From a virus (Duplodnaviria > Caudoviricetes): 62,449 bases of DNA. The position numbers and the translations under genes were made by a program. The stretch spans positions 1 to 62,449 of the IMG/VR virus record IMGVR_UViG_3300020442_001526; one strand, 5' to 3'. The notes below the pieces were generated by a model. That model was not told the DNA's origin. It did not search any database and saw only the letters and a program-made list of their open reading frames with translations. This document shows positions 1 through 62,449 of the stretch, piece after piece. Numbering within the stretch: the stretch's first letter is position 1; the number at the start of each line of letters is the position of its first letter.

Positions 1-2
1 AA

Positions 3-92
3 AAAGCAGAAGGTTATCTTGCCCACAAGTGGGGGTTGGAGAGTAATTTACCTAACAGTCACCCATATAAGAGTTCACCACCTACCTCATAA
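3..92 (+). CDS. 3' end of a truncated gene, LamG/concanavalin-like domain C-terminus (probable virion protein)
   Basis: Manual translation KAEGYLAHKWGLESNLPNSHPYKSSPPTS*; the EGYLAHKWGL..LP..HPYK tail is typical of LamG-like domain ends. Confidence 0.6.
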   Translation, partial: KAEGYLAHKWGLESNLPNSHPYKSSPPTS

Positions 93-124
93 ATATAATA
101 AATAAAGTAGGAGAATATAAAGTA

Positions 125-382
125 ATGCATTGGTTATTCATATTAACACTTAAAAGCATACTGTCTAGTATAATTGGCAGTAGTTTTTATCAATGGTTTA
201 AAAATACCAAAGTTGGTGTATGGTTTCAAAAACACTTAGACAATCTTATGGCATGGGTAGCCAAAAGATATGATATTGAGATACTTTCCAGAGAAGAGAA
301 ATGGTTACAGCAGTACCCATTACTTGCACAAAGAATTGTAGAACTTGAAAAAGAAGTTGCAAAACTTAAAAAATCCAAATAA
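125..382 (+). CDS. hypothetical protein with N-terminal hydrophobic segment and C-terminal coiled coil
   Basis: 85-aa ORF with AGGAG upstream; no recognisable family. Confidence 0.7.
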   Translation: MHWLFILTLKSILSSIIGSSFYQWFKNTKVGVWFQKHLDNLMAWVAKRYDIEILSREEKWLQQYPLLAQRIVELEKEVAKLKKSK

Positions 383-459
383 AGTTCAATTAAAACTATT
401 TTTAACTAAATACAAACATCAAAACAACACTGATGTATGTGTTGTCACACCGAGGGGTA

Positions 460-618
460 ATGGCTAGAGCGGCAAGAAAAGTATCAACAATAACACCTAC
501 AAGGAAGGCAAGTTCCATAGGACAAGGTGGTCGTGGTAGAAGAACAAAAGTATCCACGTCAACAATGAACAAGCACAAACGTCGTTCCCACAAAAGATAC
601 AGAGGACAAGGGAGATAG
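460..618 (+). CDS. small basic protein ending KRYRGQGR (type common in T4-like phages)
   Basis: Start moved to ATG 460 after GAGGGG; very Arg/Lys-rich. Confidence 0.7.
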   Translation: MARAARKVSTITPTRKASSIGQGGRGRRTKVSTSTMNKHKRRSHKRYRGQGR

Positions 619-620
619 TT

Positions 621-848
621 ATGCCAGTTAAATTTGGACCATCAGTAAAAAAATATGCTAAAGGTAGCCGTACTAAATGGCATTGGGAACACGATTACAT
701 CAAAGCAAAATCCAAAGAATTTCTATTCGAATACATCAACAAAGAAGGTGCAAAACCTAAAACTAGAATAAAATGCATAAAAGAGTTAGAACGAAGAGGC
801 ATTAATATTCAGTGGACACCTAAGTCTGAAACACAAGAAAACGAGTAA
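621..848 (+). CDS. hypothetical basic protein
   Basis: 75-aa ORF, GGAG RBS, packed behind previous gene. Confidence 0.7.
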   Translation: MPVKFGPSVKKYAKGSRTKWHWEHDYIKAKSKEFLFEYINKEGAKPKTRIKCIKELERRGINIQWTPKSETQENE

Positions 849-861
849 ATCTGCTAAAAGT

Positions 862-869
862 GATAAATA
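862..869 (+). promoter_or_regulatory. T4-like late promoter GATAAATA, ATG 6 nt downstream
   Basis: Matches recurrent intergenic ATAAATA motif. Confidence 0.7.
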
Positions 870-875
870 GTTTAC

Positions 876-2588
876 ATGAAACTATTCGATTTTACAGCAG
901 ATAAAAACAAACTCTCATCACAAATCACAGAAAGCATTTCTGTAAACGAAGAAGAGTCTGTAAATGAATCACTTCAAGCATTAGCAAAACATGTAAAAGA
1001 AGGTACTGCACTATGTGATAGTCCTTTTAGACATGGCAGTAAAGCATACATCGAAACATTCCAACTAGCAAAAAAATTACGTGAAGCAGGATCTTTACCC
1101 GAACTTGATTGGGAAAGTGAAGAAATGCTTGCCACAGACATAGGTGAACAAGTAACACTTAAAGGTGGTGAAAAAGTTTGGCTAGATATTCCATACTTAA
1201 TTGAAGATGAAGACAATGGTATGATTGGTGAGCCTGATGATTACTATGATGCTGAAGAAAGACAAGAAGCATACGATGATTTACAAGATGCATTACAAGG
1301 CAACTACATGGACGACTATATCAAAGATGGTGTATGTCCAGCCTGTGGTGGAAATGGGTACATGGACGGTGAAGAAGAAATGTACAACGATGAAACAGAT
1401 GAATACGAAGAAGGCTTGGAATGTGATGGCTTTGGTAGATATGGTTGTGATGAAGGTGAGATGACTGGAGCAAGTTGGGTAGATATTGTTCAACATGATG
1501 AACGTAAAGCAGATAGACAAAAATCCAAAGACGAATATCCAGGTGACGAAGAAGTAATTAAACAAGTTGCTAGTTATATGAAGAGAATGGACGATCCTAG
1601 ACTAGCATATCAACAAATGCAGGCAGACTTCCCACACATGGGTAGAGGACAAAGAAGTGAAATACTAGGCAAAGCATCTAAATTAGCATTTGGAGAAAAT
1701 ATTAACGAAGGTGAAGAAAGAAGTATTATCCAAAGTGCATGTATTGAAAAATTAGTAGATGAGTTTGCTGGAGAAGAAAGACAATTTGAAAACAAAGATG
1801 ATATGGAATATGCCATATACCAAGAATTAGAAAGATTAGATGTAGCCGATTGTGTAGATCCAGACATGGAAGTAGGTGGACAACCAATTGGAAACTTTGC
1901 AAGTGGTAGAGTAATAGATGTTGTTAATAGTGGTGATGTAATATATGATGTAATGCAAAACATGGATCACTCACAATTCAATGAAGGTCTGTTGGATATG
2001 GATTGGAAATCAGCACGTGAACTAGATGATTTGCCTATGATAAAATCATATAACACACCAGAAGAAAATGCAGTAGGAAAAATACTTGGTAGAGCATTAA
2101 TGAAAAAGGATTGGTCAAAATATTCACCACAAGAATTATTTTCAGAATTAGAAAGTGAGAATCCAGAGTTAGCAGACGACATTGCCAAAATTGCTAAAAT
2201 TGTTTACAAAGTAGAATTAGAAGAAGGCAAATCCCCACACAAAAAAGGCACAAAGAAATATAAAAAACACATGGCGGCTATGCATGCCGGTGAAAGTGTT
2301 ACCAACGAAGCAGAATACAATGGCAAGAAAGTAAAACTTAACAAGCCAATGAGAAGTTCCGGTGGTGGTAAAAAATATAAAGTTTATGTTAAAAATCCTA
2401 AAACAGGCAGAGTTAAGAAAATTAGTTTTGGTGATGCAGGATTAAAAACAAAGTCAGGAAACAAAAAGAGAGCAAAATCATTTGCGGCTAGACACAACTG
2501 TGAAAAGAAAAATGATAAAATGAAAGCAGGATATTGGGCATGTAGGCTTCCACGTTATGGTCTAGTAAAAGGTGGAAAGTGGTGGTAG
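876..2588 (+). CDS. modular putative internal head protein with CxxCxGxG Zn finger and C-terminal DUF6321-like basic domain
   Basis: Acidic modules, CPACGGNG...CDG, C-terminal KKYKVYVKNPKTG..SFAARHNC..AGYWAC; late promoter. Confidence 0.6.
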   Translation: MKLFDFTADKNKLSSQITESISVNEEESVNESLQALAKHVKEGTALCDSPFRHGSKAYIETFQLAKKLREAGSLPELDWESEEMLATDIGEQVTLKGGEKVWLDIPYLIEDEDNGMIGEPDDYYDAEERQEAYDDLQDALQGNYMDDYIKDGVCPACGGNGYMDGEEEMYNDETDEYEEGLECDGFGRYGCDEGEMTGASWVDIVQHDERKADRQKSKDEYPGDEEVIKQVASYMKRMDDPRLAYQQMQADFPHMGRGQRSEILGKASKLAFGENINEGEERSIIQSACIEKLVDEFAGEERQFENKDDMEYAIYQELERLDVADCVDPDMEVGGQPIGNFASGRVIDVVNSGDVIYDVMQNMDHSQFNEGLLDMDWKSARELDDLPMIKSYNTPEENAVGKILGRALMKKDWSKYSPQELFSELESENPELADDIAKIAKIVYKVELEEGKSPHKKGTKKYKKHMAAMHAGESVTNEAEYNGKKVKLNKPMRSSGGGKKYKVYVKNPKTGRVKKISFGDAGLKTKSGNKKRAKSFAARHNCEKKNDKMKAGYWACRLPRYGLVKGGKWW

Positions 2589-2591
2589 GCT

Positions 2592-2861
2592 ATGTCGAAA
2601 CCTTACGCACAAACTCACATAGCAGAAAACATATTTGAAAGAGTATTTGATTTATCAGTAGACAATGAAGAACTTGTCTGGCACAGAGATAAAAAAACAA
2701 GATTTGTTAAAGTTATAGAAGGCGTAGGTTGGAAATTCCAATTTGATAATCAACTACCAAAAGAAATAGGCCCCGGGTCCACTATACATATCAATAAAAG
2801 ATGTTATCATAGATTACTAAAAGGCTCAACTCCATTAAAAGTAAGAATAGTAGAATTATGA
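2592..2861 (+). CDS. small cupin-like protein
   Basis: WHRD...VIEG.GWKFQFD...YHRL pattern. Confidence 0.5.
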   Translation: MSKPYAQTHIAENIFERVFDLSVDNEELVWHRDKKTRFVKVIEGVGWKFQFDNQLPKEIGPGSTIHINKRCYHRLLKGSTPLKVRIVEL

Positions 2862-4639
2862 AAAAAGTCGTAATATATCCAGGCAGATTCCAACCGATGT
2901 TACCACATCATGCCGAAGTATATAAAAAACTTCAAGCAACATTCTCAGACGCAGAAATTTATGTAGCAACATCAGATAAAGTTGACGGCACAAAAAGTCC
3001 ATTCAATTTCAAAGAAAAAGCAGAAATTATGGCACAGTTGCATGACATTCCAATGGATAAAATAATCAAAGCACCGCAACCTTATTTAATAGATTCATAC
3101 ACTAAAAACTTTAATCAAGAAGACACAATGGTTATATTTGCTGTTGGTGAAAAAGATACTGACCGTTTTCCTATGAAAAATGTAGATCCTGAAACAGGAT
3201 TAGACATGAGAGTACGAGGAGAACCAGGTCCAAAGTACTATCAGATGATAAATACATTAAAGCAACATCCAGCACTTCCAATGAGTGAAAGGGGTTACAT
3301 TTACGTTGCTCCTAATGTTGGAACAAACGGTGAAGTTGCAAGTGCAAGTGCTTTTAGAAAAGCATTCACAAGTGTTGGAAGTGAGCAAGAGCAAAGAGAA
3401 ATTTTCAATCAGTATTTTGGAAGTTTTAATGAAACTATATTTGCATTGTTCACAAATAAATTATTAGGTGATAAAATGAAAGAAGATTTAGATATACTAA
3501 AAAAATTAGCAGGTTTATCAGAAGCACCCATCAATTTTGGTGATGTAGATACCGGAATGAAAGATGACGATGACGATGATTATGTAACAAGTCCTGGATT
3601 TAGCCAAGACAACATGATAAATCAGTTAGGTAAAATTATTGATAGTGAAGATGCAGGTAAAGATGCAGAAGCAATGAAAATCAAAAAGTTTACTCCAGTA
3701 ACAAGTGTTACAACTGATGATGGAAAAACAGTTGATATTAGTCCTGCACAAGCAAAAGCATTAAAAAGCATGTTTGAAATGCTACCAAGTCAAAGAGGTG
3801 GCGAAGAAAAATCACCTAGAGAAAAGTTTCAAGATGCTATCCAACAAGAAGAAGGCTTAATGCAGATGTTAGACTTTGCTAAGAAAAAAGGCATGGTCAA
3901 AGAAGAACAACAAGATTTAGAGCAACTTGACTTATCTGATATTAGAGCAGACTATGGTATTGAAGAAAATTGGGCTAAAGATATCATTCAAGATGCTATA
4001 GAAATGAGCCCAGAAGAATTTAAAAAAACTTATGGTGATTCGTATGACCAAGATGAATTAAGAAAACAGTACGATGATTCACATCCAGAGTATGAAGAAC
4101 CAAGAGAGCCTGCAGAAGAAAGTGCTCCTTTTGGTGAACCTAGCAGAGAAGATATGATGTATAATCATTTAATATCTGCATACGAAAAAGGTGAAGGTGA
4201 CTTAGCAGAAGTTATGGGCATGAGCATAGAAGAACTTGACCAAGAGATGAGTGAATATGCTAGAGATCATAACTTACACATGGACGACGATAGAGATGAA
4301 GTTGTTCAAGGTTACATAGAAGATGTAGTCAACAATGCAGACTATAAAGACCATGGCGAATACGAAGGGGAAGAAATGGACGATTTAAATAGATTAAGAG
4401 AACTTGCAGGTATGGAAGAAGCAAGTCCAAGTGCGGCGGCTACTAAGGCGGCAAGAGGCACAGGTCAATCAGCGGCACAAATTTCCAAAGGCATTGACAT
4501 GATAGGTAAAAGAGGTGATAGAGCATCACAAGGTGCAAGTGAAATGGCAAGAAATATGGAGATGCTTTTAAATTCACCATTTGGACCTAGAGTAATGTCT
4601 ATGATTGACAAGTTAAAAGCAGAACAAGGTGTTCAGTAG
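2858..4639 (+). CDS. HIGH-family (cytidylyltransferase-like) nucleotidyltransferase fused to acidic virion-type modules
   Basis: N-terminal IYPGRFQP, SPFNF.EK, FAVGEKD, SASAFR motifs; LKKLAGL and LRELAGM repeats. Confidence 0.7.
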   Translation: MKKVVIYPGRFQPMLPHHAEVYKKLQATFSDAEIYVATSDKVDGTKSPFNFKEKAEIMAQLHDIPMDKIIKAPQPYLIDSYTKNFNQEDTMVIFAVGEKDTDRFPMKNVDPETGLDMRVRGEPGPKYYQMINTLKQHPALPMSERGYIYVAPNVGTNGEVASASAFRKAFTSVGSEQEQREIFNQYFGSFNETIFALFTNKLLGDKMKEDLDILKKLAGLSEAPINFGDVDTGMKDDDDDDYVTSPGFSQDNMINQLGKIIDSEDAGKDAEAMKIKKFTPVTSVTTDDGKTVDISPAQAKALKSMFEMLPSQRGGEEKSPREKFQDAIQQEEGLMQMLDFAKKKGMVKEEQQDLEQLDLSDIRADYGIEENWAKDIIQDAIEMSPEEFKKTYGDSYDQDELRKQYDDSHPEYEEPREPAEESAPFGEPSREDMMYNHLISAYEKGEGDLAEVMGMSIEELDQEMSEYARDHNLHMDDDRDEVVQGYIEDVVNNADYKDHGEYEGEEMDDLNRLRELAGMEEASPSAAATKAARGTGQSAAQISKGIDMIGKRGDRASQGASEMARNMEMLLNSPFGPRVMSMIDKLKAEQGVQ

Positions 4640-4652
4640 TTAAGGAAATAAT

Positions 4653-5435
4653 ATGCCAAAATCAGATTTAGATAGAGAAATGTTCAAAACAGCAGGCATG
4701 CAACGTGCCGCTAAAAGAGATGCTATGGGAAAAGAATTTGGCATTGGTAATTTTTATGCTTGGTTGATGGACAAGTATCCTAAATTAACACTAGGCCAGG
4801 TAGAACAAAAAATGCCTAGTTTAGAAAGAGAATACAATCAGGAAAAGACTATGAGAAGAGAACGTCCTGATGAAGTACCTACAGTAAGTCCTTTCAGTGA
4901 TGATGAGAAAGAAGTCAAAAAAGCAAAAGGTATTAAAGAACCTGAAACTTTTGAAAACACAAAGGATCCAGAAAGCAAAGGTGATTGTGAACCATGCAAT
5001 GGCACAGGGTACAAAGACGGTGATATGAAGTCACTTAAGGCTTGTCCTAAATGTGATGGTGATGGTGAAAGTCCAGGATTTGGTGGTACTAAAGCATACG
5101 AAGAATTAAACAGAATGAGAAAACTAGCAGGACTTCCTATTATGGAAGATGATACTGTTACTAAAATAGCAATAGGTCATGTTGATGATGAATCAGACAT
5201 GATGAGAAAAGAACTATACAAGATAGGAAAGTATAGTGTAGAATTATACAAAATGTTAGGTGACCTACCTGACGGAGATTTCCCACACTGGTGGCAAGGC
5301 AAAATTGTTAAAGCAGGAGAATACATTGGTTCTGCTAAACATTACCTAGAAGGTGAACTTTATTCACCGGAAGAAGAGAGTCCATTAGACAAGGAACCTG
5401 AAGACAAAGACGATATAAATCCATCAGGAGTCTAA
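4653..5435 (+). CDS. putative virion protein with DnaJ-type CxxCxGxG Zn finger
   Basis: CEPCNGTG...CPKCDGDG; RMRKLAGL motif. Confidence 0.55.
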   Translation: MPKSDLDREMFKTAGMQRAAKRDAMGKEFGIGNFYAWLMDKYPKLTLGQVEQKMPSLEREYNQEKTMRRERPDEVPTVSPFSDDEKEVKKAKGIKEPETFENTKDPESKGDCEPCNGTGYKDGDMKSLKACPKCDGDGESPGFGGTKAYEELNRMRKLAGLPIMEDDTVTKIAIGHVDDESDMMRKELYKIGKYSVELYKMLGDLPDGDFPHWWQGKIVKAGEYIGSAKHYLEGELYSPEEESPLDKEPEDKDDINPSGV

Positions 5436-5436
5436 A

Positions 5437-6096
5437 ATGCAATTAGACTGGGTAGTCGATTATTCCCAAAATAAACTTACATTAGAGTTAGACAATGTTG
5501 TCTATCAAACTTTTGACGGTGGGCAAAACATTGACAAATATATTGACACTGAATTTGCGTATCGTATTAGACAGTATCCAGATAAACCACACAATTGGAC
5601 ACATGGTAATCAAAAAGGAAATCCCCCTAAAGCAGATTTAGATGAATGGGGAGATGAACTAGACTGGATCTTAGAAAATTTTCCGAGAGTTGGTCAAAAA
5701 CATTTGGTTACAACTTATCGAGAAAGAGACGGTTTTATAGTAGACGATGGAAAAGTTCGAGGCTGTGGTGTAAATAATTTAACAGATTTAATAGCAGTAA
5801 ATAGATTAGGACAACCTGCAAGTGTACAAGAAAAGTGGGATTGGGACGAAATTGCTACCACAGACTGTTACGAAGATATTTCTAGTAAAATGCATGACAT
5901 TGATCCAAATATTAATAAAGCAACTGAAGGCCTAAGTTGGTACAGAAATAAAAAAACTGGTGTAATAGAAAGGGCAGGTACATCGCAGAACTGTCCGTGT
6001 CATGTTTTTCCAAACATCTATCCTCCTGTAGAAATACACCCAGATGAACTCACAGAAGATATAACCAGATATGGTGGGCATTACATCTTACCATAA
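5437..6096 (+). CDS. hypothetical protein
   Basis: 219-aa ORF abutting upstream stop. Confidence 0.7.
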   Translation: MQLDWVVDYSQNKLTLELDNVVYQTFDGGQNIDKYIDTEFAYRIRQYPDKPHNWTHGNQKGNPPKADLDEWGDELDWILENFPRVGQKHLVTTYRERDGFIVDDGKVRGCGVNNLTDLIAVNRLGQPASVQEKWDWDEIATTDCYEDISSKMHDIDPNINKATEGLSWYRNKKTGVIERAGTSQNCPCHVFPNIYPPVEIHPDELTEDITRYGGHYILP

Positions 6097-6127
6097 ATAA
6101 ATACTGTTATAATTATAAGGAGCAATT

Positions 6128-6877
6128 ATGACAGTAGAAGCATATATACCTAAGCACAAATATATAGCAACAACGTTGCAATCTTCAAATATAGATATTG
6201 ACTTATCCACAGCAAAAGTTTTAGAACTATGGGGTAATGCTGGAACACTTTTAAAAGATCCAGAAAATGAAGTTGCTGAGGAAAACTATGCTGTATTTGA
6301 TTATGATTTAGAAGCCATTGAAGCAGGCATAGAAGAATTTCCTAATGCAGATTTCCGTAGATGGAATCATCATAATCAAATGAATAATCCAACTGGTGTC
6401 ATTGATGAACCTTTGCCGTTTGTATCAGATGATAAATTTGATTTAATCATTATGTATATGAAAAGTGCAAACGTTGATCCTGAAATTTTAGAGAATCTTT
6501 TAAAAGATTGCTACGAGCATCTTAATCCAGGCGGTACTATTATGTTTGGTTTGTTTATCAGAGAAGTGTCTTTAAATTATTTTGTAGTAAGAAGAACACA
6601 TGAGTATGGTATGCTTGACGAAGGATTAATCGAAACTACAGAAACTGCTGACCATTTCTGTCTAATCAATAACGATGACATTAGACCACACATAAAACGT
6701 GTACCAACAGAAGGTGATGACGGAGTTAGAGAAGCAACTCACTATACTTGGTTTTGGAATTCAGATTACGTTGGAGAATATTTAAAAGAATTATTCCCTA
6801 ATGATAAAATTGGTACAAGACGTTTACCGCCTATGTGGAGCATACATTCTCCGTTTACTATACAGAAAACTTCCTAA
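6128..6877 (+). CDS. class I SAM methyltransferase-like protein (degenerate motif I), paralog of 11331-12080
   Basis: KVLELWGNAG, DKFDLI, LNPGG; AGGAG RBS; ATAAATA at 6093. Confidence 0.6.
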   Translation: MTVEAYIPKHKYIATTLQSSNIDIDLSTAKVLELWGNAGTLLKDPENEVAEENYAVFDYDLEAIEAGIEEFPNADFRRWNHHNQMNNPTGVIDEPLPFVSDDKFDLIIMYMKSANVDPEILENLLKDCYEHLNPGGTIMFGLFIREVSLNYFVVRRTHEYGMLDEGLIETTETADHFCLINNDDIRPHIKRVPTEGDDGVREATHYTWFWNSDYVGEYLKELFPNDKIGTRRLPPMWSIHSPFTIQKTS

Positions 6878-7553
6878 CAGATTCGGAACTTAAACTAGCA
6901 ATTAAATGTATTCTTTCTTGGTTACTGTAATTAGTAGCACAATGCATCATGCTTGTATTTAAAAGATAAGAATTACCAGATTTAAAATTTGCTACTTGTA
7001 AATTAATTTCTTCGCCTTCATCACTTGGTGTACCAAAATTATTAGGCCAATTAACTAAAAAACATCTATTGTTAGTAGTAATAGGGAAATGCAATCGCCA
7101 GTCCATTACTGCACCTCCGCCTTGAAGTGTATACATCAAAGGACTACCATCTACATGAATACTCAATGTTGTTCTAGGTGGTAATATACTCAATCTCCAT
7201 CTATAAACATCAGAATATTTTGATATAAGTTCTTCTATGTATGTGCCTTTAATTTGATTTATAGGATGTACATATAATTTTTCATTAAGCATTTCATTGC
7301 TTTCACGAGTAATTTGAGTATTTAAATTTATTGAATTATCGCTTTGTGTTTTATTAATAAAAGTTTTACCTGCAATGCCGTCTGTCCAATCATCACTGTT
7401 TTCTTCTGATACAGTTAAACTTATATTTCTATTTGCTAGATATTCATATTCATTGTTTATTGCATCTTTTTTAATAATTTCATAAACATCTAATACATCT
7501 TTTTGCAAAGATTGAAAATCGAAAGATTCATTTAATTTGATAAAAGGTTTCAT
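6858..7553 (-). CDS. 2OG-Fe(II) oxygenase, Asp/Asn beta-hydroxylase-like
   Basis: HVD...RLHFPITTN...H.ATN...RIHL. Confidence 0.7.
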   Translation of the reverse strand: MKPFIKLNESFDFQSLQKDVLDVYEIIKKDAINNEYEYLANRNISLTVSEENSDDWTDGIAGKTFINKTQSDNSINLNTQITRESNEMLNEKLYVHPINQIKGTYIEELISKYSDVYRWRLSILPPRTTLSIHVDGSPLMYTLQGGGAVMDWRLHFPITTNNRCFLVNWPNNFGTPSDEGEEINLQVANFKSGNSYLLNTSMMHCATNYSNQERIHLIASLSSESVRKFSV

Positions 7554-8218
7554 AATTTAAATTCCTTTTTATCTGATAAATGTAATGCGCCGGGTCTAAC
7601 ACAGCCTGTAATAGTTAAACAATACCTGGGCCAGTAACCTACATTACCAGTTGCATGATATATACCTTCGGGCCAACAATGTACATCTCCTATTTTATAT
7701 TGATGTATAACATCATTACCTACAAGAACATAATGGCCCCAATTCCAATCATTTAGTTGTACTAAGTATCTAATAACTTCTGTTTCATCACTTACTTTTG
7801 CAAAGTTTCTTCTATAATTATTATAACTATCCCTGTGCCAAGGAATACACTTACCAGGAGGTTGTTCTAAAAACATTATTTGTGGGTTCCACAAACCAGA
7901 TGCTTGTGCCATTAAATGAAAAAAGTTTGGCAAGTTTCTAGTTTGTCTACCACCAGTATTTTGTGAAGTAAATCCTGCATTAGTCAAATCATTATGATAT
8001 CCTTCCATAATTATTCTTGCTTCTTCATTATATGGCTCACCTTTAAAACTTACTTCGTCGTATTCATCGTCAGGTGTAAATCTACTTACTGCTTCTTGTA
8101 CATGTTTTTCTAATTTGTCATTAACAAATCTTCCAACATAAGTTACGTCAGAATGTTTACTGCTTGGATCATAATGCCAAGGAAAGTTTTCTTTATTCCA
8201 TTCCCAATAACTACTCAT
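7550..8218 (-). CDS. 2OG-Fe(II) oxygenase-like protein
   Basis: QPPG..IPWHRD...HATGN.G..PR. Confidence 0.65.
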   Translation of the reverse strand: MSSYWEWNKENFPWHYDPSSKHSDVTYVGRFVNDKLEKHVQEAVSRFTPDDEYDEVSFKGEPYNEEARIIMEGYHNDLTNAGFTSQNTGGRQTRNLPNFFHLMAQASGLWNPQIMFLEQPPGKCIPWHRDSYNNYRRNFAKVSDETEVIRYLVQLNDWNWGHYVLVGNDVIHQYKIGDVHCWPEGIYHATGNVGYWPRYCLTITGCVRPGALHLSDKKEFKL

Positions 8219-9064
8219 CTATGTATTCCTTACTAATTCTTCTGCCATTTCGCCCCAGAATCTTCCTGCTCTTGGTCCTTTGTTTGCTTTGCCATCTGAT
8301 TCTCCTGGTATTTTTATCCATAAAAAAGCATCACATTTTTCTTCGCCTGTATCACAAGTAGGTGGAGTTCCTAATGCTCTGCCCGGAGGATTACACCAAT
8401 CGTTACCATGTGGCCCATTGCCATTACGACTAGTGTCTATTACAAAGAAGTCATTTGGTCTATGTTCACAAAGTTCTAAACTCCATTTCATACTTTCTGT
8501 ATTAGACCTGTAATTACTTACATTGACTGCAAAACCTCTAACTTTATTGTTAGTAACTTTATTTAGTAATTTACTTGCTTCAACAGGACTAAGCCAATTG
8601 CTGTGTCCTATGTCTATATAAATTAATGCATCACAATTATCTGTTAAAATTTGTAATCCTTCTTTCATTAATGATATACGTGAATCAGCATCTGCATCAG
8701 ACATTTCAACTGTATGTGTCAAACTATCTGGTTCATAAATTAATATAGGTTTGCTTTTGCCTATGCCGTCTGCAAAACTTTTTAAAAAATTTAAATAACT
8801 TTGTCTAGTTTTAGCACCGCCTTTACTGTATTGTCCTATATCCCTGTTAGGCATGTTATATACGACTAATACGGGCAACTGAGGATAGGTTCTACGCAAC
8901 AATCGTTGCAAACTGTAATCAATCTTTTCCATTTCTTTTCCGTTACGTTCGCCGTACCAAAAAGAAACAGGATACTCAAATATCTTACTTGCTAAAGGAA
9001 ATTTTTGCTTGTGGTCTTTTACTCTATCAAAGTCATTGACCCAAAAAGGATAATCAAGACTCAT
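8219..9064 (-). CDS. glycoside hydrolase family 6 (cellulase/endoglucanase-like)
   Basis: YNMPNRD, YEPDSL, YIDIGH, NVSNY, IDTSRNG, WCNPPG, WIKIPGESDG. Confidence 0.9.
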   Translation of the reverse strand: MSLDYPFWVNDFDRVKDHKQKFPLASKIFEYPVSFWYGERNGKEMEKIDYSLQRLLRRTYPQLPVLVVYNMPNRDIGQYSKGGAKTRQSYLNFLKSFADGIGKSKPILIYEPDSLTHTVEMSDADADSRISLMKEGLQILTDNCDALIYIDIGHSNWLSPVEASKLLNKVTNNKVRGFAVNVSNYRSNTESMKWSLELCEHRPNDFFVIDTSRNGNGPHGNDWCNPPGRALGTPPTCDTGEEKCDAFLWIKIPGESDGKANKGPRAGRFWGEMAEELVRNT

Positions 9065-9599
9065 TTTGGATTTTACGCAAGGCTAAATCTGTTTCCAACA
9101 ATCTTAATTGTTTATTTCGTTTTTTCATTGCACGTTGTAATTTCATATCACTTGCATACTCTAAATAAAGTTTTCCTTGCAAATGGTCATACTCGTGCAG
9201 GAAACATCTTGCGTCTATTCCTTCTAACCAATCTTCAACGACTTCTTTGTCAACAGTTTGAAATCTTACTTTTACTTTTTTAGGTCTTGTAACAATAAAA
9301 TATAATAATGGGAAAGTTAAACAACCTTCTTCCATTGCAACTGATTCATCGCTTAATTCTAATATCTCAGGATTGTAAATACCTACATCTTCTCCTGTTG
9401 CAAATGTCATTACAAACATTCTATGATTACTGCCTATTTGGGGAGATGCAAGTCCAATACCAAACCTATCTTTCATAAGTTGTATCATTTGTTTTTCTCT
9501 ATCTTCCCAATCAATATCTTTATCATCAAAAGGATTTACAGTTGCTTCTAAGTGAAGAACTGGAGTTTTTGGTTCTACTAATTTAATATCTACTGACAT
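9054..9599 (-). CDS. def: peptide deformylase
   Basis: GIGLASPQIG, EGCLT, HEYDHLQG. Confidence 0.95.
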   Translation of the reverse strand: MSVDIKLVEPKTPVLHLEATVNPFDDKDIDWEDREKQMIQLMKDRFGIGLASPQIGSNHRMFVMTFATGEDVGIYNPEILELSDESVAMEEGCLTFPLLYFIVTRPKKVKVRFQTVDKEVVEDWLEGIDARCFLHEYDHLQGKLYLEYASDMKLQRAMKKRNKQLRLLETDLALRKIQNES

Positions 9600-10086
9600 A
9601 TTTCTTTTTTTCTAAAGTTTTATTTAAATAAATTACTTCTGCTAAAGGTGTAACTGCTTTATGAATAGCATAAAATACAGTTGCAAACACCATTGTACTA
9701 CCTAATAGTCTAATATCAAATAGCAATGCTTCTGGTGATAATGGTGGGAAAGGCCCTGGAATGTTCACAATTAAGTGCCATAAAACAACACTTAATACAG
9801 AAGTTCCCATTAGTGTTGAGTACTGACCCTTATTTAAAACCCGGGAGATGACGCCTATAAGGCCCATTGTTCCGTAGGTTAGCCACATTGTGCTGTAAAA
9901 ACCCAAGAATATGTCTGTAATAAACATTAAACTTACAGGCAAAAACATTTGCAAATTCTTATTAGAAGTCATGTACGGCAAAAAAACTGCCATAGCAATA
10001 ACAGGAGTTATGTTTGCTGGTAATATAAATCTAGATAATAAAATACAGCCTAATAATAATCCTGCACTCTTGAAGAAATCTTTCAT
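9583..10086 (-). CDS. multi-pass membrane protein, DUF6580/BtuM-like ECF S-component
   Basis: SR..P.NITPV.AMA.F, LMFITD.FLGFY; about 5 hydrophobic helices. Confidence 0.55.
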   Translation of the reverse strand: MKDFFKSAGLLLGCILLSRFILPANITPVIAMAVFLPYMTSNKNLQMFLPVSLMFITDIFLGFYSTMWLTYGTMGLIGVISRVLNKGQYSTLMGTSVLSVVLWHLIVNIPGPFPPLSPEALLFDIRLLGSTMVFATVFYAIHKAVTPLAEVIYLNKTLEKKKYVSRY

Positions 10087-10091
10087 ACAAC

Positions 10092-10099
10092 TATTTATC
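10092..10099 (-). promoter_or_regulatory. late promoter GATAAATA, ATG 5 nt downstream
   Basis: GATAAATA-GTTGT-ATG. Confidence 0.7.
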
Positions 10100-10106
10100 G
10101 GAAAAT

Positions 10107-10385
10107 TTATGCACTGGATCTACAATATGAATCTATTAATGCGTCACCTTTTAGTTCTTCTCCAAAGGTGTGTACATGCTTTCCATTTCTTTGACGTATA
10201 ATTACGCCACTGTTATAAGTTGTGTCTGTGACTGGGCCGTTTACTTCTATTTCTTTTTTGGTAAAGTCTGTTTCGTACCACATAGATGTTAAACTATGAA
10301 TTTGTATACAAGCAACACCTTTTGCCCATTCTTCTGCTTCTAGTAATAGTCTTTGTCTTTCGACTCTATCGTCGTATTGTCCCAT
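10107..10385 (-). CDS. hypothetical protein (MGQYDDRVERQR...)
   Basis: Longer ORF call overlaps tRNA-Thr; ATG 10385 lies 7 nt after a consensus -10 box. Confidence 0.7.
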   Translation of the reverse strand: MGQYDDRVERQRLLLEAEEWAKGVACIQIHSLTSMWYETDFTKKEIEVNGPVTDTTYNSGVIIRQRNGKHVHTFGEELKGDALIDSYCRSSA

Positions 10386-10392
10386 AATGTTT

Positions 10393-10421
10393 ATTATAAT
10401 GAAATTAATAGTCTTTGTCAA
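10393..10421 (-). promoter_or_regulatory. sigma70-type promoter TTGACA-N17-TATAAT
   Basis: Perfect consensus and spacing. Confidence 0.85.
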
Positions 10422-10424
10422 GAA

Positions 10425-10500
10425 TGGAGCCACCTGTCAGATTCGAACTGACGACCTATGGTTTACAAAACCATTGCTCTACCAACTGAGCTAAGGTGGC
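10425..10500 (-). tRNA. tRNA-Thr (TGT)
   Basis: 76-nt cloverleaf GCCACCTTAGCTCAGTTGGTAGAGC...TGT...GTTCGAATC...CCA. Confidence 0.97.
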
Positions 10501-10529
10501 AAATTCTAATACTATTTATTTAAAAAAAC

Positions 10530-10604
<75 letters not shown>

Positions 10605-10610
10605 AAAACT

Positions 10611-10940
10611 TGGCGGGATGGTTTGCAGTTTACACTCATGTCGAGTAATAAATTGTGGACTTGGTGTTGTTTCGCAAACCTGTCCCAGCCCGAGCCTTTT
10701 TTCAGGCCCCTATTCTTTCTACACAAATCGTTTTATAGACGTCGATTAGTCGTCTTGCAAAGTTATGTTATAAGTATTAAAGTGCAGTAAACACCGGCGC
10801 ACCGCGGGAAAAGTTGCACTATTAGTTAATAAGGTACACTTAAGGACTTTACTGGGCACGGTTCAAACTACTCTGTATCGTGGTGTATTTTATTACACTA
10901 TCCCACCTAATATACGAAATACCACTCGTTTATTAACTAT
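10611..10940 (-). ncRNA. unassigned multi-domain structured RNA(s) at the head of the tRNA operon
   Basis: No long ORF; own sigma70 promoter; several stems, an H-type pseudoknot and a final 76-nt CCA-ended unit. Confidence 0.65.
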
Positions 10941-10946
10941 AAAACT

Positions 10947-10974
10947 ATTATACTGATTTTTAGATAAAAGTCAA
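10947..10974 (-). promoter_or_regulatory. sigma70-type promoter TTGACT-N16-TATAAT for the RNA/tRNA cluster
   Basis: Near-consensus; shares TTGACTTTTAT...TATAATAGTTTTAT with the primase promoter. Confidence 0.75.
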
Positions 10975-11110
10975 CCGTTTTTGAAAAATATTTTTTGTGA
11001 TTTAAAACCTAGAGTATTGGGCTAAAACACTACAGCTCGTCTGAGCGAAGCGATGTTTTGCACCGCATTGCAAAAACATTTGCAGATGATAGCATATTTT
11101 TTTGGTTTTG

Positions 11111-11338
11111 TCAACCTTCTGCTTCTTTGAATTTTAAGGATACTAGATATTCTTCTAAATTTTCTACGTCTTTTTCTAATTTTTGTAATGCTTGTTTAGG
11201 ACTAATTCTTTCTATTCTAGCAATTTGTGTAGCAACAAAAATTAAATCATGTCTACCTAAATCAAACTTTTTTAGAATAAGTTGGATATCAGGCTGTTCT
11301 AAATGTGCTTCGTCTATAGATTTATTACTTCTACTCAT
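11111..11338 (-). CDS. hypothetical protein
   Basis: 75 aa, overlaps upstream stop. Confidence 0.65.
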   Translation of the reverse strand: MSRSNKSIDEAHLEQPDIQLILKKFDLGRHDLIFVATQIARIERISPKQALQKLEKDVENLEEYLVSLKFKEAEG

Positions 11339-12080
11339 TTACTATTACCGCTGTTTTTTGTACATGACCCGATATAGGATATTTTATTTCTACATTATGT
11401 AAGTATTCTTTTAACCACTCAACATTATATATCGTAACTAAGTGATTTACAGGCGTTTTACCGAATAAATGATCCAAAAGTAAATCATTATCTACAAAAT
11501 ATTTAAAATCATTTATATCACACATCAAAATATCCTTGTGACTTAAACATTTTTTATTGGGATAATCCAGTACACGTTTTTTTGTAAAATACTCTGCAGA
11601 GTCCTTGTCTACAAATGTTAATCCAATTTGTCCACCAGGCTTACATACACGTTTGATTTCTGCTAAGTCAAATACAAATTGTTCAAATGTTGTATGACTA
11701 TAAACACTATATGCTAAAACATAATCAAAGGTATTATCCTCAAAAGGAAATAATGTGTTTTCTGTTCCTGTAGGATTATACATGTGATTAAATGCATTGT
11801 GGTGAATCCAATTTGCGTCTGGAAAATTTTGTTTACCGTCTTCTAATGATTTTTTGTCTACATCTAAACAATAATAATCACTAGGTTTTATAGATGCTGA
11901 TACGCCATCTTTTAAAAAATTTCCATTATTGCCACCAATATCTAAAATCTTTTTATTTTCCCAAGTAGGATTTTTAAACATTACATTAAAAAAAGGTAGC
12001 CTTGGGTGTCTTGGAAAAAGACTAGACTGCTGAGACCATTCTACATCATTGTTCAATAAATCTTGAACTGAATCGTTCAT
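11331..12080 (-). CDS. class I SAM-dependent methyltransferase
   Basis: ILDIGG, LDVD, FDYVLAYSVYSH, RVCKPGG. Confidence 0.85.
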   Translation of the reverse strand: MNDSVQDLLNNDVEWSQQSSLFPRHPRLPFFNVMFKNPTWENKKILDIGGNNGNFLKDGVSASIKPSDYYCLDVDKKSLEDGKQNFPDANWIHHNAFNHMYNPTGTENTLFPFEDNTFDYVLAYSVYSHTTFEQFVFDLAEIKRVCKPGGQIGLTFVDKDSAEYFTKKRVLDYPNKKCLSHKDILMCDINDFKYFVDNDLLLDHLFGKTPVNHLVTIYNVEWLKEYLHNVEIKYPISGHVQKTAVIVNE

Positions 12081-13000
12081 TACAACTCTAATTTGGTATC
12101 GTCGGGTAGGCGTTCTTTAGTTGGTGGAGGTAAATCATCGCCTCCTGAATCTTTTTTGTTAATACTTTTAAATTGTCCTGCGCCTTTTGGATTATGACTT
12201 GACATATCCTCAAAAGGATTTATTGTTCCATTAACAAATTGTTCAAAAGGACTAGGTGTTGTGTGTACTCCAAGTTTTTTTAGAAACCAATCTATTTTAC
12301 TAGCATGGTGCATTCTTGCTTGTTGCATATTTGGATGATTAAAATCTTTTGGATCTTGTGGATTACCTTCCATATATTTTCTATTTGCAAAAGTTTCATC
12401 GTCATTACCACCAGTCATGTCTGCTCTATCATGTAGAATGTCAATATCTATCCTTTCAAAAATGCCATTCATTCTAGCAATTACACTTACCCATGTGTCG
12501 TTTTGTGCATTGATACTCCACGCATCACATAATACAAACCAATCTGCAGGAATTAGAGGAAAAATAGCAAATGGATGGTCATGATTATCTTGAGGTGCTA
12601 AACATTTAAATTGTCCATCATAACTTCTAACTACAGTATCCCATCCTTTTGTTTGCATAAGTGCATCATCATTCCATAGGAATAACCAAGACCCTGAACT
12701 AGCATGACATAATAAATTAACATAAACATTTAATTGTTCATATCCTAAAGGTCTGAATACTTTTGCTTTACAGGCACACCCATATGGTTTTACAAAATCC
12801 GATGCATCATTATTTACCCAGTCAATTGATTCCTGGTCGTCATCATCTACTCCTAGCATAATTTCTATTCTACTAGGATCGTCTGCATTTTTCAATAAAC
12901 TTTCGATACTTGCCTGTAGAGCACCGTTTGTTCTTCCCCTAGTTGGAAGAATAATACTAATTACACTTCCTTCAAAATTTTGTATTTTTGCATCTACCAT
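12080..13000 (-). CDS. GT-A/GT2 glycosyltransferase
   Basis: ISIILPTRGR, VDDDD, WNDDA. Confidence 0.8.
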   Translation of the reverse strand: MVDAKIQNFEGSVISIILPTRGRTNGALQASIESLLKNADDPSRIEIMLGVDDDDQESIDWVNNDASDFVKPYGCACKAKVFRPLGYEQLNVYVNLLCHASSGSWLFLWNDDALMQTKGWDTVVRSYDGQFKCLAPQDNHDHPFAIFPLIPADWFVLCDAWSINAQNDTWVSVIARMNGIFERIDIDILHDRADMTGGNDDETFANRKYMEGNPQDPKDFNHPNMQQARMHHASKIDWFLKKLGVHTTPSPFEQFVNGTINPFEDMSSHNPKGAGQFKSINKKDSGGDDLPPPTKERLPDDTKLEL

Positions 13001-13004
13001 CTTT

Positions 13005-13943
13005 TTATCCTGTAATAAGTTTTCTTATATTGCCTCTGAACGTATAATGTCCAACGTGGTTAAGTGCTGTACGTGGATCTAAATATACTTCACCGCCCAT
13101 GTTTTGCCATAGTCTACAAAACGTATAATCCTCTGAAAGATAACGTCTACTTTCAGGATCAATCATAGTGTCAAATAGTGCATACATGTGTTTTTCAAAT
13201 TTTTGGTCAACGTTAATATCGTTTGCATATTTTAGTTCAGGATGCTTATCAAACATTTCTTGAATAACTTCTTTTTTAATACACATAAATCCTGTGCCAG
13301 CATCTTTAAGTTTAATAAGGTTATCCCTGATTTGTATCTGAGGAGTTGCATTTCCTTTATCATCTTTTAAGAAATCAAAGTTTACAACATAATTAGAACT
13401 GTGACCTTCTATTGTTTGTGCTGTTTCGTCTTGATTATTTCTAGCCGCACCTACAATACTTTCCCAATTGATTGCTTTTTTAGGATATGCGCCTACTGTA
13501 ATAGGTCTGTCATATGCAACCATTCTTAATAAATCATTAGGATCAAATTCAATATCTGCATCAATAAAGAATAAATGTGTTGCTTCAGGATGTTCCATAA
13601 AGAAACTTACGAGTGTATTTCTGCCTCTTGTAATTAAACTTTCATTTGCTAATGTACTTACTGTAAACTGGATATCATACTTATTGCAAAGTATAGCAAG
13701 TCTCATCATGCTTCTAAAATATGGTTCGCCAATTTGTCCACCGTAACATGGTGTTGCAATAAAAATATGTTTGTCTCTTAATACCTGAATGGGTATTTCT
13801 ATTTTTGCGTCAAGTAACTTGAACAATACATCCTGGTCTTTATCAGGCTGTATGTTTTCATTTACTTTTGTCGTTTTTGATTGTTTATTTTGCTTCTTTG
13901 CACTTTTTTTAGCAGATGCTCTGCGTTCTTTTCTATTAGCCAT
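13005..13943 (-). CDS. GT-A fold glycosyltransferase-like protein
   Basis: IATPCYGG, FFIDADI, GTGFM, LSEDYTFC, HVG. Confidence 0.75.
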   Translation of the reverse strand: MANRKERRASAKKSAKKQNKQSKTTKVNENIQPDKDQDVLFKLLDAKIEIPIQVLRDKHIFIATPCYGGQIGEPYFRSMMRLAILCNKYDIQFTVSTLANESLITRGRNTLVSFFMEHPEATHLFFIDADIEFDPNDLLRMVAYDRPITVGAYPKKAINWESIVGAARNNQDETAQTIEGHSSNYVVNFDFLKDDKGNATPQIQIRDNLIKLKDAGTGFMCIKKEVIQEMFDKHPELKYANDINVDQKFEKHMYALFDTMIDPESRRYLSEDYTFCRLWQNMGGEVYLDPRTALNHVGHYTFRGNIRKLITG

Positions 13944-13971
13944 TTTGTATCCTGTATAAAACTAAAGTAAT

Positions 13972-14000
13972 ATGTTACAGTATTTAACCTGCAAAGTCAA
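13972..14000 (-). promoter_or_regulatory. sigma70-like promoter TTGACT-N17-TAACAT with an embedded late-like TTAAATA
   Basis: Directly upstream of the GT-GT-methyltransferase operon. Confidence 0.5.
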
Positions 14001-14037
14001 TACTTTTGATACAAAGTGGCTAATAAATTGTTGTTCT

Positions 14038-14208
14038 TTATCTAGTGTGCTCTGGTTTTTTAGATATGAATTGATTAAGTTTTTCTGCTTCGGATATGAC
14101 TTCTTCAGTAGAAGGCATGAATTCTGGCTTTCCTGCTTTAGCCTGCAGGATTAGTCTTGCTTCTTGTATCAATTCAAGTCTAATTTCATAAGGTGTTTTG
14201 TTTGACAC
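14038..14208 (-). CDS. small phage protein missed by the ORF track (56 aa, MSNKTPYEIRLELIQEA...)
   Basis: GTG start after AGGAG; late promoter at 14238-14245; KTPYEIRLEL...PSTEEVI.EA.KL..F pattern typical of T4-like phage hypotheticals. Confidence 0.8.
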   Translation of the reverse strand: MSNKTPYEIRLELIQEARLILQAKAGKPEFMPSTEEVISEAEKLNQFISKKPEHTR

Positions 14209-14245
14209 ATCGTCTCCTACTTCGTTTGTTACATCAATATTTATC

Positions 14246-14956
14246 TTATTTTATCAATTTACCATCGATGTATTTCTTATAAACAACGTTTATATCTGCT
14301 GTGTCTTCTACTGCCGCACTTAATATGACTCGGTCTGTGTCTCCGAGTTCGTTATATCCTCTGTGCATTATCATTGTGTTTTGAAATCCAGGAACAGATT
14401 GGTTTGTCCATCTACATAACATCTCTGTGTCCTTCATATCTGTTTGTGTAACAAATCCATGTTTTTCATTTTCTCTAGGATCTATATTTTTGAATCTTGG
14501 AAACGTGGCCCATTGTGCTTCTGATTTTTTAAAATCTCCATACACAGGAAAATTTAAAGCACATTGTCTAGTGTGAAATACAGGACCTTCGCAATGCCAT
14601 CTACTATTTGCTTTTGCAGGTGTTCTCAACATTAGTACACTTGTAAATTTTAAATTTAATGTATCTTGTAACCATTCTTTAATTAATTTTGTTAAATCAA
14701 AATTTGCTTCTTCGTACAAATTTACCTGTTTAAAATCACGTTTGTCTTGACTGCTATTTTCTTCTACCTTAATAAAACTTTGATACCAATTTGCTGTATT
14801 ACTTCTACTATTACCTGTAAGTCTATCAGAAGTTTTTACATCTGTTTTTGCAATCTCTCTTTCTTCTTCATCTATAAAATATTGTGTAACATCAAACGGA
14901 GGCATACTTAATTCTGGTACTTCAAAATAATATGGTAAATCAACTCTATCAGTCAT
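14246..14956 (-). CDS. cupin/2OG-Fe(II) oxygenase-like protein
   Basis: WHCEG, CALNF, H.G.N, R.ILS; paralog of next gene. Confidence 0.55.
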   Translation of the reverse strand: MTDRVDLPYYFEVPELSMPPFDVTQYFIDEEEREIAKTDVKTSDRLTGNSRSNTANWYQSFIKVEENSSQDKRDFKQVNLYEEANFDLTKLIKEWLQDTLNLKFTSVLMLRTPAKANSRWHCEGPVFHTRQCALNFPVYGDFKKSEAQWATFPRFKNIDPRENEKHGFVTQTDMKDTEMLCRWTNQSVPGFQNTMIMHRGYNELGDTDRVILSAAVEDTADINVVYKKYIDGKLIK

Positions 14957-15530
14957 TTAAAAGTTCTCCGTTCTCATACATTTCATAAACTTCCTCTATA
15001 GTTTTATTTATAGCGGCACTTACTACTATTCTATTTTGTTCAGTAAAATTAAATACTCTATGCCAATGCATGGTATTATATATTGTTGCTTTTGCAGGAG
15101 TCATTCTATGTTCTGCTAATACTTCTAAATTATCAGATTCCCACCATGCTCCTCTTGTATCATTTGTTAAAATATCTTCATCTCCCCTAGAGGCCCATTG
15201 TACATAGGAATTTTCATGGTCTCCTACTAGCATAAAATTCAAAGCACATTGTCTACCAAATAAATTTGGGCCTTCTGCATGCCACGGACTTGAACCATCT
15301 GGCTCTGTATTTAATAATGTAATTGCTCCAAATTTTAAATTTACCTTTTTATCTAAATGTTCTTTTACTAACTTGTACCATTCAGTAGGTACTGCTCTAT
15401 ATTGAAATGTTGTTCCGCCTTGACCTTTTCCAGTAGGCGACATAAAATCACTAGGGTGTTGCACATAAGGTATTTTAAAAATTTCTTTAGGTATTTCTAG
15501 AGATGGTAAATCAAAATAGTAAGGTATCAT
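14949..15530 (-). CDS. cupin/2OG-Fe(II) oxygenase-like protein
   Basis: WHAEG, CALNF, HRVFN, RIVVS; ATAAATA 5 nt before ATG. Confidence 0.55.
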   Translation of the reverse strand: MIPYYFDLPSLEIPKEIFKIPYVQHPSDFMSPTGKGQGGTTFQYRAVPTEWYKLVKEHLDKKVNLKFGAITLLNTEPDGSSPWHAEGPNLFGRQCALNFMLVGDHENSYVQWASRGDEDILTNDTRGAWWESDNLEVLAEHRMTPAKATIYNTMHWHRVFNFTEQNRIVVSAAINKTIEEVYEMYENGELLND

Positions 15531-15545
15531 ACTACTATTTATTAG

Positions 15546-15725
15546 TTATGAAAATGCTATTTGTAATAGTTTGAATGATAATAACATAAAACCAACACTA
15601 CAGAATTGTAGTACTGATGCTATTGCAATTATGCTTAAGGATCTATCAGCCCACCATTTGCCTTCTTTTTCATGCCACTCGGCTATTTGCTCTGGTGTTG
15701 CTTCTATGTAATTTTTTGTTGTCAT
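15546..15725 (-). CDS. small membrane protein (59 aa, MTTKNYIEATPEQIAEW...), missed by the ORF track
   Basis: Manual translation; abuts upstream stop; C-terminal hydrophobic helix. Confidence 0.65.
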   Translation of the reverse strand: MTTKNYIEATPEQIAEWHEKEGKWWADRSLSIIAIASVLQFCSVGFMLLSFKLLQIAFS

Positions 15726-15950
15726 TTAAACTTCTACAATTTCTATTTCGTCGTCACGCCATTTAGTATGTGATGTATGCCGATCCAATACCATTGTTAC
15801 TGTTGCTCTTACTTTTACATCTCTGCCAGTTTTAATAATAAAAGGTGTATTCCAATAATTTTCAGAAATAAAATCTTTTACTATTTCGCCTAGTCTTGGT
15901 TCATAATGTGCGTTACTTACATCTAAAATTGCTTTTTCTAGCCATGCCAT
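15726..15950 (-). CDS. hypothetical protein
   Basis: 74 aa, AGGA RBS. Confidence 0.65.
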   Translation of the reverse strand: MAWLEKAILDVSNAHYEPRLGEIVKDFISENYWNTPFIIKTGRDVKVRATVTMVLDRHTSHTKWRDDEIEIVEV

Positions 15951-15954
15951 ATTA

Positions 15955-16071
15955 TTATCCTGTAATACTTACAGTAGATATTACAAATATGCACACTAGA
16001 CAAATTATTTCAAATGAATCTTGAACGTCGGAGGTTTTTATGTTTTTTAGGTTAGTGTAAATTGTTTTCAT
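15955..16071 (-). CDS. 38-aa membrane peptide MKTIYTNLKN...EIICLVCIFVISTVSITG
   Basis: Manual translation; downstream of ATAAATA at 16132-16138. Confidence 0.5.
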   Translation of the reverse strand: MKTIYTNLKNIKTSDVQDSFEIICLVCIFVISTVSITG

Positions 16072-16174
16072 TGTGTGTTAATGATATATGTAAAATTTAT
16101 TACATATAATAACTACTGCTTATACAAAAGGTATTTATTCTATTATAACAAAAAGTTATTAAAGTGTGGTTTTT

Positions 16175-17194
16175 TTACAACGTTTTAGTTATGCTGATGT
16201 CGTTGAGGTTGTTGCAAAACTCGTAAGGACAACGAGTTTCTGTTTTAGGAATTTCCCAATTATCTAATTGCGTTATGTTTCCAAAGTTTCTAGCACCACA
16301 CCAACTGCTTATTACTTCGCCATTCATGTCTATGTTTAAACTGTCAAAACCCAATTCACATTTCATTCCTTTAAATTTATTTAAACCTTCATTGATAATT
16401 TGATGACTTTGAACATACTTTGCAGGAGCATCTTCATACATAAATTCTGTACTCCAAAATCTAGGATGTCTTTGCTCGTCGTCTGGATCGCTGTGTGTTC
16501 GATTTGGATTTGGTAATAATCCTGGTCGTTGCATAATTTTAATTTCTTCAGGAGTATAATTATAATAAGGTTGCTGTTGAAAATGGTTTGCTTCAGGGCC
16601 TAAGTATTTTTTGTACATGGTTTTAATTGTAATGTTAACATCATAAATACTTTGCATTTTACCATCTGTAAACATATTTCGTAAATTATCTGCAACTTTA
16701 CTTAACTCTTCTACACGACCTCCTATACCAGCAATATTAATATCTAATATTAAATTATCTTTTAGTACTTCCACAACATCATATAAATGTTGTTCTTCCA
16801 TTGTTAAAGGATGATATGTTATAACTACACCTGTAAGATAATCTCTGGCTTCTTTCCACCAGTCTACTGTTCTACTGCCATTGGTATAAATTGTAACACT
16901 AGAATTATACATTGCTATACGTTCTATAATTTTTTCAAAATCTGGAATAGTAGTAACTTCGCCACCAAGCAATTCCCAATGCATATATCTATGTTTGTCT
17001 TTATAATGTTTAGATATTTTGTCTACTACATTTAAATATTTGTCTGTAGACATCCAAGGTTTTGATCCATCATGTAAAATTGAAGGGCAATACTCACAAC
17101 TAAAATTACAGGTGTTTCCCATACTCCATTGAATTTGTACTGCTCTATCAGGATCTGTTGTTTGTGGGCCTTTTACCCAAAGTAGTTTAGGCAT
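16175..17194 (-). CDS. radical SAM protein with C-terminal twitch/SPASM-like Cys cluster
   Basis: CNFSCEYC, GGE, TNG, C-terminal C...WC...CPYEFC. Confidence 0.9.
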   Translation of the reverse strand: MPKLLWVKGPQTTDPDRAVQIQWSMGNTCNFSCEYCPSILHDGSKPWMSTDKYLNVVDKISKHYKDKHRYMHWELLGGEVTTIPDFEKIIERIAMYNSSVTIYTNGSRTVDWWKEARDYLTGVVITYHPLTMEEQHLYDVVEVLKDNLILDINIAGIGGRVEELSKVADNLRNMFTDGKMQSIYDVNITIKTMYKKYLGPEANHFQQQPYYNYTPEEIKIMQRPGLLPNPNRTHSDPDDEQRHPRFWSTEFMYEDAPAKYVQSHQIINEGLNKFKGMKCELGFDSLNIDMNGEVISSWCGARNFGNITQLDNWEIPKTETRCPYEFCNNLNDISITKTL

Positions 17195-17210
17195 AGTACA
17201 TGTATTTATC

Positions 17211-18050
17211 TTACTTTATTAAATACGGATATACCACTTCATTCCAAAATAATTTGTGAGATATACTACTTGGATGAAGGTCATTGTGTTGAAAAACATC
17301 GTTTGGTCTTAGACGAGTTTTTGCATAATCTATTATACTTTCTTCTGATAATAAATTAGGTTCTACATACCTTTGATACTTTTTTAAAATATATTTAAAA
17401 GGTGATTGTTTATTAAAATTGTCCCAGCCATGGAAAAACTTTAATGTTATATTATTTGCCTTAGAAAAATAAACCAAATGTTGCAATGCTTCAATTGAAA
17501 GAACTGGACTTTCATGTCCATTTTTTATATGAGGGAATTTTTCAAACCAAACATCATCATGTCTTGTATACCAGAAAGCATGGTCTACTGCTCTATATTT
17601 AGGATTACGTGAATCACCTTCTCCAAAATGTCTAAAAAGATTTGCTCTGTTGTCAGCAGTAATTTGAAAAATTATTGTGTCTATGTAATCTATATCATTT
17701 TCATAAAAATGAATAAGTTTTCTCACATTATCTATATTTGAATTTCCACCTGAACCTAATATGTGTATTTGGTATTCCTCTTTAGGTAACGTTTTTACTC
17801 CATTTAGAATATTCTCTGGTTTAAAATTTTCAGATTGTTCTTCGCCATATACTTCACATCTTGTTTTATACTGTTCCTCATAATGTTGCATTGATTGAGC
17901 AATCTCTCGAAATTCAACATGCGTAAAAGAATTGTTTCTTTTTTCTATTTTGTCTTTTGATCCTTGGGTGTATATCCATGGATTAGAAACATGTGCCCAA
18001 CTATCCGGAGCATGTGTAAAACTACAACCTGTAAATACAATTTTTTTCAT
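17211..18050 (-). CDS. SGNH/GDSL-like protein
   Basis: FTGCSFT, GGNSN, C-terminal DLHP. Confidence 0.55.
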   Translation of the reverse strand: MKKIVFTGCSFTHAPDSWAHVSNPWIYTQGSKDKIEKRNNSFTHVEFREIAQSMQHYEEQYKTRCEVYGEEQSENFKPENILNGVKTLPKEEYQIHILGSGGNSNIDNVRKLIHFYENDIDYIDTIIFQITADNRANLFRHFGEGDSRNPKYRAVDHAFWYTRHDDVWFEKFPHIKNGHESPVLSIEALQHLVYFSKANNITLKFFHGWDNFNKQSPFKYILKKYQRYVEPNLLSEESIIDYAKTRLRPNDVFQHNDLHPSSISHKLFWNEVVYPYLIK

Positions 18051-18904
18051 TTTAATTTTTTTACAATGTCTGTTATTATTCTATGTGTTGCCATCGGATC
18101 AAAAGTCATCCTTGCATCAATACGTTTAAAATCTGTATCTTTATATATTTTGCCTTTCTGTATCCATGCAAACACATCCTTTAATCTAGTAGGAACAGGA
18201 AAATCTGCATGATAATTTATCATTACCTGTTCTGCTAATTCATCTTTATATCCAGGTTTACAGAAACCGTGTGTACAATCAAAAAATTCAACAAACTCGC
18301 TATTTGTTTCTTTTGCAAATATTTTGCCTCTATCTGGACTAGTCCAATTATCCTCTGTGCCATGATACAATGTTACATCACACTCCTTGGCATTATAGAA
18401 TTCGGGCTCAAAAGGCCACAAGTTTCCATATACCAAAGCATAAAAAGTGTTTTTTGGAAGTACATCATTATAGTGTGCAATTACTTGAGCAATGCTATCA
18501 GCACCCCAACTAAAACCAACACATGCAATTTTATCAATGTCTAAATTCATAAAAAGAGATTCTTGGTTTTCTAAAATATACTTGTATGCTTCGACTGTTT
18601 CGTATGCTCTTGCTCTAGGACTAACATAGGTACCTAATTCGTTCCAGTTGATGTTTGTCATGTTCCTACAAGAAAAACTATCTATACATAATGTTGCAAC
18701 ACCATGGTCATTTAATATATTAACAAAATGTTCTGTATCATTTCCTAGTCCACCTGAACCATGACTTATAATACACAATGGTTGATTTCCATCGAATTTA
18801 AAAGGTATTGAAACTTCACAGCCTACTGAAATAGGAGACTCGTCCCAATATACATTCCTCATTCCTTCTACAGAATAAATTATTTTTCTTACATTCTTTT
18901 TCAT
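18047..18904 (-). CDS. alpha/beta hydrolase, dienelactone hydrolase family
   Basis: HGSGG, GFSWG nucleophile elbow, HGTED, HGF. Confidence 0.85.
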   Translation of the reverse strand: MKKNVRKIIYSVEGMRNVYWDESPISVGCEVSIPFKFDGNQPLCIISHGSGGLGNDTEHFVNILNDHGVATLCIDSFSCRNMTNINWNELGTYVSPRARAYETVEAYKYILENQESLFMNLDIDKIACVGFSWGADSIAQVIAHYNDVLPKNTFYALVYGNLWPFEPEFYNAKECDVTLYHGTEDNWTSPDRGKIFAKETNSEFVEFFDCTHGFCKPGYKDELAEQVMINYHADFPVPTRLKDVFAWIQKGKIYKDTDFKRIDARMTFDPMATHRIITDIVKKLK

Positions 18905-19509
18905 ACGGAATACTCCTTAAATTTTTCAAAATTGATATTCCATACAACTTGTGGTACTTGATAAAAATCAAAAATACCCTCTGGAACAGCAATGCCTTTT
19001 CTTTTCCACCAATTACGTTTTATGTAATCTGTAATTGAATTTGTACTCTTTACATAATTATCTGAGTATGCTTTATTGGCTAATGTAGTACCAAACGTTG
19101 CTTTAAAGTTTTCTTGTTCACTTGCCCACTTTAAATTGTAATATAATAATCCATCGAACTCAGGCATTTCATGTCCGCGACCATAACGAACAAATTTTGT
19201 CATAGGTATATTTTCATTTGGTATTCGTGAAAGTCTAGTCCAAACTCTATAATAACCTTCTTTGTACTCAGGCATATACTCAACGCCTCCTACTGCATAA
19301 ATTTCCTCAGTGGGTATATGCACCATGCAATGATATTTAATTTTGTCTACTTTCATTGCATCAGGTGATGCATTCTGTGTAAATCCTAAACTGCCTGCTA
19401 CATCACAGAACTTTTCTAACATAGGCATCCAATAGTCATCTAATTCGACACAACCTATTTTGCCATCGAAAAAAGTTCTTAAGATTTTTTGATTGTTGCT
19501 ATCATCCAT
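18901..19509 (-). CDS. hypothetical protein, possibly GNAT-like
   Basis: IYAVGGV...YRVWTR pattern; start reassigned to ATG 19509. Confidence 0.45.
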   Translation of the reverse strand: MDDSNNQKILRTFFDGKIGCVELDDYWMPMLEKFCDVAGSLGFTQNASPDAMKVDKIKYHCMVHIPTEEIYAVGGVEYMPEYKEGYYRVWTRLSRIPNENIPMTKFVRYGRGHEMPEFDGLLYYNLKWASEQENFKATFGTTLANKAYSDNYVKSTNSITDYIKRNWWKRKGIAVPEGIFDFYQVPQVVWNINFEKFKEYSV

Positions 19510-20246
19510 CTGCCTACGTCCAACTCGTACCATTTAGTGTTAAAGTTTAATCTTCTTGGTCTATAATGATGATTGTTATGTAAACTTTCACCCCATGTTA
19601 AAAATACTAACCAAGGATTGTTTGTGCTGTTATTTTGCATAGGATCTGTTTCATATGTTAATCCTTTAATAGGCAAATGTCCAAATACATTTACTATTCC
19701 ACTTATTACAACACTTAAAAAACTTGCATTCAAACTTGCAAGTATATATCTACCATCAAACCACCAAACTGTAAATGTTGTAATTAAAAATAAGTTTAGT
19801 AGTATTAATAACGCATAATTTTTGTGGCACCAGATTGCAAACGGATCTAAAGTTTTTTTAATCTTAAAAAGTTCTGTCCTAGCAAATTCGTGATTTTCTT
19901 TATGAAATATCCAACCAAAGAAAGCATAAAATAAACCCTTAGTTGGTGTATGTACGTCTCCGTCTTTGTCTGTGTGTGCATGGTGACTTCTATTGTGTAA
20001 TAATGTCCAAGTCACCGGCGAGCCTTGTGCTCCTTGGCAACCTAAATATAAAAGTAATTTGCGTATAGGTTCCCAAGTTTTAAAACTGTTATGTGCATGT
20101 AATCTATGAAAGCCAACACTTATTCCATATCCACTATATAATAATGTAAAAAATGCTGTAGCACACCATAATTGTAAACTGCCAAAAGCCATAGACCATG
20201 CTAGACTTAATCCAGCAATTGGTAGAAATAATAAGTAAAACAACAT
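19479..20246 (-). CDS. membrane acyl-CoA/acyl-lipid delta-9-type desaturase
   Basis: His boxes HRLHAH, HNRSHH, HNNHH; TAATG coupling with upstream gene. Confidence 0.9.
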   Translation of the reverse strand: MLFYLLFLPIAGLSLAWSMAFGSLQLWCATAFFTLLYSGYGISVGFHRLHAHNSFKTWEPIRKLLLYLGCQGAQGSPVTWTLLHNRSHHAHTDKDGDVHTPTKGLFYAFFGWIFHKENHEFARTELFKIKKTLDPFAIWCHKNYALLILLNLFLITTFTVWWFDGRYILASLNASFLSVVISGIVNVFGHLPIKGLTYETDPMQNNSTNNPWLVFLTWGESLHNNHHYRPRRLNFNTKWYELDVGRWMIATIKKS

Positions 20247-21070
20247 TATTTCTTCAATCCGTCTATGACCCAACCACTAACATCTATTTCTGTCCAGTGT
20301 TGACTGTTGTTTGTTGCTTTCCAATATCTATGATGATTATTATGCAACATCTCTCCCCAGGTCAAAATTGCACCTAGTCTATTATTCACACTATTGTCTG
20401 GAGTTTCATAATTTCTATAGCCAAACCAACTCATGTGACTTAGTGCTGTTACTAAACTTGTGTTCATTAATGTTGCCCATATACCAAACCAAACACCATA
20501 TAATGCAACTTGCCAACCAAATAGTAACCAAACCAAACCAACTGTTCCATAGTTTATTACTATATGATAATCATTTAAAAATGTATAATACTTGTCATTT
20601 ACAAAGTTACGTCTGATATATGTAACTAAAACACGTCTGTCTATGTGTTTATCAAAATATTCTTGTTCTTTATGCCATGTTAAAAAAGCATGCCAAAATC
20701 CTTTTAAAGGACTATGTGGATCATCTTCTCTATCACTATTCTTATGATGTCCTCTTTCATGAATCATAACCCAAGGGAAAATACTTCCATAGCCATTAAA
20801 CACACTAAAGGTAGTCATGATTCGTTCTCTCCATTTGGGCATTTCAAATGCAGAATGTCCCCAATACCTATGCAATCCTATTGCCATGCCAATACAGCCA
20901 AATAAGAAGTATGTAAATAATCCTAACCATAAGTAATTCCAATCTCCATTAAAAGCCATAATCGGCAGAATACACACACCGACTATTTGTATAGGAAGTG
21001 TGTAAAGCCAAAAGTTCGCTTTTGCTTTATCTTTAAAAAAGTTTGTTAAGGAAGTCAAAATTTTGCTCAT
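20246..21070 (-). CDS. membrane acyl-CoA/acyl-lipid delta-9-type desaturase
   Basis: His boxes HRYWGH, HERGHH, HNNHH; DPHSP. Confidence 0.9.
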   Translation of the reverse strand: MSKILTSLTNFFKDKAKANFWLYTLPIQIVGVCILPIMAFNGDWNYLWLGLFTYFLFGCIGMAIGLHRYWGHSAFEMPKWRERIMTTFSVFNGYGSIFPWVMIHERGHHKNSDREDDPHSPLKGFWHAFLTWHKEQEYFDKHIDRRVLVTYIRRNFVNDKYYTFLNDYHIVINYGTVGLVWLLFGWQVALYGVWFGIWATLMNTSLVTALSHMSWFGYRNYETPDNSVNNRLGAILTWGEMLHNNHHRYWKATNNSQHWTEIDVSGWVIDGLKK

Positions 21071-21989
21071 AGTGTGTTTCTAACATCTCTTTAAGTTTTG
21101 TGTCAACTTTAACTGTGTACTGTAAACTTGCATACTTCATTGTTAAAGGACCAAAGGGCGACAACTTTTGTCGAAGCTCTTTATCGTATTTATCATGTCC
21201 GAAAAAACTTTTAAGCAATTCAATGCCAATTAACTTCTGTGTAGTAGGTTTTATGTCAAAACCTGCTTGTTTTATGGTTCTCATTTCATACTGATAATAT
21301 CTATGAGGTGCATTATCAACGAAATCTTGTGTAGGTGATTTTAAAACATCACCATAACTTTGTGTAAACATCCAACTTGAATACATGTCTACATAGTGTT
21401 CTTGAAAATTTGTATATTCCTTTCCACTTACTTCTGCCGCATGTTCTTGTGTTTCATGTGGAACAAAAGGCATGAATCCATTGTTTTTTGTTCTAGTCCA
21501 ATCACTTGTACTTACATGCATCATAAACCCTGGATAAACTATACAGCAATCAGGCAATAGGTCAAAAAACTTTCCTGCTATTGTCATTTGTGGTTGTGTA
21601 GTAGGAAATTTTTCTCCATAATATAAAAATTCTGGTCCATTAAATAAGGCAGGCACATCTATATCAAATAGTTCGTAAGGTATTCCTCTTGATTCACAAT
21701 ATGCTATTGTACAATCGTTTTCTCTTTTACTAAGTTCATTACTTAATACAGGAATTGCCGCAACAAATTCTATTCCTGCCATTCTAAAAGCCTGCATGGC
21801 TATTTGTGAATACATGTGTTGCACACTATAATCACACCAAACATACAAGTCTTTTGTAAATTTTTCTCTTATCTGGATAGCAGTTTTTACTGCTTCTTGC
21901 ATAGGAGTACCTGGCATTTTTTCAGGAGCATGAACAAACATATCGACATTTTTTCCATTTCCGAATTCACTGAATGTTACTCCTCTCAT
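21033..21989 (-). CDS. hypothetical protein, possibly degenerate PP-loop/ANH-like
   Basis: Weak resemblance only (SQ.AMQAF..AG, YCESRGIPY); no SGG motif. Confidence 0.5.
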   Translation of the reverse strand: MRGVTFSEFGNGKNVDMFVHAPEKMPGTPMQEAVKTAIQIREKFTKDLYVWCDYSVQHMYSQIAMQAFRMAGIEFVAAIPVLSNELSKRENDCTIAYCESRGIPYELFDIDVPALFNGPEFLYYGEKFPTTQPQMTIAGKFFDLLPDCCIVYPGFMMHVSTSDWTRTKNNGFMPFVPHETQEHAAEVSGKEYTNFQEHYVDMYSSWMFTQSYGDVLKSPTQDFVDNAPHRYYQYEMRTIKQAGFDIKPTTQKLIGIELLKSFFGHDKYDKELRQKLSPFGPLTMKYASLQYTVKVDTKLKEMLETHYEQNFDFLNKLF

Positions 21990-23128
21990 TCTGTTCCCCT
22001 ATATAAATGATAATCATTTAAGTTATACGTTCTAACAAATGGATCTCCCGGCTCTAACAATTTTACAGGTCTAGCCATAGGAACCCAATATTCTCTTATA
22101 TCAAAAGGAGGCATACTATACTCCCTATTAAAATATTTCTTTTTACATTCTTCATATGAAGGTTTATTATCTGCATCGCAACTTATAATATGGTATTCAA
22201 ATAATTGTCCATTTATGTCTGCTAATATTCTATGAAACATATCTTCTTTGTATTTGAACGTTCCGTATAGCCAACCAACACTAGGATCAAATGTAATACC
22301 CCTAGGTAGACTATCTTCTAAATCTATATATCTAGGTTCTACAAAACTTCTTAATGGTATACTACCTGATAAAATACTTACTTGGTCTCCAGGTCGACTG
22401 GGTAATAAGTGTTCTCCTGCAATATATCTTAAATTGGATACAGGCATAAACTCGTAGAATTTTGTTTTGTTAGACGGCGTTTGTGCAAGTCTTAGAGGCC
22501 ATGGAGCACTACGAACATGGCTTTCGCTATAAAAACCTAATTCGTAATCTAATTCTAAACGTTTGTTAGACATCAATTCACATACTTCGTGAACTGCTTT
22601 ATTACTGTTTGGTTGGTTTGGAACTGTAACATCATACAAATCTATCCAGTTCTGATAATGCCCATTATGTTTATTTCCGCCTACTTTAATTACACCTTCT
22701 ACAGCAACGGGACTTATATCTAATACAGGTAAATCCTGATTACCACCTGCACAAACAACCATATTTCCTGCTTCTATTAGTTTTTGTATCCTGTAATCTA
22801 CTATATAATTACGGTCCATTTGCCAACTAAAACACAATATTTGCGGTTTAAGGGCCTCTAAAAGGTCTAATTTTTCTATGAGTGGTGCAAGTGTATCTTC
22901 TGCTAAAACCGTTGTGTATGACGTTGTATGACGCTCATAGACGTCAATATAAGCACAATCATTGTTGTTTTGCATACTGTATACACCAAAATTACTAGTA
23001 ATATAGTTAATATGGTCATATTCGTTCAGTTGGCAATCTAACAAAAAAGTGTTATGTTTAAAAGATTGTATAACTTCGACAGGTAATTTAGACGTGTCGA
23101 TATTATCAACAAATTGAACTATTATCAT
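21986..23128 (-). CDS. degenerate subtilase (S8)-like protein with putative Ig-like repeat
   Basis: GNMVVCAGGN..D.SP.A..GVIKVG; LPRGITFDPSVGWLYGT; catalytic HGT and GTS motifs absent. Confidence 0.5.
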   Translation of the reverse strand: MIIVQFVDNIDTSKLPVEVIQSFKHNTFLLDCQLNEYDHINYITSNFGVYSMQNNNDCAYIDVYERHTTSYTTVLAEDTLAPLIEKLDLLEALKPQILCFSWQMDRNYIVDYRIQKLIEAGNMVVCAGGNQDLPVLDISPVAVEGVIKVGGNKHNGHYQNWIDLYDVTVPNQPNSNKAVHEVCELMSNKRLELDYELGFYSESHVRSAPWPLRLAQTPSNKTKFYEFMPVSNLRYIAGEHLLPSRPGDQVSILSGSIPLRSFVEPRYIDLEDSLPRGITFDPSVGWLYGTFKYKEDMFHRILADINGQLFEYHIISCDADNKPSYEECKKKYFNREYSMPPFDIREYWVPMARPVKLLEPGDPFVRTYNLNDYHLYRGTE

Positions 23129-23157
23129 GAATAATACTTATCTAGAATTAGATAAGG

Positions 23158-23421
23158 TTAGCCAGCAAATACGGTACCTGATCCTGTTGCGGAATGTCCA
23201 CAACTGGCATTATCGCCTTTTCTGACTACAGGTTGCCCTTCTGCAAAAACAGTTCCACTAGCACTTACCATTGTAGCAGAAACGTGGGGTGGGTCTCCGT
23301 GTGGGGAAACATTATCATTGATTACAGAAGTTATGGAACCTTCTGTAAGTACAGTAGGTGCGCCAGGACCCAAAATAGTTCCTACTGCATTGTCAGTTAA
23401 TACTCTAGTTACACCTGGCAT
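23158..23421 (-). CDS. PAAR-repeat spike tip protein (T4 gp5.4-like)
   Basis: PH..PPH, SGTVFAEGQPVVRKGD.ASCGH, GSGTVFAG. Confidence 0.9.
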   Translation of the reverse strand: MPGVTRVLTDNAVGTILGPGAPTVLTEGSITSVINDNVSPHGDPPHVSATMVSASGTVFAEGQPVVRKGDNASCGHSATGSGTVFAG

Positions 23422-23426
23422 TTATT

Positions 23427-23912
23427 TTACATTCCTGAGGAGCCAGGTTGCTGTACTGACTTAACATAACTTAGGTATGCTTGTTTCATCTTGTTAAGTG
23501 GAGTTGTTTCTAAACTCATACCATCGGCTCTTGCAACATTAGTTTCCCAACTATCATAATCTAATGGGCTACCATCTCCTCGAACAAGAACTCCCTTAGC
23601 ATTCTTTTTAACATCGTTATCAGCAACTTCTTTTGCACGACCATCATCTACTGTAGGTTCGTATTGTGCAACTTCACCCGGTGACCTTTCTGAATCTATA
23701 GCACGTTCGGCACTACTTGTAGAATTTTTGTTATAGTCAGGTGAATCGTATGCAACTTCTTGTCCTGCAACACCTGGTGATGCTGTTGCTAAACTTCCGA
23801 TTGCTCCTATTGTAGCCATTGCTTTACCTAGTTTACCTAATTTCTTTTCTGCTAGAAGTTCAGCAATCAATTGCTGTTCTTCAATTAAGTCTATAAGTTC
23901 TCTCATTTCCAT
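23427..23912 (-). CDS. putative virion protein
   Basis: MEMRELIDLIEE leader, hydrophobic Ala/Gly segment, late promoter at 23942-23949. Confidence 0.55.
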   Translation of the reverse strand: MEMRELIDLIEEQQLIAELLAEKKLGKLGKAMATIGAIGSLATASPGVAGQEVAYDSPDYNKNSTSSAERAIDSERSPGEVAQYEPTVDDGRAKEVADNDVKKNAKGVLVRGDGSPLDYDSWETNVARADGMSLETTPLNKMKQAYLSYVKSVQQPGSSGM

Positions 23913-23961
23913 AATATTGTTTCCATAAAATGTTTACTATGTATTTATCTATATACTCAAA

Positions 23962-23989
23962 AGAAAAGGGTCGTTGCCGACCCTTTTCT
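23962..23989. terminator. intrinsic terminator hairpin AGAAAAGGGTCG-TTGC-CGACCCTTTTCT
   Basis: 12-bp inverted repeat just downstream of the YRG-peptide gene. Confidence 0.85.
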
Positions 23990-24011
23990 GTTTGTCTATA
24001 AGACAGACCTA

Positions 24012-24176
24012 TTACGCAACCCATTTAACACCGCGGTATGTGCCGCTAGATGCTTTAATGGACTTTTGTGCGTAAATAGGATCATGTTTTGTTCCTCGGT
24101 AGATACCGCCCTTTGCAGTTGACTGTTCGGGTTTAATATCAGCGGGATTGTACTTGATACCTCTGTAAAAGTTCAT
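24012..24176 (-). CDS. 54-aa DUF4278-like peptide with three YRG repeats
   Basis: MNFYRGIKYNPADIKPEQSTAKGGIYRGTKHDPIYAQKSIKASSGTYRGVKWVA; GAGGAGG RBS; not in the ORF track. Confidence 0.85.
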   Translation of the reverse strand: MNFYRGIKYNPADIKPEQSTAKGGIYRGTKHDPIYAQKSIKASSGTYRGVKWVA

Positions 24177-24205
24177 GTCATCCTCCTCAATTAATTAAGT
24201 TAGAT

Positions 24206-24327
24206 GCGTTCCTTCGGTTACTGTCGGTCTCGTTCGGCGATTGCCTACTTGCTTGCCTATCTTTTCAGATAGAGGTTTTCAGGTTACCTACTTCCGTTCA
24301 CTGCTACATTTAGAGTGAATGAACGAT
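24206..24327 (-). ncRNA. glnA-type (glutamine-I) riboswitch with an extended P3 containing a second aptamer-like unit
   Basis: ATCGTTCA-TTCAC..GTGAA-CGGAAGTAGG...CCGAAGGAACGC; P1 CGTTC/GAACG; AGUA/GAA E-loop; upstream of a DUF4278-like ORF. Confidence 0.8.
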
Positions 24328-24403
24328 TGTAAATAGACTTTTAAACCATGTCTTATGGTGTGCAACTTACATAATATGTGCAAATTGTACACATTTATTT
24401 ATC

Positions 24404-25525
24404 TTAAAGACTAAATCCTTTAAAAGAATCCTTGTCTACGTCTTGTTTTGTGCCGCCAATAACGTAACTGCTGATTTCTGTTTCTTGAGGTGCTACTTGT
24501 ACTTCTCCTCCGCTTATCCACTTTTGTGTCCAAGGTAAAGGATTTGTACCAGTATTAAAATCTGTTTCTATTTGAGCCGCTCTCATGCGTTTACCAGCAA
24601 TGAACTCTATGTATTGTTTTAATAATTCTGCATTCAAACCGATGATACTTCCGTCTTTAAACAAATAGTCTGCCCAAGCCTTCTCTTGTTCAACTGCATC
24701 TAAGAACATTTGCTTACATTCATCTTTTGTTTCTTCTTTGATTTTTGCAAAATCTTTGTCATCAGTTGGTAAAAGTTTTAACATTGTCTGAGTACTTGCC
24801 AAATGCACATTTTCATCACGAGCAATAAATTTAATAATTTTTGCATTACCTTCCATTTTCTTCAATTCTGCAAATGCCCAACTACAAGCAAACGAAACGT
24901 AAAACCGAACACCTTCTAAAATGTTCACACTCATTATGCATTTCCATAATCTCTTTTTATGTTCATATTCATCATAACTTGCTAATCCACGTTCTTTAAG
25001 TTGATTGTATTCGATTAATGCATCATAATTTTGTGTAATACTGTCAGAACAATCTGCTATCTGTTTAATGCTGGTCATTTCATCAAATACTTTACTTGGA
25101 TCTGGATACACATTTCTAATAATATGTGTATAACTTCTACTATGGATTGTTTCACTAAATGCCCAAGTTTCAATCCAAGTTTCTAATTCTGGTATCCCAA
25201 CTATAGGAAGTAATGCTAAATTTGGTGAACGTCCTTGTACACTATCTAATAGTATTTGTCTTTTTAAATTACTCGTGAAGATATGTTGTTCAAAGTCTGT
25301 AAGGTCTTTGAAATCTTTTGCGTCTTTGAGAATATCTACTTCTTCTGGTCTCCAAAAGAAACCTAGTTGTTTTTCAGTAAATTTTTCAAATTGTCTATAC
25401 TTAACAACATCAAACCTTTGTACAGATGGTGTGCCATTTGCATCTAAAAACATTTTTGCTTTTGTGTGGTCCGATTTATTTTTAATGTTAAGTACTGTCA
25501 TTTTATTACTTTTTTTCTTAGGCAA
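24404..25525 (-). CDS. nrdB: ribonucleotide reductase class Ia beta subunit (true start probably 25501)
   Basis: FFWRPEE, ETIHSRSY, EGVRFYVSF, RDENVH, QVAPQETE. Confidence 0.97.
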   Translation of the reverse strand: MPKKKSNKMTVLNIKNKSDHTKAKMFLDANGTPSVQRFDVVKYRQFEKFTEKQLGFFWRPEEVDILKDAKDFKDLTDFEQHIFTSNLKRQILLDSVQGRSPNLALLPIVGIPELETWIETWAFSETIHSRSYTHIIRNVYPDPSKVFDEMTSIKQIADCSDSITQNYDALIEYNQLKERGLASYDEYEHKKRLWKCIMSVNILEGVRFYVSFACSWAFAELKKMEGNAKIIKFIARDENVHLASTQTMLKLLPTDDKDFAKIKEETKDECKQMFLDAVEQEKAWADYLFKDGSIIGLNAELLKQYIEFIAGKRMRAAQIETDFNTGTNPLPWTQKWISGGEVQVAPQETEISSYVIGGTKQDVDKDSFKGFSL

Positions 25526-25539
25526 GTATGTTGTCCTCT

Positions 25540-27837
25540 TTAAATTTTACAACTGTCGCAATCTTCTTCGTCTACAGTTGAAACCATATTTACTTCTAAA
25601 ATTTTTGTCCCTTCTTCTTTTTCGATGTCTATTTCGCCTTGACCATCGTAGGTGTTATTATAATATAATTGCTTACCGCCATATTTATAAAATGTTATTA
25701 AGTCTTGTAGCAATACACTCATAGGCACTTTCTCATCTTCAAAGTGTTCTGGATTGTAAGATGTATTTACCGAAATACCTTGATCGATATACTTTTGTAA
25801 TACTGCCATAATTTTCAAATATCCTGTAGGTGTCTTTTGATCCCACAATAAATCATATTTGTTTTTTAGTTTTGCATATTGTGGCACTACTTGTTTGAGT
25901 ACTCCATGCTTACTTTGTTTTACACTGATATAACTTCTAGGTGGTTCTATACCATTAGTGCTATTACTAATCTGTGCAGAAGTTTCTGCTGGCATCAATG
26001 CCATCAGTGTGCTGTTTCTAATACCCGTTTCTTTCAATTGTTTACGCAAATCTTTCCAGTTCATACGTTCTTTGTGCTTAACAAGTTCGTCTACATCTTT
26101 TTTATATGTCTGGTTAGGTGTTATACCGTGTCCATATTTAGTTTCCAAGTTACCGGAAATTGTGCCTTTTTCCACAGCCAAATCTGCACTGGCTTTAATT
26201 AAGTAGTAACTCCATGCTTCTGCCCATTCGTCAATTAATTCTAAATTTGGCTCTTGGTATGTAGTATCATTTTTTGCTAACCAAAATGCAAAATTAATGA
26301 TACCAACACCCAATGGTCTTCTTTTCATTGTACTTAATTCAGCGGCTACTACAGGATAACTTTGATAATCTAATAATTCGTCTAATGCTCTAACAGTTAA
26401 ATCACATACCTTTTCAAATTCTTCTACTCTTTTAATTGCTCCCCAATTTACTGCACTCAATGTACATAAACTGATTTCGCCATCTGGATCAGCAACATTA
26501 TCAAGTGGCTTTGTAGGCAAATCAATTTCACAGCACAAATTACTCTGTTTGATTGGTGCTACTTCTTCTATAAATGCGCCATGTGTGTTAGCATGGTCAA
26601 CATTCATCAAATAAATTCTACCTGTGTCTTTACGTTCTTGCACGAACGCAGAAAACAATTCAATAGCAGGAATAGACTTCTTCCTAATGCTAGTCATACG
26701 TTCTGCTTTTTCATACAACTCTTTGAATTTGTCTTGGTCTGTGAAGAAAGAGTCATATAAACCTGGTACATCACTTGGACTAAACAATGTGATGTTTCCT
26801 CCTTCAATAAGTCTTTCATACATTAACTTATTAAATTGCACACCATAATCCATGTGCCTAACACGATTGTCTTCTGTGCCTTTGTTATTCTTAAGTACCA
26901 GCATGTCTTCAATTTCTAAATGCCAAATTGGATAGTATAGTGTAGCCGCTCCGCCTCTCACACCACCTTGCGAACAACTTTTTACTGCTGATTGAAATAA
27001 TTTATAGAATGGAATAACACCAGTATGTGTTGCATCTCCACTTCTAATTTTAGAACCGATTGCTCTAATACTACCTGCCCCAATACCAATACCTGCTTTT
27101 TGGCTAACATATTTTACAATAGCACTACTGGTAGCATTAATACTGTCTAAACTGTCATCCGTTTCTATTAATACACAACTGCTGAACTGCCTTTGTGGTG
27201 TACGAACGCCTGCCATAACTGGAGTTGGTAAACTAATCTTGAATTGACTAATTGCATCGTAATAATCTTTTACATACTTCATTCTTGTTTCTGCTGGATA
27301 CTTTGCAAATAGTGTTGCTGATATCATCATGTATGCAACTTGTGGTGTTTCAAATATTTCGCCAGTTGCTCTGTTTTGCACAAGATACTTGCCACGGAAT
27401 TGTTCCATAGCCGCATAAGTTAAATATTCATCTCGACTGTGGTCGATGAACTCTTGCAATTGATTAATTTCATCTTTGGTATACAGTTCGATAAATTCTG
27501 CATCATAGAAACCAATGTCTATATTTTTTTGTATAATATCACATAAGCATGGTGGCTCAAATGTTCCATATACTTGTTTACGCAGATGGTAATTGATTAA
27601 TCTACCTGCTACAAATTGATAATTTGGTGTTTCTTCAGATATAAGGTCTGCCGCACTTTTAATAAGTGTTTCTTGAATATCTTCTGTTTTAATTTTGTCG
27701 AAAAACTGAATGTGTGAATTAATTTCTACTTCACTGGCACTTACGCCTGTTATGCCTTCAACAGCATACATAACGACTTTGTGCAACTTGTCTATGTTTA
27801 AGTCTTCAAAGTCACCATCTCTCTTCTGTACTTGCAT
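25540..27837 (-). CDS. nrdA: ribonucleotide reductase class Ia alpha subunit with ATP cone
   Basis: VQKRDG, QFSSC, SNLCCEI, C-terminal CDSCKI; no intein. Confidence 0.97.
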   Translation of the reverse strand: MQVQKRDGDFEDLNIDKLHKVVMYAVEGITGVSASEVEINSHIQFFDKIKTEDIQETLIKSAADLISEETPNYQFVAGRLINYHLRKQVYGTFEPPCLCDIIQKNIDIGFYDAEFIELYTKDEINQLQEFIDHSRDEYLTYAAMEQFRGKYLVQNRATGEIFETPQVAYMMISATLFAKYPAETRMKYVKDYYDAISQFKISLPTPVMAGVRTPQRQFSSCVLIETDDSLDSINATSSAIVKYVSQKAGIGIGAGSIRAIGSKIRSGDATHTGVIPFYKLFQSAVKSCSQGGVRGGAATLYYPIWHLEIEDMLVLKNNKGTEDNRVRHMDYGVQFNKLMYERLIEGGNITLFSPSDVPGLYDSFFTDQDKFKELYEKAERMTSIRKKSIPAIELFSAFVQERKDTGRIYLMNVDHANTHGAFIEEVAPIKQSNLCCEIDLPTKPLDNVADPDGEISLCTLSAVNWGAIKRVEEFEKVCDLTVRALDELLDYQSYPVVAAELSTMKRRPLGVGIINFAFWLAKNDTTYQEPNLELIDEWAEAWSYYLIKASADLAVEKGTISGNLETKYGHGITPNQTYKKDVDELVKHKERMNWKDLRKQLKETGIRNSTLMALMPAETSAQISNSTNGIEPPRSYISVKQSKHGVLKQVVPQYAKLKNKYDLLWDQKTPTGYLKIMAVLQKYIDQGISVNTSYNPEHFEDEKVPMSVLLQDLITFYKYGGKQLYYNNTYDGQGEIDIEKEEGTKILEVNMVSTVDEEDCDSCKI

Positions 27838-27868
27838 TGTCTATCCTGTATAATGTATGTAAATTCCT

Positions 27869-27897
27869 ATTATAACATCATACAAGAATACTGTCAA
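27869..27897 (-). promoter_or_regulatory. sigma70-type promoter TTGACA-N17-TATAAT for nrdAB
   Basis: Perfect consensus and spacing. Confidence 0.85.
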
Positions 27898-27900
27898 TGA

Positions 27901-28323
27901 TTAAATTATAGGAATCGTGATATCTTTTAAATCCTGAAGAACAATGTAATCATTGCTCTTCTCAAATAAAACCTTTTCCCCAGGTATAAGATTGTATGCA
28001 AAATCATCGAAAATAAATATTGCTCCATCTTTTCCTGTAACATGATTACTTATCACTTTCCACGATGTTCGACATGGTTCTATGAACTTTAAATTCGATA
28101 ATGTGTTGTACATCAGAATAGAAATACCAGTTGTACAAAAATATCCATTCTCAATGATTTCAAATGGCTTCATCCAGCCCTTTGGAGAATAATAATCTAA
28201 ATATCGACTGTGAATTTTTACAGTAGAAAATGCTTCAAGAACATCTTGTTCCGACTTTGCATTCTTACGAATTGACCTGAATTGTACTAGACGTCTATCG
28301 ACATCTGTATGTTTTTCAAACAT
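27901..28323 (-). CDS. hypothetical protein
   Basis: 140-aa ORF following the tail-like gene. Confidence 0.7.
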   Translation of the reverse strand: MFEKHTDVDRRLVQFRSIRKNAKSEQDVLEAFSTVKIHSRYLDYYSPKGWMKPFEIIENGYFCTTGISILMYNTLSNLKFIEPCRTSWKVISNHVTGKDGAIFIFDDFAYNLIPGEKVLFEKSNDYIVLQDLKDITIPII

Positions 28324-28332
28324 TACATATTA

Positions 28333-31008
28333 CTATTGTGATTTCCACTTACGAACAACGTATTTCATAACTGCATTACTCGTAGGAGGACTTACATTAT
28401 TATCTGCTGTGATATTTACAGTACCATTTGCTAAAGAACCACTAAATTCAATAGCACCTGCATAATAAACATTGCCATTAGCATCTATATCATGAGAAGA
28501 AGAACTTACATCTTGTAATGTTATAGAACCTGATACATTTCCATTGCCGTCATTATTAGATAAAGGATTAGCATTATATTGTAATGTTCCAACCTGATTA
28601 TAGTACCTAGTTATAGAACTGTTACTACTGTCTAATGCTGTTCCTACAATAGAATAATCTATAAACAAAGTATCTATTGCAGTTGAATCTGTACCTAAAT
28701 CTGTTAATGCAATACCTGTCCCTGACCCTATTGTTAATTGTTGTGGCTGTGAATAAAATGTTTCAGACTGCCCTGATTCCAAAGATTGTGTTGTAAGCAT
28801 CTCTATATTTGTTTTAACTGTGACTAATCCTCTTTTATCTGGATTATCATTTTTAAAATATAGTTTATTAACTACTTCTGCAAAATGACCTGCTTCATCA
28901 CTTCCTGCAAAATCAATTTCACCATTAGTTGTATCAACTTCAACCTTCCAAGAACCTAAATTTTGTACGTCTGAATTATCACTAAATTTATCATTTATAA
29001 ATACATCAGATATAATGTTTACTTTATTATCACTTAAAACTTTTGTTAACCAAACTTCTAATTTTGCTTTTACTGTGTTACCACTTCTTGTAGCATGAGT
29101 ACCAGACGTTAAACCAATTGCTCCTAAACTATCTACAGTATCTTGAGGATCATTAAACAATCTATATTGTGTTTGGTCATCACTAACAAGATATAATTCA
29201 TCATTTTTGTCTGGTTTAAGACTTAATGAGAACCATTGATTTTTACCGTTTACCAAAGACATAATACCATTCAAAGTATTTTGATTTGATGTATTTAATA
29301 GATATGCTGGTTTAATAGTAAGTCCATCTGCTGTAGTTAAATTAGTTAAATTTGGACTAAAATTACCTGACACATTTGCACCAACAGATGCATTTGCTTC
29401 TATAAAGAATGTGCTGTTAGTAATATTACTAGTATCTGACAAACTGAAATTAGCATTGTCTATTAATGTAGAATTTGAACTACCTGATACAATTATTCCT
29501 GTGCTAGTGTTTGAACGATATCCATGATCTTCACTAAACACCTGTATAATGTTTGCAGTACCAGTTGCACCAACATTTATAAAATCTAATCCGCTTGTAA
29601 CACCGCCTGTTAGTGCGGCTTCTGTAATTGTGAATGTACCAGAGCCTGTATTAACTGTTCCAACTGTATATGGGCTATTACCTTCAAGTGTTGCATTACC
29701 TATAAATGAAACATTGTGTCCTGGTTGTAATCCTTCTACATTTGCTGTGAGTGTAACTGTATTACTGGAATCAACTGCCGCTGTAACATTTCTACCTGTA
29801 GACCATGCATTAGATGGTAAAGTAATAGAAAACGTATTTGCTACACTATTTGCTGATATAGGTAAAAGTTTTTGATGATAATAACTGTTTGTAGATGCAG
29901 TAACAGTACCATCTGTTGACCCACCTTCTGTCCAAACATAACCGTTATATCCTGCATCAGCATTTGCTAATTCTGTGAAAATTATGTTTTCTGAACCAGT
30001 GTCAAATGTAACTACAGAATTTGCAAAATCTACTGAACTAGTAACATTTCCAATTCCACCGTAAATTGTATTGTTAGCATTTGCTGGATCTATTGTTGTT
30101 AATGAAGGATCTTTAGGATCTTTTACAAATACTATGTTTGCTGTGGTAATACTGCTTACATTTGCTATACCTATACCTTCTGTGACAACATCTATATGTT
30201 TTTTCTCTAATCCAATAAAACCTGTTCCAACTTCTGGATTGACAACAACTAAATCACTATCAATATATCTATATGACGGAACACTCATGTTAGCATGGAA
30301 GCCTGTTAATGATGTGTTACTTGCAATAGTAGTATTAGATAAAATATGATTTACATGTGAATTACCATAATATGAAATTGCTACGTCATCAGAATTACTT
30401 GGGGCAAATCTTAAATATAAAGAATGGTCACTATTACTTAAATTGCCTGAAACAAAATTATAATCAAATGCAGTATTAACAGTTGCACTTGTACCACTAG
30501 AATCACCGTGTTGTGACTTGCCGTTTACTAATACTGTAATATCATCTGCATTGAAAACTCTTGATGTTTGGTTTTGTGTAATGAAGTCATTGCCTGACAC
30601 TGGGTCATTAAAAACTGTTCTCGATACAGATTGGCCATTAGACAATGTAAGATTAGCAGAACTTACCAAAGTGGTATTTGCTTTCCAACTTTTTGCTTTT
30701 GTTACGCCATCAAACTGTCCAGACCCTTTAGGGTATCTTATATGTGGTACAGTGAACTTAATAATTTGTGCATTTGCTAAACTTAATGTAGTTGCTGAAG
30801 CACCTAACGTGTTTTCAAAACTTACTGTTTTGTTATATGTTGCACTGATTAAGTCATCTGTATCAGCACCGATATAGATTTGTTTGCTATCTGTGGCAAA
30901 CCCTATTTCTCCAGGTCTAAGTGGTTGAGGTAAATCTTGCTTTAATCCTCTTCTTTGCTGGATTCTGCTGATTATTATTTTTAAATTTGCATCGTCTTGG
31001 TGTGACAT
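28333..31008 (-). CDS. tail fibre/baseplate-associated structural protein with Mtd_N-like N-terminus
   Basis: IQQRRG..QDLP..L.PGEIGFATD..QIYIG; Asn/Ser/Thr-rich beta repeats; late promoter at 31036-31043. Confidence 0.7.
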   Translation of the reverse strand: MSHQDDANLKIIISRIQQRRGLKQDLPQPLRPGEIGFATDSKQIYIGADTDDLISATYNKTVSFENTLGASATTLSLANAQIIKFTVPHIRYPKGSGQFDGVTKAKSWKANTTLVSSANLTLSNGQSVSRTVFNDPVSGNDFITQNQTSRVFNADDITVLVNGKSQHGDSSGTSATVNTAFDYNFVSGNLSNSDHSLYLRFAPSNSDDVAISYYGNSHVNHILSNTTIASNTSLTGFHANMSVPSYRYIDSDLVVVNPEVGTGFIGLEKKHIDVVTEGIGIANVSSITTANIVFVKDPKDPSLTTIDPANANNTIYGGIGNVTSSVDFANSVVTFDTGSENIIFTELANADAGYNGYVWTEGGSTDGTVTASTNSYYHQKLLPISANSVANTFSITLPSNAWSTGRNVTAAVDSSNTVTLTANVEGLQPGHNVSFIGNATLEGNSPYTVGTVNTGSGTFTITEAALTGGVTSGLDFINVGATGTANIIQVFSEDHGYRSNTSTGIIVSGSSNSTLIDNANFSLSDTSNITNSTFFIEANASVGANVSGNFSPNLTNLTTADGLTIKPAYLLNTSNQNTLNGIMSLVNGKNQWFSLSLKPDKNDELYLVSDDQTQYRLFNDPQDTVDSLGAIGLTSGTHATRSGNTVKAKLEVWLTKVLSDNKVNIISDVFINDKFSDNSDVQNLGSWKVEVDTTNGEIDFAGSDEAGHFAEVVNKLYFKNDNPDKRGLVTVKTNIEMLTTQSLESGQSETFYSQPQQLTIGSGTGIALTDLGTDSTAIDTLFIDYSIVGTALDSSNSSITRYYNQVGTLQYNANPLSNNDGNGNVSGSITLQDVSSSSHDIDANGNVYYAGAIEFSGSLANGTVNITADNNVSPPTSNAVMKYVVRKWKSQ

Positions 31009-31060
31009 GTAAACTCCAATTACTTTTAATAATTGTATTTATCACTTTAAGCAAATCTAG

Positions 31061-32101
31061 TTAAATCAACTCGCACAAAGACTTGCCACTTTTAGGCTCT
31101 TCGGGAGTAAAATGGTCTACAAATTGTTCAGGCATTGCTTCTAAGCCCTTATATGTAGCATTAATGCATTGTAAAGACTCTATATTATCAGTAACAAATT
31201 GTTCAAATTCATTAATCCAATTGAATTGTTGTTTCCATTCTTCTGAACCGTATGCATAATCTTTAGTCATATTACAGCCTCGGATAGTTACGTCTTTGAC
31301 TGTAAGTGCAAATAAATTTGGTCCGGGTGTTGGTGCAACATTTTGATATAAAGACATTACACCACAGTAAGACATTCTGCCTGAATAAGACATATTCTGT
31401 AAAGCAGAAAAGAAATAATCATTACCAACATTTTCATGATAGGCGTCGAACTGTTCGTATTCTTTTAATTTTTTAAGCATGACTGCAATACTTGTTTTTT
31501 TAGGAATAACAATGCCTGTGCCACCTAATTTATTTACAAGTTCTGCTTTTTCTTCTGTGCTAGTGATTCCGTAAGGTTTTGCTCCTAAAAGTTTTGCAAA
31601 TTGTATAACTAAATTACCAACCCCGCCTGTTGCACCACTTACACATACAACATCACCTGGTTTAACTTTTAATACTCTTGTCAATGAATAATATGCTGTT
31701 TTGGCAACCAGGCTGTATAATGTTAAATATCTTTTTGCAAAATCTAGTTCGTCCCCTTGCACATTTATTTTGAAATAATCAGTATCATTATTGCCTACTG
31801 CATGAGTTCTCCATCCTAACTTATGCCATAGATATGTACCAACAGGAAAATTATCATTTTTACTTTCTACAACAACTCCTACTGCTTCTCCTGGTATGCC
31901 TTCGTCCAGTGTTACCATTGGATAATTAGGAAAGGTCTCAACAGGGTTCATTGAGATTCTCATATAAGGGTCTGTTCCGCATACAATATTTTGTATATAA
32001 AACTCCCCATCTTTTATATCTGGTGTGGGCCGTGAGATTACATCAAAATGTTCTTTGGTGATTTCTCCTACTGCATGTTGTTTTAAAACTACCTGTTTCA
32101 T
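31061..32101 (-). CDS. NADP-dependent oxidoreductase (MDR, prostaglandin reductase/CurA-like)
   Basis: DPYMR, TAYY.L, VSGATGGVG, ENVG, CG.MS.Y. Confidence 0.85.
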   Translation of the reverse strand: MKQVVLKQHAVGEITKEHFDVISRPTPDIKDGEFYIQNIVCGTDPYMRISMNPVETFPNYPMVTLDEGIPGEAVGVVVESKNDNFPVGTYLWHKLGWRTHAVGNNDTDYFKINVQGDELDFAKRYLTLYSLVAKTAYYSLTRVLKVKPGDVVCVSGATGGVGNLVIQFAKLLGAKPYGITSTEEKAELVNKLGGTGIVIPKKTSIAVMLKKLKEYEQFDAYHENVGNDYFFSALQNMSYSGRMSYCGVMSLYQNVAPTPGPNLFALTVKDVTIRGCNMTKDYAYGSEEWKQQFNWINEFEQFVTDNIESLQCINATYKGLEAMPEQFVDHFTPEEPKSGKSLCELI

Positions 32102-32769
32102 AATGATGCATAATAATCTGATAATCTACTTGTCCAAAGGTCACAGTACATTTCAAACCTTGCCCCTTCTATAATAAATTCTTTAAATTTCATATCTCTA
32201 CTAACCATAAGTATTACACCTTTTTTAATATCAGTGCCATACATTTCGTTATGTGCCATAGCATAAGCACAACATTGTAGATAATAATCTTCTATCCATT
32301 CTTCTTTCTTAATTTTTTTACTTGTTTTAAAATCTATAATAGCATCTTGTCCATTATGGACTCCGATACAATCTGTTGTTCCTGCATATAATCCAGGAGC
32401 AATAAGACCTATCTCTGTGCCCCAAACTTCATCTATATTTGTAAAACCTTCGTTAATTACTAGTTCGCTCATTTGTTTAGCCATAACACTAACCATATTT
32501 GTTCCGAAGGAAACCGATTCTCCCAATATGTGTTTTTCTATTGCATTATGAACTTTTGTGCCTAGCCCAGCACTTTCTCGGCTAACTCTGTTTGCTTCTT
32601 CTTCGCCCACACGTTTACGCCAGGCTATAAGAGCAGTCTTATCAGATGTCTTGTCTAAAACTGTAGTTACACTAGGCACAGGAACATTGTCGTCCCCAAC
32701 ATACTGTCTGCCTTGAGGTGTACTTTTTCGCTCTAGTAATTTATAATCAAACTTTTGTTTTAAAATCAT
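32098..32769 (-). CDS. PD-(D/E)XK exonuclease
   Basis: PSVTTVL, GT.VH, AG.TD, IIDFKTS, QCCAY. Confidence 0.85.
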   Translation of the reverse strand: MILKQKFDYKLLERKSTPQGRQYVGDDNVPVPSVTTVLDKTSDKTALIAWRKRVGEEEANRVSRESAGLGTKVHNAIEKHILGESVSFGTNMVSVMAKQMSELVINEGFTNIDEVWGTEIGLIAPGLYAGTTDCIGVHNGQDAIIDFKTSKKIKKEEWIEDYYLQCCAYAMAHNEMYGTDIKKGVILMVSRDMKFKEFIIEGARFEMYCDLWTSRLSDYYASL

Positions 32770-32800
32770 TTTAATTTTCCTTTGTAATTATAACACAGTC

Positions 32801-33871
32801 TTATGCCACAGTCAACATGTACTCTGCCATTTTTTCATGCCAATTTCTGCCATAATGTATCATATCTCTTGCTGTAGCATTTTTTATTTCTTCATGTGAA
32901 TGTTGCTTTGGATTAGCAATTTGTAAATCTTTATATACATTTTTATACATTTTTGTTAATGGAGGAGCAACAATATCCCATTCTACAAAATCTTTAACAC
33001 CTTGAAATGTACCTTTAGCATACATTTTTAATTCAATATTATTTGCTTCGCAATATAATTGTATTGCATCAATTGTTATAGATGTGTACATGTCTTTAGT
33101 CTCTGCATTTACTAATTCAGATATTTTAGAAAACTGCTTTAAAAATATTTGTTGATAATGAACGCCACCTTCTATAATATTTTTATTACTTAATTGTGCA
33201 ATTCTTTCTGCATGTGGTAAACAAACATAAACTTTTTCAAATGGTTTTTGTTCGTATAGTTGCCTTAAAAGTAAAAAGACTTCCATTGGGCCACTAGAAG
33301 ATAATCCACAATTAAATATAGGAAGATTCTCTCCTAAGTGATTAAACCATAAATTTTCCTCTGAACTTCCTAACCCTTGTGTGTGACTACACCCAAACAC
33401 AGGAATAAATTCATTTTCTTTTAAATCTTCGAACTCTAAATTACTTCTAAGACCTATAGAATTTATATTATATTCAATTGGACTATCTGCATCATACGTC
33501 TCCCACCATTCATCATATGACATACCAACATCTGTTAATTTTGTAATCACTCCATCTCTTATTCGTTTGTTCATAGGATCTGCATTTATATCCTTTTGGG
33601 TAAATGCTTCTAACCATTTTTTTGTTGATTGAGGTGTATCTAACGATAAAAATTTAAAAGTTTTTGGTAATTGGTTTAAATCCAATAAGTATTCGTCATT
33701 TCCAATTAAGTCATCATTATAAAATTCCCAAGATTCTTTAGTAAAATCTTCTTGCGTATAAACAGAATCGCCAAGATGCATTCTAGTTATTCCTATCGTA
33801 AAGTTTTTTACAAAATCAGGAAAACCTAATCTTCTTTTACCTGCCCAAGATGGTTCTAAAAAATCATGCAT
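32801..33871 (-). CDS. SGNH-like protein, tandem paralog
   Basis: INSIGLR, VFGCSHT.G.G, ARDMIHYG. Confidence 0.6.
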   Translation of the reverse strand: MHDFLEPSWAGKRRLGFPDFVKNFTIGITRMHLGDSVYTQEDFTKESWEFYNDDLIGNDEYLLDLNQLPKTFKFLSLDTPQSTKKWLEAFTQKDINADPMNKRIRDGVITKLTDVGMSYDEWWETYDADSPIEYNINSIGLRSNLEFEDLKENEFIPVFGCSHTQGLGSSEENLWFNHLGENLPIFNCGLSSSGPMEVFLLLRQLYEQKPFEKVYVCLPHAERIAQLSNKNIIEGGVHYQQIFLKQFSKISELVNAETKDMYTSITIDAIQLYCEANNIELKMYAKGTFQGVKDFVEWDIVAPPLTKMYKNVYKDLQIANPKQHSHEEIKNATARDMIHYGRNWHEKMAEYMLTVA

Positions 33872-34940
33872 TTAAAGTCTCTGCTATTTTTCTATGCCAT
33901 TTGTTTCCATAATGACCAAGGTCTCTTGCTAGAATTTCTCTTAACTCTTCTAATGAATGTGTCTTAGGATTTGATAACTGCAATTCTGGGACAAACTTTT
34001 TATATGGTTTACTTCTAAAAGGTGCAACTAAATCCCATTCAACAAAATCTTTATGTGTTGCTATAGAATCTTTACAATACATTTTTAATTCAATGTTGTT
34101 TACTTTGCAAAAATCTACTATTGCTTGTATAACAATATCAGAATACATTAGTCTGTGCTGTTCAGTAAATATTTCATTTATACCGTTGAATTGAGGTACT
34201 AGGTCTTCTTGATAGTGTAATGCACCTTCTATTACTCCTTTATTGCTTATGTGAGATGTGCGTTCCTTGTGAGGTATAACTATATAAGTTTTACTGAACG
34301 GCTTTTCTTTAAACAATTGGGTAAGTATTAAATAGACATCTGTAGGACTTCCCGAAGCAATTCCTAGATTATAAATTGGTAATTGCTCATTTAAATAGTT
34401 GTACCATATTTTATTCTCAGGAGTTCCAAAACCAAAAGTGTGACTACAACCAAACACAGGGATATAATTGTTGTCTTCAAATGTTTCTAATTCATTTTTA
34501 TTTCTTAAACCTAAAGAGTCTATTGTGTACTCAACATCTTCATAAGTTTCCCACCATTCCTGTATTGGTATACCTACATCAAAGTATCTTCTTAAAAATG
34601 TTTTTCTTAATAATTGTTGCGTTGTATCTTTGCTATCTTGTTGTATTGGAATAACAGCATTCATCATTTCCCAAGAATATATTGGATTATCCATACTTAA
34701 TTGTTTATATGTTTTAGGACATTTTTTTAATTCTATATGGATATCGCCATTCATATAATCATGTTCAGATATAAAATCACGCATGTTTGGACTTAAATCA
34801 TCTAAATCATACGCACCATTATAATAGTGTAGTCTAGTTATCCCTTTGGTAAAACTTTTTACAAAATCAGTAAAAGGTAAATCTCGTTTTCTTGAAAAAG
34901 GGGATAGTAAATTGTTGATTAACTGTTCCTTTGTAGGCAT
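33864..34940 (-). CDS. SGNH-like protein, tandem paralog
   Basis: IDSLGLR, VFGCSHT.G.G, ARDLGHYG; TATAAATA 5 nt before ATG. Confidence 0.6.
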   Translation of the reverse strand: MPTKEQLINNLLSPFSRKRDLPFTDFVKSFTKGITRLHYYNGAYDLDDLSPNMRDFISEHDYMNGDIHIELKKCPKTYKQLSMDNPIYSWEMMNAVIPIQQDSKDTTQQLLRKTFLRRYFDVGIPIQEWWETYEDVEYTIDSLGLRNKNELETFEDNNYIPVFGCSHTFGFGTPENKIWYNYLNEQLPIYNLGIASGSPTDVYLILTQLFKEKPFSKTYIVIPHKERTSHISNKGVIEGALHYQEDLVPQFNGINEIFTEQHRLMYSDIVIQAIVDFCKVNNIELKMYCKDSIATHKDFVEWDLVAPFRSKPYKKFVPELQLSNPKTHSLEELREILARDLGHYGNKWHRKIAETLNA

Positions 34941-34959
34941 GCAGTTATTTATAAAAGTG

Positions 34960-35316
34960 TTATTGTGGTAGGTCTGATTTTACGTCTGCCATAGCCTGGT
35001 CTCCAGCCATGCCGCCGACATCAACTTCAGGTTCTGCTTCAGGGTCTGCTGTTTCAGGTTCTGCCATATCGTTAGGTATTTTTCCTTTGGGAGTAATGCT
35101 GTTTTCATCTGCATTTGCAATAACGTCCATGTCATTTAAAACTTTAAGAAGTTCATCCATACTCATAAGAAATCCGTCATCTGCTAGGAATTGTCTAAAT
35201 GCTTCTGTGGGAATTTCGTTGACTTCGCCGCCAACGGCTTGAGCTAATCTATCTTTGATAGCAACTTTTAAGTCGTCGAAGTAAAGTTCGAAGAGTAGTA
35301 CTTCGTCGATTCTCAT
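34960..35316 (-). CDS. putative head-associated acidic protein
   Basis: MRIDEVLLFE leader; directly follows the scaffold-like gene. Confidence 0.55.
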   Translation of the reverse strand: MRIDEVLLFELYFDDLKVAIKDRLAQAVGGEVNEIPTEAFRQFLADDGFLMSMDELLKVLNDMDVIANADENSITPKGKIPNDMAEPETADPEAEPEVDVGGMAGDQAMADVKSDLPQ

Positions 35317-35317
35317 A

Positions 35318-36595
35318 TTACACCTCTGCTGGTGCGTCTACTGGTGCTCTACCTAGTGGCTCTTCTTCTGGACCTGCCGCGGCTGGAACATTATCAACAG
35401 GCTCTGCCATTGGTTCTTCTGCTCCAAGACCTGGATCCATTGGTGGGGCCATCATACCATCACCTGCTCCAGTAAGTTGTCCTATAACAGCATCCATTTG
35501 GTCTTTACCACCTTTATTAGCAGTAAGTATTCCGTCTAGTGCCATTTCTGCTTCTTGTTTAATACTAGCGGCTTGTTGAGCTCCAAACTCTGCACTCAAT
35601 TGGTCAACTATTGCAGGCAAATCTTCATTTATCATTCTACCAACTCTTTCAATATGGTCCTGTACATCATCACTTAATGCTCTAAGTGCCATAACAACTT
35701 CTGCTTGTTCTACTTCAACTTCTTCTGCAATCATGTCGTTAATGATGTCATCAAACATACTTTCTTTTTTGGCTTGCTTTTTCTCATCTGAAGTATCGCC
35801 AGTTACTTTATATGTTTCTCCGTCAACTTCAAACTCGTCTTTACCTTGTGCAATAGCATCTTTTCTTGCACCTGTGAATTTATTTTGTTCAGCAACTTTT
35901 TTACCAAACATTTGTATACCACCTGCAACTGCATCTTCTTCTAAACCGTTTAAGAAACCAACAACTGCATCTCTGCTTTTGCCACTGACTTCTGCAAACA
36001 TGTTTAATTTTTCTTCAATTGCTTTTAAGGTGTCGACATCTTCAAGTTCCATTCCAACTTCTTTTGCCATTTCTTTGAATAAGAATTCACCAATATCGGT
36101 AGTTGGGAATTCTGCTTTAATTTCTTTATCTTCGTTTGTTCCGCAATTGGATTCCATATAATCCTTTGCGGCTTTTAAAACTATCGGTAATACAAATTCA
36201 TCATCATGTGCATATCTAGAATCTTTTCTAAATCTATTCATACATTCCTTACTTGCTTCATCCATTGTGTATCCGCTGTCCATAAGTTGTTGAACTTCTT
36301 TAACAATGCCGTCTCTCATTTCTTGCATCGCTGGACTTTCTGCATACATTCCTTCTTTAAGCATAACATCTATAACATCTCTTACGCCTAAGAATTTAGC
36401 ATAGTCTGGATCTAAATTGAATTTTTTATTTGTATTTCTGAGTCTCACAATATGTGATTCTGCTTTTTCTTTCACAGTTTCGAGTTTAGACTTGGAATGA
36501 AAGCCTGTTACCTTTACACCGTGATTTTCCTTAAGATATGTATTAATTTCTCTAATAGTATCTTGAGGACTTTTATTAAAATTTGTAATTTTCAT
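35318..36595 (-). CDS. putative prohead core/scaffold-like protein
   Basis: Acidic, helical, Pro/Glu-rich tail; GKDEFEVDGETYKV module; late promoter at 36629-36636. Confidence 0.5.
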   Translation of the reverse strand: MKITNFNKSPQDTIREINTYLKENHGVKVTGFHSKSKLETVKEKAESHIVRLRNTNKKFNLDPDYAKFLGVRDVIDVMLKEGMYAESPAMQEMRDGIVKEVQQLMDSGYTMDEASKECMNRFRKDSRYAHDDEFVLPIVLKAAKDYMESNCGTNEDKEIKAEFPTTDIGEFLFKEMAKEVGMELEDVDTLKAIEEKLNMFAEVSGKSRDAVVGFLNGLEEDAVAGGIQMFGKKVAEQNKFTGARKDAIAQGKDEFEVDGETYKVTGDTSDEKKQAKKESMFDDIINDMIAEEVEVEQAEVVMALRALSDDVQDHIERVGRMINEDLPAIVDQLSAEFGAQQAASIKQEAEMALDGILTANKGGKDQMDAVIGQLTGAGDGMMAPPMDPGLGAEEPMAEPVDNVPAAAGPEEEPLGRAPVDAPAEV

Positions 36596-36671
36596 GTTCT
36601 TTCCCGATAAAGTTTAAAATTATAAATGTATTTATCAAAAAGAACTAAAATGCTGTAGAAAAAAAATACTA

Positions 36672-37139
36672 TTAGTAAGAGGAATGGATATGTGCATGGA
36701 GAGAATCTTTAGCATTTCTCAATTTCATAAGTGATATTTCTGCTCTGCTTTCTGTTGAATAAAATTTTGTTGTGTCTTTTGTGGTTTTCATAGTATGCCT
36801 ATAAAAAATTAAATCACTGTAATGTTTTGCAACATCATTTTGATATGTGTTTAATGCTTTATGGATAATTTCTACTGTAGGCGGTATCTTTCTCTTTGGT
36901 GTTTTAGTCAATGTCTTTGTAATACGCCTTGCAGTCTCTGGCAAATAGATGTCTTTGAACACAGGTTGTCTAGAACTTGCTTCTACTATGTCAAATAATC
37001 CAGTCTTTTTTTCAACAGAAAAAAACAAATTTTTAGATAGAACTTTTTTAGTTGCTTTTTCTAATTTTTCTGCAACTTTGTTTTTATCTATATTATTTTT
37101 CTTGCGGGTATACTTTGAATTTCGCTTTGCCATTGTCAT
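36672..37139 (-). CDS. hypothetical basic protein
   Basis: 155-aa ORF in the late block. Confidence 0.65.
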   Translation of the reverse strand: MTMAKRNSKYTRKKNNIDKNKVAEKLEKATKKVLSKNLFFSVEKKTGLFDIVEASSRQPVFKDIYLPETARRITKTLTKTPKRKIPPTVEIIHKALNTYQNDVAKHYSDLIFYRHTMKTTKDTTKFYSTESRAEISLMKLRNAKDSLHAHIHSSY

Positions 37140-37305
37140 TTACTCTTAATACTAACCCACGTTGTCTTAATTGTTGAGCAGTATATAACTCATTTTCATT
37201 GAGCTCATATTCATATATACCTTTTTCACATGATAATTTGTCAAAGAAGTGAAATTCTTTAGAACTTACAACTGTGGGACCATTTTTAGAAGATAAAACT
37301 CTCAT
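37093..37305 (-). CDS. hypothetical protein, possibly winged-helix-like
   Basis: LNENE...AQQLRQRGLV. Confidence 0.6.
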   Translation of the reverse strand: MRVLSSKNGPTVVSSKEFHFFDKLSCEKGIYEYELNENELYTAQQLRQRGLVLRVNDNGKAKFKVYPQEK

Positions 37306-37306
37306 A

Positions 37307-37498
37307 TTATCTCTTAATTAATTTCGATTTGGTTTTTGGGCCTGGTTTTTTGTGTGCATGTTTTGTTTTTTTAGGCTTTTTAGGTCTTTGAACAACTCGC
37401 TGTACGTCATTCACAACAGGTTTAATCACAGTTGCTACTGCACCTGCACTCATGCCACCGACTGATGCTGTTTCACTTATTATTTCTGAAATCTTCAT
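37307..37498 (-). CDS. small putative virion protein with acidic leader and basic tail
   Basis: MKISEIISE-TASVGGMSAGAVATV...KKPKK; ATAAATA 5 nt before ATG. Confidence 0.65.
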   Translation of the reverse strand: MKISEIISETASVGGMSAGAVATVIKPVVNDVQRVVQRPKKPKKTKHAHKKPGPKTKSKLIKR

Positions 37499-37506
37499 AC
37501 TTGTAT

Positions 37507-38736
37507 TTATGCATTTTTAAAAATTTTATTGAAATCCGTGTACACCGTCAACCAATTATTCAAATCTATTTTTATTTTTTCAACAATATCTTGTGAATTA
37601 TGTTGAAATATTTTGTAATTATGTTCTGCACATTGTTTATTTTGTAATACTACCTGCTCCCATATCTCATTATTGTCTTTTTTTATGTATAAAAATTCTA
37701 AAACATCAATAAGCATGTCTATTTTATCAAAAATATCTATTGTTGTATCATAAAAACTTTGATTCGGAAATAAATGTTCATATGTTTTATATCCCATAGT
37801 TCTCAAATGTTCATAAATCCGTGCTGGCCCTAATATAATGAAAGGCTGTTTTAAAATAATTGGTTTAAAAACTTTTTCTGTAAAATACAATTCTTGTCCA
37901 GCACTTGATTCTGTAATTAATTGGAAGTCGCAATCTAAAATACCTTTTGTGTCTCCAAAAGTTTTCATGTGTACAACATCTTCGTTTCTATCATCATAAC
38001 TTATCGGATAATGTTCCTTTAATTTTTCTAAGTATTCTATTGCAATTTTAATTTTTTCTAAACTGGTATAATTATCAGACACATATTTCATGGTATTTGT
38101 TACTACCTCATCAAAGTCTACATTGGGTGTACTCAATATTGAATCCATATTACGATTTAATAATGCTCCTAGAAGCAATATTCGGTGTGGTCTGGGTGCA
38201 TTATTTAAACAACTGAAAAGATGTGTTTTAGGAGTATCAAAATCAAATTGATTATCTACTTTTAATTGTAACATTGCATCTTCTTTGTAATTCCTTGTGC
38301 ATAAAACGTCATATGTGTCGTATGTAAACGTTTTAAATATATCTGATATATTGACACAACTATTGCCATAAAACACGTTAGACAGGGCGTAATGCGTTGT
38401 AACTTGGTGTATAAACTCAAATATGTTTTTGTCGCAATGACCTTCAGCACTATTTTCAAACAATATTGTTGCATTTGGATTATCTGCTATATGGTCAGGA
38501 ATCAATTTGTGTATAAAATTATACTGTTGCCAAGTGTTAAAAATCACATCAGAAGCAAAGCCATCTAATGAAATTACATGCAAAACAGGTAAATTATTGT
38601 GCAAGTCTTCAGTCCATTCAAAAAACTCACTCATTCCAAATAAGGTATCCATAGAACTATTAGGGACATGTGATACATCATGTCCACATGCACTCATAAA
38701 TTTTTTAAAGGGATTCTCTATTTTGGATAATTTCAC
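37507..38736 (-). CDS. putative glycosyltransferase-like protein (GT-B, GT10-like C-terminus)
   Basis: FSCLN..PRPHR, LITES, FTEKVFKPI..KQPF; GTG start 5 nt after TTAAATA. Confidence 0.5.
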   Translation of the reverse strand: MKLSKIENPFKKFMSACGHDVSHVPNSSMDTLFGMSEFFEWTEDLHNNLPVLHVISLDGFASDVIFNTWQQYNFIHKLIPDHIADNPNATILFENSAEGHCDKNIFEFIHQVTTHYALSNVFYGNSCVNISDIFKTFTYDTYDVLCTRNYKEDAMLQLKVDNQFDFDTPKTHLFSCLNNAPRPHRILLLGALLNRNMDSILSTPNVDFDEVVTNTMKYVSDNYTSLEKIKIAIEYLEKLKEHYPISYDDRNEDVVHMKTFGDTKGILDCDFQLITESSAGQELYFTEKVFKPIILKQPFIILGPARIYEHLRTMGYKTYEHLFPNQSFYDTTIDIFDKIDMLIDVLEFLYIKKDNNEIWEQVVLQNKQCAEHNYKIFQHNSQDIVEKIKIDLNNWLTVYTDFNKIFKNA

Positions 38737-38748
38737 AGTAGTATTTAA

Positions 38749-40437
38749 CTACTTTTTATTACGTCCTGACTTCATGTTGGCACACCAGTGATACATTTTT
38801 GACTTCTCACCACTGCTGTCTTTTGCTTTTTTGCGTAGACTTGTTACTGAACCTTTACAACTTGCACCTGCACGTTTTACTCTGCCTGGACGACTTTTAC
38901 CTTTCTTTTTGCCGTCAGCAAAATTTTCTATAATCTCTGCTGGAATTACATCTCTGCCAACACGTTTTGCTTGATACACTCTGTGAAAACCATCAAGTAT
39001 TGTTTTGCCATCTACATCTAACAGTATTGGTTCATCTAAATCAACACCTACATCTGGATCAACATCTATTACTCTACTAAAACGGTCATCATGTGCTTCG
39101 TCATCTAAGTCTGCTACTTTGACTTTGATTAGTTTGGTCTTTTTGCCTTTGATATAATCTTTAACAGCAGGATTTAGATTTCTTTCATCTAATTGTTCCA
39201 GTTCATCTATAAATGGTTGTGGGTCCATATCCTGATTTTCAAACTCATCTATAAAGTTTCTCAACTCCATTTGGTATGCTTTCTTTAAAATTTCAGGATC
39301 TTCGTTGCCAGTAAAATTACTAAGACCTTTATGAACTCTATTCATATTGTCATCAAAACCATGCTCTTCTTCTCTGTCGTGGGTCATATAGTCCCAAACA
39401 TCTTTGAGCATTTTAACACCATTTATATTTACATACTCTCTTTTTATATAAGTGCCTGGAAAATTAATAACTTCTGCTTCTGACATTTTAGATTTTAGTA
39501 AATCTTTAAAATAGTTTTCCTGCATTACTGCTCTGTCACTTGTTTTATCTTTGAATACATCCATTACTTTTTCTATGTCTGCGTCAACTATAATTGCAGG
39601 AACACGTTTAATACCTAGTATATTAGCGGCATCATATCTATGATGACCATTTATCAAGTATCCTCTTCTATCTAGAATAAAAGGTCTGTCTGCTTTTTTA
39701 AGAAATACGTCTTCTGCTTTTTTACTTAATCCATCTACACGTTGAGTTTGTACATGTTTAATTTTATCTATACTGATTGTACCTTCTTTGTATTTTAAAT
39801 CTGATTTATCTAAATGTTTTCTTCTAATTTGTGGCAATTGGTTTCTATCAAAATGTTTATCACTAACACTTCTACTATAACTTTCTTCTATGCCTTTTCT
39901 TAAACGTATAACACCACAGGCAAGTCTTTCTCCTGCATTACCTGTTTTTAAACTTTCTTCATCTCCACCCAAACCTAAGTCATCTTCGTCTGCATGTATT
40001 ACCATTGCTCTGCCTACAACACTTCGGTCACCACTTAAATCAACACGTCTTGCAACAATTTTAAAACTAGCAATGCCTAATTCATTTGCAACAATATTGC
40101 CTAAGTCGCCTACATGCCCAATTGCTAAATCTCCATGGTCAACTCCGTCTGGATTGTAATGACCTCCAGCACTATCACAACCATCACTAAGGTCGCCAAA
40201 CTCATGAATATGTATTCCGTGTTTGCCAGGTGTAAGTCCTTTTATTTGTCCTCTGATTATTGTAGGTTTGTTTGGTTCTTGTTTTAAAACAATACCGCCT
40301 GATATATCACCTTCAACATGTTCTAATTGAACTACTGCTTTTATTATTTCTTCTGCTTCACTGATTGTGTTTAAAGACTCGCACTGGCAACTTTTTTCTT
40401 TTGTTCTAGGGCATTTTTTAAAATCTGTTATTCGCAT
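38749..40437 (-). CDS. sodC: Cu/Zn superoxide dismutase fused to two ParB/sulfiredoxin-like domains and a basic C-terminal module
   Basis: [37 protein letters not shown]; INGHHR and LDGFHR. Confidence 0.85.
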
Positions 40438-43400
40438 TATCTAATTGCATATTGTGGCGATGCTTTCATTTGGTCATCATTCCACGAAATGCCTCCTGTA
40501 ACTTCTACTTTGCCTTGAGCAATAGCCTTAATCATTTCATCTCTATTGTTAATAATATAATAAGACCTTGTATTACTGTTTATGAATAATATATTTTCTA
40601 CATTGTCTTCTATGTTATAACTTTCATATGCCAGACCTGTGTAGTAACTCCATAGTCTTTGCATAGATAATGTACCATCTTCATTAGGCATTTTAGCAAC
40701 AATTTTTTCAAAATCAGGCACACGTTTCCAACCAGGCATTATACCTTTTATAACACCTAATAATAATTCTGTGGTTTTCTTTTTGTCGCTATATGGCTCT
40801 AAAACTTCATCATTTAAAAATTGAATACCTTTTGCATTAAAATTATATCTACTTGCTTGTTTACCAGCGGCAGATGTGTATTTCATAAATCCTGGTTCTT
40901 TAGCGGCTTCAGATGGATTTTTATTTGGATTTAGTTCTCCAATTTTAGGATAAATCTTTTTGATACCTTTTTCCAAAGGTCCCCAACCATTCGTTCCCGA
41001 ACTTATACCTTTACTGTTTAATCTAGCACCATATATGGAATTACCTACTTTTCCGCTTTTCAATCTTTTAAAGCCACTGCCTTTTAATTCGTACATTACT
41101 CCATCAATTTCTAAGTCACCATGTGATTCTGCTTTTTTAGCCGGGTTACCAAATATTGCAAGTCCCACTTCTGCAGGACCATAGTTACCACTTGTAGTAC
41201 CACCTGGAATAAATTCAAAAATATCACCTTTGAAATAACTATCAAAAATGTCTAATACTTCTTTATCTAAATTTCGATTGATATGGTCATCTATTTTACC
41301 TTCTTTAGCGGATACCAATGCCTTAGTATCAATCAGTTCACCGTTCATTGCATGGGTTAATAATTTACCTAATGCAACTAAAGATACTTTTTCATCTTCT
41401 TCAATTCCGCTGATAATACTGTTTAACTTGTCTGCTATACTGTTTTGTACTTTATTAAAATTAGATGCTTCATATTTGTCATCTGCAATACCTTCTGCTT
41501 TTTTAACTAATGCAACTACCTGTTTCTTTAACTGAGTTTTTGCTTTACGCATATCTATTTCACGTTGCTCGCCACCCATTTTAATTGCTGTGTCTATATC
41601 AACTTCTCTAGCAGTATAACTCATAAGTTCTTTTTCTAATTGGTCTATTTTGAGTTCTAATTTTTTAAGTTCTACATTTAATGTATTACATTTATCCTTT
41701 AATTTTGGTTGCAAACATGCCTGCTGTATATCTCTTTGCAATATAGCATGCCTAACAACTTGAGTTCTAAAATCTGAAACAAGTTGAGCAGGTGCTTCTG
41801 ATAAAATACTTTCATTGAGTTTTACTTTAGATTTTACTTCTTCAGGTAATGCACTAACATAAAATCTTAAAATATTTCTAGCACATGCATCATCACCTGC
41901 TTCTGCTCTCAGATTTCTAAATGAATCCAACATAGCAGGAATAGGAATAGCCTGAAATGCCAACATTTGTTTTTTAAGATCACCTACAGGAAAATGGTCT
42001 GCTAGTAATTTATTGATAATTTCAATTTTATTAAAATCATTTACACTTTCTTTCGCCATCTTTGTTGCTGTTGCATACATAACTGCTTTAGCATCTTTAC
42101 CATAACGTTTTTCAAAATCACCTTTGTTTTTCTTCATGCCTTTAACATATTTTTCCTTATCTTTCTTTTCATCTTTTGTTAAAGGGCGTTCTAATACTTT
42201 AGAGTTTTCTAATATTTGTATTTGTTCTTCTAAAGATAATTTGTCAAACTTATCAAATACACTTTCTCTGGAAAGCATACTGACTCTGTCACGTTCTGCT
42301 CTTTGTTGTTGATTTGCATAAAATTGTCTGCCTCTTGCTAAGTGGCCTTGAAAATCATTTGGTTCTTCACCTGCTAATTTTTCTTTCATCATGCTTTGTA
42401 AAACAGCCTTTTTGAAATCTTCATCATTGTCTGGATTTATAAGAAAATCTACCAATTTGTTTACGTCGGGTCTCAATATATAATTTTGCATACCCGAATT
42501 CATCATCCTTTCAAAATCAATATATTTGGATCTGACTTTTTCGTAATCTGCTTCTGTGGTTGTATTGGATCCTGATTGATTATTTGATGAGGGTTTACTA
42601 TACAGGCTACTGACATCGTCGCCATCACTTCCGTCTGCATTCTTTCTAAAATAGTTTCCACCACTTACATTGTAACTCTTTTTGATGTAATCGTATGCCA
42701 TCTTGACTGCGGCGGCCCATCTTTCTGTGCCTATTGCTTTTGGATCTTTTGGACGCCAGTTGTGGTCACTATCGTATTGGTCGTAAACTCTTTTTAGTAA
42801 GTTTACACCTTGGTCATTTACTCCACGTTCTATTTTTAAATAGTCTGCTAAATTAGTCCAATTTGTTTTATCAGCAACATCAGCCGATGCGGCACCTTCC
42901 ATTCCTTCAACACCACCTGCTCTAATTAAACTTTCTACACTATTATGTTCTTTTGCAAGTTGTTTTTCAAGTGCTTTGGCTTTTTTGCTTAATTCAGGAT
43001 TATTGGCATGCCAAGCCGCTGATGCACTAAATTCAAAAGGTTCTCCATATGGGCCATTAATATCTTCTCTAGGAAGTATAGGATCATCTCCTAACCCTTT
43101 CATACCCTCTCTGCCATCACCGTTTTCTTCTGTGAATTTAACACCCACTTCTTGTAATGCATCTTTGATGGTTTTTCCTTGACCAAATACTGCATTAATA
43201 TTTGAAAATTTTGCTTTAAGTGTTTCAAAATCTGTCCTATAAATACTATCAAACTTTCTTTTAATAACTGTGGCTTTAGATATTCTCCAACTGGTAGGAT
43301 TTTTTTGCCTATAAGGTTCGGCAAGAACTTTTTCAGCCTCCTGCATCATAAAATAATGAGATGTTGGTATCAGTATAGCACCGTCATATTGAGATACATA

Positions 43401-46400
43401 GTTGCTTCTAGACCATGAAAAATATTCTTTTACATCATATTGTCCTAAGTCACCATCTTTTAATTTCTGTATTACTTCATTATTGATTAAAATATCACCA
43501 CCAAATGAAAAACCAGGAACTTCTGCTAAATGACTCGCCCCATGTTTTTTCATAAATGTTTTTTGTTTTTTATGCAAAACTTTTTTCTGAGCAATATCAT
43601 CTGCTTGACTTGAAAAACCAACACTTTGTGAAAGTTTATCAAACCCTGTTAAAAATTGTTTAATTGCTGATACTCTGTCTTTGATAAGTTCTGGTAATCC
43701 ACCTATTTTATAAAATTTTGAACCGTGTCTATCTATATTTCTATAATAAGCATCAAATGATCCTCTAAGATAATTTTGAGTAATATCTTTTAATCTGCTT
43801 GCCATACTGCCGTCATATGGATCGTCATTATCCATTTCTCCTCTAACAATTTGATCTAACAAATTATTGATATTTGCTCTAGTTCTACGTTCAAGCCCAA
43901 AATATTCATACCCATCTGCTCTGTTTTCATGATCTGTACCTTTTAAATCAGGGAGTAGTTCATCTATGTTATCTACGTAGGCATCCAAACTGTTTGCTTG
44001 AATTAATTCGTCCCATAATTTTGCAATTTTTCTTAACATGTCAACATATTGTCCCATGTTATCTTGCTTGATTCTATCCAACTCATCCCAACGAAGCCTC
44101 ATGTTTTGCATCATTTTGCTGAGAGAATTTTCAATATAATTATCATCACCAGTTCTATCAGGGTTATGACCTTTTCCAACTGGGTGATTCCATTCTGGGT
44201 ACTTGCTTAAATAAGTTTTAAGTTTTTCAAATTCTTTTTTAATAACTGGATGCCCAGGTATAAAACTAAAAGCATTTTCTCTATTTGCAATTATTTGATA
44301 AAAATCTTTATATTCTCTAGTAACAGTTCTGCCTTTTAACTCTTCTAATTCTCTTGTTACTTGGTTGTCTTCTTGATCCATCCCTTTTGCTTTTGCAATT
44401 ACTTGTGCTAATTCCTCAAGTTTTTTTGAATCTTTAAAATCATCACTGTGAACAAAATTCCACATGCCTTTTATTATTGCTTCTGTATCTGGGCCTGATA
44501 AAAATTCTGGTGCTTGTATTATTTCTTTTTTAAACAATCTGTCTACACCATTCTTTAATCTACTAATTTTTAATTTAGGTTCTAGTCTACTACTATCCCT
44601 TGAGTTTCCAAAATGTAATGCATCTTTATTTTGAAGAATTAATTTACTTAACTCGTCTGAGGTCAATTTAAATCTAGGAAGTGTTTTTCTTAAAGCACCT
44701 ATTAATCTAACTGATACAGGTTTTCTGTTTTGATTTTGATTCAAATCATATCCTGCTTGTCCAATTGCTACAGACAATCTATCTTGAGCATTTTTCAAAC
44801 TTTGTTTTGCCCGTTCGCTAGGTGCTGTCCTCTCTGGTTCTAAATAACCTCTAAGTGGCTCTTGCTCTTCTAATGCTTCTCCCATCCAACTTGGATCTCT
44901 ACCAGTGTCCTTTTTAAATTGTGCAATACTTTGTTTCCATTTTTTATCTGCATCAGGTTGACTTAATTTTTCATATTCGTTGATATAATGAAACGCCGCA
45001 TTCAGTTTATCCATAGTGTCTAAGTAATGGTCTTTACCAAACATGTCTTTTAATGCATCAATTAAAGGATCATCAAGTCTTTCATCTTTTCCTCTTTCAA
45101 TTGTATCAGGATCAAGTTCATCTATTTTTCTTAAAATCCTAAACAAAGCATTTGCATAATCTTTAGAATATAATTTGTCACTGGCTGAGGCATTTAATGT
45201 TGTTGCATATCTAATAACTGCCTTAGTTGCTGTCTCAAATTCTCTGTGATAATCATCACCTCCACCTATTCTAAATTCTATAAGTTGATTGTTTGTGTCC
45301 CTATCATTTTGATCTTTAAAATTAATTGAACTAAATTTGTCTCTACTAATACCTTTAGATAAAATCTTTTCTATATCTTTGATATTTTTGACATTATCAG
45401 GATTTGATTTAAGTTCTGCGGCTCTTTTTTGCAATTGATCCATTTGGCTTTTAGCATAACTGTTTCTTGCTCTACCAAACGTGCTTAACAGATATTTGTC
45501 GCCTAATAAAACAGCAAGTTTGACAGGGTTAATTTCTTCTCTTTCTTCGCTGTCAATACTCATAGTAACATGTAAACCAGTTGAACTGTTTGTTTCCACA
45601 CCCTCATTATCAAAAAATTCAAATAATGATTTCATTTCTTCCAACATTGCTTTTGGTGTTTTGTATACCGGAGAAATAATTTCTGCTCCAGTGCCGCCAC
45701 TTGCTTCAATACTACTATCTGTTTCTACACGCCAAAAACTATTATTAGAACCATAATTGCTGTGATAATCACCATATTCTACATCTGTAAATTTAGAGTT
45801 TTTGTCTGCCCATCTTTCAATAATTTCAGAAACTTCTCGAACTCCGCCTCCTGAGCTAGGATTAGTTAAATAAATATCAAATTCATACAAACAACTATGC
45901 CAACTTCCATATTCTGAGTTAGCCCAATGGTCCATATCGTAGTCGTCTCTCGCAACCTCGACTGCTCTATCCATTGCTTCACCGCTATCTCTGATTTCGT
46001 CAGCAAGGTATTCTCTAAATTCATCTAGCAATTCTTCTTCAACATATTGACGACCCCAGTTCAAAAAATCCCAGTCTTCGTACTCATCATGTTGATCTTC
46101 TGGTAAATCATCTAATATTCTTTCTTTGTAATCTTCTATGTCATCTTCGCTGATTTCGTCTTCTATATATGAATTAAGGTAGTGTTCGTCTTCTTCTCTT
46201 TCGGATACCATTTCCCAAATAATATCACTTTCATCTTCTGATGCTTTATCTAAGATAAATTCTTCGTATGCATCTTCTATATTTTGAACACCACTACTAC
46301 CTTCTTGGTCACGAACAAAATCTTCAATGTCATACCAGTTGTATTCGTACAACCAATCTTCATCTTCGTCATCTGGGTAAATATTATCCCAAACTGTTTC

Positions 46401-47018
46401 TGCTTCAAATCCACATTTGATTGCTGAGTTTAATGCTGAAGTGGCTATTTCTTTTTTGTTGAAATTTATTTCGAATATTGCTTCTTCGCCTTGTTCACGT
46501 AATTTGAATTTTCTAGAAAGTTTCTTTAATTTCTTTTTAATCTTGTTTGCTTTGGCTAATTTTAATTTTGAAGATGACGATTTATTTAATTTTCCTAGTT
46601 TACTTTCTTCTACATCTACATATACTTCATCTTGAGGATCTACTAAAGTGTATTCACCTTTTGGGTCTTGTACTACAACTTTATCTGGGTTTGGGTTGTC
46701 TCCTACTTTGCTGACAACTTTACCTAAGACTTCTCCTTTTTCATCTTTGTATTCTGAGTCTACTTCTATTTCACCTGCTTTGATAGGAGTAAATTTTGGT
46801 TGTTCTTGTTCTGGCTCTTTAACATCTAGTCCAGGTGTAGTTGTAGGACTGCCTAAATCTTTTTTGGGTGGAGTTTTTTTGTTTACAGTAGGACTTTTTA
46901 CAGCATTTGCTTTAGCATTTGAACCCGTTTGTTGTTGTGATGTAGGCGTACTTGCGCCTGGCTTCATACCATACTCTGTTAAAACAGACTCTAATGTTCT
47001 AACGTCTTTAAATTTCAT
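40437..47018 (-). CDS. 2193-aa modular protein with amidoligase (COOH-NH2 ligase) domain and C-terminal PD-(D/E)XK-like domain
   Basis: GFEAE, VETDSSI, AEIISP, STGLHVT, SINF, IEFR; GPAE...GDLEIDG..YELKG. Confidence 0.75.
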
Positions 47019-47323
47019 CGTCTTCTACCACGCCTTAAGTTTGTACTTCTGTTTAAACTTCTTAATCTTCTTGATGCTGGATTTAGTCTTTTTGTTCTGT
47101 TTGCTTTTCTGCTGATACGTTTACCCATTCTTGCTTTTGTTCTTTTCAAGGTCATACGTTTTTTCATATTAATAGGTGCCGAACATTGTGAAGGCTTACT
47201 CACTACTCGCCCTTTACGTCTACCGCTAGTACACCTAACAGCACGTTTAATCTTCTTTCCCATTCTACGCCAAACCATTCTTGATTCGAGAATGTTCTCT
47301 TCAGTAATTTCTTCGTAGTTCAT
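47015..47323 (-). CDS. very basic protein with acidic leader (putative virion DNA-binding protein)
   Basis: MNYEEITEENILE followed by an Arg/Lys-rich body with RCTSG.RKGR.V. Confidence 0.65.
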   Translation of the reverse strand: MNYEEITEENILESRMVWRRMGKKIKRAVRCTSGRRKGRVVSKPSQCSAPINMKKRMTLKRTKARMGKRISRKANRTKRLNPASRRLRSLNRSTNLRRGRRR

Positions 47324-47324
47324 A

Positions 47325-47567
47325 TTATCCTAAAAAATTTATAATTAAACCAATTACTAATGCTACCAAAGTAGTAAAACTTGTGCCTACTATTGCCACA
47401 AGCCAGTTTTCTAATTTATTCAATCTTAACTTAGTGTCTTCTTTAAATTCTCTCAACTCAGTTGTAATGCTTTCTATACGCAACATATCAGCAATTATAT
47501 GTGCTTCTAGGTTGTCTTTATTAGCATAAATTTCTTTTTCAATTGGTTGTGGTTCAGTTTTTTTCAT
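47325..47567 (-). CDS. coiled-coil protein with C-terminal TM helix
   Basis: NLEAH...RLNKLE followed by a hydrophobic tail; start reassigned to 47567. Confidence 0.6.
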   Translation of the reverse strand: MKKTEPQPIEKEIYANKDNLEAHIIADMLRIESITTELREFKEDTKLRLNKLENWLVAIVGTSFTTLVALVIGLIINFLG

Positions 47568-47568
47568 T

Positions 47569-47973
47569 TTACAGTAAATCCTGTTTTGTAAATTCCATAT
47601 TGATACTGCTTTTTGTATCAACAGTTCCTGCGTTTAATACTACGCCATTTAACTCGTCTTGTAGTGTTGTAACTGTGTGCGAGCCAGGTTGTTCTGTAGC
47701 AAATTTAAAAATGTATCCTGCACCGGTTAAAGTTGGGGCACCATAATTTTCTAATAAATTTGCACCTGTGCCATTTAAATACACAGGATTATTCATAACA
47801 GTAGGCATTGCTCTTAACCCTATAACTTGCACAACACTTTCAAAATCTTTTTGAGAGTTATTGCTGTAATTACCGGTTACTGTAATGTCTAATGTTGTAA
47901 AAAGTGTAAAAAATTCAATATTACCTGTGAGGACTTCAACTGAACCCATTGCACCTGCTCTCTGTAAACTCAT
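47569..47973 (-). CDS. small structural protein (paralog family)
   Basis: GGAG RBS, late promoter at 47995-48002; weak similarity to the next two genes. Confidence 0.6.
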   Translation of the reverse strand: MSLQRAGAMGSVEVLTGNIEFFTLFTTLDITVTGNYSNNSQKDFESVVQVIGLRAMPTVMNNPVYLNGTGANLLENYGAPTLTGAGYIFKFATEQPGSHTVTTLQDELNGVVLNAGTVDTKSSINMEFTKQDLL

Positions 47974-48037
47974 GTGTGTCTCCGTATATTGTACTATTTA
48001 TCACTATTGGTATTTTTTGCTTACAGGAACGACAGCC

Positions 48038-48068
48038 AAAAAAAAGCACACCCGAAGGTGTGCTTTTT
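48038..48068 (-). terminator. intrinsic terminator GCACACC-TTCG-GGTGTGC-poly(T)
   Basis: Perfect stem, UUCG loop, U tract. Confidence 0.9.
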
Positions 48069-48087
48069 AAAAGTTATTACTTTTGAG

Positions 48088-48420
48088 TTACACTACTCTG
48101 TACTCACCTGCTGTTACAGTTGCGTTAGCACCTGAACCAGTAAGAACTGGTTGAATTGCCGCGAGTAAGTCAGCCGCAGAAGGTTGTCCTTCAACACCAA
48201 CGTGCATTACTGTTGCAGAAATGCTGTTGATTAAAACTGGTGTACATCTTGTAGACAATGCTTGAACAACTAATTCACCTTTGTTAGCCGCACCTGCTGT
48301 ATAACCAAATGAACTGATGTCATCTGTTCCGTCTACTTCGTCAATAATGAAATGACTAAGAGAACCAATTAGTAACTGACTGTTATCAAGTACTGCACCA
48401 TTTACTCTTGTTTGTGCCAT
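48088..48420 (-). CDS. small structural protein (paralog family), MAQTRVNGA...
   Basis: AGGAG before ATG 48420; own late promoter (48504-48511) and terminator. Confidence 0.65.
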   Translation of the reverse strand: MAQTRVNGAVLDNSQLLIGSLSHFIIDEVDGTDDISSFGYTAGAANKGELVVQALSTRCTPVLINSISATVMHVGVEGQPSAADLLAAIQPVLTGSGANATVTAGEYRVV

Positions 48421-48503
48421 GATAAACACTCCTAATTTGTTTAAGTATATCGTGGTCTAGTAACCACCGCCGTTTTTTTCTGTGATATACTATTGGTTAC
48501 TTT
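48421..48503 (-). promoter_or_regulatory. structured 5' leader with interleaved 8-bp helices
   Basis: AGTAACCA/TGGTTACT, AGTATATC/GATATACT, GTGGT/ACCAC, TAAACA/TGTTTA around the RBS. Confidence 0.5.
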
Positions 48504-48554
48504 TATTTATCCAAAACATGTGAAAAATATATTGTTTGATTTTAATAAATTCAT

Positions 48555-48583
48555 AAAAAAAGCAGACATAAAGCCTGCTTTTT
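48555..48583 (-). terminator. intrinsic terminator GCAGGC-TTTAT-GTCTGC-poly(T)
   Basis: Stem plus U7 just after the 48603 stop. Confidence 0.8.
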
Positions 48584-48602
48584 CTATTTTATAAGTTAAG
48601 AC

Positions 48603-48971
48603 TTATAGGACAAATGCTGTAACAGCCGCACTTGCTAAGTTGACTCCGTCAACTGTGCCTAATGCTTGTACAACGTCTTCCAAGTGAGCCGCTAAGGTTT
48701 CACTGTTAGTTCCGTCATAAGTGTCAGTTCCGTGTTCGCCTTCAAAGATAAGTTTAAGACCTTGTCCTGTACCACCGACGTCATTTACTGCACCGATTGC
48801 CAAAGGTGTTAAACCTTCGTTTTGGATTGCCTTCATAACTACATCTACTGTACTTCCAACTGCCAATTTTGCTGAACAATCAGCACCAAAGTCAATTTGG
48901 ATACCTGCGAATACCTTTCCACCTACGTGTCCTGCGGCAACTGCCGCGCCTGCGTTTTGAGTCTGTGCCAT
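48603..48971 (-). CDS. small structural protein (paralog family), MAQTQNAGA...
   Basis: AGGAG RBS, late promoter at 49018-49025, Ala/Gly-rich, LEDVVQALGTVDG. Confidence 0.65.
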   Translation of the reverse strand: MAQTQNAGAAVAAGHVGGKVFAGIQIDFGADCSAKLAVGSTVDVVMKAIQNEGLTPLAIGAVNDVGGTGQGLKLIFEGEHGTDTYDGTNSETLAAHLEDVVQALGTVDGVNLASAAVTAFVL

Positions 48972-49038
48972 TTTTTTTCTCCTAAAAATGTAAGGCTGTA
49001 TGCCTATTCGTTACATTTATTTATCAAAAAAACTGTTT

Positions 49039-49554
49039 TTAATCGTTAAATCCTTTGGATCTAGTCCTGCCTCTAATGAGTCTAGCAGTCTTTTGACCAA
49101 GACTACTACCAGTTTGTTTGCCTGTTTTTGCTTGTTTTACTCCAAGTACCTTGTCTGCTATATCTGATACACTGGGTAATTTTACATCTGGGCTTTTATT
49201 TCTATGTGTTGATTGGTTCCAACCTCTTTTAAGTTTTGTATCAGAACGTTCCCAATCCATGCCAGCACTAGAAAACTTTCTATCTTTTTTAGTTTTTTTA
49301 TCTACTGGGTCACCTTCTTGGTCAGAATGCCAATCACCAATTGCTTTATCAACAGCCATTCCAACTGTCATACCTTTACCTCTACCACTTGCATAGTAAC
49401 CTGCGGCTTTAGTAAGTGTAGCCTGCTGTGGGAGATTGACATATTTGTTCATAATTCTACCACCAGAACCGATTTTGTCTTCAAGTTCTTGCCTAAGAAG
49501 AGAATTTAAATCTTTCTCACTATCAGGGGATCTAATTATTTCGTTAATTAACAT
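49039..49554 (-). CDS. putative virion protein
   Basis: MLINEII leader; TATAAATA 5 nt before ATG. Confidence 0.55.
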   Translation of the reverse strand: MLINEIIRSPDSEKDLNSLLRQELEDKIGSGGRIMNKYVNLPQQATLTKAAGYYASGRGKGMTVGMAVDKAIGDWHSDQEGDPVDKKTKKDRKFSSAGMDWERSDTKLKRGWNQSTHRNKSPDVKLPSVSDIADKVLGVKQAKTGKQTGSSLGQKTARLIRGRTRSKGFND

Positions 49555-49562
49555 GCTAATAT

Positions 49563-50339
49563 TTATACCTTTTTACGCCTGCCACTTGCCCAGTAACCTG
49601 CTATTGCACCAATACCTGCACCTGTTCTACTGCTTAATTTGTTTCTAGTAAGTTTTGGTATAACCTTGCTACCAACATAAGCACCAGCGGCTGTGCCTGC
49701 CACTGTTTTTGCTACACTTCTATCTGATTTAGGTGCATCACTGTATTTTCTTTCTCGTTTCATTGCAACTAAATGTTCGAAGTTTTCACTACCCCTGCCT
49801 TTAATCCTTAGTTGCTGTAAAAGTTTTGAAACAACCAATTGTTTTTGACTGTATTTTAAATCTTTCCAATCAAGTATTAAACGTCTTAATTGTTTGTACA
49901 ATGAATTTTTAATACTTAATTGATTTTCTAACCTTATAAAGAAAGCAGATGCTTCACTTCTACTAGGTTCTACAGTACTCATTTTTTTCAAAAAATTATA
50001 ATATCTTCTATTTTGAAAATTTAATGATTTTAAAAAACTTTCTTCTTTGTTTTTAATATTCAAACTTTTATAATCAGGGTGATTAACTGCAAAAGCCAAC
50101 ATGTACAAGTCTGTTGAAGTAGTTCTAAAAACTGCAAAAGGTCCATACTGTACTGTCTTTCTTGCTACTGCCACTGCATAATCTCGTTGTTCTTTATCTT
50201 GTACGAACATCATTAACATTAATGTATTCAAATACAACAAGTCAGCAATGGTCCTACCTGTTAAATTACCAAAAGAACTGGTATATCTAAATAACCTGCT
50301 TTCACTTAATTCTTGGTTTATTAATTCAAAATCGTACAT
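49563..50339 (-). CDS. putative virion protein with C-terminal glycine zipper
   Basis: QELSE-SR leader; AGTAAGAYVG...GAGIGAIAG. Confidence 0.55.
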   Translation of the reverse strand: MYDFELINQELSESRLFRYTSSFGNLTGRTIADLLYLNTLMLMMFVQDKEQRDYAVAVARKTVQYGPFAVFRTTSTDLYMLAFAVNHPDYKSLNIKNKEESFLKSLNFQNRRYYNFLKKMSTVEPSRSEASAFFIRLENQLSIKNSLYKQLRRLILDWKDLKYSQKQLVVSKLLQQLRIKGRGSENFEHLVAMKRERKYSDAPKSDRSVAKTVAGTAAGAYVGSKVIPKLTRNKLSSRTGAGIGAIAGYWASGRRKKV

Positions 50340-51625
50340 TATGCTCCAGGTCTCCCTGACCCAAAATTTAATCTGCTAAATTCTAATCTGTCTACTAGTT
50401 TAAGTGCATTGCCTAATCTATCAACAGCAACAAATCCTTCTTCTCCAGTTACTTCGAATCCATCCTCTGTTTCAACAAATGTATCTATCTGTCTTATCTG
50501 TTCTAACTTTTTAACCAGCCTTACTTTTGCTTCAATAATTTTTAAATACAAATCATATACTGCTACTATTCCAGGAACATGCTCTTTGATAAATTTAACA
50601 CCTTGTACCATTTTTTCTGTTTTAGCATCTATGCTTTTTTGTGTTTTTACTTTTTCAATTTCTTTGGTCATAAAATCTATATACTTTTGCACAAACCCTT
50701 GTGCAAATTTTGTAGGCTCATCAAATTGACCTGCTCTAACATTATTATTGACATGTGCTTTTAATTGTTGTAAAAAGTCTTTGCCAATTAAATCTGTGCC
50801 TTTTTCTAACCATGCAAATGTTTCTGCATCTATGCTTTTTAAGTAACTGTCTGCTTGTTGTATGGCACTCATAATATTGCTACTTTCATCTTTAGTTAAA
50901 GTAACAGTACCACTTAAATCTCTAATAATTGCATCTCTATGGTAAACACCATTTGCTTGTCCTAACACACTACTATCAAATCCAAATTTTGCTTCAGTGT
51001 CAGCAAGTGTAGGGCCGCCTACATATTCTGTATGCCACACAATACCAAAACCAGCATTTGATATTTGTTTACCTATTTCACTGTCTTTAGGAACAGCATA
51101 AGTGATTGTGTTAGGTTTAAACACTAGATGCTCTTTGTCATCTAATGTAATTGTTTTTATATCGCTTTGTCCAGCAAATAACATATCGCCTTGTACGACT
51201 GTGTCAAAATTTAATCTATTTAAATATTTTAAAGCAAGTTTGAGTTTTTCTCTTAAACCACTACCATCTTTATCACCGACATCTGCATGATTTACATCTA
51301 TGTCTTTGTTAGTAAAATTAATTTTTGGTTTTTTAGCAAATACACCTTTTGTACCTACAAAAAATTTGCCTGTTTGAGGATCTTTACCTGCAATGATGGC
51401 TGGAGCACCATCCCATTTTGTTGTCATATTAACTGATGATTTAGAATTGCCTTCAAGCATTTCGTGTAGACTGTATAGATAGTCTACTGCTTCTTTGGCT
51501 CCAGCAAATCCTTTATTAAAAATATTATCTTCTAGATGCTCTAAATGAGTATTTTTAGACTCTAAAAAAACACTTTCAGTGAGTAGTTGAGTTACCAAAG
51601 GTTTTGATATCTCCAAAAACCTCAT
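50339..51625 (-). CDS. DUF6267-like protein with ATP-dependent ligase (KxDG) motifs
   Basis: KNTHLEHLED, TKWDGAP, QGD, FKPNTITY, EGFV, KLVDRLEFS. Confidence 0.7.
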   Translation of the reverse strand: MRFLEISKPLVTQLLTESVFLESKNTHLEHLEDNIFNKGFAGAKEAVDYLYSLHEMLEGNSKSSVNMTTKWDGAPAIIAGKDPQTGKFFVGTKGVFAKKPKINFTNKDIDVNHADVGDKDGSGLREKLKLALKYLNRLNFDTVVQGDMLFAGQSDIKTITLDDKEHLVFKPNTITYAVPKDSEIGKQISNAGFGIVWHTEYVGGPTLADTEAKFGFDSSVLGQANGVYHRDAIIRDLSGTVTLTKDESSNIMSAIQQADSYLKSIDAETFAWLEKGTDLIGKDFLQQLKAHVNNNVRAGQFDEPTKFAQGFVQKYIDFMTKEIEKVKTQKSIDAKTEKMVQGVKFIKEHVPGIVAVYDLYLKIIEAKVRLVKKLEQIRQIDTFVETEDGFEVTGEEGFVAVDRLGNALKLVDRLEFSRLNFGSGRPGA

Positions 51626-51626
51626 T

Positions 51627-52739
51627 TTAAACTCCTGCTAGTTTCTGTAACTTCTCTATCTCAACTGCTTCATTAATTGCTTTTATAGGGAATATTAAAA
51701 CATCATCACTTGCATTTTCTGAAAGTACAACTTTGTATCCTATATCTTCCCAAGTCATATCCCAATATTCTAATACTTTGTTCATAAACTCAAAGGCTTC
51801 CATTCTCATTGCTCTTGCCTTTTGAACAAACTGACTATACCACTGTGGATTTGCTTTGTTTAATCCACTTGCTTTAAGCATAGGTCCCATAGCATCAACA
51901 TATTTGTCAACGTTTACATTCTTGGCTTGTTGCGCCTGTAAATTTTTAAGCAATTCTTCTGCCGCGGCAATCTTTTCTTCTGGCGATCTATTTTTATCTA
52001 AAATTTTATTCTTAGGTGTTTCTAAATCAAATGCCGTCGCTGTTCTAGTTGGGTCTTTTCTAGGCTCTGCTACCTGAGGTCTAAGAGAACCTAAGGCTTT
52101 TCCTGCCGCTCTACCTAGTGCCGCTCCAGCAACTGCACCTGCTTTTTGTCCTGTGGTTGCTTCTGGGTCTGCCATAGTCTTACTTGCTAAAGGTCCGCCC
52201 ATTGCCTGAACTGCTCTGTCTTTCATTGCACTCATTGTACTTTGTGTTGGTTCAACACCTTTTGCTATTGCTGTTAAATCTAAAGAGAGTTGGTCTTTGT
52301 CTTTAAGTGGATATGTACCAGGCATAGGTTGGATATTGACATCACCGTTTTTAACTACTTTATCATATGGTAAAAATTGTCCTGGCTGAGGTTTGTTACC
52401 TAATTTAATTTCTACATTTCTCCATGCCCAATTACCTTTTTCATCTTGTTGGAATTGATAATGCATTCCAGTTGGGTCTGTAACGACTCCATTTTGCATT
52501 CCTTTCATCTGGGCTTTTTGTTGTGCAAACTGTCCTATTTCGCCTCTCTGTTGTGACTTTGTTTGGTTAGTAGCGGCTTGTTTTGCCTTCAAAGCATCTG
52601 CTCTTTTTTGTTTTGCCATTGCGGCAAATCTACCGGCTTGCATATCGTCATTAGACACAGCACCTCTTTCTTGTCCTCGGTACATTGCAGATACACCAGT
52701 ATTTCCCGGCTTTTCTAAAATAATGTCATGTATTTTCAT
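51627..52739 (-). CDS. putative internal virion protein
   Basis: MKIHDIILE leader; AGAVAGAALG; terminal LQKLAGV. Confidence 0.55.
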   Translation of the reverse strand: MKIHDIILEKPGNTGVSAMYRGQERGAVSNDDMQAGRFAAMAKQKRADALKAKQAATNQTKSQQRGEIGQFAQQKAQMKGMQNGVVTDPTGMHYQFQQDEKGNWAWRNVEIKLGNKPQPGQFLPYDKVVKNGDVNIQPMPGTYPLKDKDQLSLDLTAIAKGVEPTQSTMSAMKDRAVQAMGGPLASKTMADPEATTGQKAGAVAGAALGRAAGKALGSLRPQVAEPRKDPTRTATAFDLETPKNKILDKNRSPEEKIAAAEELLKNLQAQQAKNVNVDKYVDAMGPMLKASGLNKANPQWYSQFVQKARAMRMEAFEFMNKVLEYWDMTWEDIGYKVVLSENASDDVLIFPIKAINEAVEIEKLQKLAGV

Positions 52740-52740
52740 T

Positions 52741-52998
52741 TTAACTCTCTTTATTTTCTAGTACTTTTTTAATACCTCTAGAGAATTTTTTAGCATCTCC
52801 ACTTTTGATGCTGTTAATTAATCTACGTTCTAAATCCAATGCATCTTCTGGACTATAAGTTTCATGTAATATGTCTTTTAAATTTTGTACACTTGTAACA
52901 ACATGCTGTACTCTGTTTTCCAGAACATGATGCTTATCTCTGTCAACAGAAATTTGTTGTAATTCTTCTAAAATTGTTCTCGATTTTTTAATTGACAT
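52741..52998 (-). CDS. hypothetical protein (MSIKKSRTILEEL...)
   Basis: Start reassigned; late promoter at 53022-53029 and AGGA RBS. Confidence 0.65.
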   Translation of the reverse strand: MSIKKSRTILEELQQISVDRDKHHVLENRVQHVVTSVQNLKDILHETYSPEDALDLERRLINSIKSGDAKKFSRGIKKVLENKES

Positions 52999-53031
52999 AT
53001 TTAAAAATTCCCTATATCTTGTATTTATCAA

Positions 53032-54414
53032 TTATAGGTCATTTTTTTTCATAAACTCACGCATGTTTAATGCTTGACTGACTGTGTCTTGTGTTTCAGG
53101 CTCTTCTGCTTTAATTGAACTTGTTCTTTTCAATTGGTCTAACAATCCACTTGAAGTAACACTAATTGCGCCTTCGTCATCCTCGTCCAAATCCTCAACT
53201 CTTAATGTATCTGGATTAAACTTTAAGTCTACTTTACTACCTACACCACTACTAGAACGTGTTTTCATAAACTGTATTTGATATCTACCACGTTCTCTCA
53301 TAGCATTACTTGTGAAAATACCAATAACATTATCTGCTGTTTGTATTTTACTAATACCACCTGCAATATGATGGTGGTCAAATTCTATCTCTTCTACTGC
53401 ACCTCTGTTTAACTGCGATGCTGTCACAAACAATGTGTTTGTTTCCATTGCTAAGTTTCTTAATTCTTCAGATACATACTTGTCTTTGATAAACAAATCA
53501 CCTGGACTAACTCTTGCACTAATAGGACTCATTAAATCCAAGTAGTCTACAAGTATTGCATCTACTTTTATGTCTGCGTTTATTTCGTATTCTCTCACAA
53601 ATGCTCTAATATCATTTGCATTTACACCATTAGGCATTTGTTTAACTCTGAACTTACCTGCACCTTTACCTTTCATACGCACCTTTAAATCTACATCATC
53701 CATGTTACGCATAATCTCTTTTGTGCTGTATTGGCTCACCATTGCATCAAGACGCATACTGATAAGTTGTTCACTAAGTTCTAAACTGATATAAACAACA
53801 TTAAGACCTGCTAAACTCCAATTCACACCTAAGTTTTGCAAGAATAGACTTTTACCTGCACCACTACCTCCAGCAAAGATTGTAATCTCGCCTTTGTTTA
53901 GTCCGCCATATAGTTTTTGGTCAATGTGTTTCCAGCCTGTGCTGACTGCACCTGCTTGACTTTTTATGTGTTGTAATCTTTCTTTAGGATTTTCAAAATA
54001 ATCTAATCCTAAGTCTTTAACAAGACCTACTTGACTCGCTTCTTTAATTTTGCTTTCTACTGCACCATAATCTTGTTTTTCTAATAAATCTGTGCTGTCA
54101 AGTATTGCTTTCTCCAATGCTTTGTGTCTACAAAATTGTTCAAATGTATCCAAGAACCATTCGATGTGATTGTCTGTTAGTCCATCTATTCTTTCTAAAT
54201 CAATATTTGTTGTTGCACTAATTTGGTCGATTGTGGGAATACTGCTATAATCAGTTGCATGTTCTTTTAAAAACTTAACTGCATCTTGAAATTTTCTATT
54301 AAACATATATGGTTCAATAATATTGTTTACTCTAACAAACAACTCAGGATCTGTAATTAAAAAATTTAAAAACAGTTGTTGTATATCTTCGTTATATTCT
54401 TGAATATTATCCAT
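53032..54414 (-). CDS. DnaB/T4 gp41-like replicative helicase
   Basis: GGSGAGKS, ISLELSE, VDYLDL, TASQLNR, MKTR. Confidence 0.95.
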   Translation of the reverse strand: MDNIQEYNEDIQQLFLNFLITDPELFVRVNNIIEPYMFNRKFQDAVKFLKEHATDYSSIPTIDQISATTNIDLERIDGLTDNHIEWFLDTFEQFCRHKALEKAILDSTDLLEKQDYGAVESKIKEASQVGLVKDLGLDYFENPKERLQHIKSQAGAVSTGWKHIDQKLYGGLNKGEITIFAGGSGAGKSLFLQNLGVNWSLAGLNVVYISLELSEQLISMRLDAMVSQYSTKEIMRNMDDVDLKVRMKGKGAGKFRVKQMPNGVNANDIRAFVREYEINADIKVDAILVDYLDLMSPISARVSPGDLFIKDKYVSEELRNLAMETNTLFVTASQLNRGAVEEIEFDHHHIAGGISKIQTADNVIGIFTSNAMRERGRYQIQFMKTRSSSGVGSKVDLKFNPDTLRVEDLDEDDEGAISVTSSGLLDQLKRTSSIKAEEPETQDTVSQALNMREFMKKNDL

Positions 54415-55219
54415 ATATTTTATTTAACTCTTTTTGTACGTGATTGTATATTAATTTATGACCTATTTCGTTTGGATGTCCATCGTTTTGGCTAACTTTA
54501 TTTTGATTCATCATGTGGGTCATAGGATTTTTAGTCCAAACAGATAAATCCATTTGGTCTAATAGGTCTTGTTCAAACTCTGTTATTGCAATATTTCTAT
54601 CAAAAGACCAATTAGACTTTATGTTAGGTATATGATTTTCAAAAGACATGCTTGTAAAAATATACTTGATATTCTTTTTATCTAAAATATTTTGCAATGA
54701 CAAAACATTCTTAAAATATTCTACTCTAAAATCCTGCAATGTCTTACCATAAAAAACATCATAAACAAGACCATCTCTTATTTTATCATAAGACTTTAAT
54801 ACACTACTTAACTTAGGATTGTCTCTGTCCATATCTGCATGATTGTCTGTATGGTATCCATACAAGTCTCTTTTGTTGCTATCCGAAGCAGTTTCAAAAA
54901 ATTGATTGTTTGTTGTGAATGATTCTGTTTGACAAAAATTTATCCATGTTTGTCGCATATCAGAGTAACGTTCTTTTCTATGTATAGCAGTCCATTGTAT
55001 TATTGCATAATCATATGATTCTTTGTTGAGCTCTTCAACAGTTCTCCTAAAAATTTTATCGTTACTGTTGCCGCCTACTGCAACATTGTTTGTTTCAAAA
55101 TCTTCTTCAAAATGATTTGCCCATGTTGTTTGACCGTTATTAGTAATAAGACTTGTCTCAGGATCATGAATAACTTCAGACCCTCCTGTAAAACTACAAC
55201 CATTTATTAATAACTTCAT
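54407..55219 (-). CDS. SGNH-like protein
   Basis: LINGCSFT, AVGGNSN..I.R, IQWT...R.E, DGHPNE.GH. Confidence 0.6.
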   Translation of the reverse strand: MKLLINGCSFTGGSEVIHDPETSLITNNGQTTWANHFEEDFETNNVAVGGNSNDKIFRRTVEELNKESYDYAIIQWTAIHRKERYSDMRQTWINFCQTESFTTNNQFFETASDSNKRDLYGYHTDNHADMDRDNPKLSSVLKSYDKIRDGLVYDVFYGKTLQDFRVEYFKNVLSLQNILDKKNIKYIFTSMSFENHIPNIKSNWSFDRNIAITEFEQDLLDQMDLSVWTKNPMTHMMNQNKVSQNDGHPNEIGHKLIYNHVQKELNKIYG

Positions 55220-56193
55220 AACATTTTTGCCTGTACTTGAATCTTTATTTTATTATCTGTTGCATATTTAATTATGCTATTCACTGTGAGCAATCTACCA
55301 TAATGCTCAACAGCATCAGCGGCGTCTTTGATATTGTCTTTCCAGGGAGGGAAACTAACTTCCCAACCTAGTTCAATCGCTTTATCAATTAAGTCCTTGC
55401 CTGCATCATCTCTGTCAGGACATAATATAACACGTTTATTTAACTTGTCAATAAGATGTGCTTGTTCTGATGTAACACCATTACCTAACACACTAATACC
55501 ATCCACAAGTATAGCATCAAAGACGCCTTCTGTTACAATAACAAAATCTCTGTCATTGTTTACAAATCTATCCATATTAAACACATAACCACTTTGCATG
55601 TTTAAAAGATATTTTGCTGTTTCTTTATTAGGTGGATTTACATGTCTACCTGTCCAGCCAACTAACTTATTGTTGTATAGGAACGGAACAACTAGTCTAG
55701 CATTATACATGCTATCACCAAAATGCATCAATGGGTATTTCCCAAATAGTCCACGTTCTATTGCATAATCTTTTACTTTATGACCATCTGGTAAATTTTC
55801 TACCAAATTACAATCTTCTGGTAATTGTACTTGTTTAAATTCTGCCGCACTATAAACATAATCATCAACATCATCTATCTCTAATTCTTCTCCGTATTTC
55901 ATTAAATTTAAAACTACAGAGTGAATATCTTTTGCACCTACACCAAGTGCTTCTGCAAGTGCTTTATATTTCTGTCCTAGTCTAGGACTTGGTGACCAAC
56001 CTGTTGTAAAATTACAATTAAAACAATGATAACTTATTTTACTATTAGACTGTATAACACCACCACGTTTACGTTTATCACTACACATGGGACAATTAAA
56101 AGTAGTCCAACCGCTAGGAGTTTTGCCACTGTTTATAGGCAAATTATCTAGCAATAATCGGTGTACTTGGTCAACTAATTCATGATGATGCAT
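55216..56193 (-). CDS. DNA primase (T4 gp61-like)
   Basis: Zn finger CPMC...CFNC; TOPRIM EGVFD, PDRD.AG, KD. Confidence 0.92.
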   Translation of the reverse strand: MHHHELVDQVHRLLLDNLPINSGKTPSGWTTFNCPMCSDKRKRGGVIQSNSKISYHCFNCNFTTGWSPSPRLGQKYKALAEALGVGAKDIHSVVLNLMKYGEELEIDDVDDYVYSAAEFKQVQLPEDCNLVENLPDGHKVKDYAIERGLFGKYPLMHFGDSMYNARLVVPFLYNNKLVGWTGRHVNPPNKETAKYLLNMQSGYVFNMDRFVNNDRDFVIVTEGVFDAILVDGISVLGNGVTSEQAHLIDKLNKRVILCPDRDDAGKDLIDKAIELGWEVSFPPWKDNIKDAADAVEHYGRLLTVNSIIKYATDNKIKIQVQAKML

Positions 56194-56199
56194 AAAACT

Positions 56200-56227
56200 A
56201 TTATAGCATCTTGGACATAAAAGTCAA
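56200..56227 (-). promoter_or_regulatory. sigma70-type promoter TTGACT-N16-TATAAT, ATG 6 nt downstream
   Basis: Near-consensus; no room for an RBS. Confidence 0.75.
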
Positions 56228-57058
56228 CTAGTTTCTGAGTAATACTTTATCTACAGACCCTGATGTTTTATCGAACTTTACTCTAAGCCAATTAGTATTA
56301 ATAACAAAATTAAAAGGATCTATTCCATTATAAGATGTATATGGAACTGCTGGTAATCCAGCATCTCCTTGTATATTAATATCATACCAATCTGATTCTT
56401 GTGTAGGTGTTGATTCTAATGCACTACCCTGCATAGTAATATTACCTACAAAATCTGTCATATAAAATGCTACAGTATGTCTACTGTGCCTAAAGTTCTT
56501 ATCCTGATTTCCGTACATTGCAGATGAAACAAATGTATTTGCAGGATCACCTAATTCTGTATTGCCTGTTTGCGTAAAAGTTGTAGAACTTTGTGATGCA
56601 ATAGGTTCGTATTCTAAACTACTTCGGACTTCTAAATCTGTGATTATTCTATCATTCTGGTTTGCATACAAAGGATTTTGCGATACTCCACTATCAGAAC
56701 TTTCTGTTATTGAAATATGATAAAATCCAGGATTTAAATCAGTTAAATCTCCTACACTTAAATCTAGTCTTGCTTCACCATTTGTTCCACTATTAACTAG
56801 ACTTAAAGGTTTAAAAACTACCCTTCTGCTTGTATTAGGATTTATAATACTAGCATAAAGTGTTTTAGAACTTAGATTTTGTAAAACTCTATCTCTATTT
56901 CTAATATAAAAGTTTAATTGATTGGTTAATCCTTTATGCACTACTAATTTTGTTTGATTCATAGGTCTATTATCCACGTTTATTCCGTCCGCACTAAGAA
57001 CTAAATCTACGGACTGATTTCCTAAAATATATAATGTATGTGCTGTTCCACTTGACAT
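56228..57058 (-). CDS. putative baseplate/tail structural protein
   Basis: Beta-rich; VHKG..NQL.F..RNRD, WLRVKF, G.VDKVL.R; late promoter at 57082-57089. Confidence 0.55.
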   Translation of the reverse strand: MSSGTAHTLYILGNQSVDLVLSADGINVDNRPMNQTKLVVHKGLTNQLNFYIRNRDRVLQNLSSKTLYASIINPNTSRRVVFKPLSLVNSGTNGEARLDLSVGDLTDLNPGFYHISITESSDSGVSQNPLYANQNDRIITDLEVRSSLEYEPIASQSSTTFTQTGNTELGDPANTFVSSAMYGNQDKNFRHSRHTVAFYMTDFVGNITMQGSALESTPTQESDWYDINIQGDAGLPAVPYTSYNGIDPFNFVINTNWLRVKFDKTSGSVDKVLLRN

Positions 57059-57081
57059 ATTCTATACCTTTATTATTACAG

Positions 57082-57105
57082 TATTTATCTAATCAAATAT
57101 AAATA
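57082..57105. promoter_or_regulatory. back-to-back divergent late promoters (GATAAATA on -, TATAAATA on +)
   Basis: Both motifs lie in a 50-nt divergent gap. Confidence 0.7.
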
Positions 57106-57111
57106 TCATTG

Positions 57112-57483
57112 ATGACTAAAGAAGAAGAACTACAAGAAAAATTTCCTTTTCTGTCAGGTTTACTATTCGGCGATAAAGAATATGTAGGAATCATACAAAA
57201 TCAAGACAAACAAATCATAAGTTTTTATGATATTGAAGGTTGTAAATCTGAAGAACACAAAAAATTAATGCTGGAGTACGGCGATTTATGGTGGTGGGAA
57301 AGTAATAGGCAACTCCCTATAGACATATTCTTATTTCAAGAAATGCAAGATTTACAATACACTTTAAGAACTTTTATGCTAAAAGAAACAGAAGTATTGT
57401 TTGGTCCTGTTACCAGTATGCAAAACATTCTTAAAAAGAGAATAAAAAGAAGAAGTATACAGTTGGTTAAAAAGACTGACTAA
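57112..57483 (+). CDS. hypothetical protein
   Basis: FPFLS...EYVGIIQN...WWWESNRQLPI; lone + strand gene in this block. Confidence 0.75.
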   Translation: MTKEEELQEKFPFLSGLLFGDKEYVGIIQNQDKQIISFYDIEGCKSEEHKKLMLEYGDLWWWESNRQLPIDIFLFQEMQDLQYTLRTFMLKETEVLFGPVTSMQNILKKRIKRRSIQLVKKTD

Positions 57484-58046
57484 ACCTTATCAACCAAAAG
57501 ATTCAATTGAACTATAATGACAAGTGCATAACCTATTGCATGGCTTTTCTTAAAAAAGTAGTCATCTGTCTTTTCCCAAACTTCTTTTTCAATTACTTCC
57601 CATGTATTACCCACTAGATACCTTTTACCAGGTCTAATCATTGCAAGTATCATAGCAAGTTGCTCTACACTTTTAGGTGGATGTTGTTTAATGATTTCAA
57701 AATGATTACCTATGTGAAATAATTGTTCTACTATTTCTTTGTGTTCAAACAATTCCCACATAGGCTCTTTTGCTAATAGCCTATTTAAATGTGCTTCACT
57801 TTCTATATCTGTATACACACTATTGTTAAGAAAATCAACTTTAAAGAATCCCATATCTTCTGCTTCTTTGTGGTCAATAGTGCTGAATTCTTCTAAAGGA
57901 AAACTTGGAATAGGTTGAAAATAAACACCTGTATTGTGCTTTTCAAAACCGTCTTCTCTTTTGATGCTGGCAGATATATGGTCAACCAATTTTAAAAACT
58001 GGTCTCTATCTGCCATATCTATATCAACATCAAAATTAATTTTCAT
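57480..58046 (-). CDS. miniature DNA polymerase III alpha (DnaE)-like catalytic core
   Basis: DVDID, KHNTGVY, FKVDFL, AMIRPG, FKKSHAIGYA in 188 aa. Confidence 0.75.
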   Translation of the reverse strand: MKINFDVDIDMADRDQFLKLVDHISASIKREDGFEKHNTGVYFQPIPSFPLEEFSTIDHKEAEDMGFFKVDFLNNSVYTDIESEAHLNRLLAKEPMWELFEHKEIVEQLFHIGNHFEIIKQHPPKSVEQLAMILAMIRPGKRYLVGNTWEVIEKEVWEKTDDYFFKKSHAIGYALVIIVQLNLLVDKV

Positions 58047-58336
58047 TATTTTCCTTTAATTTTATCTAACATACGTTGTGCATTATACATTTCTTTAATA
58101 GGATTGTCATCCTCTAAATCTTCTAAAACTTTAAGTAGTGCATCTAACTTACTTACTTTATCTTCAGTGAGTGTGTATTTGCCTATATTTACGGCACTAG
58201 GTTCAGTATTAATAGTGATATAATCTGTTTGACCTGATAAAATAGTATCCGATAATGTAAAAGTATCATCAGTGACTGTTATAGTATCTGTGCCTGTTAA
58301 AGTTATTGTTGAAAAATCATCATTCATGTTCGTCAT
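58046..58336 (-). CDS. hypothetical protein
   Basis: Thr/Asp-rich 96-aa ORF. Confidence 0.65.
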   Translation of the reverse strand: MTNMNDDFSTITLTGTDTITVTDDTFTLSDTILSGQTDYITINTEPSAVNIGKYTLTEDKVSKLDALLKVLEDLEDDNPIKEMYNAQRMLDKIKGK

Positions 58337-58580
58337 CGAAAAGTATGCTCCATTTCATTAATTTTTCTTTCTTTTCTTCCATTCTATCTGCAATTTGTTC
58401 ATCAGTAACTAAACCACTCATTTTCATAATCTCAATCATGGTCATTACATCACCAATTTCATCTTGAAGATTACGCAAATATTTTGTTTTGCCTTTACTA
58501 CGAATCATTTTACTACAGGCTTGAATCAACTCGCCACACTCTTCCATAGTAATGACTAACATTTCTTCGCGTTTTTTCAT
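58320..58580 (-). CDS. MazG-like NTP pyrophosphohydrolase
   Basis: EECGELIQA.SK...DEIGDV. Confidence 0.8.
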   Translation of the reverse strand: MKKREEMLVITMEECGELIQACSKMIRSKGKTKYLRNLQDEIGDVMTMIEIMKMSGLVTDEQIADRMEEKKEKLMKWSILFDDEHE

Positions 58581-59281
58581 ATGTCTTTTCCTTTAAATTC
58601 TTCTGCTAATGGAAATATATTTGCAATTACATCTGCTACAGCATGAGCAATTTTAATATGCTCTTTTTGTGTACCATTAGCACCACGTAATTCAATATAG
58701 TGTATCCAACTACGCAATGTACCGTTTACATACATACGGCTTACAGTATTGCCTTCAGGTAGTACTGCTCTTGCCTGCTCTTTTGCAATACCGTTGCGTA
58801 CAGCCCAATTATATGCGTCTGTGGCGGCATCTAAAACTGCTTTCTGTTTGTCGTGCCATTTCTCTGCCAACATTTCATGTTGAGTTTTATTACCACCTTT
58901 ACCCATATCAGACAAATCTAAATCAATACTGTTTTGCCTGTTCTTAGGATCTTGCAATCTTGCTTCTCTGAATTCAAAACTTAAATTCTGTGTAGGATCT
59001 GCATAACGTTGACTGAACTCTTGGAAACTAAAACTTCTATGTCTTAGAATCTGCCTAGCAATATCTCTGGTAGTTTCAATCTCTAAACATGCACTCACCA
59101 TTTCAAGTGGGCTCCAATGTTTGTGTTTCATCAAATACTTCACAAGTTTCTCACTTGTTTCTGTGTTGTGCTGATTTTCTGGGTTACTTACCCTGGCACA
59201 ATATGCCACTAAATCCAATGCCGATTCACTTCGACCAGGAAACTGTGGTGCTTGGCTATAACTAATAATTTTTACCTTCAT
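58577..59281 (-). CDS. thyX: flavin-dependent thymidylate synthase
   Basis: HWSPLE, RQILRHRSFSFQEFSQRY, EQARAVLP. Confidence 0.97.
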   Translation of the reverse strand: MKVKIISYSQAPQFPGRSESALDLVAYCARVSNPENQHNTETSEKLVKYLMKHKHWSPLEMVSACLEIETTRDIARQILRHRSFSFQEFSQRYADPTQNLSFEFREARLQDPKNRQNSIDLDLSDMGKGGNKTQHEMLAEKWHDKQKAVLDAATDAYNWAVRNGIAKEQARAVLPEGNTVSRMYVNGTLRSWIHYIELRGANGTQKEHIKIAHAVADVIANIFPLAEEFKGKDI

Positions 59282-59946
59282 ATTTTTGCATCCTTACATG
59301 CTCGTTTGATTTCATTTACTTCCTCTTTATTAGCAGTAAACAACTTCATCCAAAATGGAGGTTCAATGATATCTTCTATCATTTTTACTTGCTCACTACT
59401 AAATCTCTGTAATAATTGGTCTCCTGTTTCACTTAGATACAATACCCAAGGGCTAACTTTAGCACTTCTCAAGTCATGTACTGCTCTTGCAGGAGATACA
59501 TCTGTAAAATAATTTTGCCAGTCATTGTTATTTTCTTTACCCCAACTCGCAAGATATATAATTGTTCTTTCTAATGCTTTAAGACCAGGTTCTTTTCTAA
59601 CATATTCTTTTAAATATTTGTCATACTGTTTATCTGTTGCCCATTGTTTAAGTTTTACACCTGTTCTAATCAAATGCTCTGTGTAACGTTCTGGTTCAAG
59701 CCATTCATTTACTTGACATGCTCTGCCATATTTTACAAATGCTTCATAGTATTGACTTTTGATAAACTCTTCTATGGTCTTAGGATTCTTTGCAGTGGTG
59801 TTAATCTCATAAAACATCTGAAAGGCTCTATGTGCCAAACGTATATGACTCATTTCTCTGTCTGCCCAACGTCTTTTCTTCACACACATATGAGCCGCCA
59901 GAGTTCTTTCACTCATAAAACTTTTGCCACACCATTTACATTCCAT
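59278..59946 (-). CDS. protein with N-terminal C2HC zinc finger
   Basis: CKWCGKSF..E.TL..HMC; start reassigned to 59946. Confidence 0.65.
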   Translation of the reverse strand: MECKWCGKSFMSERTLAAHMCVKKRRWADREMSHIRLAHRAFQMFYEINTTAKNPKTIEEFIKSQYYEAFVKYGRACQVNEWLEPERYTEHLIRTGVKLKQWATDKQYDKYLKEYVRKEPGLKALERTIIYLASWGKENNNDWQNYFTDVSPARAVHDLRSAKVSPWVLYLSETGDQLLQRFSSEQVKMIEDIIEPPFWMKLFTANKEEVNEIKRACKDAKI

Positions 59947-60853
59947 ATTTTTCTTTCCAAATTGCAATAGTTTTATCTAAACCCTCATGTAAACTTACTT
60001 TAGGCTCCCAACCTAATAAATTTTTTATCAAAGAGCAATCACTATTAAGTAAATATATTTCACCATGTCGCTTGGGTTTAGTATTCCAATTAACTTTTCC
60101 AGTCCAATTCAACTTATCTGCAATTATACTAACATATTCCTTAATTGTCAATGCATTATTAGGTCCTAATGTAAAAATTTGACCTATTGTTTTTGCTGGA
60201 TTTTCAATTACTGTTTCCCAAGCATCTAACAAATCATCAATGTATAAAAAATTTCTATATGGTTCTCCGTATCCTAGATTTATTTCATTTGGGTTTGTCA
60301 ACATCTGCATTATAACCTGTTCGGTTACAAAGAAGTCATTATCTTTTCTACCATAACTGTTTGTTTGACGTATTGCTGTAAACGGTAAGCCATAACTTCT
60401 GTGAGCATATTCTAAATATTTTTCACAGCCATATTTTGCAACGGCGTAGGGGGCATTTGGATTAGGAGTTGTACTTTCATCAAATACAGGAACACTTTCA
60501 ATTTCTACACCTTCTTTGATTGTATCACTTATAGGTTGCCAACCATAAACTTCCATTGTACTCGCAAACACAAAGTTTTTTAAATTAGGTAAATCTTTTG
60601 CAACTTCTATTAAATTTACTGTGCCTACATAATTTATTTCACTAAATGTAATTTGTTCATAAAAACTTTGTTCTACTTCTGTCCTAGCCGCAAGGTGTAC
60701 AATTATCTCTGGATTTGCATCAAGCAATTCATTTTTAACTTTGTCGTGTTCTCTTAAATCACATGTTAAAAAAGACAAATCGTGTCTATCTCTTAATCTT
60801 TCGACTAAGTGATGACCTATAAAACCTTGATGACCTGTAATGAATATTCTCAT
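59936..60853 (-). CDS. NAD-dependent nucleotide-sugar epimerase/dehydratase
   Basis: ITGHQGFIG, HLAA, ST.EVYG, YAVAK. Confidence 0.9.
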   Translation of the reverse strand: MRIFITGHQGFIGHHLVERLRDRHDLSFLTCDLREHDKVKNELLDANPEIIVHLAARTEVEQSFYEQITFSEINYVGTVNLIEVAKDLPNLKNFVFASTMEVYGWQPISDTIKEGVEIESVPVFDESTTPNPNAPYAVAKYGCEKYLEYAHRSYGLPFTAIRQTNSYGRKDNDFFVTEQVIMQMLTNPNEINLGYGEPYRNFLYIDDLLDAWETVIENPAKTIGQIFTLGPNNALTIKEYVSIIADKLNWTGKVNWNTKPKRHGEIYLLNSDCSLIKNLLGWEPKVSLHEGLDKTIAIWKEKYGM

Positions 60854-61314
60854 TTAAAAATCTCTTTTATTTCTTTATCTTCCATACCGTGTGCTTTAGC
60901 AAATTCTTTTAAAGAATTATCATCATTCAAACTTAAAAACAATTCAATCTCATCTGCTTTTAAATGAGGAAGAACTTTACTAACAAAGTCTCCTCTTTTA
61001 CTTTTCTTTTTTCTACTATTTGGTGGTTTTATGTATGGGTGGTGTTGTACTTTACCACTGCCAGCCGCAGTCATAAGTAACCATTGCAATTCGGGGTGTT
61101 TGCTAACATCAGTAAACTTATGATTTACTAATTCATTTACCATCCAAATATAATCTGGTGCTTGGCTTCCTTGCACACTACTTGCATACCTCATCATCAT
61201 CCAGGCACTAAATGCCTTCTTTTGTTCAGCAGTAAGTTTATTATACCAGTTTCTATCTTTTTTATCGATAGCCTTCATAACTTCTGCTAAAGGTATTTGA
61301 GGTTTTTTAGCCAT
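60850..61314 (-). CDS. possible clamp-loader small subunit (gp62-like)
   Basis: KAFSAWMMMRY.S...NELVN...HP.LQW; replication gene context. Confidence 0.45.
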   Translation of the reverse strand: MAKKPQIPLAEVMKAIDKKDRNWYNKLTAEQKKAFSAWMMMRYASSVQGSQAPDYIWMVNELVNHKFTDVSKHPELQWLLMTAAGSGKVQHHPYIKPPNSRKKKSKRGDFVSKVLPHLKADEIELFLSLNDDNSLKEFAKAHGMEDKEIKEIFK

Positions 61315-61843
61315 TTACTTTTTCCAAATATGTATTAATATATGACTGCTCGCCGTCTGCTACAGTTTCATGCCATTCTTTTGTAGCATTTTCATCTGCG
61401 TTATCACTTATATATTTGTAACACTTAAAATTTACATTGTGATATTGGCAAACTTTTGCAAGTGCATAAGCCTCCATATCTACAACATCTGCAGGTATTT
61501 CCAGATTAGGATCACTTACAAAATTATCACCTGTGCTACAAGTTAAACCTTGTCCAAATGATATAACTTTATCATCTTCGAATGGTGTTTGCCCTAAGTC
61601 AAAACCAAACTCACAACATTTCATATCTCGTTGTACAAACTTTTTCATTTCGTGTAAACCGCTATCTACATTAATGCCACCTGCTGTACCAAAGTTCCAA
61701 ACAGTATCAGGTTTATATTGTTGTATTAATGCTGATGCCACCATGGCGGCATTTACTTTCCCTACTCCTGTAAAATACACATTATCCCACTTTGACATAG
61801 TAGGTGCTTCTTCAGGCAATGCTATTAAAATTAAATTATTCAT
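61307..61843 (-). CDS. mtnN: MTA/SAH nucleosidase (PNP/UDP family)
   Basis: GVGKVNAA, NFGTAGG, TGDNF, VDMEA, ISDNAD. Confidence 0.88.
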   Translation of the reverse strand: MNNLILIALPEEAPTMSKWDNVYFTGVGKVNAAMVASALIQQYKPDTVWNFGTAGGINVDSGLHEMKKFVQRDMKCCEFGFDLGQTPFEDDKVISFGQGLTCSTGDNFVSDPNLEIPADVVDMEAYALAKVCQYHNVNFKCYKYISDNADENATKEWHETVADGEQSYINTYLEKVNG

Positions 61844-62363
61844 AATCTACTACACTATAACTTTCTACTCCACAATAGTCAAGTAATTTTTTAGTTCCTT
61901 CTAAAAATTTTAAATCCATTACACAGGCATAATATATTTCATCTGCTCCTGCTTTTTGTAATAGACCTACCATAGCATTTGCTGTGCCGCCCGTAGCACT
62001 TACATCATCTATGATACATACTTTTGAACCATCTTTAAGATTAACTGACTGTGGTATCTCCAGTGTTGCTTCTCCGTACTCCAATGTATAGGAATAACTG
62101 TCTACTGGAGGCGGCAGTTTTCCTTTCTTTCTAGCCATTGTAAACGGAATACCTAAATTGTAAGATACAGGAGCACCCCATATAAAACCTCTGGCATCAG
62201 GTGCCACAATATGTGTAATACCTGTTTCTTCACAGTAAGCAGAAATTTTATCTACTGTATATTTAAATGCCTTAGGGTTTTCCAAAATACTGCTGATGTC
62301 TTTGAACTGTACACCTTTAACTGGAAAGTCAGGGACGTTGCGAATTATCTTTTTAAGATCCAT
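61836..62363 (-). CDS. apt: adenine phosphoribosyltransferase
   Basis: PDFP..GV.FKDI, ARGF, RKKGKLP, LEYG, DDVSATGGT; start 62363 overlaps upstream stop. Confidence 0.93.
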   Translation of the reverse strand: MDLKKIIRNVPDFPVKGVQFKDISSILENPKAFKYTVDKISAYCEETGITHIVAPDARGFIWGAPVSYNLGIPFTMARKKGKLPPPVDSYSYTLEYGEATLEIPQSVNLKDGSKVCIIDDVSATGGTANAMVGLLQKAGADEIYYACVMDLKFLEGTKKLLDYCGVESYSVVDYE

Positions 62364-62448
62364 ATTCGTCATCATACTCTTCCCAATAATCTGACATGTT
62401 CTCATCGCTCTCTGGGTCTTTGTATTCGTCTCTCCATTTGTCAGTACT
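62353..62448 (-). CDS. acidic C-terminus of a gene truncated by the window edge
   Basis: ...STDKWRDEYKDPESDENMSDYWEEYDDEYGS*. Confidence 0.55.
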   Translation of the reverse strand, partial: STDKWRDEYKDPESDENMSDYWEEYDDEYGS

Positions 62449-62449
62449 C

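Follow-up and report, generated by a model that had tools for sequence, protein, structure and literature searches.

The window, meaning the whole stretch of 62,449 nucleotides that was analyzed, is a virus record (IMG/VR; completeness 21% by CheckV) of a marine T4-like myovirus whose DUF6267 protein is about 40% identical to proteins of cyanomyoviruses, Pelagibacter phage HTVC008M and Methylophilales phage Melnitz. Its minus strand carries, in this order, a sigma-70-type promoter match (10974-10947), a structured element that we call motif-2 (about 10938-10824), a linker of 109 nt (10823-10715), a second structured element, motif-1, tRNA-Glu(UUC) (10604-10530; called by ARAGORN and by Rfam at 60.8 bits) and tRNA-Thr(UGU) (10500-10425; ARAGORN and Rfam), which is the last RNA of the unit. 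The promoter (TTGACT, 16 nt, TATAAT) was recognized by its match to 11 of 12 consensus positions only, and would start the RNA operon near 10940. It is one of three strong sigma-70-type matches on the minus strand; another (10421-10393) follows tRNA-Thr, and the third (11114-11086; TTGACA, 17 nt, TATCAT with a TG) lies ahead of the main RNA-operon promoter and would yield a transcript of about 100 nt from a segment (10975-11114) with no minus-strand ORF of at least 40 aa. The whole 10389-11110 interval contains no plausible ORF, and a scan of 9500-12000 for intrinsic terminators returned 0 sites.

The first-pass annotation had singled out 76 nt of this operon, from 10686 down to 10611 on the minus strand, as a CCA-terminated RNA that is not a tRNA. 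The sequence is as described (GGGACAGGTTTGC...GCAAACCATCCC-G-CCA), and the reported 6-nt gap to tRNA-Glu is the spacer AGTTTT (10610-10605). ARAGORN calls only tRNA-Glu and tRNA-Thr, and the noted lack of a T-loop agrees with the silence of both ARAGORN and the Rfam tRNA model (RF00005), the latter giving no match on 10605-10719 even at E ≤ 10 and none on motif-1 in 15 other family members. Rfam 15 (4227 models) gave no family at gathering thresholds and none at E ≤ 10 on 10300-11100, and its ribozymes, riboswitches and phage RNAs gave no match to motif-1 in the window or in the 15 members. The predicted folding energy of the 76-mer is -23.2 kcal/mol (z = -4.84), which 0 of 200 shuffled sequences equaled. 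What did not stand was the delimitation: the conserved unit reaches 28 nt further 5′, to 10714, and the supposedly free-standing RNA makes up the 3′ two-thirds of an approximately 110-nt motif (10714-10605).

Motif-1 belongs to a family represented here by 100 distinct sequences, taken from viral contigs and from contigs of marine metagenomes. Scanning IMG/VR for exact 24-mers returned a single close relative, L002, which matches all 76 nt even though its spacers are different; its tRNA-Glu carries a compensated change, and most of its tRNA-Thr diverges. A scan for the outer-stem pattern (GGGACAGG, 40-70 nt, CCATCCCGCCA) found 55 loci, 49 of which were judged by eye to form one family; the remaining 6 are G+C-rich and lack common flanks. 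Because all 49 conserve further upstream sequence (..AATAGGGG..hairpin..CTCGGG..), the unit must be longer than 76 nt. A scan for the 5′ part (CTCGGG, 2-3 nt, GGGACAGG) gave 120 loci, including 31 family members as recognized by regular expression, and a scan that forced neither GGGACAGG nor CCA gave 107 loci with 69 distinct sequences. In this last set GGG(G)ACAGG was present in 67/69 and GGGAUAGG in the other 2, and NCCA followed CCAUCCC in 69/69, with one or two extra bases before NCCA in six. A metagenome scan contributed 115 loci, 91 of which pass the motif-1 covariance model.

A search over one genome per prokaryote species returned 50 loci, 49 of them chance hits in G+C-rich genomes. 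The one that passes the model (L274, 1485-1601, minus strand; 112.4 bits, equal to the commonest phage variant) lies on a 16.7-kb contig in a Synechococcus MAG bin, and may represent phage DNA in the bin or a hint of the host. The AAUAG tail lay outside three of the scan patterns and each conserved block was unforced in at least one scan. Every scan nevertheless forced some part of the core, which leaves divergent members under-represented and makes some of the apparent invariance a product of the search design.

Motif-1 is a previously uncatalogued structured RNA family, absent from Rfam 15, subject to the contents of the IMG/VR catalogue of 8495 candidate viral RNAs (Fremin et al. 2023, PMC10690425), which may already include it. 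Within the supplementary text of that survey, which does not cover its alignments, the motif strings were not found, and six contig identifiers are absent from its supplementary file 4 (PMC10690425). A blastn search of cultured phages with one family member gave no match at E ≤ 1, a threshold that the conserved block of 16-17 nt could not reach. The covariance model (R1) gave no significant hit to any of five complete genomes, those of HTVC008M, Melnitz, S-CAM9, DSL-LC02 and T4 (best E = 0.255).

The conserved fold opens with a single-stranded tail, AAUAG (10714-10710), whose A-A-U-A-G columns are invariant in the initial alignment (A2), and a hairpin, P1 (10709-10692; GGGCC/GGCUC with an invariant G.U and the loop UGAAAAAA), seen in the minimum free energy fold and in 99 copies. 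A linker G (10691) then leads into a long interrupted hairpin. In the alignment of 100 sequences (A4) this starts with the P2a 5′ strand, GGC (10690-10688), and a bulged U (10687). It continues with P2b (GGGA/UCCC; 10686-10683/10618-10615), a CA opposite an A (10682-10681/10619), all three conserved and unpaired, P2c (10680-10673/10627-10620), an A-rich internal loop (10672-10668/10631-10628), P3 (10667-10658/10642-10632) and an apical loop of 15 nt that is A/U-rich (10657-10643); the P2b, P2c and P3 helices rest on folds and covariation, and the last two loops on folds. The P2a 3′ strand, GCC (10614-10612), closes the helix; an invariant A (10611), present in 99/99 copies, comes next, and the trailer AGUUUU (10610-10605; family consensus R-W-U-U-U-U) runs up to tRNA-Glu. 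The acceptor-like long stem of the first-pass annotation therefore exists, as merely the middle of a longer helix. The small ACTC/GAGT hairpin described along with it is not the conserved inner fold (L121 and L135 read ACAC); the covarying helix there is P3.

A plain MAFFT alignment yielded only 11 pairs with RNAalifold, owing to misalignment, and the structure was therefore set by hand on A2, from which model R1 was built and used to realign first 50 (A3) and then 100 (A4) distinct sequences. In A4, 90.3% of 2476 cells fall in standard pairs compared with 75.6% in shuffled alignments, 375 cells are changed on both sides compared with 116, and the covariation score is 0.372 compared with 0.100, a value that 0/500 shuffles attained; sliding the 3′ partners by 1-3 columns lowered the score to 0.094 or less. 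The minimum free energy fold of the window's own copy (10716-10605; -38.3 kcal/mol, z = -4.09) matches the consensus arrangement. Three variable P2c pairs show double changes in 52-56 of 100 sequences and the P3a pairs in 38, 50, 4 and 7, while the inner register of P3 varies between subfamilies, with the paired fraction falling to 69.5%. P2c is 5-8 bp long in RNAfold predictions for about 50 members, as read by eye. P1 has 4-6 consecutive pairs over 99 copies, often with loops of the GAAA or UUCG type, and its base is G-C in 99/100 and G.U in 99/100, the invariant G.U making the fold specific to RNA of the minus strand. Inserts in P1 reach about 60 nt; that the length of P1 is free is shown by five loci (L148, L211, L256, L322 and L401), which carry inserts of about 45-60 nt that are themselves hairpin-like.

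The unpaired bases of motif-1 that are conserved, namely AAUAG, the CA/A loop and the A after CC, together with GGG(G)ACAGG in 67/69 sequences of the unforced scan, suggest a specific tertiary fold or a partner. Several other structures and functions were considered and rejected. Pairing of the 5′ and 3′ tails into a three-way junction is not indicated, as the mean longest complement was 5.64 compared with 5.84 for shuffled partners, and no pseudoknot or tail-tail helix exceeded chance. The apical loop was compared, by eye only, with the AAUA tail and with GUAAAUU of motif-2; pairing with either was inconsistent across members. Coding through motif-1 is contradicted by P1 lengths that differ by non-multiples of 3 and by covarying stems, and a T4-type late promoter in the tail by the occurrence of AAAUAG in only 8/99 tails.

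CCA is invariant in 99/99 parsed full-length distinct copies, and the first-pass annotation had read it, with the base before it, as a free discriminator and CCA. Instead, that base pairs with a base 5′ of GGGA in 99/99 parsed copies. Its partner lies among the 1-4 bases between GG and GGGA, in C-G (47), U-A (25), A-U (12), U.G (8) and G-C (6) pairs and one two-base version; 4 of the 99 copies were flagged as unpaired by the script, and the alternative parse GGG-AA-G-GGGA/UCCC-C-CC gives them a G-C pair. In A4 the third P2a pair is correspondingly C-G in 48, U-A in 25, U.G in 8, A-U in 2 and G-C in 2. The two Cs of NCC pair with two invariant Gs (G-C in 100/100 and in 99/100). Because N covaries with an upstream base and the Cs pair with invariant Gs, the so-called discriminator is base-paired and NCC belongs to helix P2a. 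A free NCCA tail is contradicted in the form that is under selection, and a later cleavage that frees it would be compatible with these data.

Beyond the CCA, the sequence is R in 98/99 copies, W in 95/99 and then U in 90, 94, 83 and 70 of 99. The window's own tRNA-Glu and tRNA-Thr also encode CCA, which in tRNA-Glu is followed by G and seven Ts. In the current model for E. coli tRNA precursors, as given in the abstract of PMC2190699, RNase E first cuts 1-3 nt 3′ of the encoded CCA. On account of its CCA and R-W-UUUU trailer, the matching arrangement after tRNA-Glu and this model of RNase E action, the 3′ side of motif-1 resembles that of a bacterial tRNA gene. The first-pass proposal of a non-tRNA RNA is borne out, motif-1 being conserved within a phage tRNA transcription unit and having an invariant CCA and a tRNA-like U-rich trailer; the interpretation that came with the proposal is partly supported.

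Motif-1 is a single-copy element in 6/6 records, with one copy in the 62-kb window (by R1) and exactly one in every member of a set of five contigs (55-121 kb). Among 99 distinct loci, same-strand tRNAs lie downstream in 36, and tRNAs lie upstream in 0 and on the opposite strand in 0; where at least 600 nt of downstream flank is available, tRNAs are found in 24/49. In other loci a small ORF intervenes, and tRNA-Ala and tRNA-Thr begin about 320-620 nt downstream of motif-1. Most copies sit tightly between two ORFs. An upstream ORF was called in 65 loci and its stop falls in the UAA/UAG of the motif-1 tail in 48 of them, which we read as tight packing, since the tail offers stop codons in one frame only. 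The flanking proteins are unrelated to one another (DUF7220 membrane proteins, a gp33-like late-transcription coactivator, endonuclease VII, an epimerase, a WYL_2 protein and many without a family), and these heterogeneous neighbors indicate no partner protein. Homologues of the downstream 93-aa protein occur at 80 loci, without tRNAs except at L003, and a tie between this gene and motif-1 was rejected, as R1 found no motif-1 in the 79 homologue loci searched.

Motif-1 is carried by one group of uncultured marine T4-like (Kyanoviridae-related) myoviruses, and is conserved in more than a hundred of these phages. The window has other features of note. A glutamine riboswitch aptamer (RF01739, 50.4 bits) lies at 24203-24327 on the minus strand, about 290 nt upstream of a 161-aa ORF (23912-23427). 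Cargo unusual for a phage occupies 28333-31008, 38749-47018 and 8219-9599 (minus strand), and includes an 891-aa Mtd_N-domain (tropism determinant) protein, a Cu/Zn superoxide dismutase domain within a 562-aa protein, an amidoligase domain within a 2193-aa protein, a GH6 glycosyl hydrolase and a peptide deformylase.

RNA libraries from four studies also contain contigs with motif-1. Fifteen RNA-labelled runs hold part of a 741-nt stretch around it; four of them, one per study, are used here, and the other 11, many with small shares, are left aside. The evidence consists of assembled contigs, which carry no ends, starts or strand and could include DNA carry-over. A 281-nt contig in one library (X1) covers 10607-10884 and is continuous over motif-1, the linker and part of motif-2. 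In a second (X5), a 298-nt contig aligned to 10570-10699 bridges tRNA-Glu and motif-1 and then continues into a different upstream sequence, that of a relative, and a third (X9) holds a contig of a similar relative on 10625-10698. Separate contigs of 161-189 nt fall on 10727-10920 in X5, X7 and X9. The outer flanks of the stretch, 10380-10404 and 10930-11120, are uncovered in all four runs, which carries no evidential weight.

Motif-2 is a second uncatalogued structured RNA, linked to motif-1 and to tRNA-Glu. It lies upstream of motif-1 in 21/99 loci, 18 of which have the adjacent tRNA-Glu, and in the window it begins at the predicted transcription start; the same order of promoter and motif-2 is seen in L135, L331, L181, L364 and L409. 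Its fold, defined from 22 distinct copies and alignment A5, has a covarying outer stem, a core (..GGUAUUUCGUA..GGG/CCC..GUGUAC.. in the window) with a 4-bp helix GGUM/KACY (GGUA/UACC in the window), a GGG/CCC helix and long invariant joining strands (..UUUCGUA.. and ..RGUG..), and an optional, lineage-specific insert. All 266 of 266 cells are paired in the 22 copies, compensatory changes occur at 9/14 pairs and the covariation score is 0.638 compared with 0.203. No Rfam family matched it (E ≤ 10 in the window; members also searched), and blastn against cultured phages gave chance-level hits only. The 109-nt linker to motif-1, which carries hairpins of its own (e.g., GUGCA...UGCAC), is kept only in near relatives (L002/L147, L389 and L419); the spacing is 66-68 nt in L331 and L135 and 17-24 nt in most other loci.

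What, then, might motif-1 do? In our judgment it is probably, if by no means certainly, a non-decoding stable RNA of about 110 nt, made from phage tRNA operons, freed by tRNA-type processing and acting in trans as a whole fold. It lies at the head of the phage tRNA cluster and would be co-transcribed with the tRNAs; at the base of its long hairpin the upstream GGN strand pairs with the NCC of the invariant NCCA. Host tRNA-maturation enzymes might then excise it from the precursor, with the 3′ side freed either by RNase P at the 5′ end of the next tRNA or by RNase E in the R-W-UUUU trailer, after which 3′ exonucleases would be expected to halt at the CC of the helix. Motif-1 could thereby persist as a stable small RNA, probably one that binds a protein or an enzyme. 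Two observations sit poorly with this account: the placement between two ORFs would also suit a cis-acting signal, and CCA is not free if the GGN strand stays attached, which leaves the invariance of CCA unaccounted for.

An alternative is that RNase P cuts 5′ of G10686 and releases the 76-nt hairpin with a free N-CCA, making it a mimic of the tRNA acceptor that is aminoacylated, CCA-extended or used as a decoy. CCA is invariant while the neighboring N varies, N is a purine in 80/98 single-base cases, position -1 is invariably a bulged, unpaired base and G+1 pairs with C, as this alternative would have it; P2b, the mismatch and P2c make 12-13 stacked layers in the window, and the phage's tRNA-Glu and tRNA-Thr encode their CCA too. 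Bacterial RNase P, according to passages of PMC4919922, reads RCCA through pairing with the GGU of L15 and cleaves several non-tRNA and phage RNAs, among them pre-4.5S RNA and "phage-induced regulatory RNAs" (C4). We nevertheless consider such a cut unlikely, because the covariation of N with the upstream base shows selection for a helix in which N, C74 and C75 would be concealed from RNase P. Moreover, P2a would be pointless were its 5′ strand discarded. The variable P2c (5-8 bp) provides no fixed 12-bp ruler, P1 and AAUAG are conserved as well as the 76 nt are, and the X1 contig runs unbroken across 10686/10687. There is also no T-loop and no anticodon-like loop, and the more specific suggestion of a decoy for anticodon nucleases is unsupported, the apical loop being about 15 nt long and A/U-rich.

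A different class of explanation is that motif-1 acts in cis within polycistronic transcripts, as a partial intrinsic terminator or attenuator or as a processing or stability hairpin between an upstream mRNA and a downstream tRNA or mRNA. Such a signal would not need a promoter of its own, and it would fit the usual position of motif-1 between a stop codon (UAAUAG, 48/65) and the next ribosome-binding site, with the next start often 10-21 nt after CCA, as well as the G+C-rich base of the helix and the conserved U run 2-3 nt later. Generic signals recur in a genome, however, whereas motif-1 is found once per record (6/6). The terminator scan found 0 sites, the U run begins only 2-3 nt past the helix, and tRNA-Glu follows the CCA of the window's copy by 7 nt without a promoter. 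At 19 of 99 loci tRNA-Glu(UUC) begins within 12 nt of the CCA (7-12 nt downstream) with no promoter between, which implies transcription through motif-1, and the conserved unpaired bases and ornate inner fold exceed what a terminator needs. We therefore regard a cis-acting role as quite unlikely.

The clamped CCA invites a more speculative thought. The antiterminator bulge of T-box RNAs, UGGN, pairs with the NCCA of a tRNA. The base of motif-1 resembles this bulge and the GGU of RNase P L15 in that GGN pairs with N-C-C, with N covarying with the base opposite. It differs in that the pairing takes place within one molecule and the A after CC lies across from G and not U, and motif-1 belongs to neither family. 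Its internal GGN would hold NCCA as L15 or the T-box bulge holds a tRNA end. Motif-1, with motif-2, could conceivably be a self-clamped mimic of the tRNA 3′ end that titrates or steers a CCA-reading enzyme (RNase P, the CCA-adding enzyme or a toxin of host defence acting on tRNA acceptor ends by modification or cleavage), or else a new small class of operon-processing ribozyme, though we hold this pair of ideas to be rather improbable.

Catalysis or ligand sensing may also be considered more generally, with motif-1 as an aptamer or as a novel self-cleaving ribozyme by which the precursor of the tRNA operon is trimmed. Theta ribozymes flank phage tRNA genes elsewhere, and the highly conserved junction and bulge nucleotides, variable peripheral stems and compact core of motif-1 would be in keeping with such a role. 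It appears very unlikely nonetheless, since no Rfam ribozyme or riboswitch matched in the window or in 15 members, the unrelated downstream genes argue against a riboswitch, there is no pseudoknot or tail-tail helix beyond chance, and RNA-library contigs span the whole of motif-1. Most improbable of all is a counterpart of put, a processive antitermination element that modifies RNA polymerase, in which two hairpins would act in cis to allow read-through into the tRNA cluster: two hairpins joined by a single-nucleotide linker, placed early in a transcription unit, always preceding the tRNAs in the same orientation and present in low copy number, would look the part, but there is no sequence or model similarity to catalogued antiterminator RNAs, many copies lie far from visible promoters within strings of ORFs, and the invariant CCA and trailer are left unaccounted for.

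Returning to a stable RNA released from the tRNA operon, the T4 species 1 and 2 RNAs (RNAC and RNAD; NC_000866 70908-71171), the analogy drawn in the first-pass annotation, are a fair comparison and the nearest known counterparts. They too are small non-tRNA RNAs whose genes sit within a tRNA cluster, that of phage T4, next to a tRNA and in the orientation of the tRNAs, much as motif-1 is a non-tRNA RNA gene co-oriented with tRNAs (36/99 loci). RNAD ends in ...CACCA and so has CCA in common with motif-1, and the T4 RNAs form a pair, as do motif-2 and motif-1 where they abut a tRNA. RNAC, unlike motif-1, has a T-arm-like GGUUCGAAUCC, and RNAC and RNAD lie at the distal end of the tRNAs whereas motif-1 and motif-2 lie 5′ of them. 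With filters off, R1 gave no hit at either gene in the rnaC/rnaD region (best elsewhere 10.4 bits), and nothing significant in the whole T4 genome. The rnaC gene (NC_000866 70908-71046; L258 2909-3047) ends in ...GGCGUUUCGUACA and shares the heptamer UUUCGUA with an invariant strand of motif-2, which is probably chance. The function of RNAC and RNAD is still unknown, according to the relevant passages of PMC9697503.

Two further groups of RNAs are looser analogies. GOLLD and ROOL are structured RNAs of phages and prophages without known function, described in part of bioRxiv 10.1101/2024.12.08.627333 as "often near tRNA islands," with a marine GOLLD downstream of a tRNA. Motif-1 is like them in being a structured phage RNA associated with tRNA genes, and unlike them in fold and in size, as they are 5-8 times larger; no Rfam match to them was found here. 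The non-tRNA substrates of RNase P, pre-4.5S RNA and the C4 antisense RNA of phages P1 and P7, are hairpins of about tRNA size whose paired 5′ and 3′ ends are followed by an RCCA-like tail. Motif-1 differs in that its NCC is already paired to the internal GGN strand, and no Rfam family was found on it at E ≤ 10, a search that covers the C4 and 4.5S/SRP models if Rfam has them.

Phage tRNA clusters have long been known for unexplained stable RNAs, and motif-1 adds to these a widespread marine family of at least 100 distinct sequences with an unusual trait, an invariant CCA clamped by an internal strand. Motif-1 and motif-2 are candidates for RNA family catalogues. They also provide testable RNAs for understanding the role that the RNAs of tRNA islands have in infection, which may lie in the control of tRNA processing, in counter-defence or elsewhere.

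Follow-up and report, generated by a model that had tools for sequence, protein, structure and literature searches.

The locus analysed here raises the question of whether a 117-nt segment lying between a near-consensus promoter and a pair of tRNA genes in an uncultured phage encodes a functional RNA and, if so, of what kind. The window, that is, the whole stretch of DNA analysed, comprises the 62,449 bases of an IMG/VR virus record with an estimated completeness of ~21%; the proteins that its phage has in common with marine T4-like myoviruses (of cyanobacteria, SAR11 and OM43) are only ~40% identical. The minus strand carries all genes around 10823-10939, including both tRNA genes, and between the tRNA-Glu gene and an ORF of 75 aa there are 506 nt of non-coding DNA (10605-11110; Table 1). 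A preliminary description had proposed that 10823-10939 holds a multi-junction RNA domain that begins at a promoter +1 and is closed by a perfect 10-bp stem. The placement of the promoter (TTGACT-16-TATAAT) agrees with this start: the promoter ends ~7 nt before the stem and the predicted +1 (~10940/10939) is the first base of the stem, which puts the beginning of the domain, hereafter module A, at about +1. The stem is also as described, TAGTTAATAA (10823-10832) and TTATTAACTA (10930-10939) forming an exact inverted repeat. The strand required correction, as the RNA is that of the minus strand, to which the helices listed earlier do belong. Read in this orientation, the unit in the window is a promoter-proximal precursor comprising module A, two further modules (B and C), tRNA-Glu and tRNA-Thr, in that order. 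Additional near-consensus sigma-70 promoters are located on the minus strand at 56192-56248, 10393-10421 and 11086-11114; the first of these is a 57-nt stretch 75% alike to the region of the RNA promoter (10939-10994), a likeness that suggests a shared early-promoter cassette.

Table 1. Positions of the features of the module A locus within the window.
Feature	Position	Strand	Description
75-aa ORF	11111..11338	-	directly upstream of the RNA; conserved syntenic neighbour
Sigma-70-type promoter	10947..10974	-	TTGACT (10974-10969), 16-nt spacer, TATAAT (10952-10947); 11/12 matches
Module A (RNA domain, 117 nt)	10823..10939	-	expanded family member; covariance model R1 and alignments A3, A4
P1 5' strand UAGUUAAUAA	10930..10939	-	partner of 10823-10832
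Invariant core, 5' half	10906..10928	-	CGAG-UGGUAU-UUCG (P2 hairpin, D-arm-like), UAUAUU, AGG; near-invariant in 52 variants
Apical insert, lineage-specific	10846..10905	-	UGGG/CCCA helix, AUA junction, two hairpins, bulge
Insert hairpin GUGUA-AUAAAA-UACAC	10883-10898	-	covariation
Insert hairpin CACG...CGUG	10857-10882	-	covariation
GUAAAGU bulge of insert	10846-10852	-	
Invariant core, 3' half	10833..10845	-	CCU-UAA-GUGUAC-C
P1 3' strand UUAUUAACUA	10823..10832	-	partner of 10930-10939
Module B	10782..10819	-	hairpin GUGCA...UGCAC enclosing UUUUCCC...; conserved in L003
Module C (~100 nt)	10611..10713	-	one small hairpin plus a long, irregular one with GG/CC closure; tRNA-Glu begins a few nt further on
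tRNA-Glu (UUC)	10530..10604	-	downstream of module A, co-oriented
tRNA-Thr (UGU)	10425..10500	-	downstream of module A, co-oriented

The folding energy of the single sequence does not set module A apart. The minimum free energy (MFE) of the minus-strand RNA (10939 to 10823) is -23.0 kcal/mol (z -0.75), with 44/200 shuffles equally good. Energy being no better than that of shuffled sequence, it gives no support to the fold, and support comes from comparison.

Homologues were recruited along several routes. The neighbouring methyltransferase-like protein, used as bait, led to a contig (L003) in which that protein is 74% identical. Between promoter and tRNA-Glu (451 nt), L003 and the window are 92% identical, compared with 78% in the adjacent coding DNA, the promoter of the RNA is kept, and the two sequences differ by indels of 1, 3 and 5 nt. 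L003 also differs at 5184-5560, where an additional ORF of ~125 aa, equipped with its own promoter, sits between the promoter of the RNA and the 75-aa gene; the window lacks this ORF. A first scan for related loci with the 75-aa ORF as bait gave no match. Scanning viral contigs for 15-mers returned 55 loci, among which only L009 (the L003 contig again) and L020 were real. In L020 the 117-nt domain stands alone, directly before tRNA-Glu; its closing stem is another one (GAGGUGC/GCACCUC), and each of the two inner hairpins shows compensatory changes. When metagenome contigs were scanned with a two-block pattern, 36 loci emerged, 28 of them homologues and 8 chance matches, as confirmed by the second of two covariance models (R1, built from 19 homologues, and R2, with a membership cut-off of >=42 bits). 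R1 scores the window at 142.9 bits (E 2.8e-32), with module A as its sole match there, and found a minimal copy, 86-87 nt by both models, in a 340-kb, 91%-complete relative. A first scan with core words gave at least 119 viral loci, 47 of the 119 listed being R2 members, and a second gave 17 loci. In the sets scored, R2 accepted 38/100, 26/97 and 31/48 loci, and the separation is wide, with members at 42-121 bits and everything else at <=17.5 bits. Altogether, the motif occurs in at least 98 loci representing 52 distinct variants (alignment A4) from marine viral and metagenome contigs, and module A of the window carries the consensus pattern and is itself a row of A4. Because the homologues were recruited with core patterns, the apparent invariance of the core is partly a matter of ascertainment; each half of the core stayed constant when a scan required only the other half.

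On this comparative evidence, module A belongs to a family of small structured RNAs, so far undescribed, that uncultured marine tailed phages encode. Its members follow a fixed order: P1 (7-14 bp, free in sequence), one linker nucleotide, CGAR-UGGUAU-UUCG, UAWAYU, RRG, an apical insert, CYY, UARGUGUACY and P1'. The near-invariant core amounts to ~45 nt and the family core fold to ~60 nt, including an RRG/CYY helix of 3-4 bp. The apical site, in turn, holds anything from 5 to ~80 nt, and the whole insert segment of the window is replaced by other sequence in other classes. In the smallest members (~60 nt) the apex is GGG-UNNAU-CCC, and in the minimal copy of the 340-kb relative a small capped helix takes the place of both inner hairpins. 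The UGGG/CCCA helix, the two hairpins and the GUAAAGU bulge of the window all lie inside this insert, and it is because of this large two-hairpin insert that the window copy looked like a multi-junction domain. The structured RNA of the preliminary description is therefore real, but its multi-junction part is a lineage-specific insert; the conserved, presumably functional core is the ~60-nt fold common to the window and its much smaller relatives.

Covariation supports this fold throughout, with the reservation that cell counts overstate the number of independent events because many homologues are closely related. Applied to 19 homologues, RNAalifold retains 33 pairs with 99.7% of the cells paired and 12 pairs changed on both sides; the observed score was reached by 0/500 shuffles, and slid controls fell to 28-52% and 35-55% paired. 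Likewise, 0/500 shuffles reached the score of the 52 variants. In these, 8/8 P1 pairs covary, a position showing as many as six types of pair, and the closing stem has been fully turned over, being replaced several times while still paired. The RRG/CYY helix covaries as well (one pair is GC in 33 variants and AU in 19, the next GC in 51 and AU in 1, and L170 has GAG/CUC), whereas its fourth pair is mostly U.U (U-A in 7, G-C in 1). Both hairpins of the window-class insert covary, with double changes at two pairs of the GTGTA/TACAC helix and at one pair of the CACG/CGTG helix. P2 varies on one side only (G.U 40, A-U 11).

Not all helices proposed earlier fared as well. ACGAG/TTCGT survives in its CGAR/UUCG part, with one-sided changes only, and not in the rest. 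TGGG/CCCA is invariant in the window class and has TAGG/CCTA in its place in another class. An AGGT/ACCT helix is not supported: AGG pairs instead with CCT at 10843-10845 (AU to GC in 3/18 distinct rows) and ACCT is ACCG in L020. The alternative pairing of GTGGT with ACCAC can form, but falls partly in a segment absent from the minimal family members. Nevertheless, with covariation present in the homologues and helices P1, P5, P3 and P4 established by it, the reading of 10823-10939 as a structured RNA is confirmed.

The same data bear on the strand and on whether an RNA is involved at all. Pairs of the G.U type occur on the tRNA strand only (P2 G.U in 40/52, U.G of helix H3 in 48/52), so the fold is specific to this strand. 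A plus-strand RNA was rejected despite its lower z (-2.19), since the minus strand carries the genes, the promoter and the tRNAs and is the only one that the G.U pairs fit. Coding was also rejected: the only mini-ORF in the core, a GUG frame of 10-11 codons, is broken in L073 and L083, and the indels are not multiples of three. If there were no functional RNA, the segment would have to be a DNA-level element (an operator, an origin, or a homing or recombination site) or be kept by plain synteny, a most improbable explanation that would fit the unexceptional single-sequence fold and the close kinship of many homologues. It is largely refuted by covariation: P1 has been replaced completely several times with its pairing kept, the G.U pairs are strand-specific, RNA-library contigs lie on the region (see below), and the core is essentially unchanged where the upstream 75-aa protein is down to 35-50% identity. 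Both the core and the stretch from promoter to tRNA are under strong selection.

Within the core, which hardly varies, three pairing models are all possible. In the first, which fits the alignment, the P2 hairpin would be joined by H3 (GUAWAY/GUGUAC), with an A.G at one position in 32/52 variants and a change from U.G to C-G in 4. The second also fits and would retain P2 with a pseudoknot between its loop GGUA and the UACY next to P1', a pairing that 100% of the variants could form (GC 29, GU 22, AU 1). In the window, GUGUAC could accordingly pair with GUAUAU (H3) or UACC with GGUA of the P2 loop. The third, a modelled fold that likewise fits, would dispense with P2 and extend P1 by GGUAU/GUACY; it is the MFE structure of several minimal members. 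Several further ideas about the core were rejected. Among possible pairings with rRNA or tRNA, the best is a 9-nt antisense match to position 2168 of the E. coli 23S rRNA, which may not be the host's; as 32/300 shuffles do equally well, the match is not significant. Reading the GAR of CGAR as a 'specifier' codon for Glu does not hold in ~9/52 variants (GUG, GGC, GGG, CAA), and the apical 5-nt loop was rejected as an anticodon because the same site holds 5-80 nt. P1 plus a U-tract makes a convincing intrinsic terminator only in L120/L193, and none is called in the window. Finally, in the 337-nt MFE the 3' end of module C makes a long-range contact with module A, but classes that have both modules do not keep it.

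The family is almost certainly real and new to the libraries searched. As the preliminary description held, module A fits no known riboswitch or ribozyme. At gathering score, Rfam 15 recognizes only two tRNAs and, elsewhere, a glutamine riboswitch in the whole window; at E<=10, it places nothing on 10823-10939 within 10400-11400, nor on the motif in 12 diverse family members. Partial likenesses to the hairpin-ribozyme loop B, to pistol and to the purine riboswitch, as well as of module C to a tmRNA 5' end, have no Rfam backing and their topologies differ. ARAGORN and RF00005 call the flanking tRNAs only and not module A. A blastn search with two family members found nothing at E<=1 in 50,697 cultured phage records, and R2 found no member in three Kyanoviridae genomes and two large IMG/VR records (best 11.5 bits). 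Across prokaryotes (GTDB, one genome for each of 185,579 species), one exact core pattern gave 0 matches and a looser one 6, none with the 3' half or an R2 score. The glutamine riboswitch (RF01739, 24203-24327, minus strand; 50.4 bits against a gathering score of 35) occupies the gap upstream of a 161-aa ORF (23427-23912), just downstream of the gene for the ribonucleotide reductase small subunit.

No description of the motif was found in the literature, in which one catalogue derived from IMG/VR reports 8,495 structured-RNA candidates of DNA viruses (Fremin and Bhatt, 2023; PMC10690425). These candidates share with module A both the data source and the kind of object, and the catalogue might already list the motif; its text contains no tRNA-Glu-linked motif and the part of its supplements that is searchable does not contain the two contig identifiers looked for.

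The genomic context of the family is dominated by tRNA-Glu. A tRNA-Glu(UUC) gene follows on the same strand in 39/52 variants, being the first tRNA in 35 of those and the second, after tRNA-Thr or tRNA-Tyr, in 4, while the other tRNAs of the clusters vary. In 20 variants it starts <=30 nt from the core, past a short U-rich spacer. For 12/52 variants there is no tRNA in the flank examined, and in one the only tRNA is a tRNA-Arg at a distance of 518 nt, with an ORF and a second promoter in between. What lies downstream thus differs by variant and may be tRNAs, other RNA modules or small ORFs, the latter mostly hydrophobic in the class with a 41-nt insert. In L170/L180, the sequence after the RNA starts like tRNA-Glu without an ARAGORN call and may be a disrupted tRNA-Glu gene. 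Upstream, 18/52 variants have a near-consensus promoter that stops 14-22 nt short of the linker and 3 more have one that stops ~50 nt short of it, and several promoter-less classes have a common AAGUUUU|G 5' flank. The minimal copy of the 340-kb relative is a free-standing gene, in that it has its own promoter (TTGACT/TATAAT) and a second promoter follows immediately after, and L120 combines a 14-bp P1 with a subsequent U-run. A homologue of the 75-aa ORF, 35-70% identical, lies directly upstream of the RNA in 21/52 variants. It was considered as an annotated RNA-binding protein and rejected for want of any Pfam, PHROG or Atlas assignment; the ORF could encode a partner or regulator of the RNA, or its 3' end could simply hold the promoter.

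This linkage to tRNA-Glu, which the family data establish, makes it conceivable, though rather doubtful, that module A is a cis-acting leader element of the tRNA-Glu transcription unit that acts on the transcript or its polymerase. Possible roles would include 5' protection of the precursor, a guide or chaperone for tRNA-Glu folding or RNase P, or a modifier of the polymerase similar to HK022 put. The frequency and proximity of tRNA-Glu (39/52, within 30 nt of the core in 20), the start of the RNA at or near the +1 of strong promoters in 18/52, its invariable co-orientation with what follows, and the retention of the unit of 75-aa gene, RNA and tRNA-Glu across deep divergence all argue for such a role. 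However, the 12 variants without a tRNA in the flank and the one with a distant tRNA-Arg do not fit it, and 100-230 nt of other structured RNA precede tRNA-Glu in the window and in 14 other variants. Moreover, mere protection or insulation needs no ~45 invariant nucleotides, and an antiterminator would have no object, since no terminator-like site was found in 10300-11500.

Public sequence libraries offer a glimpse of expression. Parts of the stretch occur in 20 runs from 13 studies, all marine, estuarine or seawater-type, and 6 of these runs, from three studies, are RNA libraries. In four RNA runs, short contigs (180-300 nt, 3-4 differences) lie on 10585-10920, that is, on modules A to C, with variable ends (10884, 10902, 10920) and no cover over 10200-10404 or 10938-11400. 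They are a weak sign of transcription, because such contigs give neither transcript ends nor strand and RNA libraries can hold DNA.

The reading that we favour, tentatively and at somewhat less than an even chance, is that module A is a discrete, stable small RNA that is cut from a tRNA precursor and acts via its invariant core. An excised stable RNA is proposed because the closing helix is arbitrary, the core is under extreme purifying selection and the apex is tolerant, and because some copies have their own promoter or U-run while most head a tRNA-Glu operon; from this we infer its processing, stability, action in trans and partner. Module A would fold on its own, and tRNA-processing nucleases would release it from the precursor, with RNase P cutting at the 5' end of the next tRNA and, where the module is not at +1, a cut within the conserved AAGUUUU|G flank. 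The released RNA, sealed by P1, would persist as a stable small RNA and act in trans, with the core offering a platform for specific binding; the most likely partner would be a protein or an RNA connected with tRNA-Glu biology. The real covarying fold, the strong selection, the free-standing copies and the variable downstream content are in line with a discrete RNA gene, for which two stable RNAs in the tRNA cluster of T4 set a precedent. On the other hand, the promoter is clearly at P1 in 18/52 variants only, so that many copies are perhaps part of a longer transcript, and the RNA-library contigs, which can contain DNA, define no discrete species. As to a role in trans, the tight linkage to tRNA-Glu fits a cis role at least equally well.

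Ribozymes and riboswitch aptamers, too, typically have an invariant core of this size, and module A could be a new small self-cleaving ribozyme or riboswitch-like aptamer, with the core as active site or pocket and P1 and the apex as variable scaffold. We consider this unlikely. The architecture is similar indeed, with its free closing helix, invariant junction nucleotides, insertion-tolerant apex and possible pseudoknot, as is the size of the minimal members, only ~60 nt. Self-cleaving ribozymes, namely HDV-like theta ribozymes and hammerheads, are found next to phage tRNAs and provide a precedent. Against this, Rfam yields no ribozyme or riboswitch match at E<=10, no cleavage-site signature is identifiable, and RNase P would still be needed for the tRNA 5' end because the spacer length varies. 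Nor is there an expression platform: downstream of P1 come either 4-10 nt and a tRNA or small unrelated ORFs, and the downstream genes have no common function.

The likeness to tRNA itself deserves attention. Module A and tRNAs have in common an end-to-end closing helix, a D-arm-like hairpin with a GG loop and a place among tRNA genes. It is therefore imaginable, if slightly less probable than a ribozyme or aptamer, that the RNA is a degenerate, T-armless tRNA-like molecule that arose from a tRNA gene and is processed by RNase P into a mimic or decoy. P1 would then correspond to the acceptor stem, CGAR-UGGUAU-UUCG to the D arm and UACY to a T-loop substitute pairing with the GG of the D loop, and the target would be a tRNA-binding enzyme or a tRNA-targeting host defence. 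P2 is a 4-bp stem with a GG loop and has AGUGGU in common with the D arm of the neighbouring tRNA-Glu; the recurrent ...UUUU|G flank of copies with no adjacent promoter resembles the leader/+1 junction of tRNA-Glu; and an A is often found 3' of P1. Yet neither ARAGORN nor the Rfam tRNA model makes a call, and unlike tRNAs, module A has no T arm, no canonical anticodon arm (5 bp with a 7-nt loop, compared with an apical loop of 5 nt to 80 nt), no encoded CCA and no common acceptor identity elements that could be seen, while P1 ranges from 7 to 14 bp.

A bolder proposal cuts across these alternatives: the ~45-nt core might be the active centre of a new functional RNA class dedicated to tRNA-Glu, to which we give a low probability, like that of the ribozyme or aptamer. 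Such a class could take the form of a small ribozyme, a sensor or a T-armless mimic placed before the phage tRNA-Glu, and could control its maturation or shield tRNA-Glu, or translation, against a host response that targets tRNA-Glu; lineage-specific add-ons would then find a free docking point in the apical site.

Module A is not the only structured element of the leader. Because two further conserved structured modules follow it, the locus is an array of undescribed RNAs and then tRNAs. Elements resembling module B, with different outer stems, come after the family RNA in the L116/L133 and L070/L071 classes. For module C, which recurs in at least 11 distinct sequences from several classes, an alifold of 11 sequences gives 26 pairs, 10 of them changed on both sides, and Rfam gives no match at E<=10 (10400-11400). 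A further conserved hairpin region lies at ~10720-10780. Elsewhere in the window, the minus strand carries auxiliary genes for a glycosyl hydrolase of family 6 (8219-9064), a peptide deformylase (9054-9599), a radical SAM protein (16175-17194), a fatty-acid desaturase (19479-20273) and ThyX (58577-59281), and an ORF of 2,193 aa (40437-47018) has a weak amidoligase match.

Stable RNAs in phage tRNA clusters have been known since T4 and are still unexplained. To these, the present analysis adds a compact ~60-nt family with very clean comparative support that is abundant in ocean viral data and tied specifically to tRNA-Glu. Being small, with a modular apex and a strong promoter, it lends itself readily to tests in vitro; if the core is catalytic, binds a ligand or mimics a tRNA, it would constitute a new RNA class, and the family could reveal a use of tRNA operons by phages beyond codon supply.

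Among known systems, GOLLD and ROOL are structured RNAs of unknown function that are often encoded by phages beside tRNA genes. They are ornate RNAs of 500-800 nt from other hosts, whereas the core of module A is ~60 nt and has no Rfam match at E<=10. The put RNA of HK022 is a small (~70 nt) phage RNA with a conserved sequence right after an early-type promoter. Module A is similarly promoter-proximal and conserved, but many of its copies have no adjacent promoter. A parallel in setting is provided by rnaC and rnaD (species 1 and 2) of T4, two stable RNAs of 139 and 119 nt and of unknown function located in the tRNA cluster (T4 annotation). Searched with R2, the T4 tRNA region (L102) gives nothing at E<=0.1, and the folds differ, with rnaC keeping a T-arm-like hairpin that module A does not have. 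The T4 RNAs, encoded by a large myovirus, and module A alike are small RNAs of a tRNA cluster that share the orientation of its tRNAs, with the T4 RNAs at the downstream end of their cluster and module A at the head of its own.

Follow-up and report, generated by a model that had tools for sequence, protein, structure and literature searches.

Few riboswitches are as small, or bind their ligand as weakly, as those for glutamine, and the locus studied here raises the question of what a 61-nt element is doing inside the P3 helix of one of them. The locus lies in a 62,449-nucleotide stretch of viral DNA, which was analysed as a whole and is referred to below as the window. In an initial annotation, it had been proposed that the window encodes a glutamine riboswitch of the glnA type, that its P3 does not end in a loop, and that a second aptamer-like unit, in an arrangement not known to have been described, is nested inside this helix. 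In this study, we revisited the identity of the outer aptamer, the fold, conservation and distribution of the insert, and the gene that follows it, and we weigh here what the insert might contribute to the riboswitch.

Results

Identity of the outer aptamer

Using cmscan, a single match to RF01739, the Rfam glutamine riboswitch model, was found in the window at 24327..24203 on the minus strand, with 50.4 bits (E 4.3e-08; gathering score 35), and no match to RF01704 was found in the window. In the RF01739 alignment, each of the 53 model positions is used, and 65 nt within the P3 loop are bypassed via a local end. Ten homolog loci score between 38.4 and 53.4 bits with the same model, and no overlapping ORF of 40 aa or more was found across the riboswitch element. 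The Rfam match reaches 24203, which is 3 nt past the start coordinate of 24206 given in the initial annotation. In the numbering used here, RNA position 1 is window position 24327 on the minus strand, so that a window coordinate equals 24328 minus the RNA position. The parts of the element are as follows (RNA positions in brackets).

24203..24327, minus strand: whole type-1 glutamine riboswitch aptamer with the P3 insert (1-125), as predicted from the RF01739 match of 50.4 bits
24321..24325, minus strand: P1 5' strand CGUUC (3-7), pairing with GAACG 117-121; Rfam alignment
24297..24319, minus strand: P2 hairpin (9-31), in which UUCAC 9-13 pairs with GUGAA 27-31; Rfam alignment
24289..24296, minus strand: J2/3 and outer loop E 5' strand CGGAAGUA (32-39); Rfam alignment, contacts as in PMC6698751
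24283..24288, minus strand: outer P3 5' strand GGUAAC (40-45), pairing with 107-112 with one A.A mismatch
24274..24282, minus strand: internal loop 5' strand CU-GAAAACC (46-54), in which GAAAACCUC is kept in 57 of 58 family members among the matches listed
24256..24273, minus strand: hairpin A, UCUAUCU-GAAA-AGAUAGG (55-72); covariation, 65 versions
24251..24255, minus strand: linker CA followed by AGC (73-77); AGC is invariant and the linker varies (CA, UA, UU, AA, AU)
24232..24250, minus strand: arm B, with loop E AAGUA 78-82 / GAAC 93-96 around hairpin B GGC-AAUC-GCC 83-92; covariation, 50 versions
24222..24231, minus strand: GAG (97-99) and internal loop 3' strand ACCGACA (100-106); GAGACCGA in all 62 insert-bearing loci
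24216..24221, minus strand: outer P3 3' strand GUAACC (107-112); P3 partner-swap test
24206..24215, minus strand: outer loop E 3' strand GAAG (113-116), P1 3' strand GAACG (117-121) and linchpin C122; Rfam alignment and PMC6698751

The outer unit has the three-way junction of RF01739, with a 5-bp P1, a single A, the P2 hairpin and P3 attached via loop E (GGAAGUA / GAAG). Its core strings are CGGAAGUAGG at 32-41 and CCGAAGG at 111-117, and all of the strings listed in the initial annotation, in which no strand was named, are present on the minus strand. Across homologs, CGGAAGUA is invariant in 63 of 63 aligned sequences, save for one C-to-U change at its first base; the P2 sequence differs. 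In the solved type-1 structure the ligand is contacted by C1:G59, G2:C58 and G22 and is capped by a long-range G-C pair (PMC6698751), and at the sequence level these nucleotides are present in the window RNA as C3:G121, G4:C120, the triple-forming G33 and the linchpin pair G34-C122. Because every known glutamine-contact nucleotide is kept, the outer three-way junction is predicted to be the glutamine sensor, and we assign the outer aptamer to the type-1 (glnA) glutamine riboswitches, as a member of a long-P3 subclass. The glnA-type assignment made initially is thereby supported by the match to the Rfam glnA model, which holds even with 65 nt skipped, by the retained contacts and by the DUF4278 ORF that lies downstream (see below). 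When the whole viral record to which the window belongs was searched with RF01739, no match was obtained, although cmscan finds the element. As a whole-genome search of this kind misses the window's own copy, it was not used for calling absence, and the long-P3 form may be under-counted wherever a search makes no provision for the long insert.

Architecture of the P3 insert

As had been noted initially, P3 is not closed by a loop; it continues for 3-8 pairs and then opens into a conserved module of 61 nt (positions 46-106) that sits atop P3 and contains two covarying hairpins, namely hairpin A (core CUAUCU-GAAA-AGAUAG at 56-71) and the loop-E-capped hairpin B, which is part of the string GCAAGUA-GGC-AAUC-GCC-GAACG at 76-97 and is referred to, together with its loop E, as arm B. 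The AGUA/GAA element, which we take to be a loop-E (bulged-G) motif, is the same in the outer core and in arm B. We infer that arm B is built from a C-G pair, an optional U-A pair, an A.C pair, the AGUA/GAA loop E and hairpin B. The optional pair is an observed feature of the family: among 86 sequences, 63 lack both the U that may follow AGC and the A that may follow GAAC, 23 have both, and none has one of the two alone; the two bases are an extra U-A pair, inserted beneath the inner loop E. In two sequences, the flanking A.C is switched to G.A.

On its P3 side, the module begins as an irregular stem, in which the invariant 5'-GA/5'-GA likely forms tandem G.A pairs (G48.A104 and A49.G103), followed by an AAAC/ACC loop. 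The two bases that flank this stretch, one preceding GAAAACC and one following ACCGA, can pair in 54 of 86 sequences (U-A 29, G-C 25, G.A 17, U.C 10, A.C 5). Two models are possible for the inner junction. In one of them, CUC 54-56 pairs with GAG 97-99, and the topology would then be like that of the outer aptamer, with a helix, a hairpin, a GG linker and a loop E carrying a hairpin. The other extends the base of hairpin A by pairing UC 55-56 with GG 71-72, and it also joins C77 to G97. Since all bases concerned are invariant, covariation cannot choose between the two models. The same holds for the candidate long-range pairs, GG71-72 with CC101-102 and CGG32-34 with CCG101-103 (RNAalifold), which involve invariant bases throughout and are beyond the reach of covariation; the CGG:CCG pairing comprises 3 bp, is near-invariant (a single C-to-U change leaves U.G) and could coexist with P3 only as a pseudoknot. 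Nothing was found that could serve as a tertiary partner of the module, and the loops of P2, hairpin A and hairpin B all vary.

Two other readings of this region were considered and rejected. The GAG-ACC-GA internal loop has the bulged-strand look of a kink-turn, but it is no standard kink-turn, since 4 nt lie between the opposing GA and the CUC strand. It could also be imagined that GG-UAA-CC followed by UGAAAACC forms a mini-P3 that mimics a short aptamer; however, CCU is found at that place in only 31 of 63 sequences.

Conservation and covariation of the insert

Viral contigs were searched with sequence patterns drawn from the outer aptamer or from the insert. A pattern made from the outer motifs only gave 65 loci, 62 of which have the insert and three of which are ordinary tandem aptamers; GAGACCGA is present in all 62 insert-bearing loci. 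A pattern made from three inner motifs gave 106 loci; 105 of them sit within a complete glnA aptamer, the last one is truncated at the end of its contig, and in this set the module was never seen outside a glnA aptamer. As these patterns force some of the motifs to be invariant, an additional search was done with only the 3' inner motif and the outer 3' strand. This search gave at least 120 matches; the 92 distinct sequences among the matches listed comprise 33 chance or truncated matches and 59 family members, one of which (L456) also proved to be a chance match, leaving 58. Among these listed matches GAAAACCUC is exact in 57 of the 58 family members and the remaining one has GACAACCUC, even though this motif was not fixed in the search. 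A looser outer pattern, GGAAGTAN{48,78}GAAGGAACG, was discarded as too permissive, the matches listed in genomes and viral contigs being mostly due to chance.

Since MAFFT alignments misplace the stems, pairs were counted from fixed sequence anchors in 63 distinct RNAs and not from an alignment or covariance model, so that the counts do not come from an alignment fitted to the pairing. At depths 3-7 of hairpin A, 94-100 % of the sequences are paired, compared with 49-74 % when the partners are shuffled, and 4-7 pair types are seen per position. For hairpin B, 98 %, 100 % and 90 % are paired at depths 1-3, compared with approximately 50 % with shuffled partners. These homologs share ancestry, and the counts are hence not counts of independent events. 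In a MAFFT alignment analysed with RNAalifold, 11-27 sequences have double compensatory changes at six pairs. Across 86 RNAs, hairpin A occurs in 65 distinct versions and hairpin B in 50, and even near-identical RNAs differ by whole-stem swaps, as for GGC/GCC in the window and CCC/GGG in L004. The outer P3 behaves in the same manner: over 37 versions, a strand pairs with its own partner at a mean of -3.6 kcal/mol and with swapped partners at -1.5 kcal/mol, and in 34 of the 37 versions the own partner equals or surpasses the median of the swapped ones. Beyond the covarying helices, approximately 31 nucleotides do not vary among the phage copies and those of SAR86 bacteria (see below). The insert is a conserved, folded module under selection and not noise, and the strong covariation of both inner hairpins bears out the fold that had been drawn for them.

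Comparison of the inner module with a glutamine aptamer

The initial annotation had described the inner arm as a mirror of the outer core and as part of a second aptamer-like unit. In part, this description holds, as an inner loop E (AGUA/GAA) stacked on the covarying hairpin B is present and the layout and topology resemble those of the outer core. The GGC/GCC stem that had been seen as a mirror of the outer P3 is, however, not conserved, with 50 distinct hairpin sequences in the family. When the insert alone (24216-24288) was searched with cmscan at E<=10, no match to RF01739 or RF01704 was found, and the only match to any family was a serC leader hairpin of 11 bits, which is a chance match. 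The only candidate for an inner closing helix is C54-U55-C56 / G97-A98-G99, which has 3 bp compared with 5 bp in the outer aptamer. At its second pair, a U:A takes the place of the glutamine-contacting G:C of the outer aptamer (the equivalent of G2:C58; PMC6698751). The inner linker consists of GG, two variable nucleotides and AGC(U), 7-8 nt in total, as opposed to the CGG that joins directly in the outer core. A tandem riboswitch requires two complete aptamers, and the window has one RF01739 match. Because of the missing model match, the 3-bp helix, the U:A pair and the 7-8 nt linker, the inner module does not, judged by its sequence, qualify as an independent glutamine aptamer.

Downstream gene and a predicted mode of control

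The following features lie downstream of the aptamer.

24182..24188, minus strand: Shine-Dalgarno-like GAGGAGG, found by sequence, 18 nt after the aptamer
24012..24176, minus strand: putatively regulated ORF of 54 aa with three YRG repeats; Pfam DUF4278 with 28.7 bits (cut-off 25.3), phrog_5049
23962..23989, strand not assigned: terminator-like 12-bp hairpin after the ORF, scored on the plus strand, with a U run following on the minus strand

A YRG-repeat ORF is found downstream in 67 of 67 distinct viral regions (61 in a first pass and six on re-examination). Searching with a single YRG protein gave three loci, all on contigs that were already among those found. Two types of leader follow the same module: in the window and its closest relatives there is a short A/U-rich linker, and in most of the others a further conserved element, for which no Rfam match was found at E<=0.1. 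In the same contig pool, tandem canonical aptamers precede other small ORFs or an ORF with a hydrophobic, membrane-protein-like start. Type-1 glutamine riboswitches generally lie ahead of nitrogen-related genes, typically of DUF4278 (IF17-like) ones, and the DUF4278 ORF of the window fits this pattern. In cyanobacteria, DUF4278 genes are placed under short-P3 aptamers in 25 of 28 genomes (PMC6212724).

In the predicted minimum-energy fold, the CAUCU stretch just 3' of P1, to which the linchpin C belongs, is base-paired to AGGAUG in the Shine-Dalgarno region. A sigma-70-like promoter with a -10 box overlapping the start of the aptamer was also considered and set aside, as one match is fewer than the mean of 1.8 obtained with shuffled sequences. 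Gene control is probably translational, according to this folding model. Binding of glutamine would stabilize P1 and the linchpin pair, CAUCU would thus be withdrawn from the Shine-Dalgarno region, and the latter would be freed. Such a step would resemble the ON-type mechanism that has been proposed for gifB (PMC6212724).

Genome setting and distribution

The window is a 62-kb fragment with a G+C content of 33.7 %, and the viral record is estimated to be 21 % complete. Its genes include nrdA, nrdB, a DnaB-like helicase, a primase, a PAAR protein and an ORF of 2193 aa. In a tblastn search, the best identity of NrdB was 61 %, to jumbo phages of enterobacteria and Xanthomonas, which is uninformative as to the host. 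Based on this gene set and on the fact that NrdB is at most 61 % identical to the jumbo-phage proteins, the window comes from a large marine phage and not from a typical T4-like cyanophage. Neither the leader nor the 125-nt RNA gave a blastn match at 1e-5 in the INPHARED phage collection, and the four matches seen there at E<=10 were all due to chance. It has been reported that glutamine riboswitches adjoin two-piece tmRNA genes in related marine phages (PMC9004378); no tmRNA was found by ARAGORN in the window or in 15 loci.

Among bacteria, the inner motif pattern was found, with one copy each, in 35 out of 121 genomes sampled from the order to which a SAR86 metagenome-assembled genome belongs, and it was not found in any of 401 genomes of the cyanobacterial phylum or of 61 genomes from the order of a SAR116 genome. 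The genome sets are samples and many of the genomes are incomplete, so that these zeros mean 'not found' and not 'absent'. All of the 12 SAR86-order loci that were fetched have the full extended riboswitch followed by a YRG ORF of 52-54 aa. At one of them (L532), the gene order is rnc, era, cassette, recO, acpS, that is, a core chromosomal locus. We take the long-P3 variant to be native to SAR86-order bacteria and the cassette of the window to be of the SAR86 type and not of the cyanobacterial type. According to this scenario, the subclass, which is found chromosomally in SAR86-clade bacteria, would have been carried into large marine phages, including the one represented by the window. This gives a hint at the host of large uncultured phages and corrects the usual labelling of phage glnA RNAs, and it points to a putatively glutamine-controlled YRG protein in an abundant heterotroph.

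Discussion

What the module does

We favour the view, to which we would give a probability of roughly one half, that the module is a rigid, specifically folded extension of P3 that tunes folding or the response to ligand and that is perhaps descended from a nested copy of the aptamer. This reading is based on the behaviour of P3, which projects sideways from the glutamine pocket (PMC6698751) and is the arm that shifts most, and by a large amount, when ligand binds (PMC5393176). P3 is a plausible site for such a module also in that, on our reading, the sequences used for crystallization in PMC5393176 had a P3 loop that was longer than, and foreign to, the native one. As a rigid extension of this mobile arm, the module would modulate folding or response instead of sensing glutamine itself, and a nested aptamer may have been its ancestral form. 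The same module stands ahead of two different downstream leaders, an observation that we have counted for this reading. What counts against it is that the approximately 31 invariant nucleotides exceed the constraint that is usual for a passive strut, and a pocket or a tertiary or protein contact would fit them equally well.

The strongest form of the initial proposal would be that the module is a diverged second sensor nested in P3, which binds glutamine through altered contacts or binds another metabolite of nitrogen status and thereby provides cooperative or two-input control. We consider this unlikely, even though several features speak for it. With CUC/GAG, hairpin A, the invariant GG and AAGUA-hairpin B-GAAC, the layout matches the outer core; an invariant CC after GAG-A could serve as the counterpart of the outer linchpin C; and the number of invariant non-helical nucleotides is a constraint typical of a pocket. 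In addition, the viral contigs L311 and L405, which have the same P2, carry true tandem aptamers instead, and multi-aptamer designs therefore exist in the same gene pool. However, these tandem relatives precede genes other than YRG genes, and the insert by itself is recognised by neither of the two glutamine riboswitch models at E<=10. The possible closing helix is shorter than the 5 bp of P1, the G2:C58 equivalent has become U:A, and GG is 5-6 nucleotides further away from loop E. The closing helix and the linchpin analogue are without covariation support, their bases all being invariant. Were this reading nevertheless true, SAR86 bacteria and their phages would gate a YRG mini-protein by an aptamer-in-aptamer switch, and this would be a nested architecture that is undescribed for any riboswitch class within the literature searched.

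A role of the module in the expression platform seems rather improbable. In such a scheme, either CCUC (53-56) would act as an anti-Shine-Dalgarno sequence or the inner GAAC(G) would rival the outer GAACG for the 5' strand of P1. CCUC(Y) does complement GGAGG/GAGG before every downstream start codon, but the complementarity extends over just 4-5 bp and would be given by any CCUC, and in the window fold the Shine-Dalgarno region pairs with CAUCU beside P1 and not with the insert. In the minimum-energy folds, moreover, 5' UCGUUC takes the inner GAACGA as its partner (6 bp) and not the outer strand. These folds come from a program without loop E, which should hold the inner GAAC, and where the extra A is present (GAACAG; 23 of 86 sequences), only 4 bp of such an alternative P1 would be left; furthermore, that one module serves two different downstream leaders counts against this scheme. 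It is more doubtful still that the module is a protein site, for instance for the very basic YRG protein, which would then add autoregulation to glutamine sensing, or for a host or phage factor. Loop-E motifs are common sites of protein recognition, and the module contains one. The YRG gene always accompanies the module, in the 67 viral regions as well as in the 12 SAR86-order loci, and canonical and tandem aptamers from the same contig pool precede other genes. On the other hand, cyanobacterial DUF4278 genes have short-P3 aptamers (25 of 28 genomes; PMC6212724), and the insert motif turned up in none of the 401 cyanobacterial-phylum genomes; the association between module and YRG gene may hence reflect lineage rather than function, and YRG proteins are not known to bind RNA. 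The idea that the insert is neutral or selfish, without function and merely tolerated in a permissive loop, is hardly credible. It is true that the length of P3 is variable, with up to 23 paired columns per side drawn in the 2010 glnA alignment, and that the crystallization sequences printed in PMC5393176 carry, on our reading, a longer, non-native P3 loop. Yet the motifs stay invariant while all three helices turn over by compensatory changes, the insert occurs once per genome, at a constant position within a core locus of the chromosome, and it was never found outside a glnA aptamer.

Taken as a P3 extension, the module is of interest because one lineage has added to the ligand-moved arm of a minimal riboswitch 61 nt of RNA, with some 31 invariant non-helical nucleotides. 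A module that tunes affinity or folding would be an example of how a minimal aptamer can be adapted to another type of cell, and one that binds something would represent a nested two-sensor design.

Comparison with known systems

The nested form is not new to the public record, which, by the standard set in the initial annotation itself, essentially counts against the proposal made there. In Additional file 5 of Weinberg et al. 2010 (PMC2864571), marine-metagenome rows of the glnA alignment (glnA.sto) already bear the insert; the motif table of that study places glnA under RF01739. Within this file, GAAAACCUC occurs 18 times and GAGACCGA 27 times, at least one of the latter being in the alignment of another motif. 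The structure line of glnA.sto treats P3 as a long variable stem and leaves approximately 94 insert columns unpaired, and the consensus drawing has only P1, P2, P3, the E-loop and one tentative pair, with no module. Tandem arrangements are mentioned in the accessible parts of the main text, and the insertion is not mentioned there. A term search of Klahn et al. 2018 (PMC6212724) gave no mention of phage or of an insertion, two CaCoFold papers mention only loop E and a one-pair pseudoknot, and no description of the P3 module was found in a full-text literature search on the glutamine riboswitch/glnA motif. The long-P3 variant has thus long been in a public alignment, since 2010, and is undescribed in the literature searched.

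Glutamine-II RNAs (Downstream-peptide motif, RF01704) have a near-identical glutamine pocket and also precede small ORFs of the DUF4278 type (PMC6698751); however, their fold contains a pseudoknot and no P3, and RF01704 matches neither the window nor the insert. Closer in appearance are the tandem glnA riboswitches (PMC2864571; L008, L017, L305, L311, L405), which likewise have more than one aptamer-like unit per leader and some of which share the P2 sequence of the window; tandem loci were also found in SAR116, SAR86 and alphaproteobacteria (L207, L271, L236). In these, the units are serial and each scores with RF01739 (two matches in L207 and in L305), and the copies precede other genes, whereas the second unit in the window is nested and is not recognised by the model. 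A further possible analogy is the singlet glycine riboswitch, in which a degenerate, aptamer-like 'ghost' domain may support a single functional aptamer and not itself bind ligand; the ghost sits beside the aptamer, whereas the module described here is inside a helix.

The closest known system remains the type-1 glutamine riboswitch itself (RF01739), as exemplified by the Synechocystis gifB/IF17 leader (PMC6212724) and the crystal structure PDB 5DDP (PMC6698751; PMC5393176). The window RNA has the same junction of P1, P2, loop E and P3, the same ligand-contact and linchpin nucleotides and the same position in the leader of a DUF4278 gene. It differs in that its P3 bears a 61-nt module where the known type has a short loop, and in that the hosts of the long-P3 form are SAR86-order bacteria and large marine phages and not cyanobacteria.

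A predicted alternative pairing and the region 3' of the riboswitch

In the extended riboswitch, a type-1 glnA glutamine aptamer with a conserved 61-nt module in P3, the 5' UCGUUC of P1 is able to pair with the inner GAACGA over 6 bp, the real P1 having 5 bp, and minimum-energy folds of the window RNA predict this pairing:

24232-24236 with 24321-24326, minus strand: inner GAACGA with the P1 5' UCGUUC, from minimum-energy folds

Among the 86 homologs, which are distinct insert-bearing RNAs, 23 carry GAACAG, and their potential to pair with the P1 5' strand is reduced to 4 bp.

Most homologs (L001, L012, L016, L034 and most others, together with the SAR86-order bacterial loci L529-L540) have a conserved element, about 50 nt 3' of P1, that separates the extended riboswitch from the SD and consists, in this order, of GAGAAGGGUG, a covarying hairpin and UAUGUACGAAAUCGAAACGAAAACUGGAGG; an Rfam search of this element gave no match at E<=0.1. 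The window is without it and has a short A/U-rich linker in its place, which is also found in its closest relatives (L004, L094, L116, L088, L135 and L146). Elsewhere, the window carries these genes:

10425-10604, minus strand: two phage genes side by side, for tRNA-Thr(tgt) and tRNA-Glu(ttc)
23158-23421, minus strand: PAAR-motif protein gene on the strand of the YRG ORF (a 54-aa DUF4278 gene), two genes further downstream
38749-40437, minus strand: 562-aa ORF with a superoxide-dismutase-like part and a ParB-like nuclease part
40437-47018, minus strand: 2193-aa ORF, almost without family match

Detection of the long-P3 form and related glnA arrangements

The genome-scale RF01739 search of the window's own record returned no match; cmscan gave 50.4 bits for the element at 24203-24327. 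The first-look filter of the genome-scale search seems to miss aptamers with a long P3 insert, so that censuses made by that search would under-count this form.

A leader of another kind recurs on viral contigs, in which two degenerate glnA-like units, both without the P3 hairpin, stand in series (L295-L298, L300, L310, L314, L316, L322, L325, L329, L334, L337, L341, L352, L358, L359, L361, L366, L381, L388, L393, L396, L403, L404 and L408). The first unit ends in ...CGGAAGUAAGCCGAC..GGAACG, and the second has CGUUCA, a hairpin and CGCAAACGCCGACUGAAGGAACG in succession. At the four loci scanned (L296, L298, L359 and L393), such units scored 27-38 bits against RF01739, around the cut-off.

Canonical glnA aptamers in tandem are carried by marine heterotroph genomes, with 2-6 matches per genome (G002-G004); the tandem loci lie in a SAR116 genome (L207), where the ORF 3' of the tandem has a hydrophobic, membrane-protein-like start, an alphaproteobacterial genome (L236) and a SAR86 MAG (L271). 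On the viral contig L305, a tandem glnA pair is followed, about 220 nt further downstream, by a freshwater-2 RNA (RF02980, 64.7 bits, 717-804). Finally, an RF01739 match in the genome of a cyanobacterium, Scytonema (L206; G001:C111:6122-6213), spans 92 nt at 48.3 bits; it exceeds the model by about 40 nt and is a further length variant.
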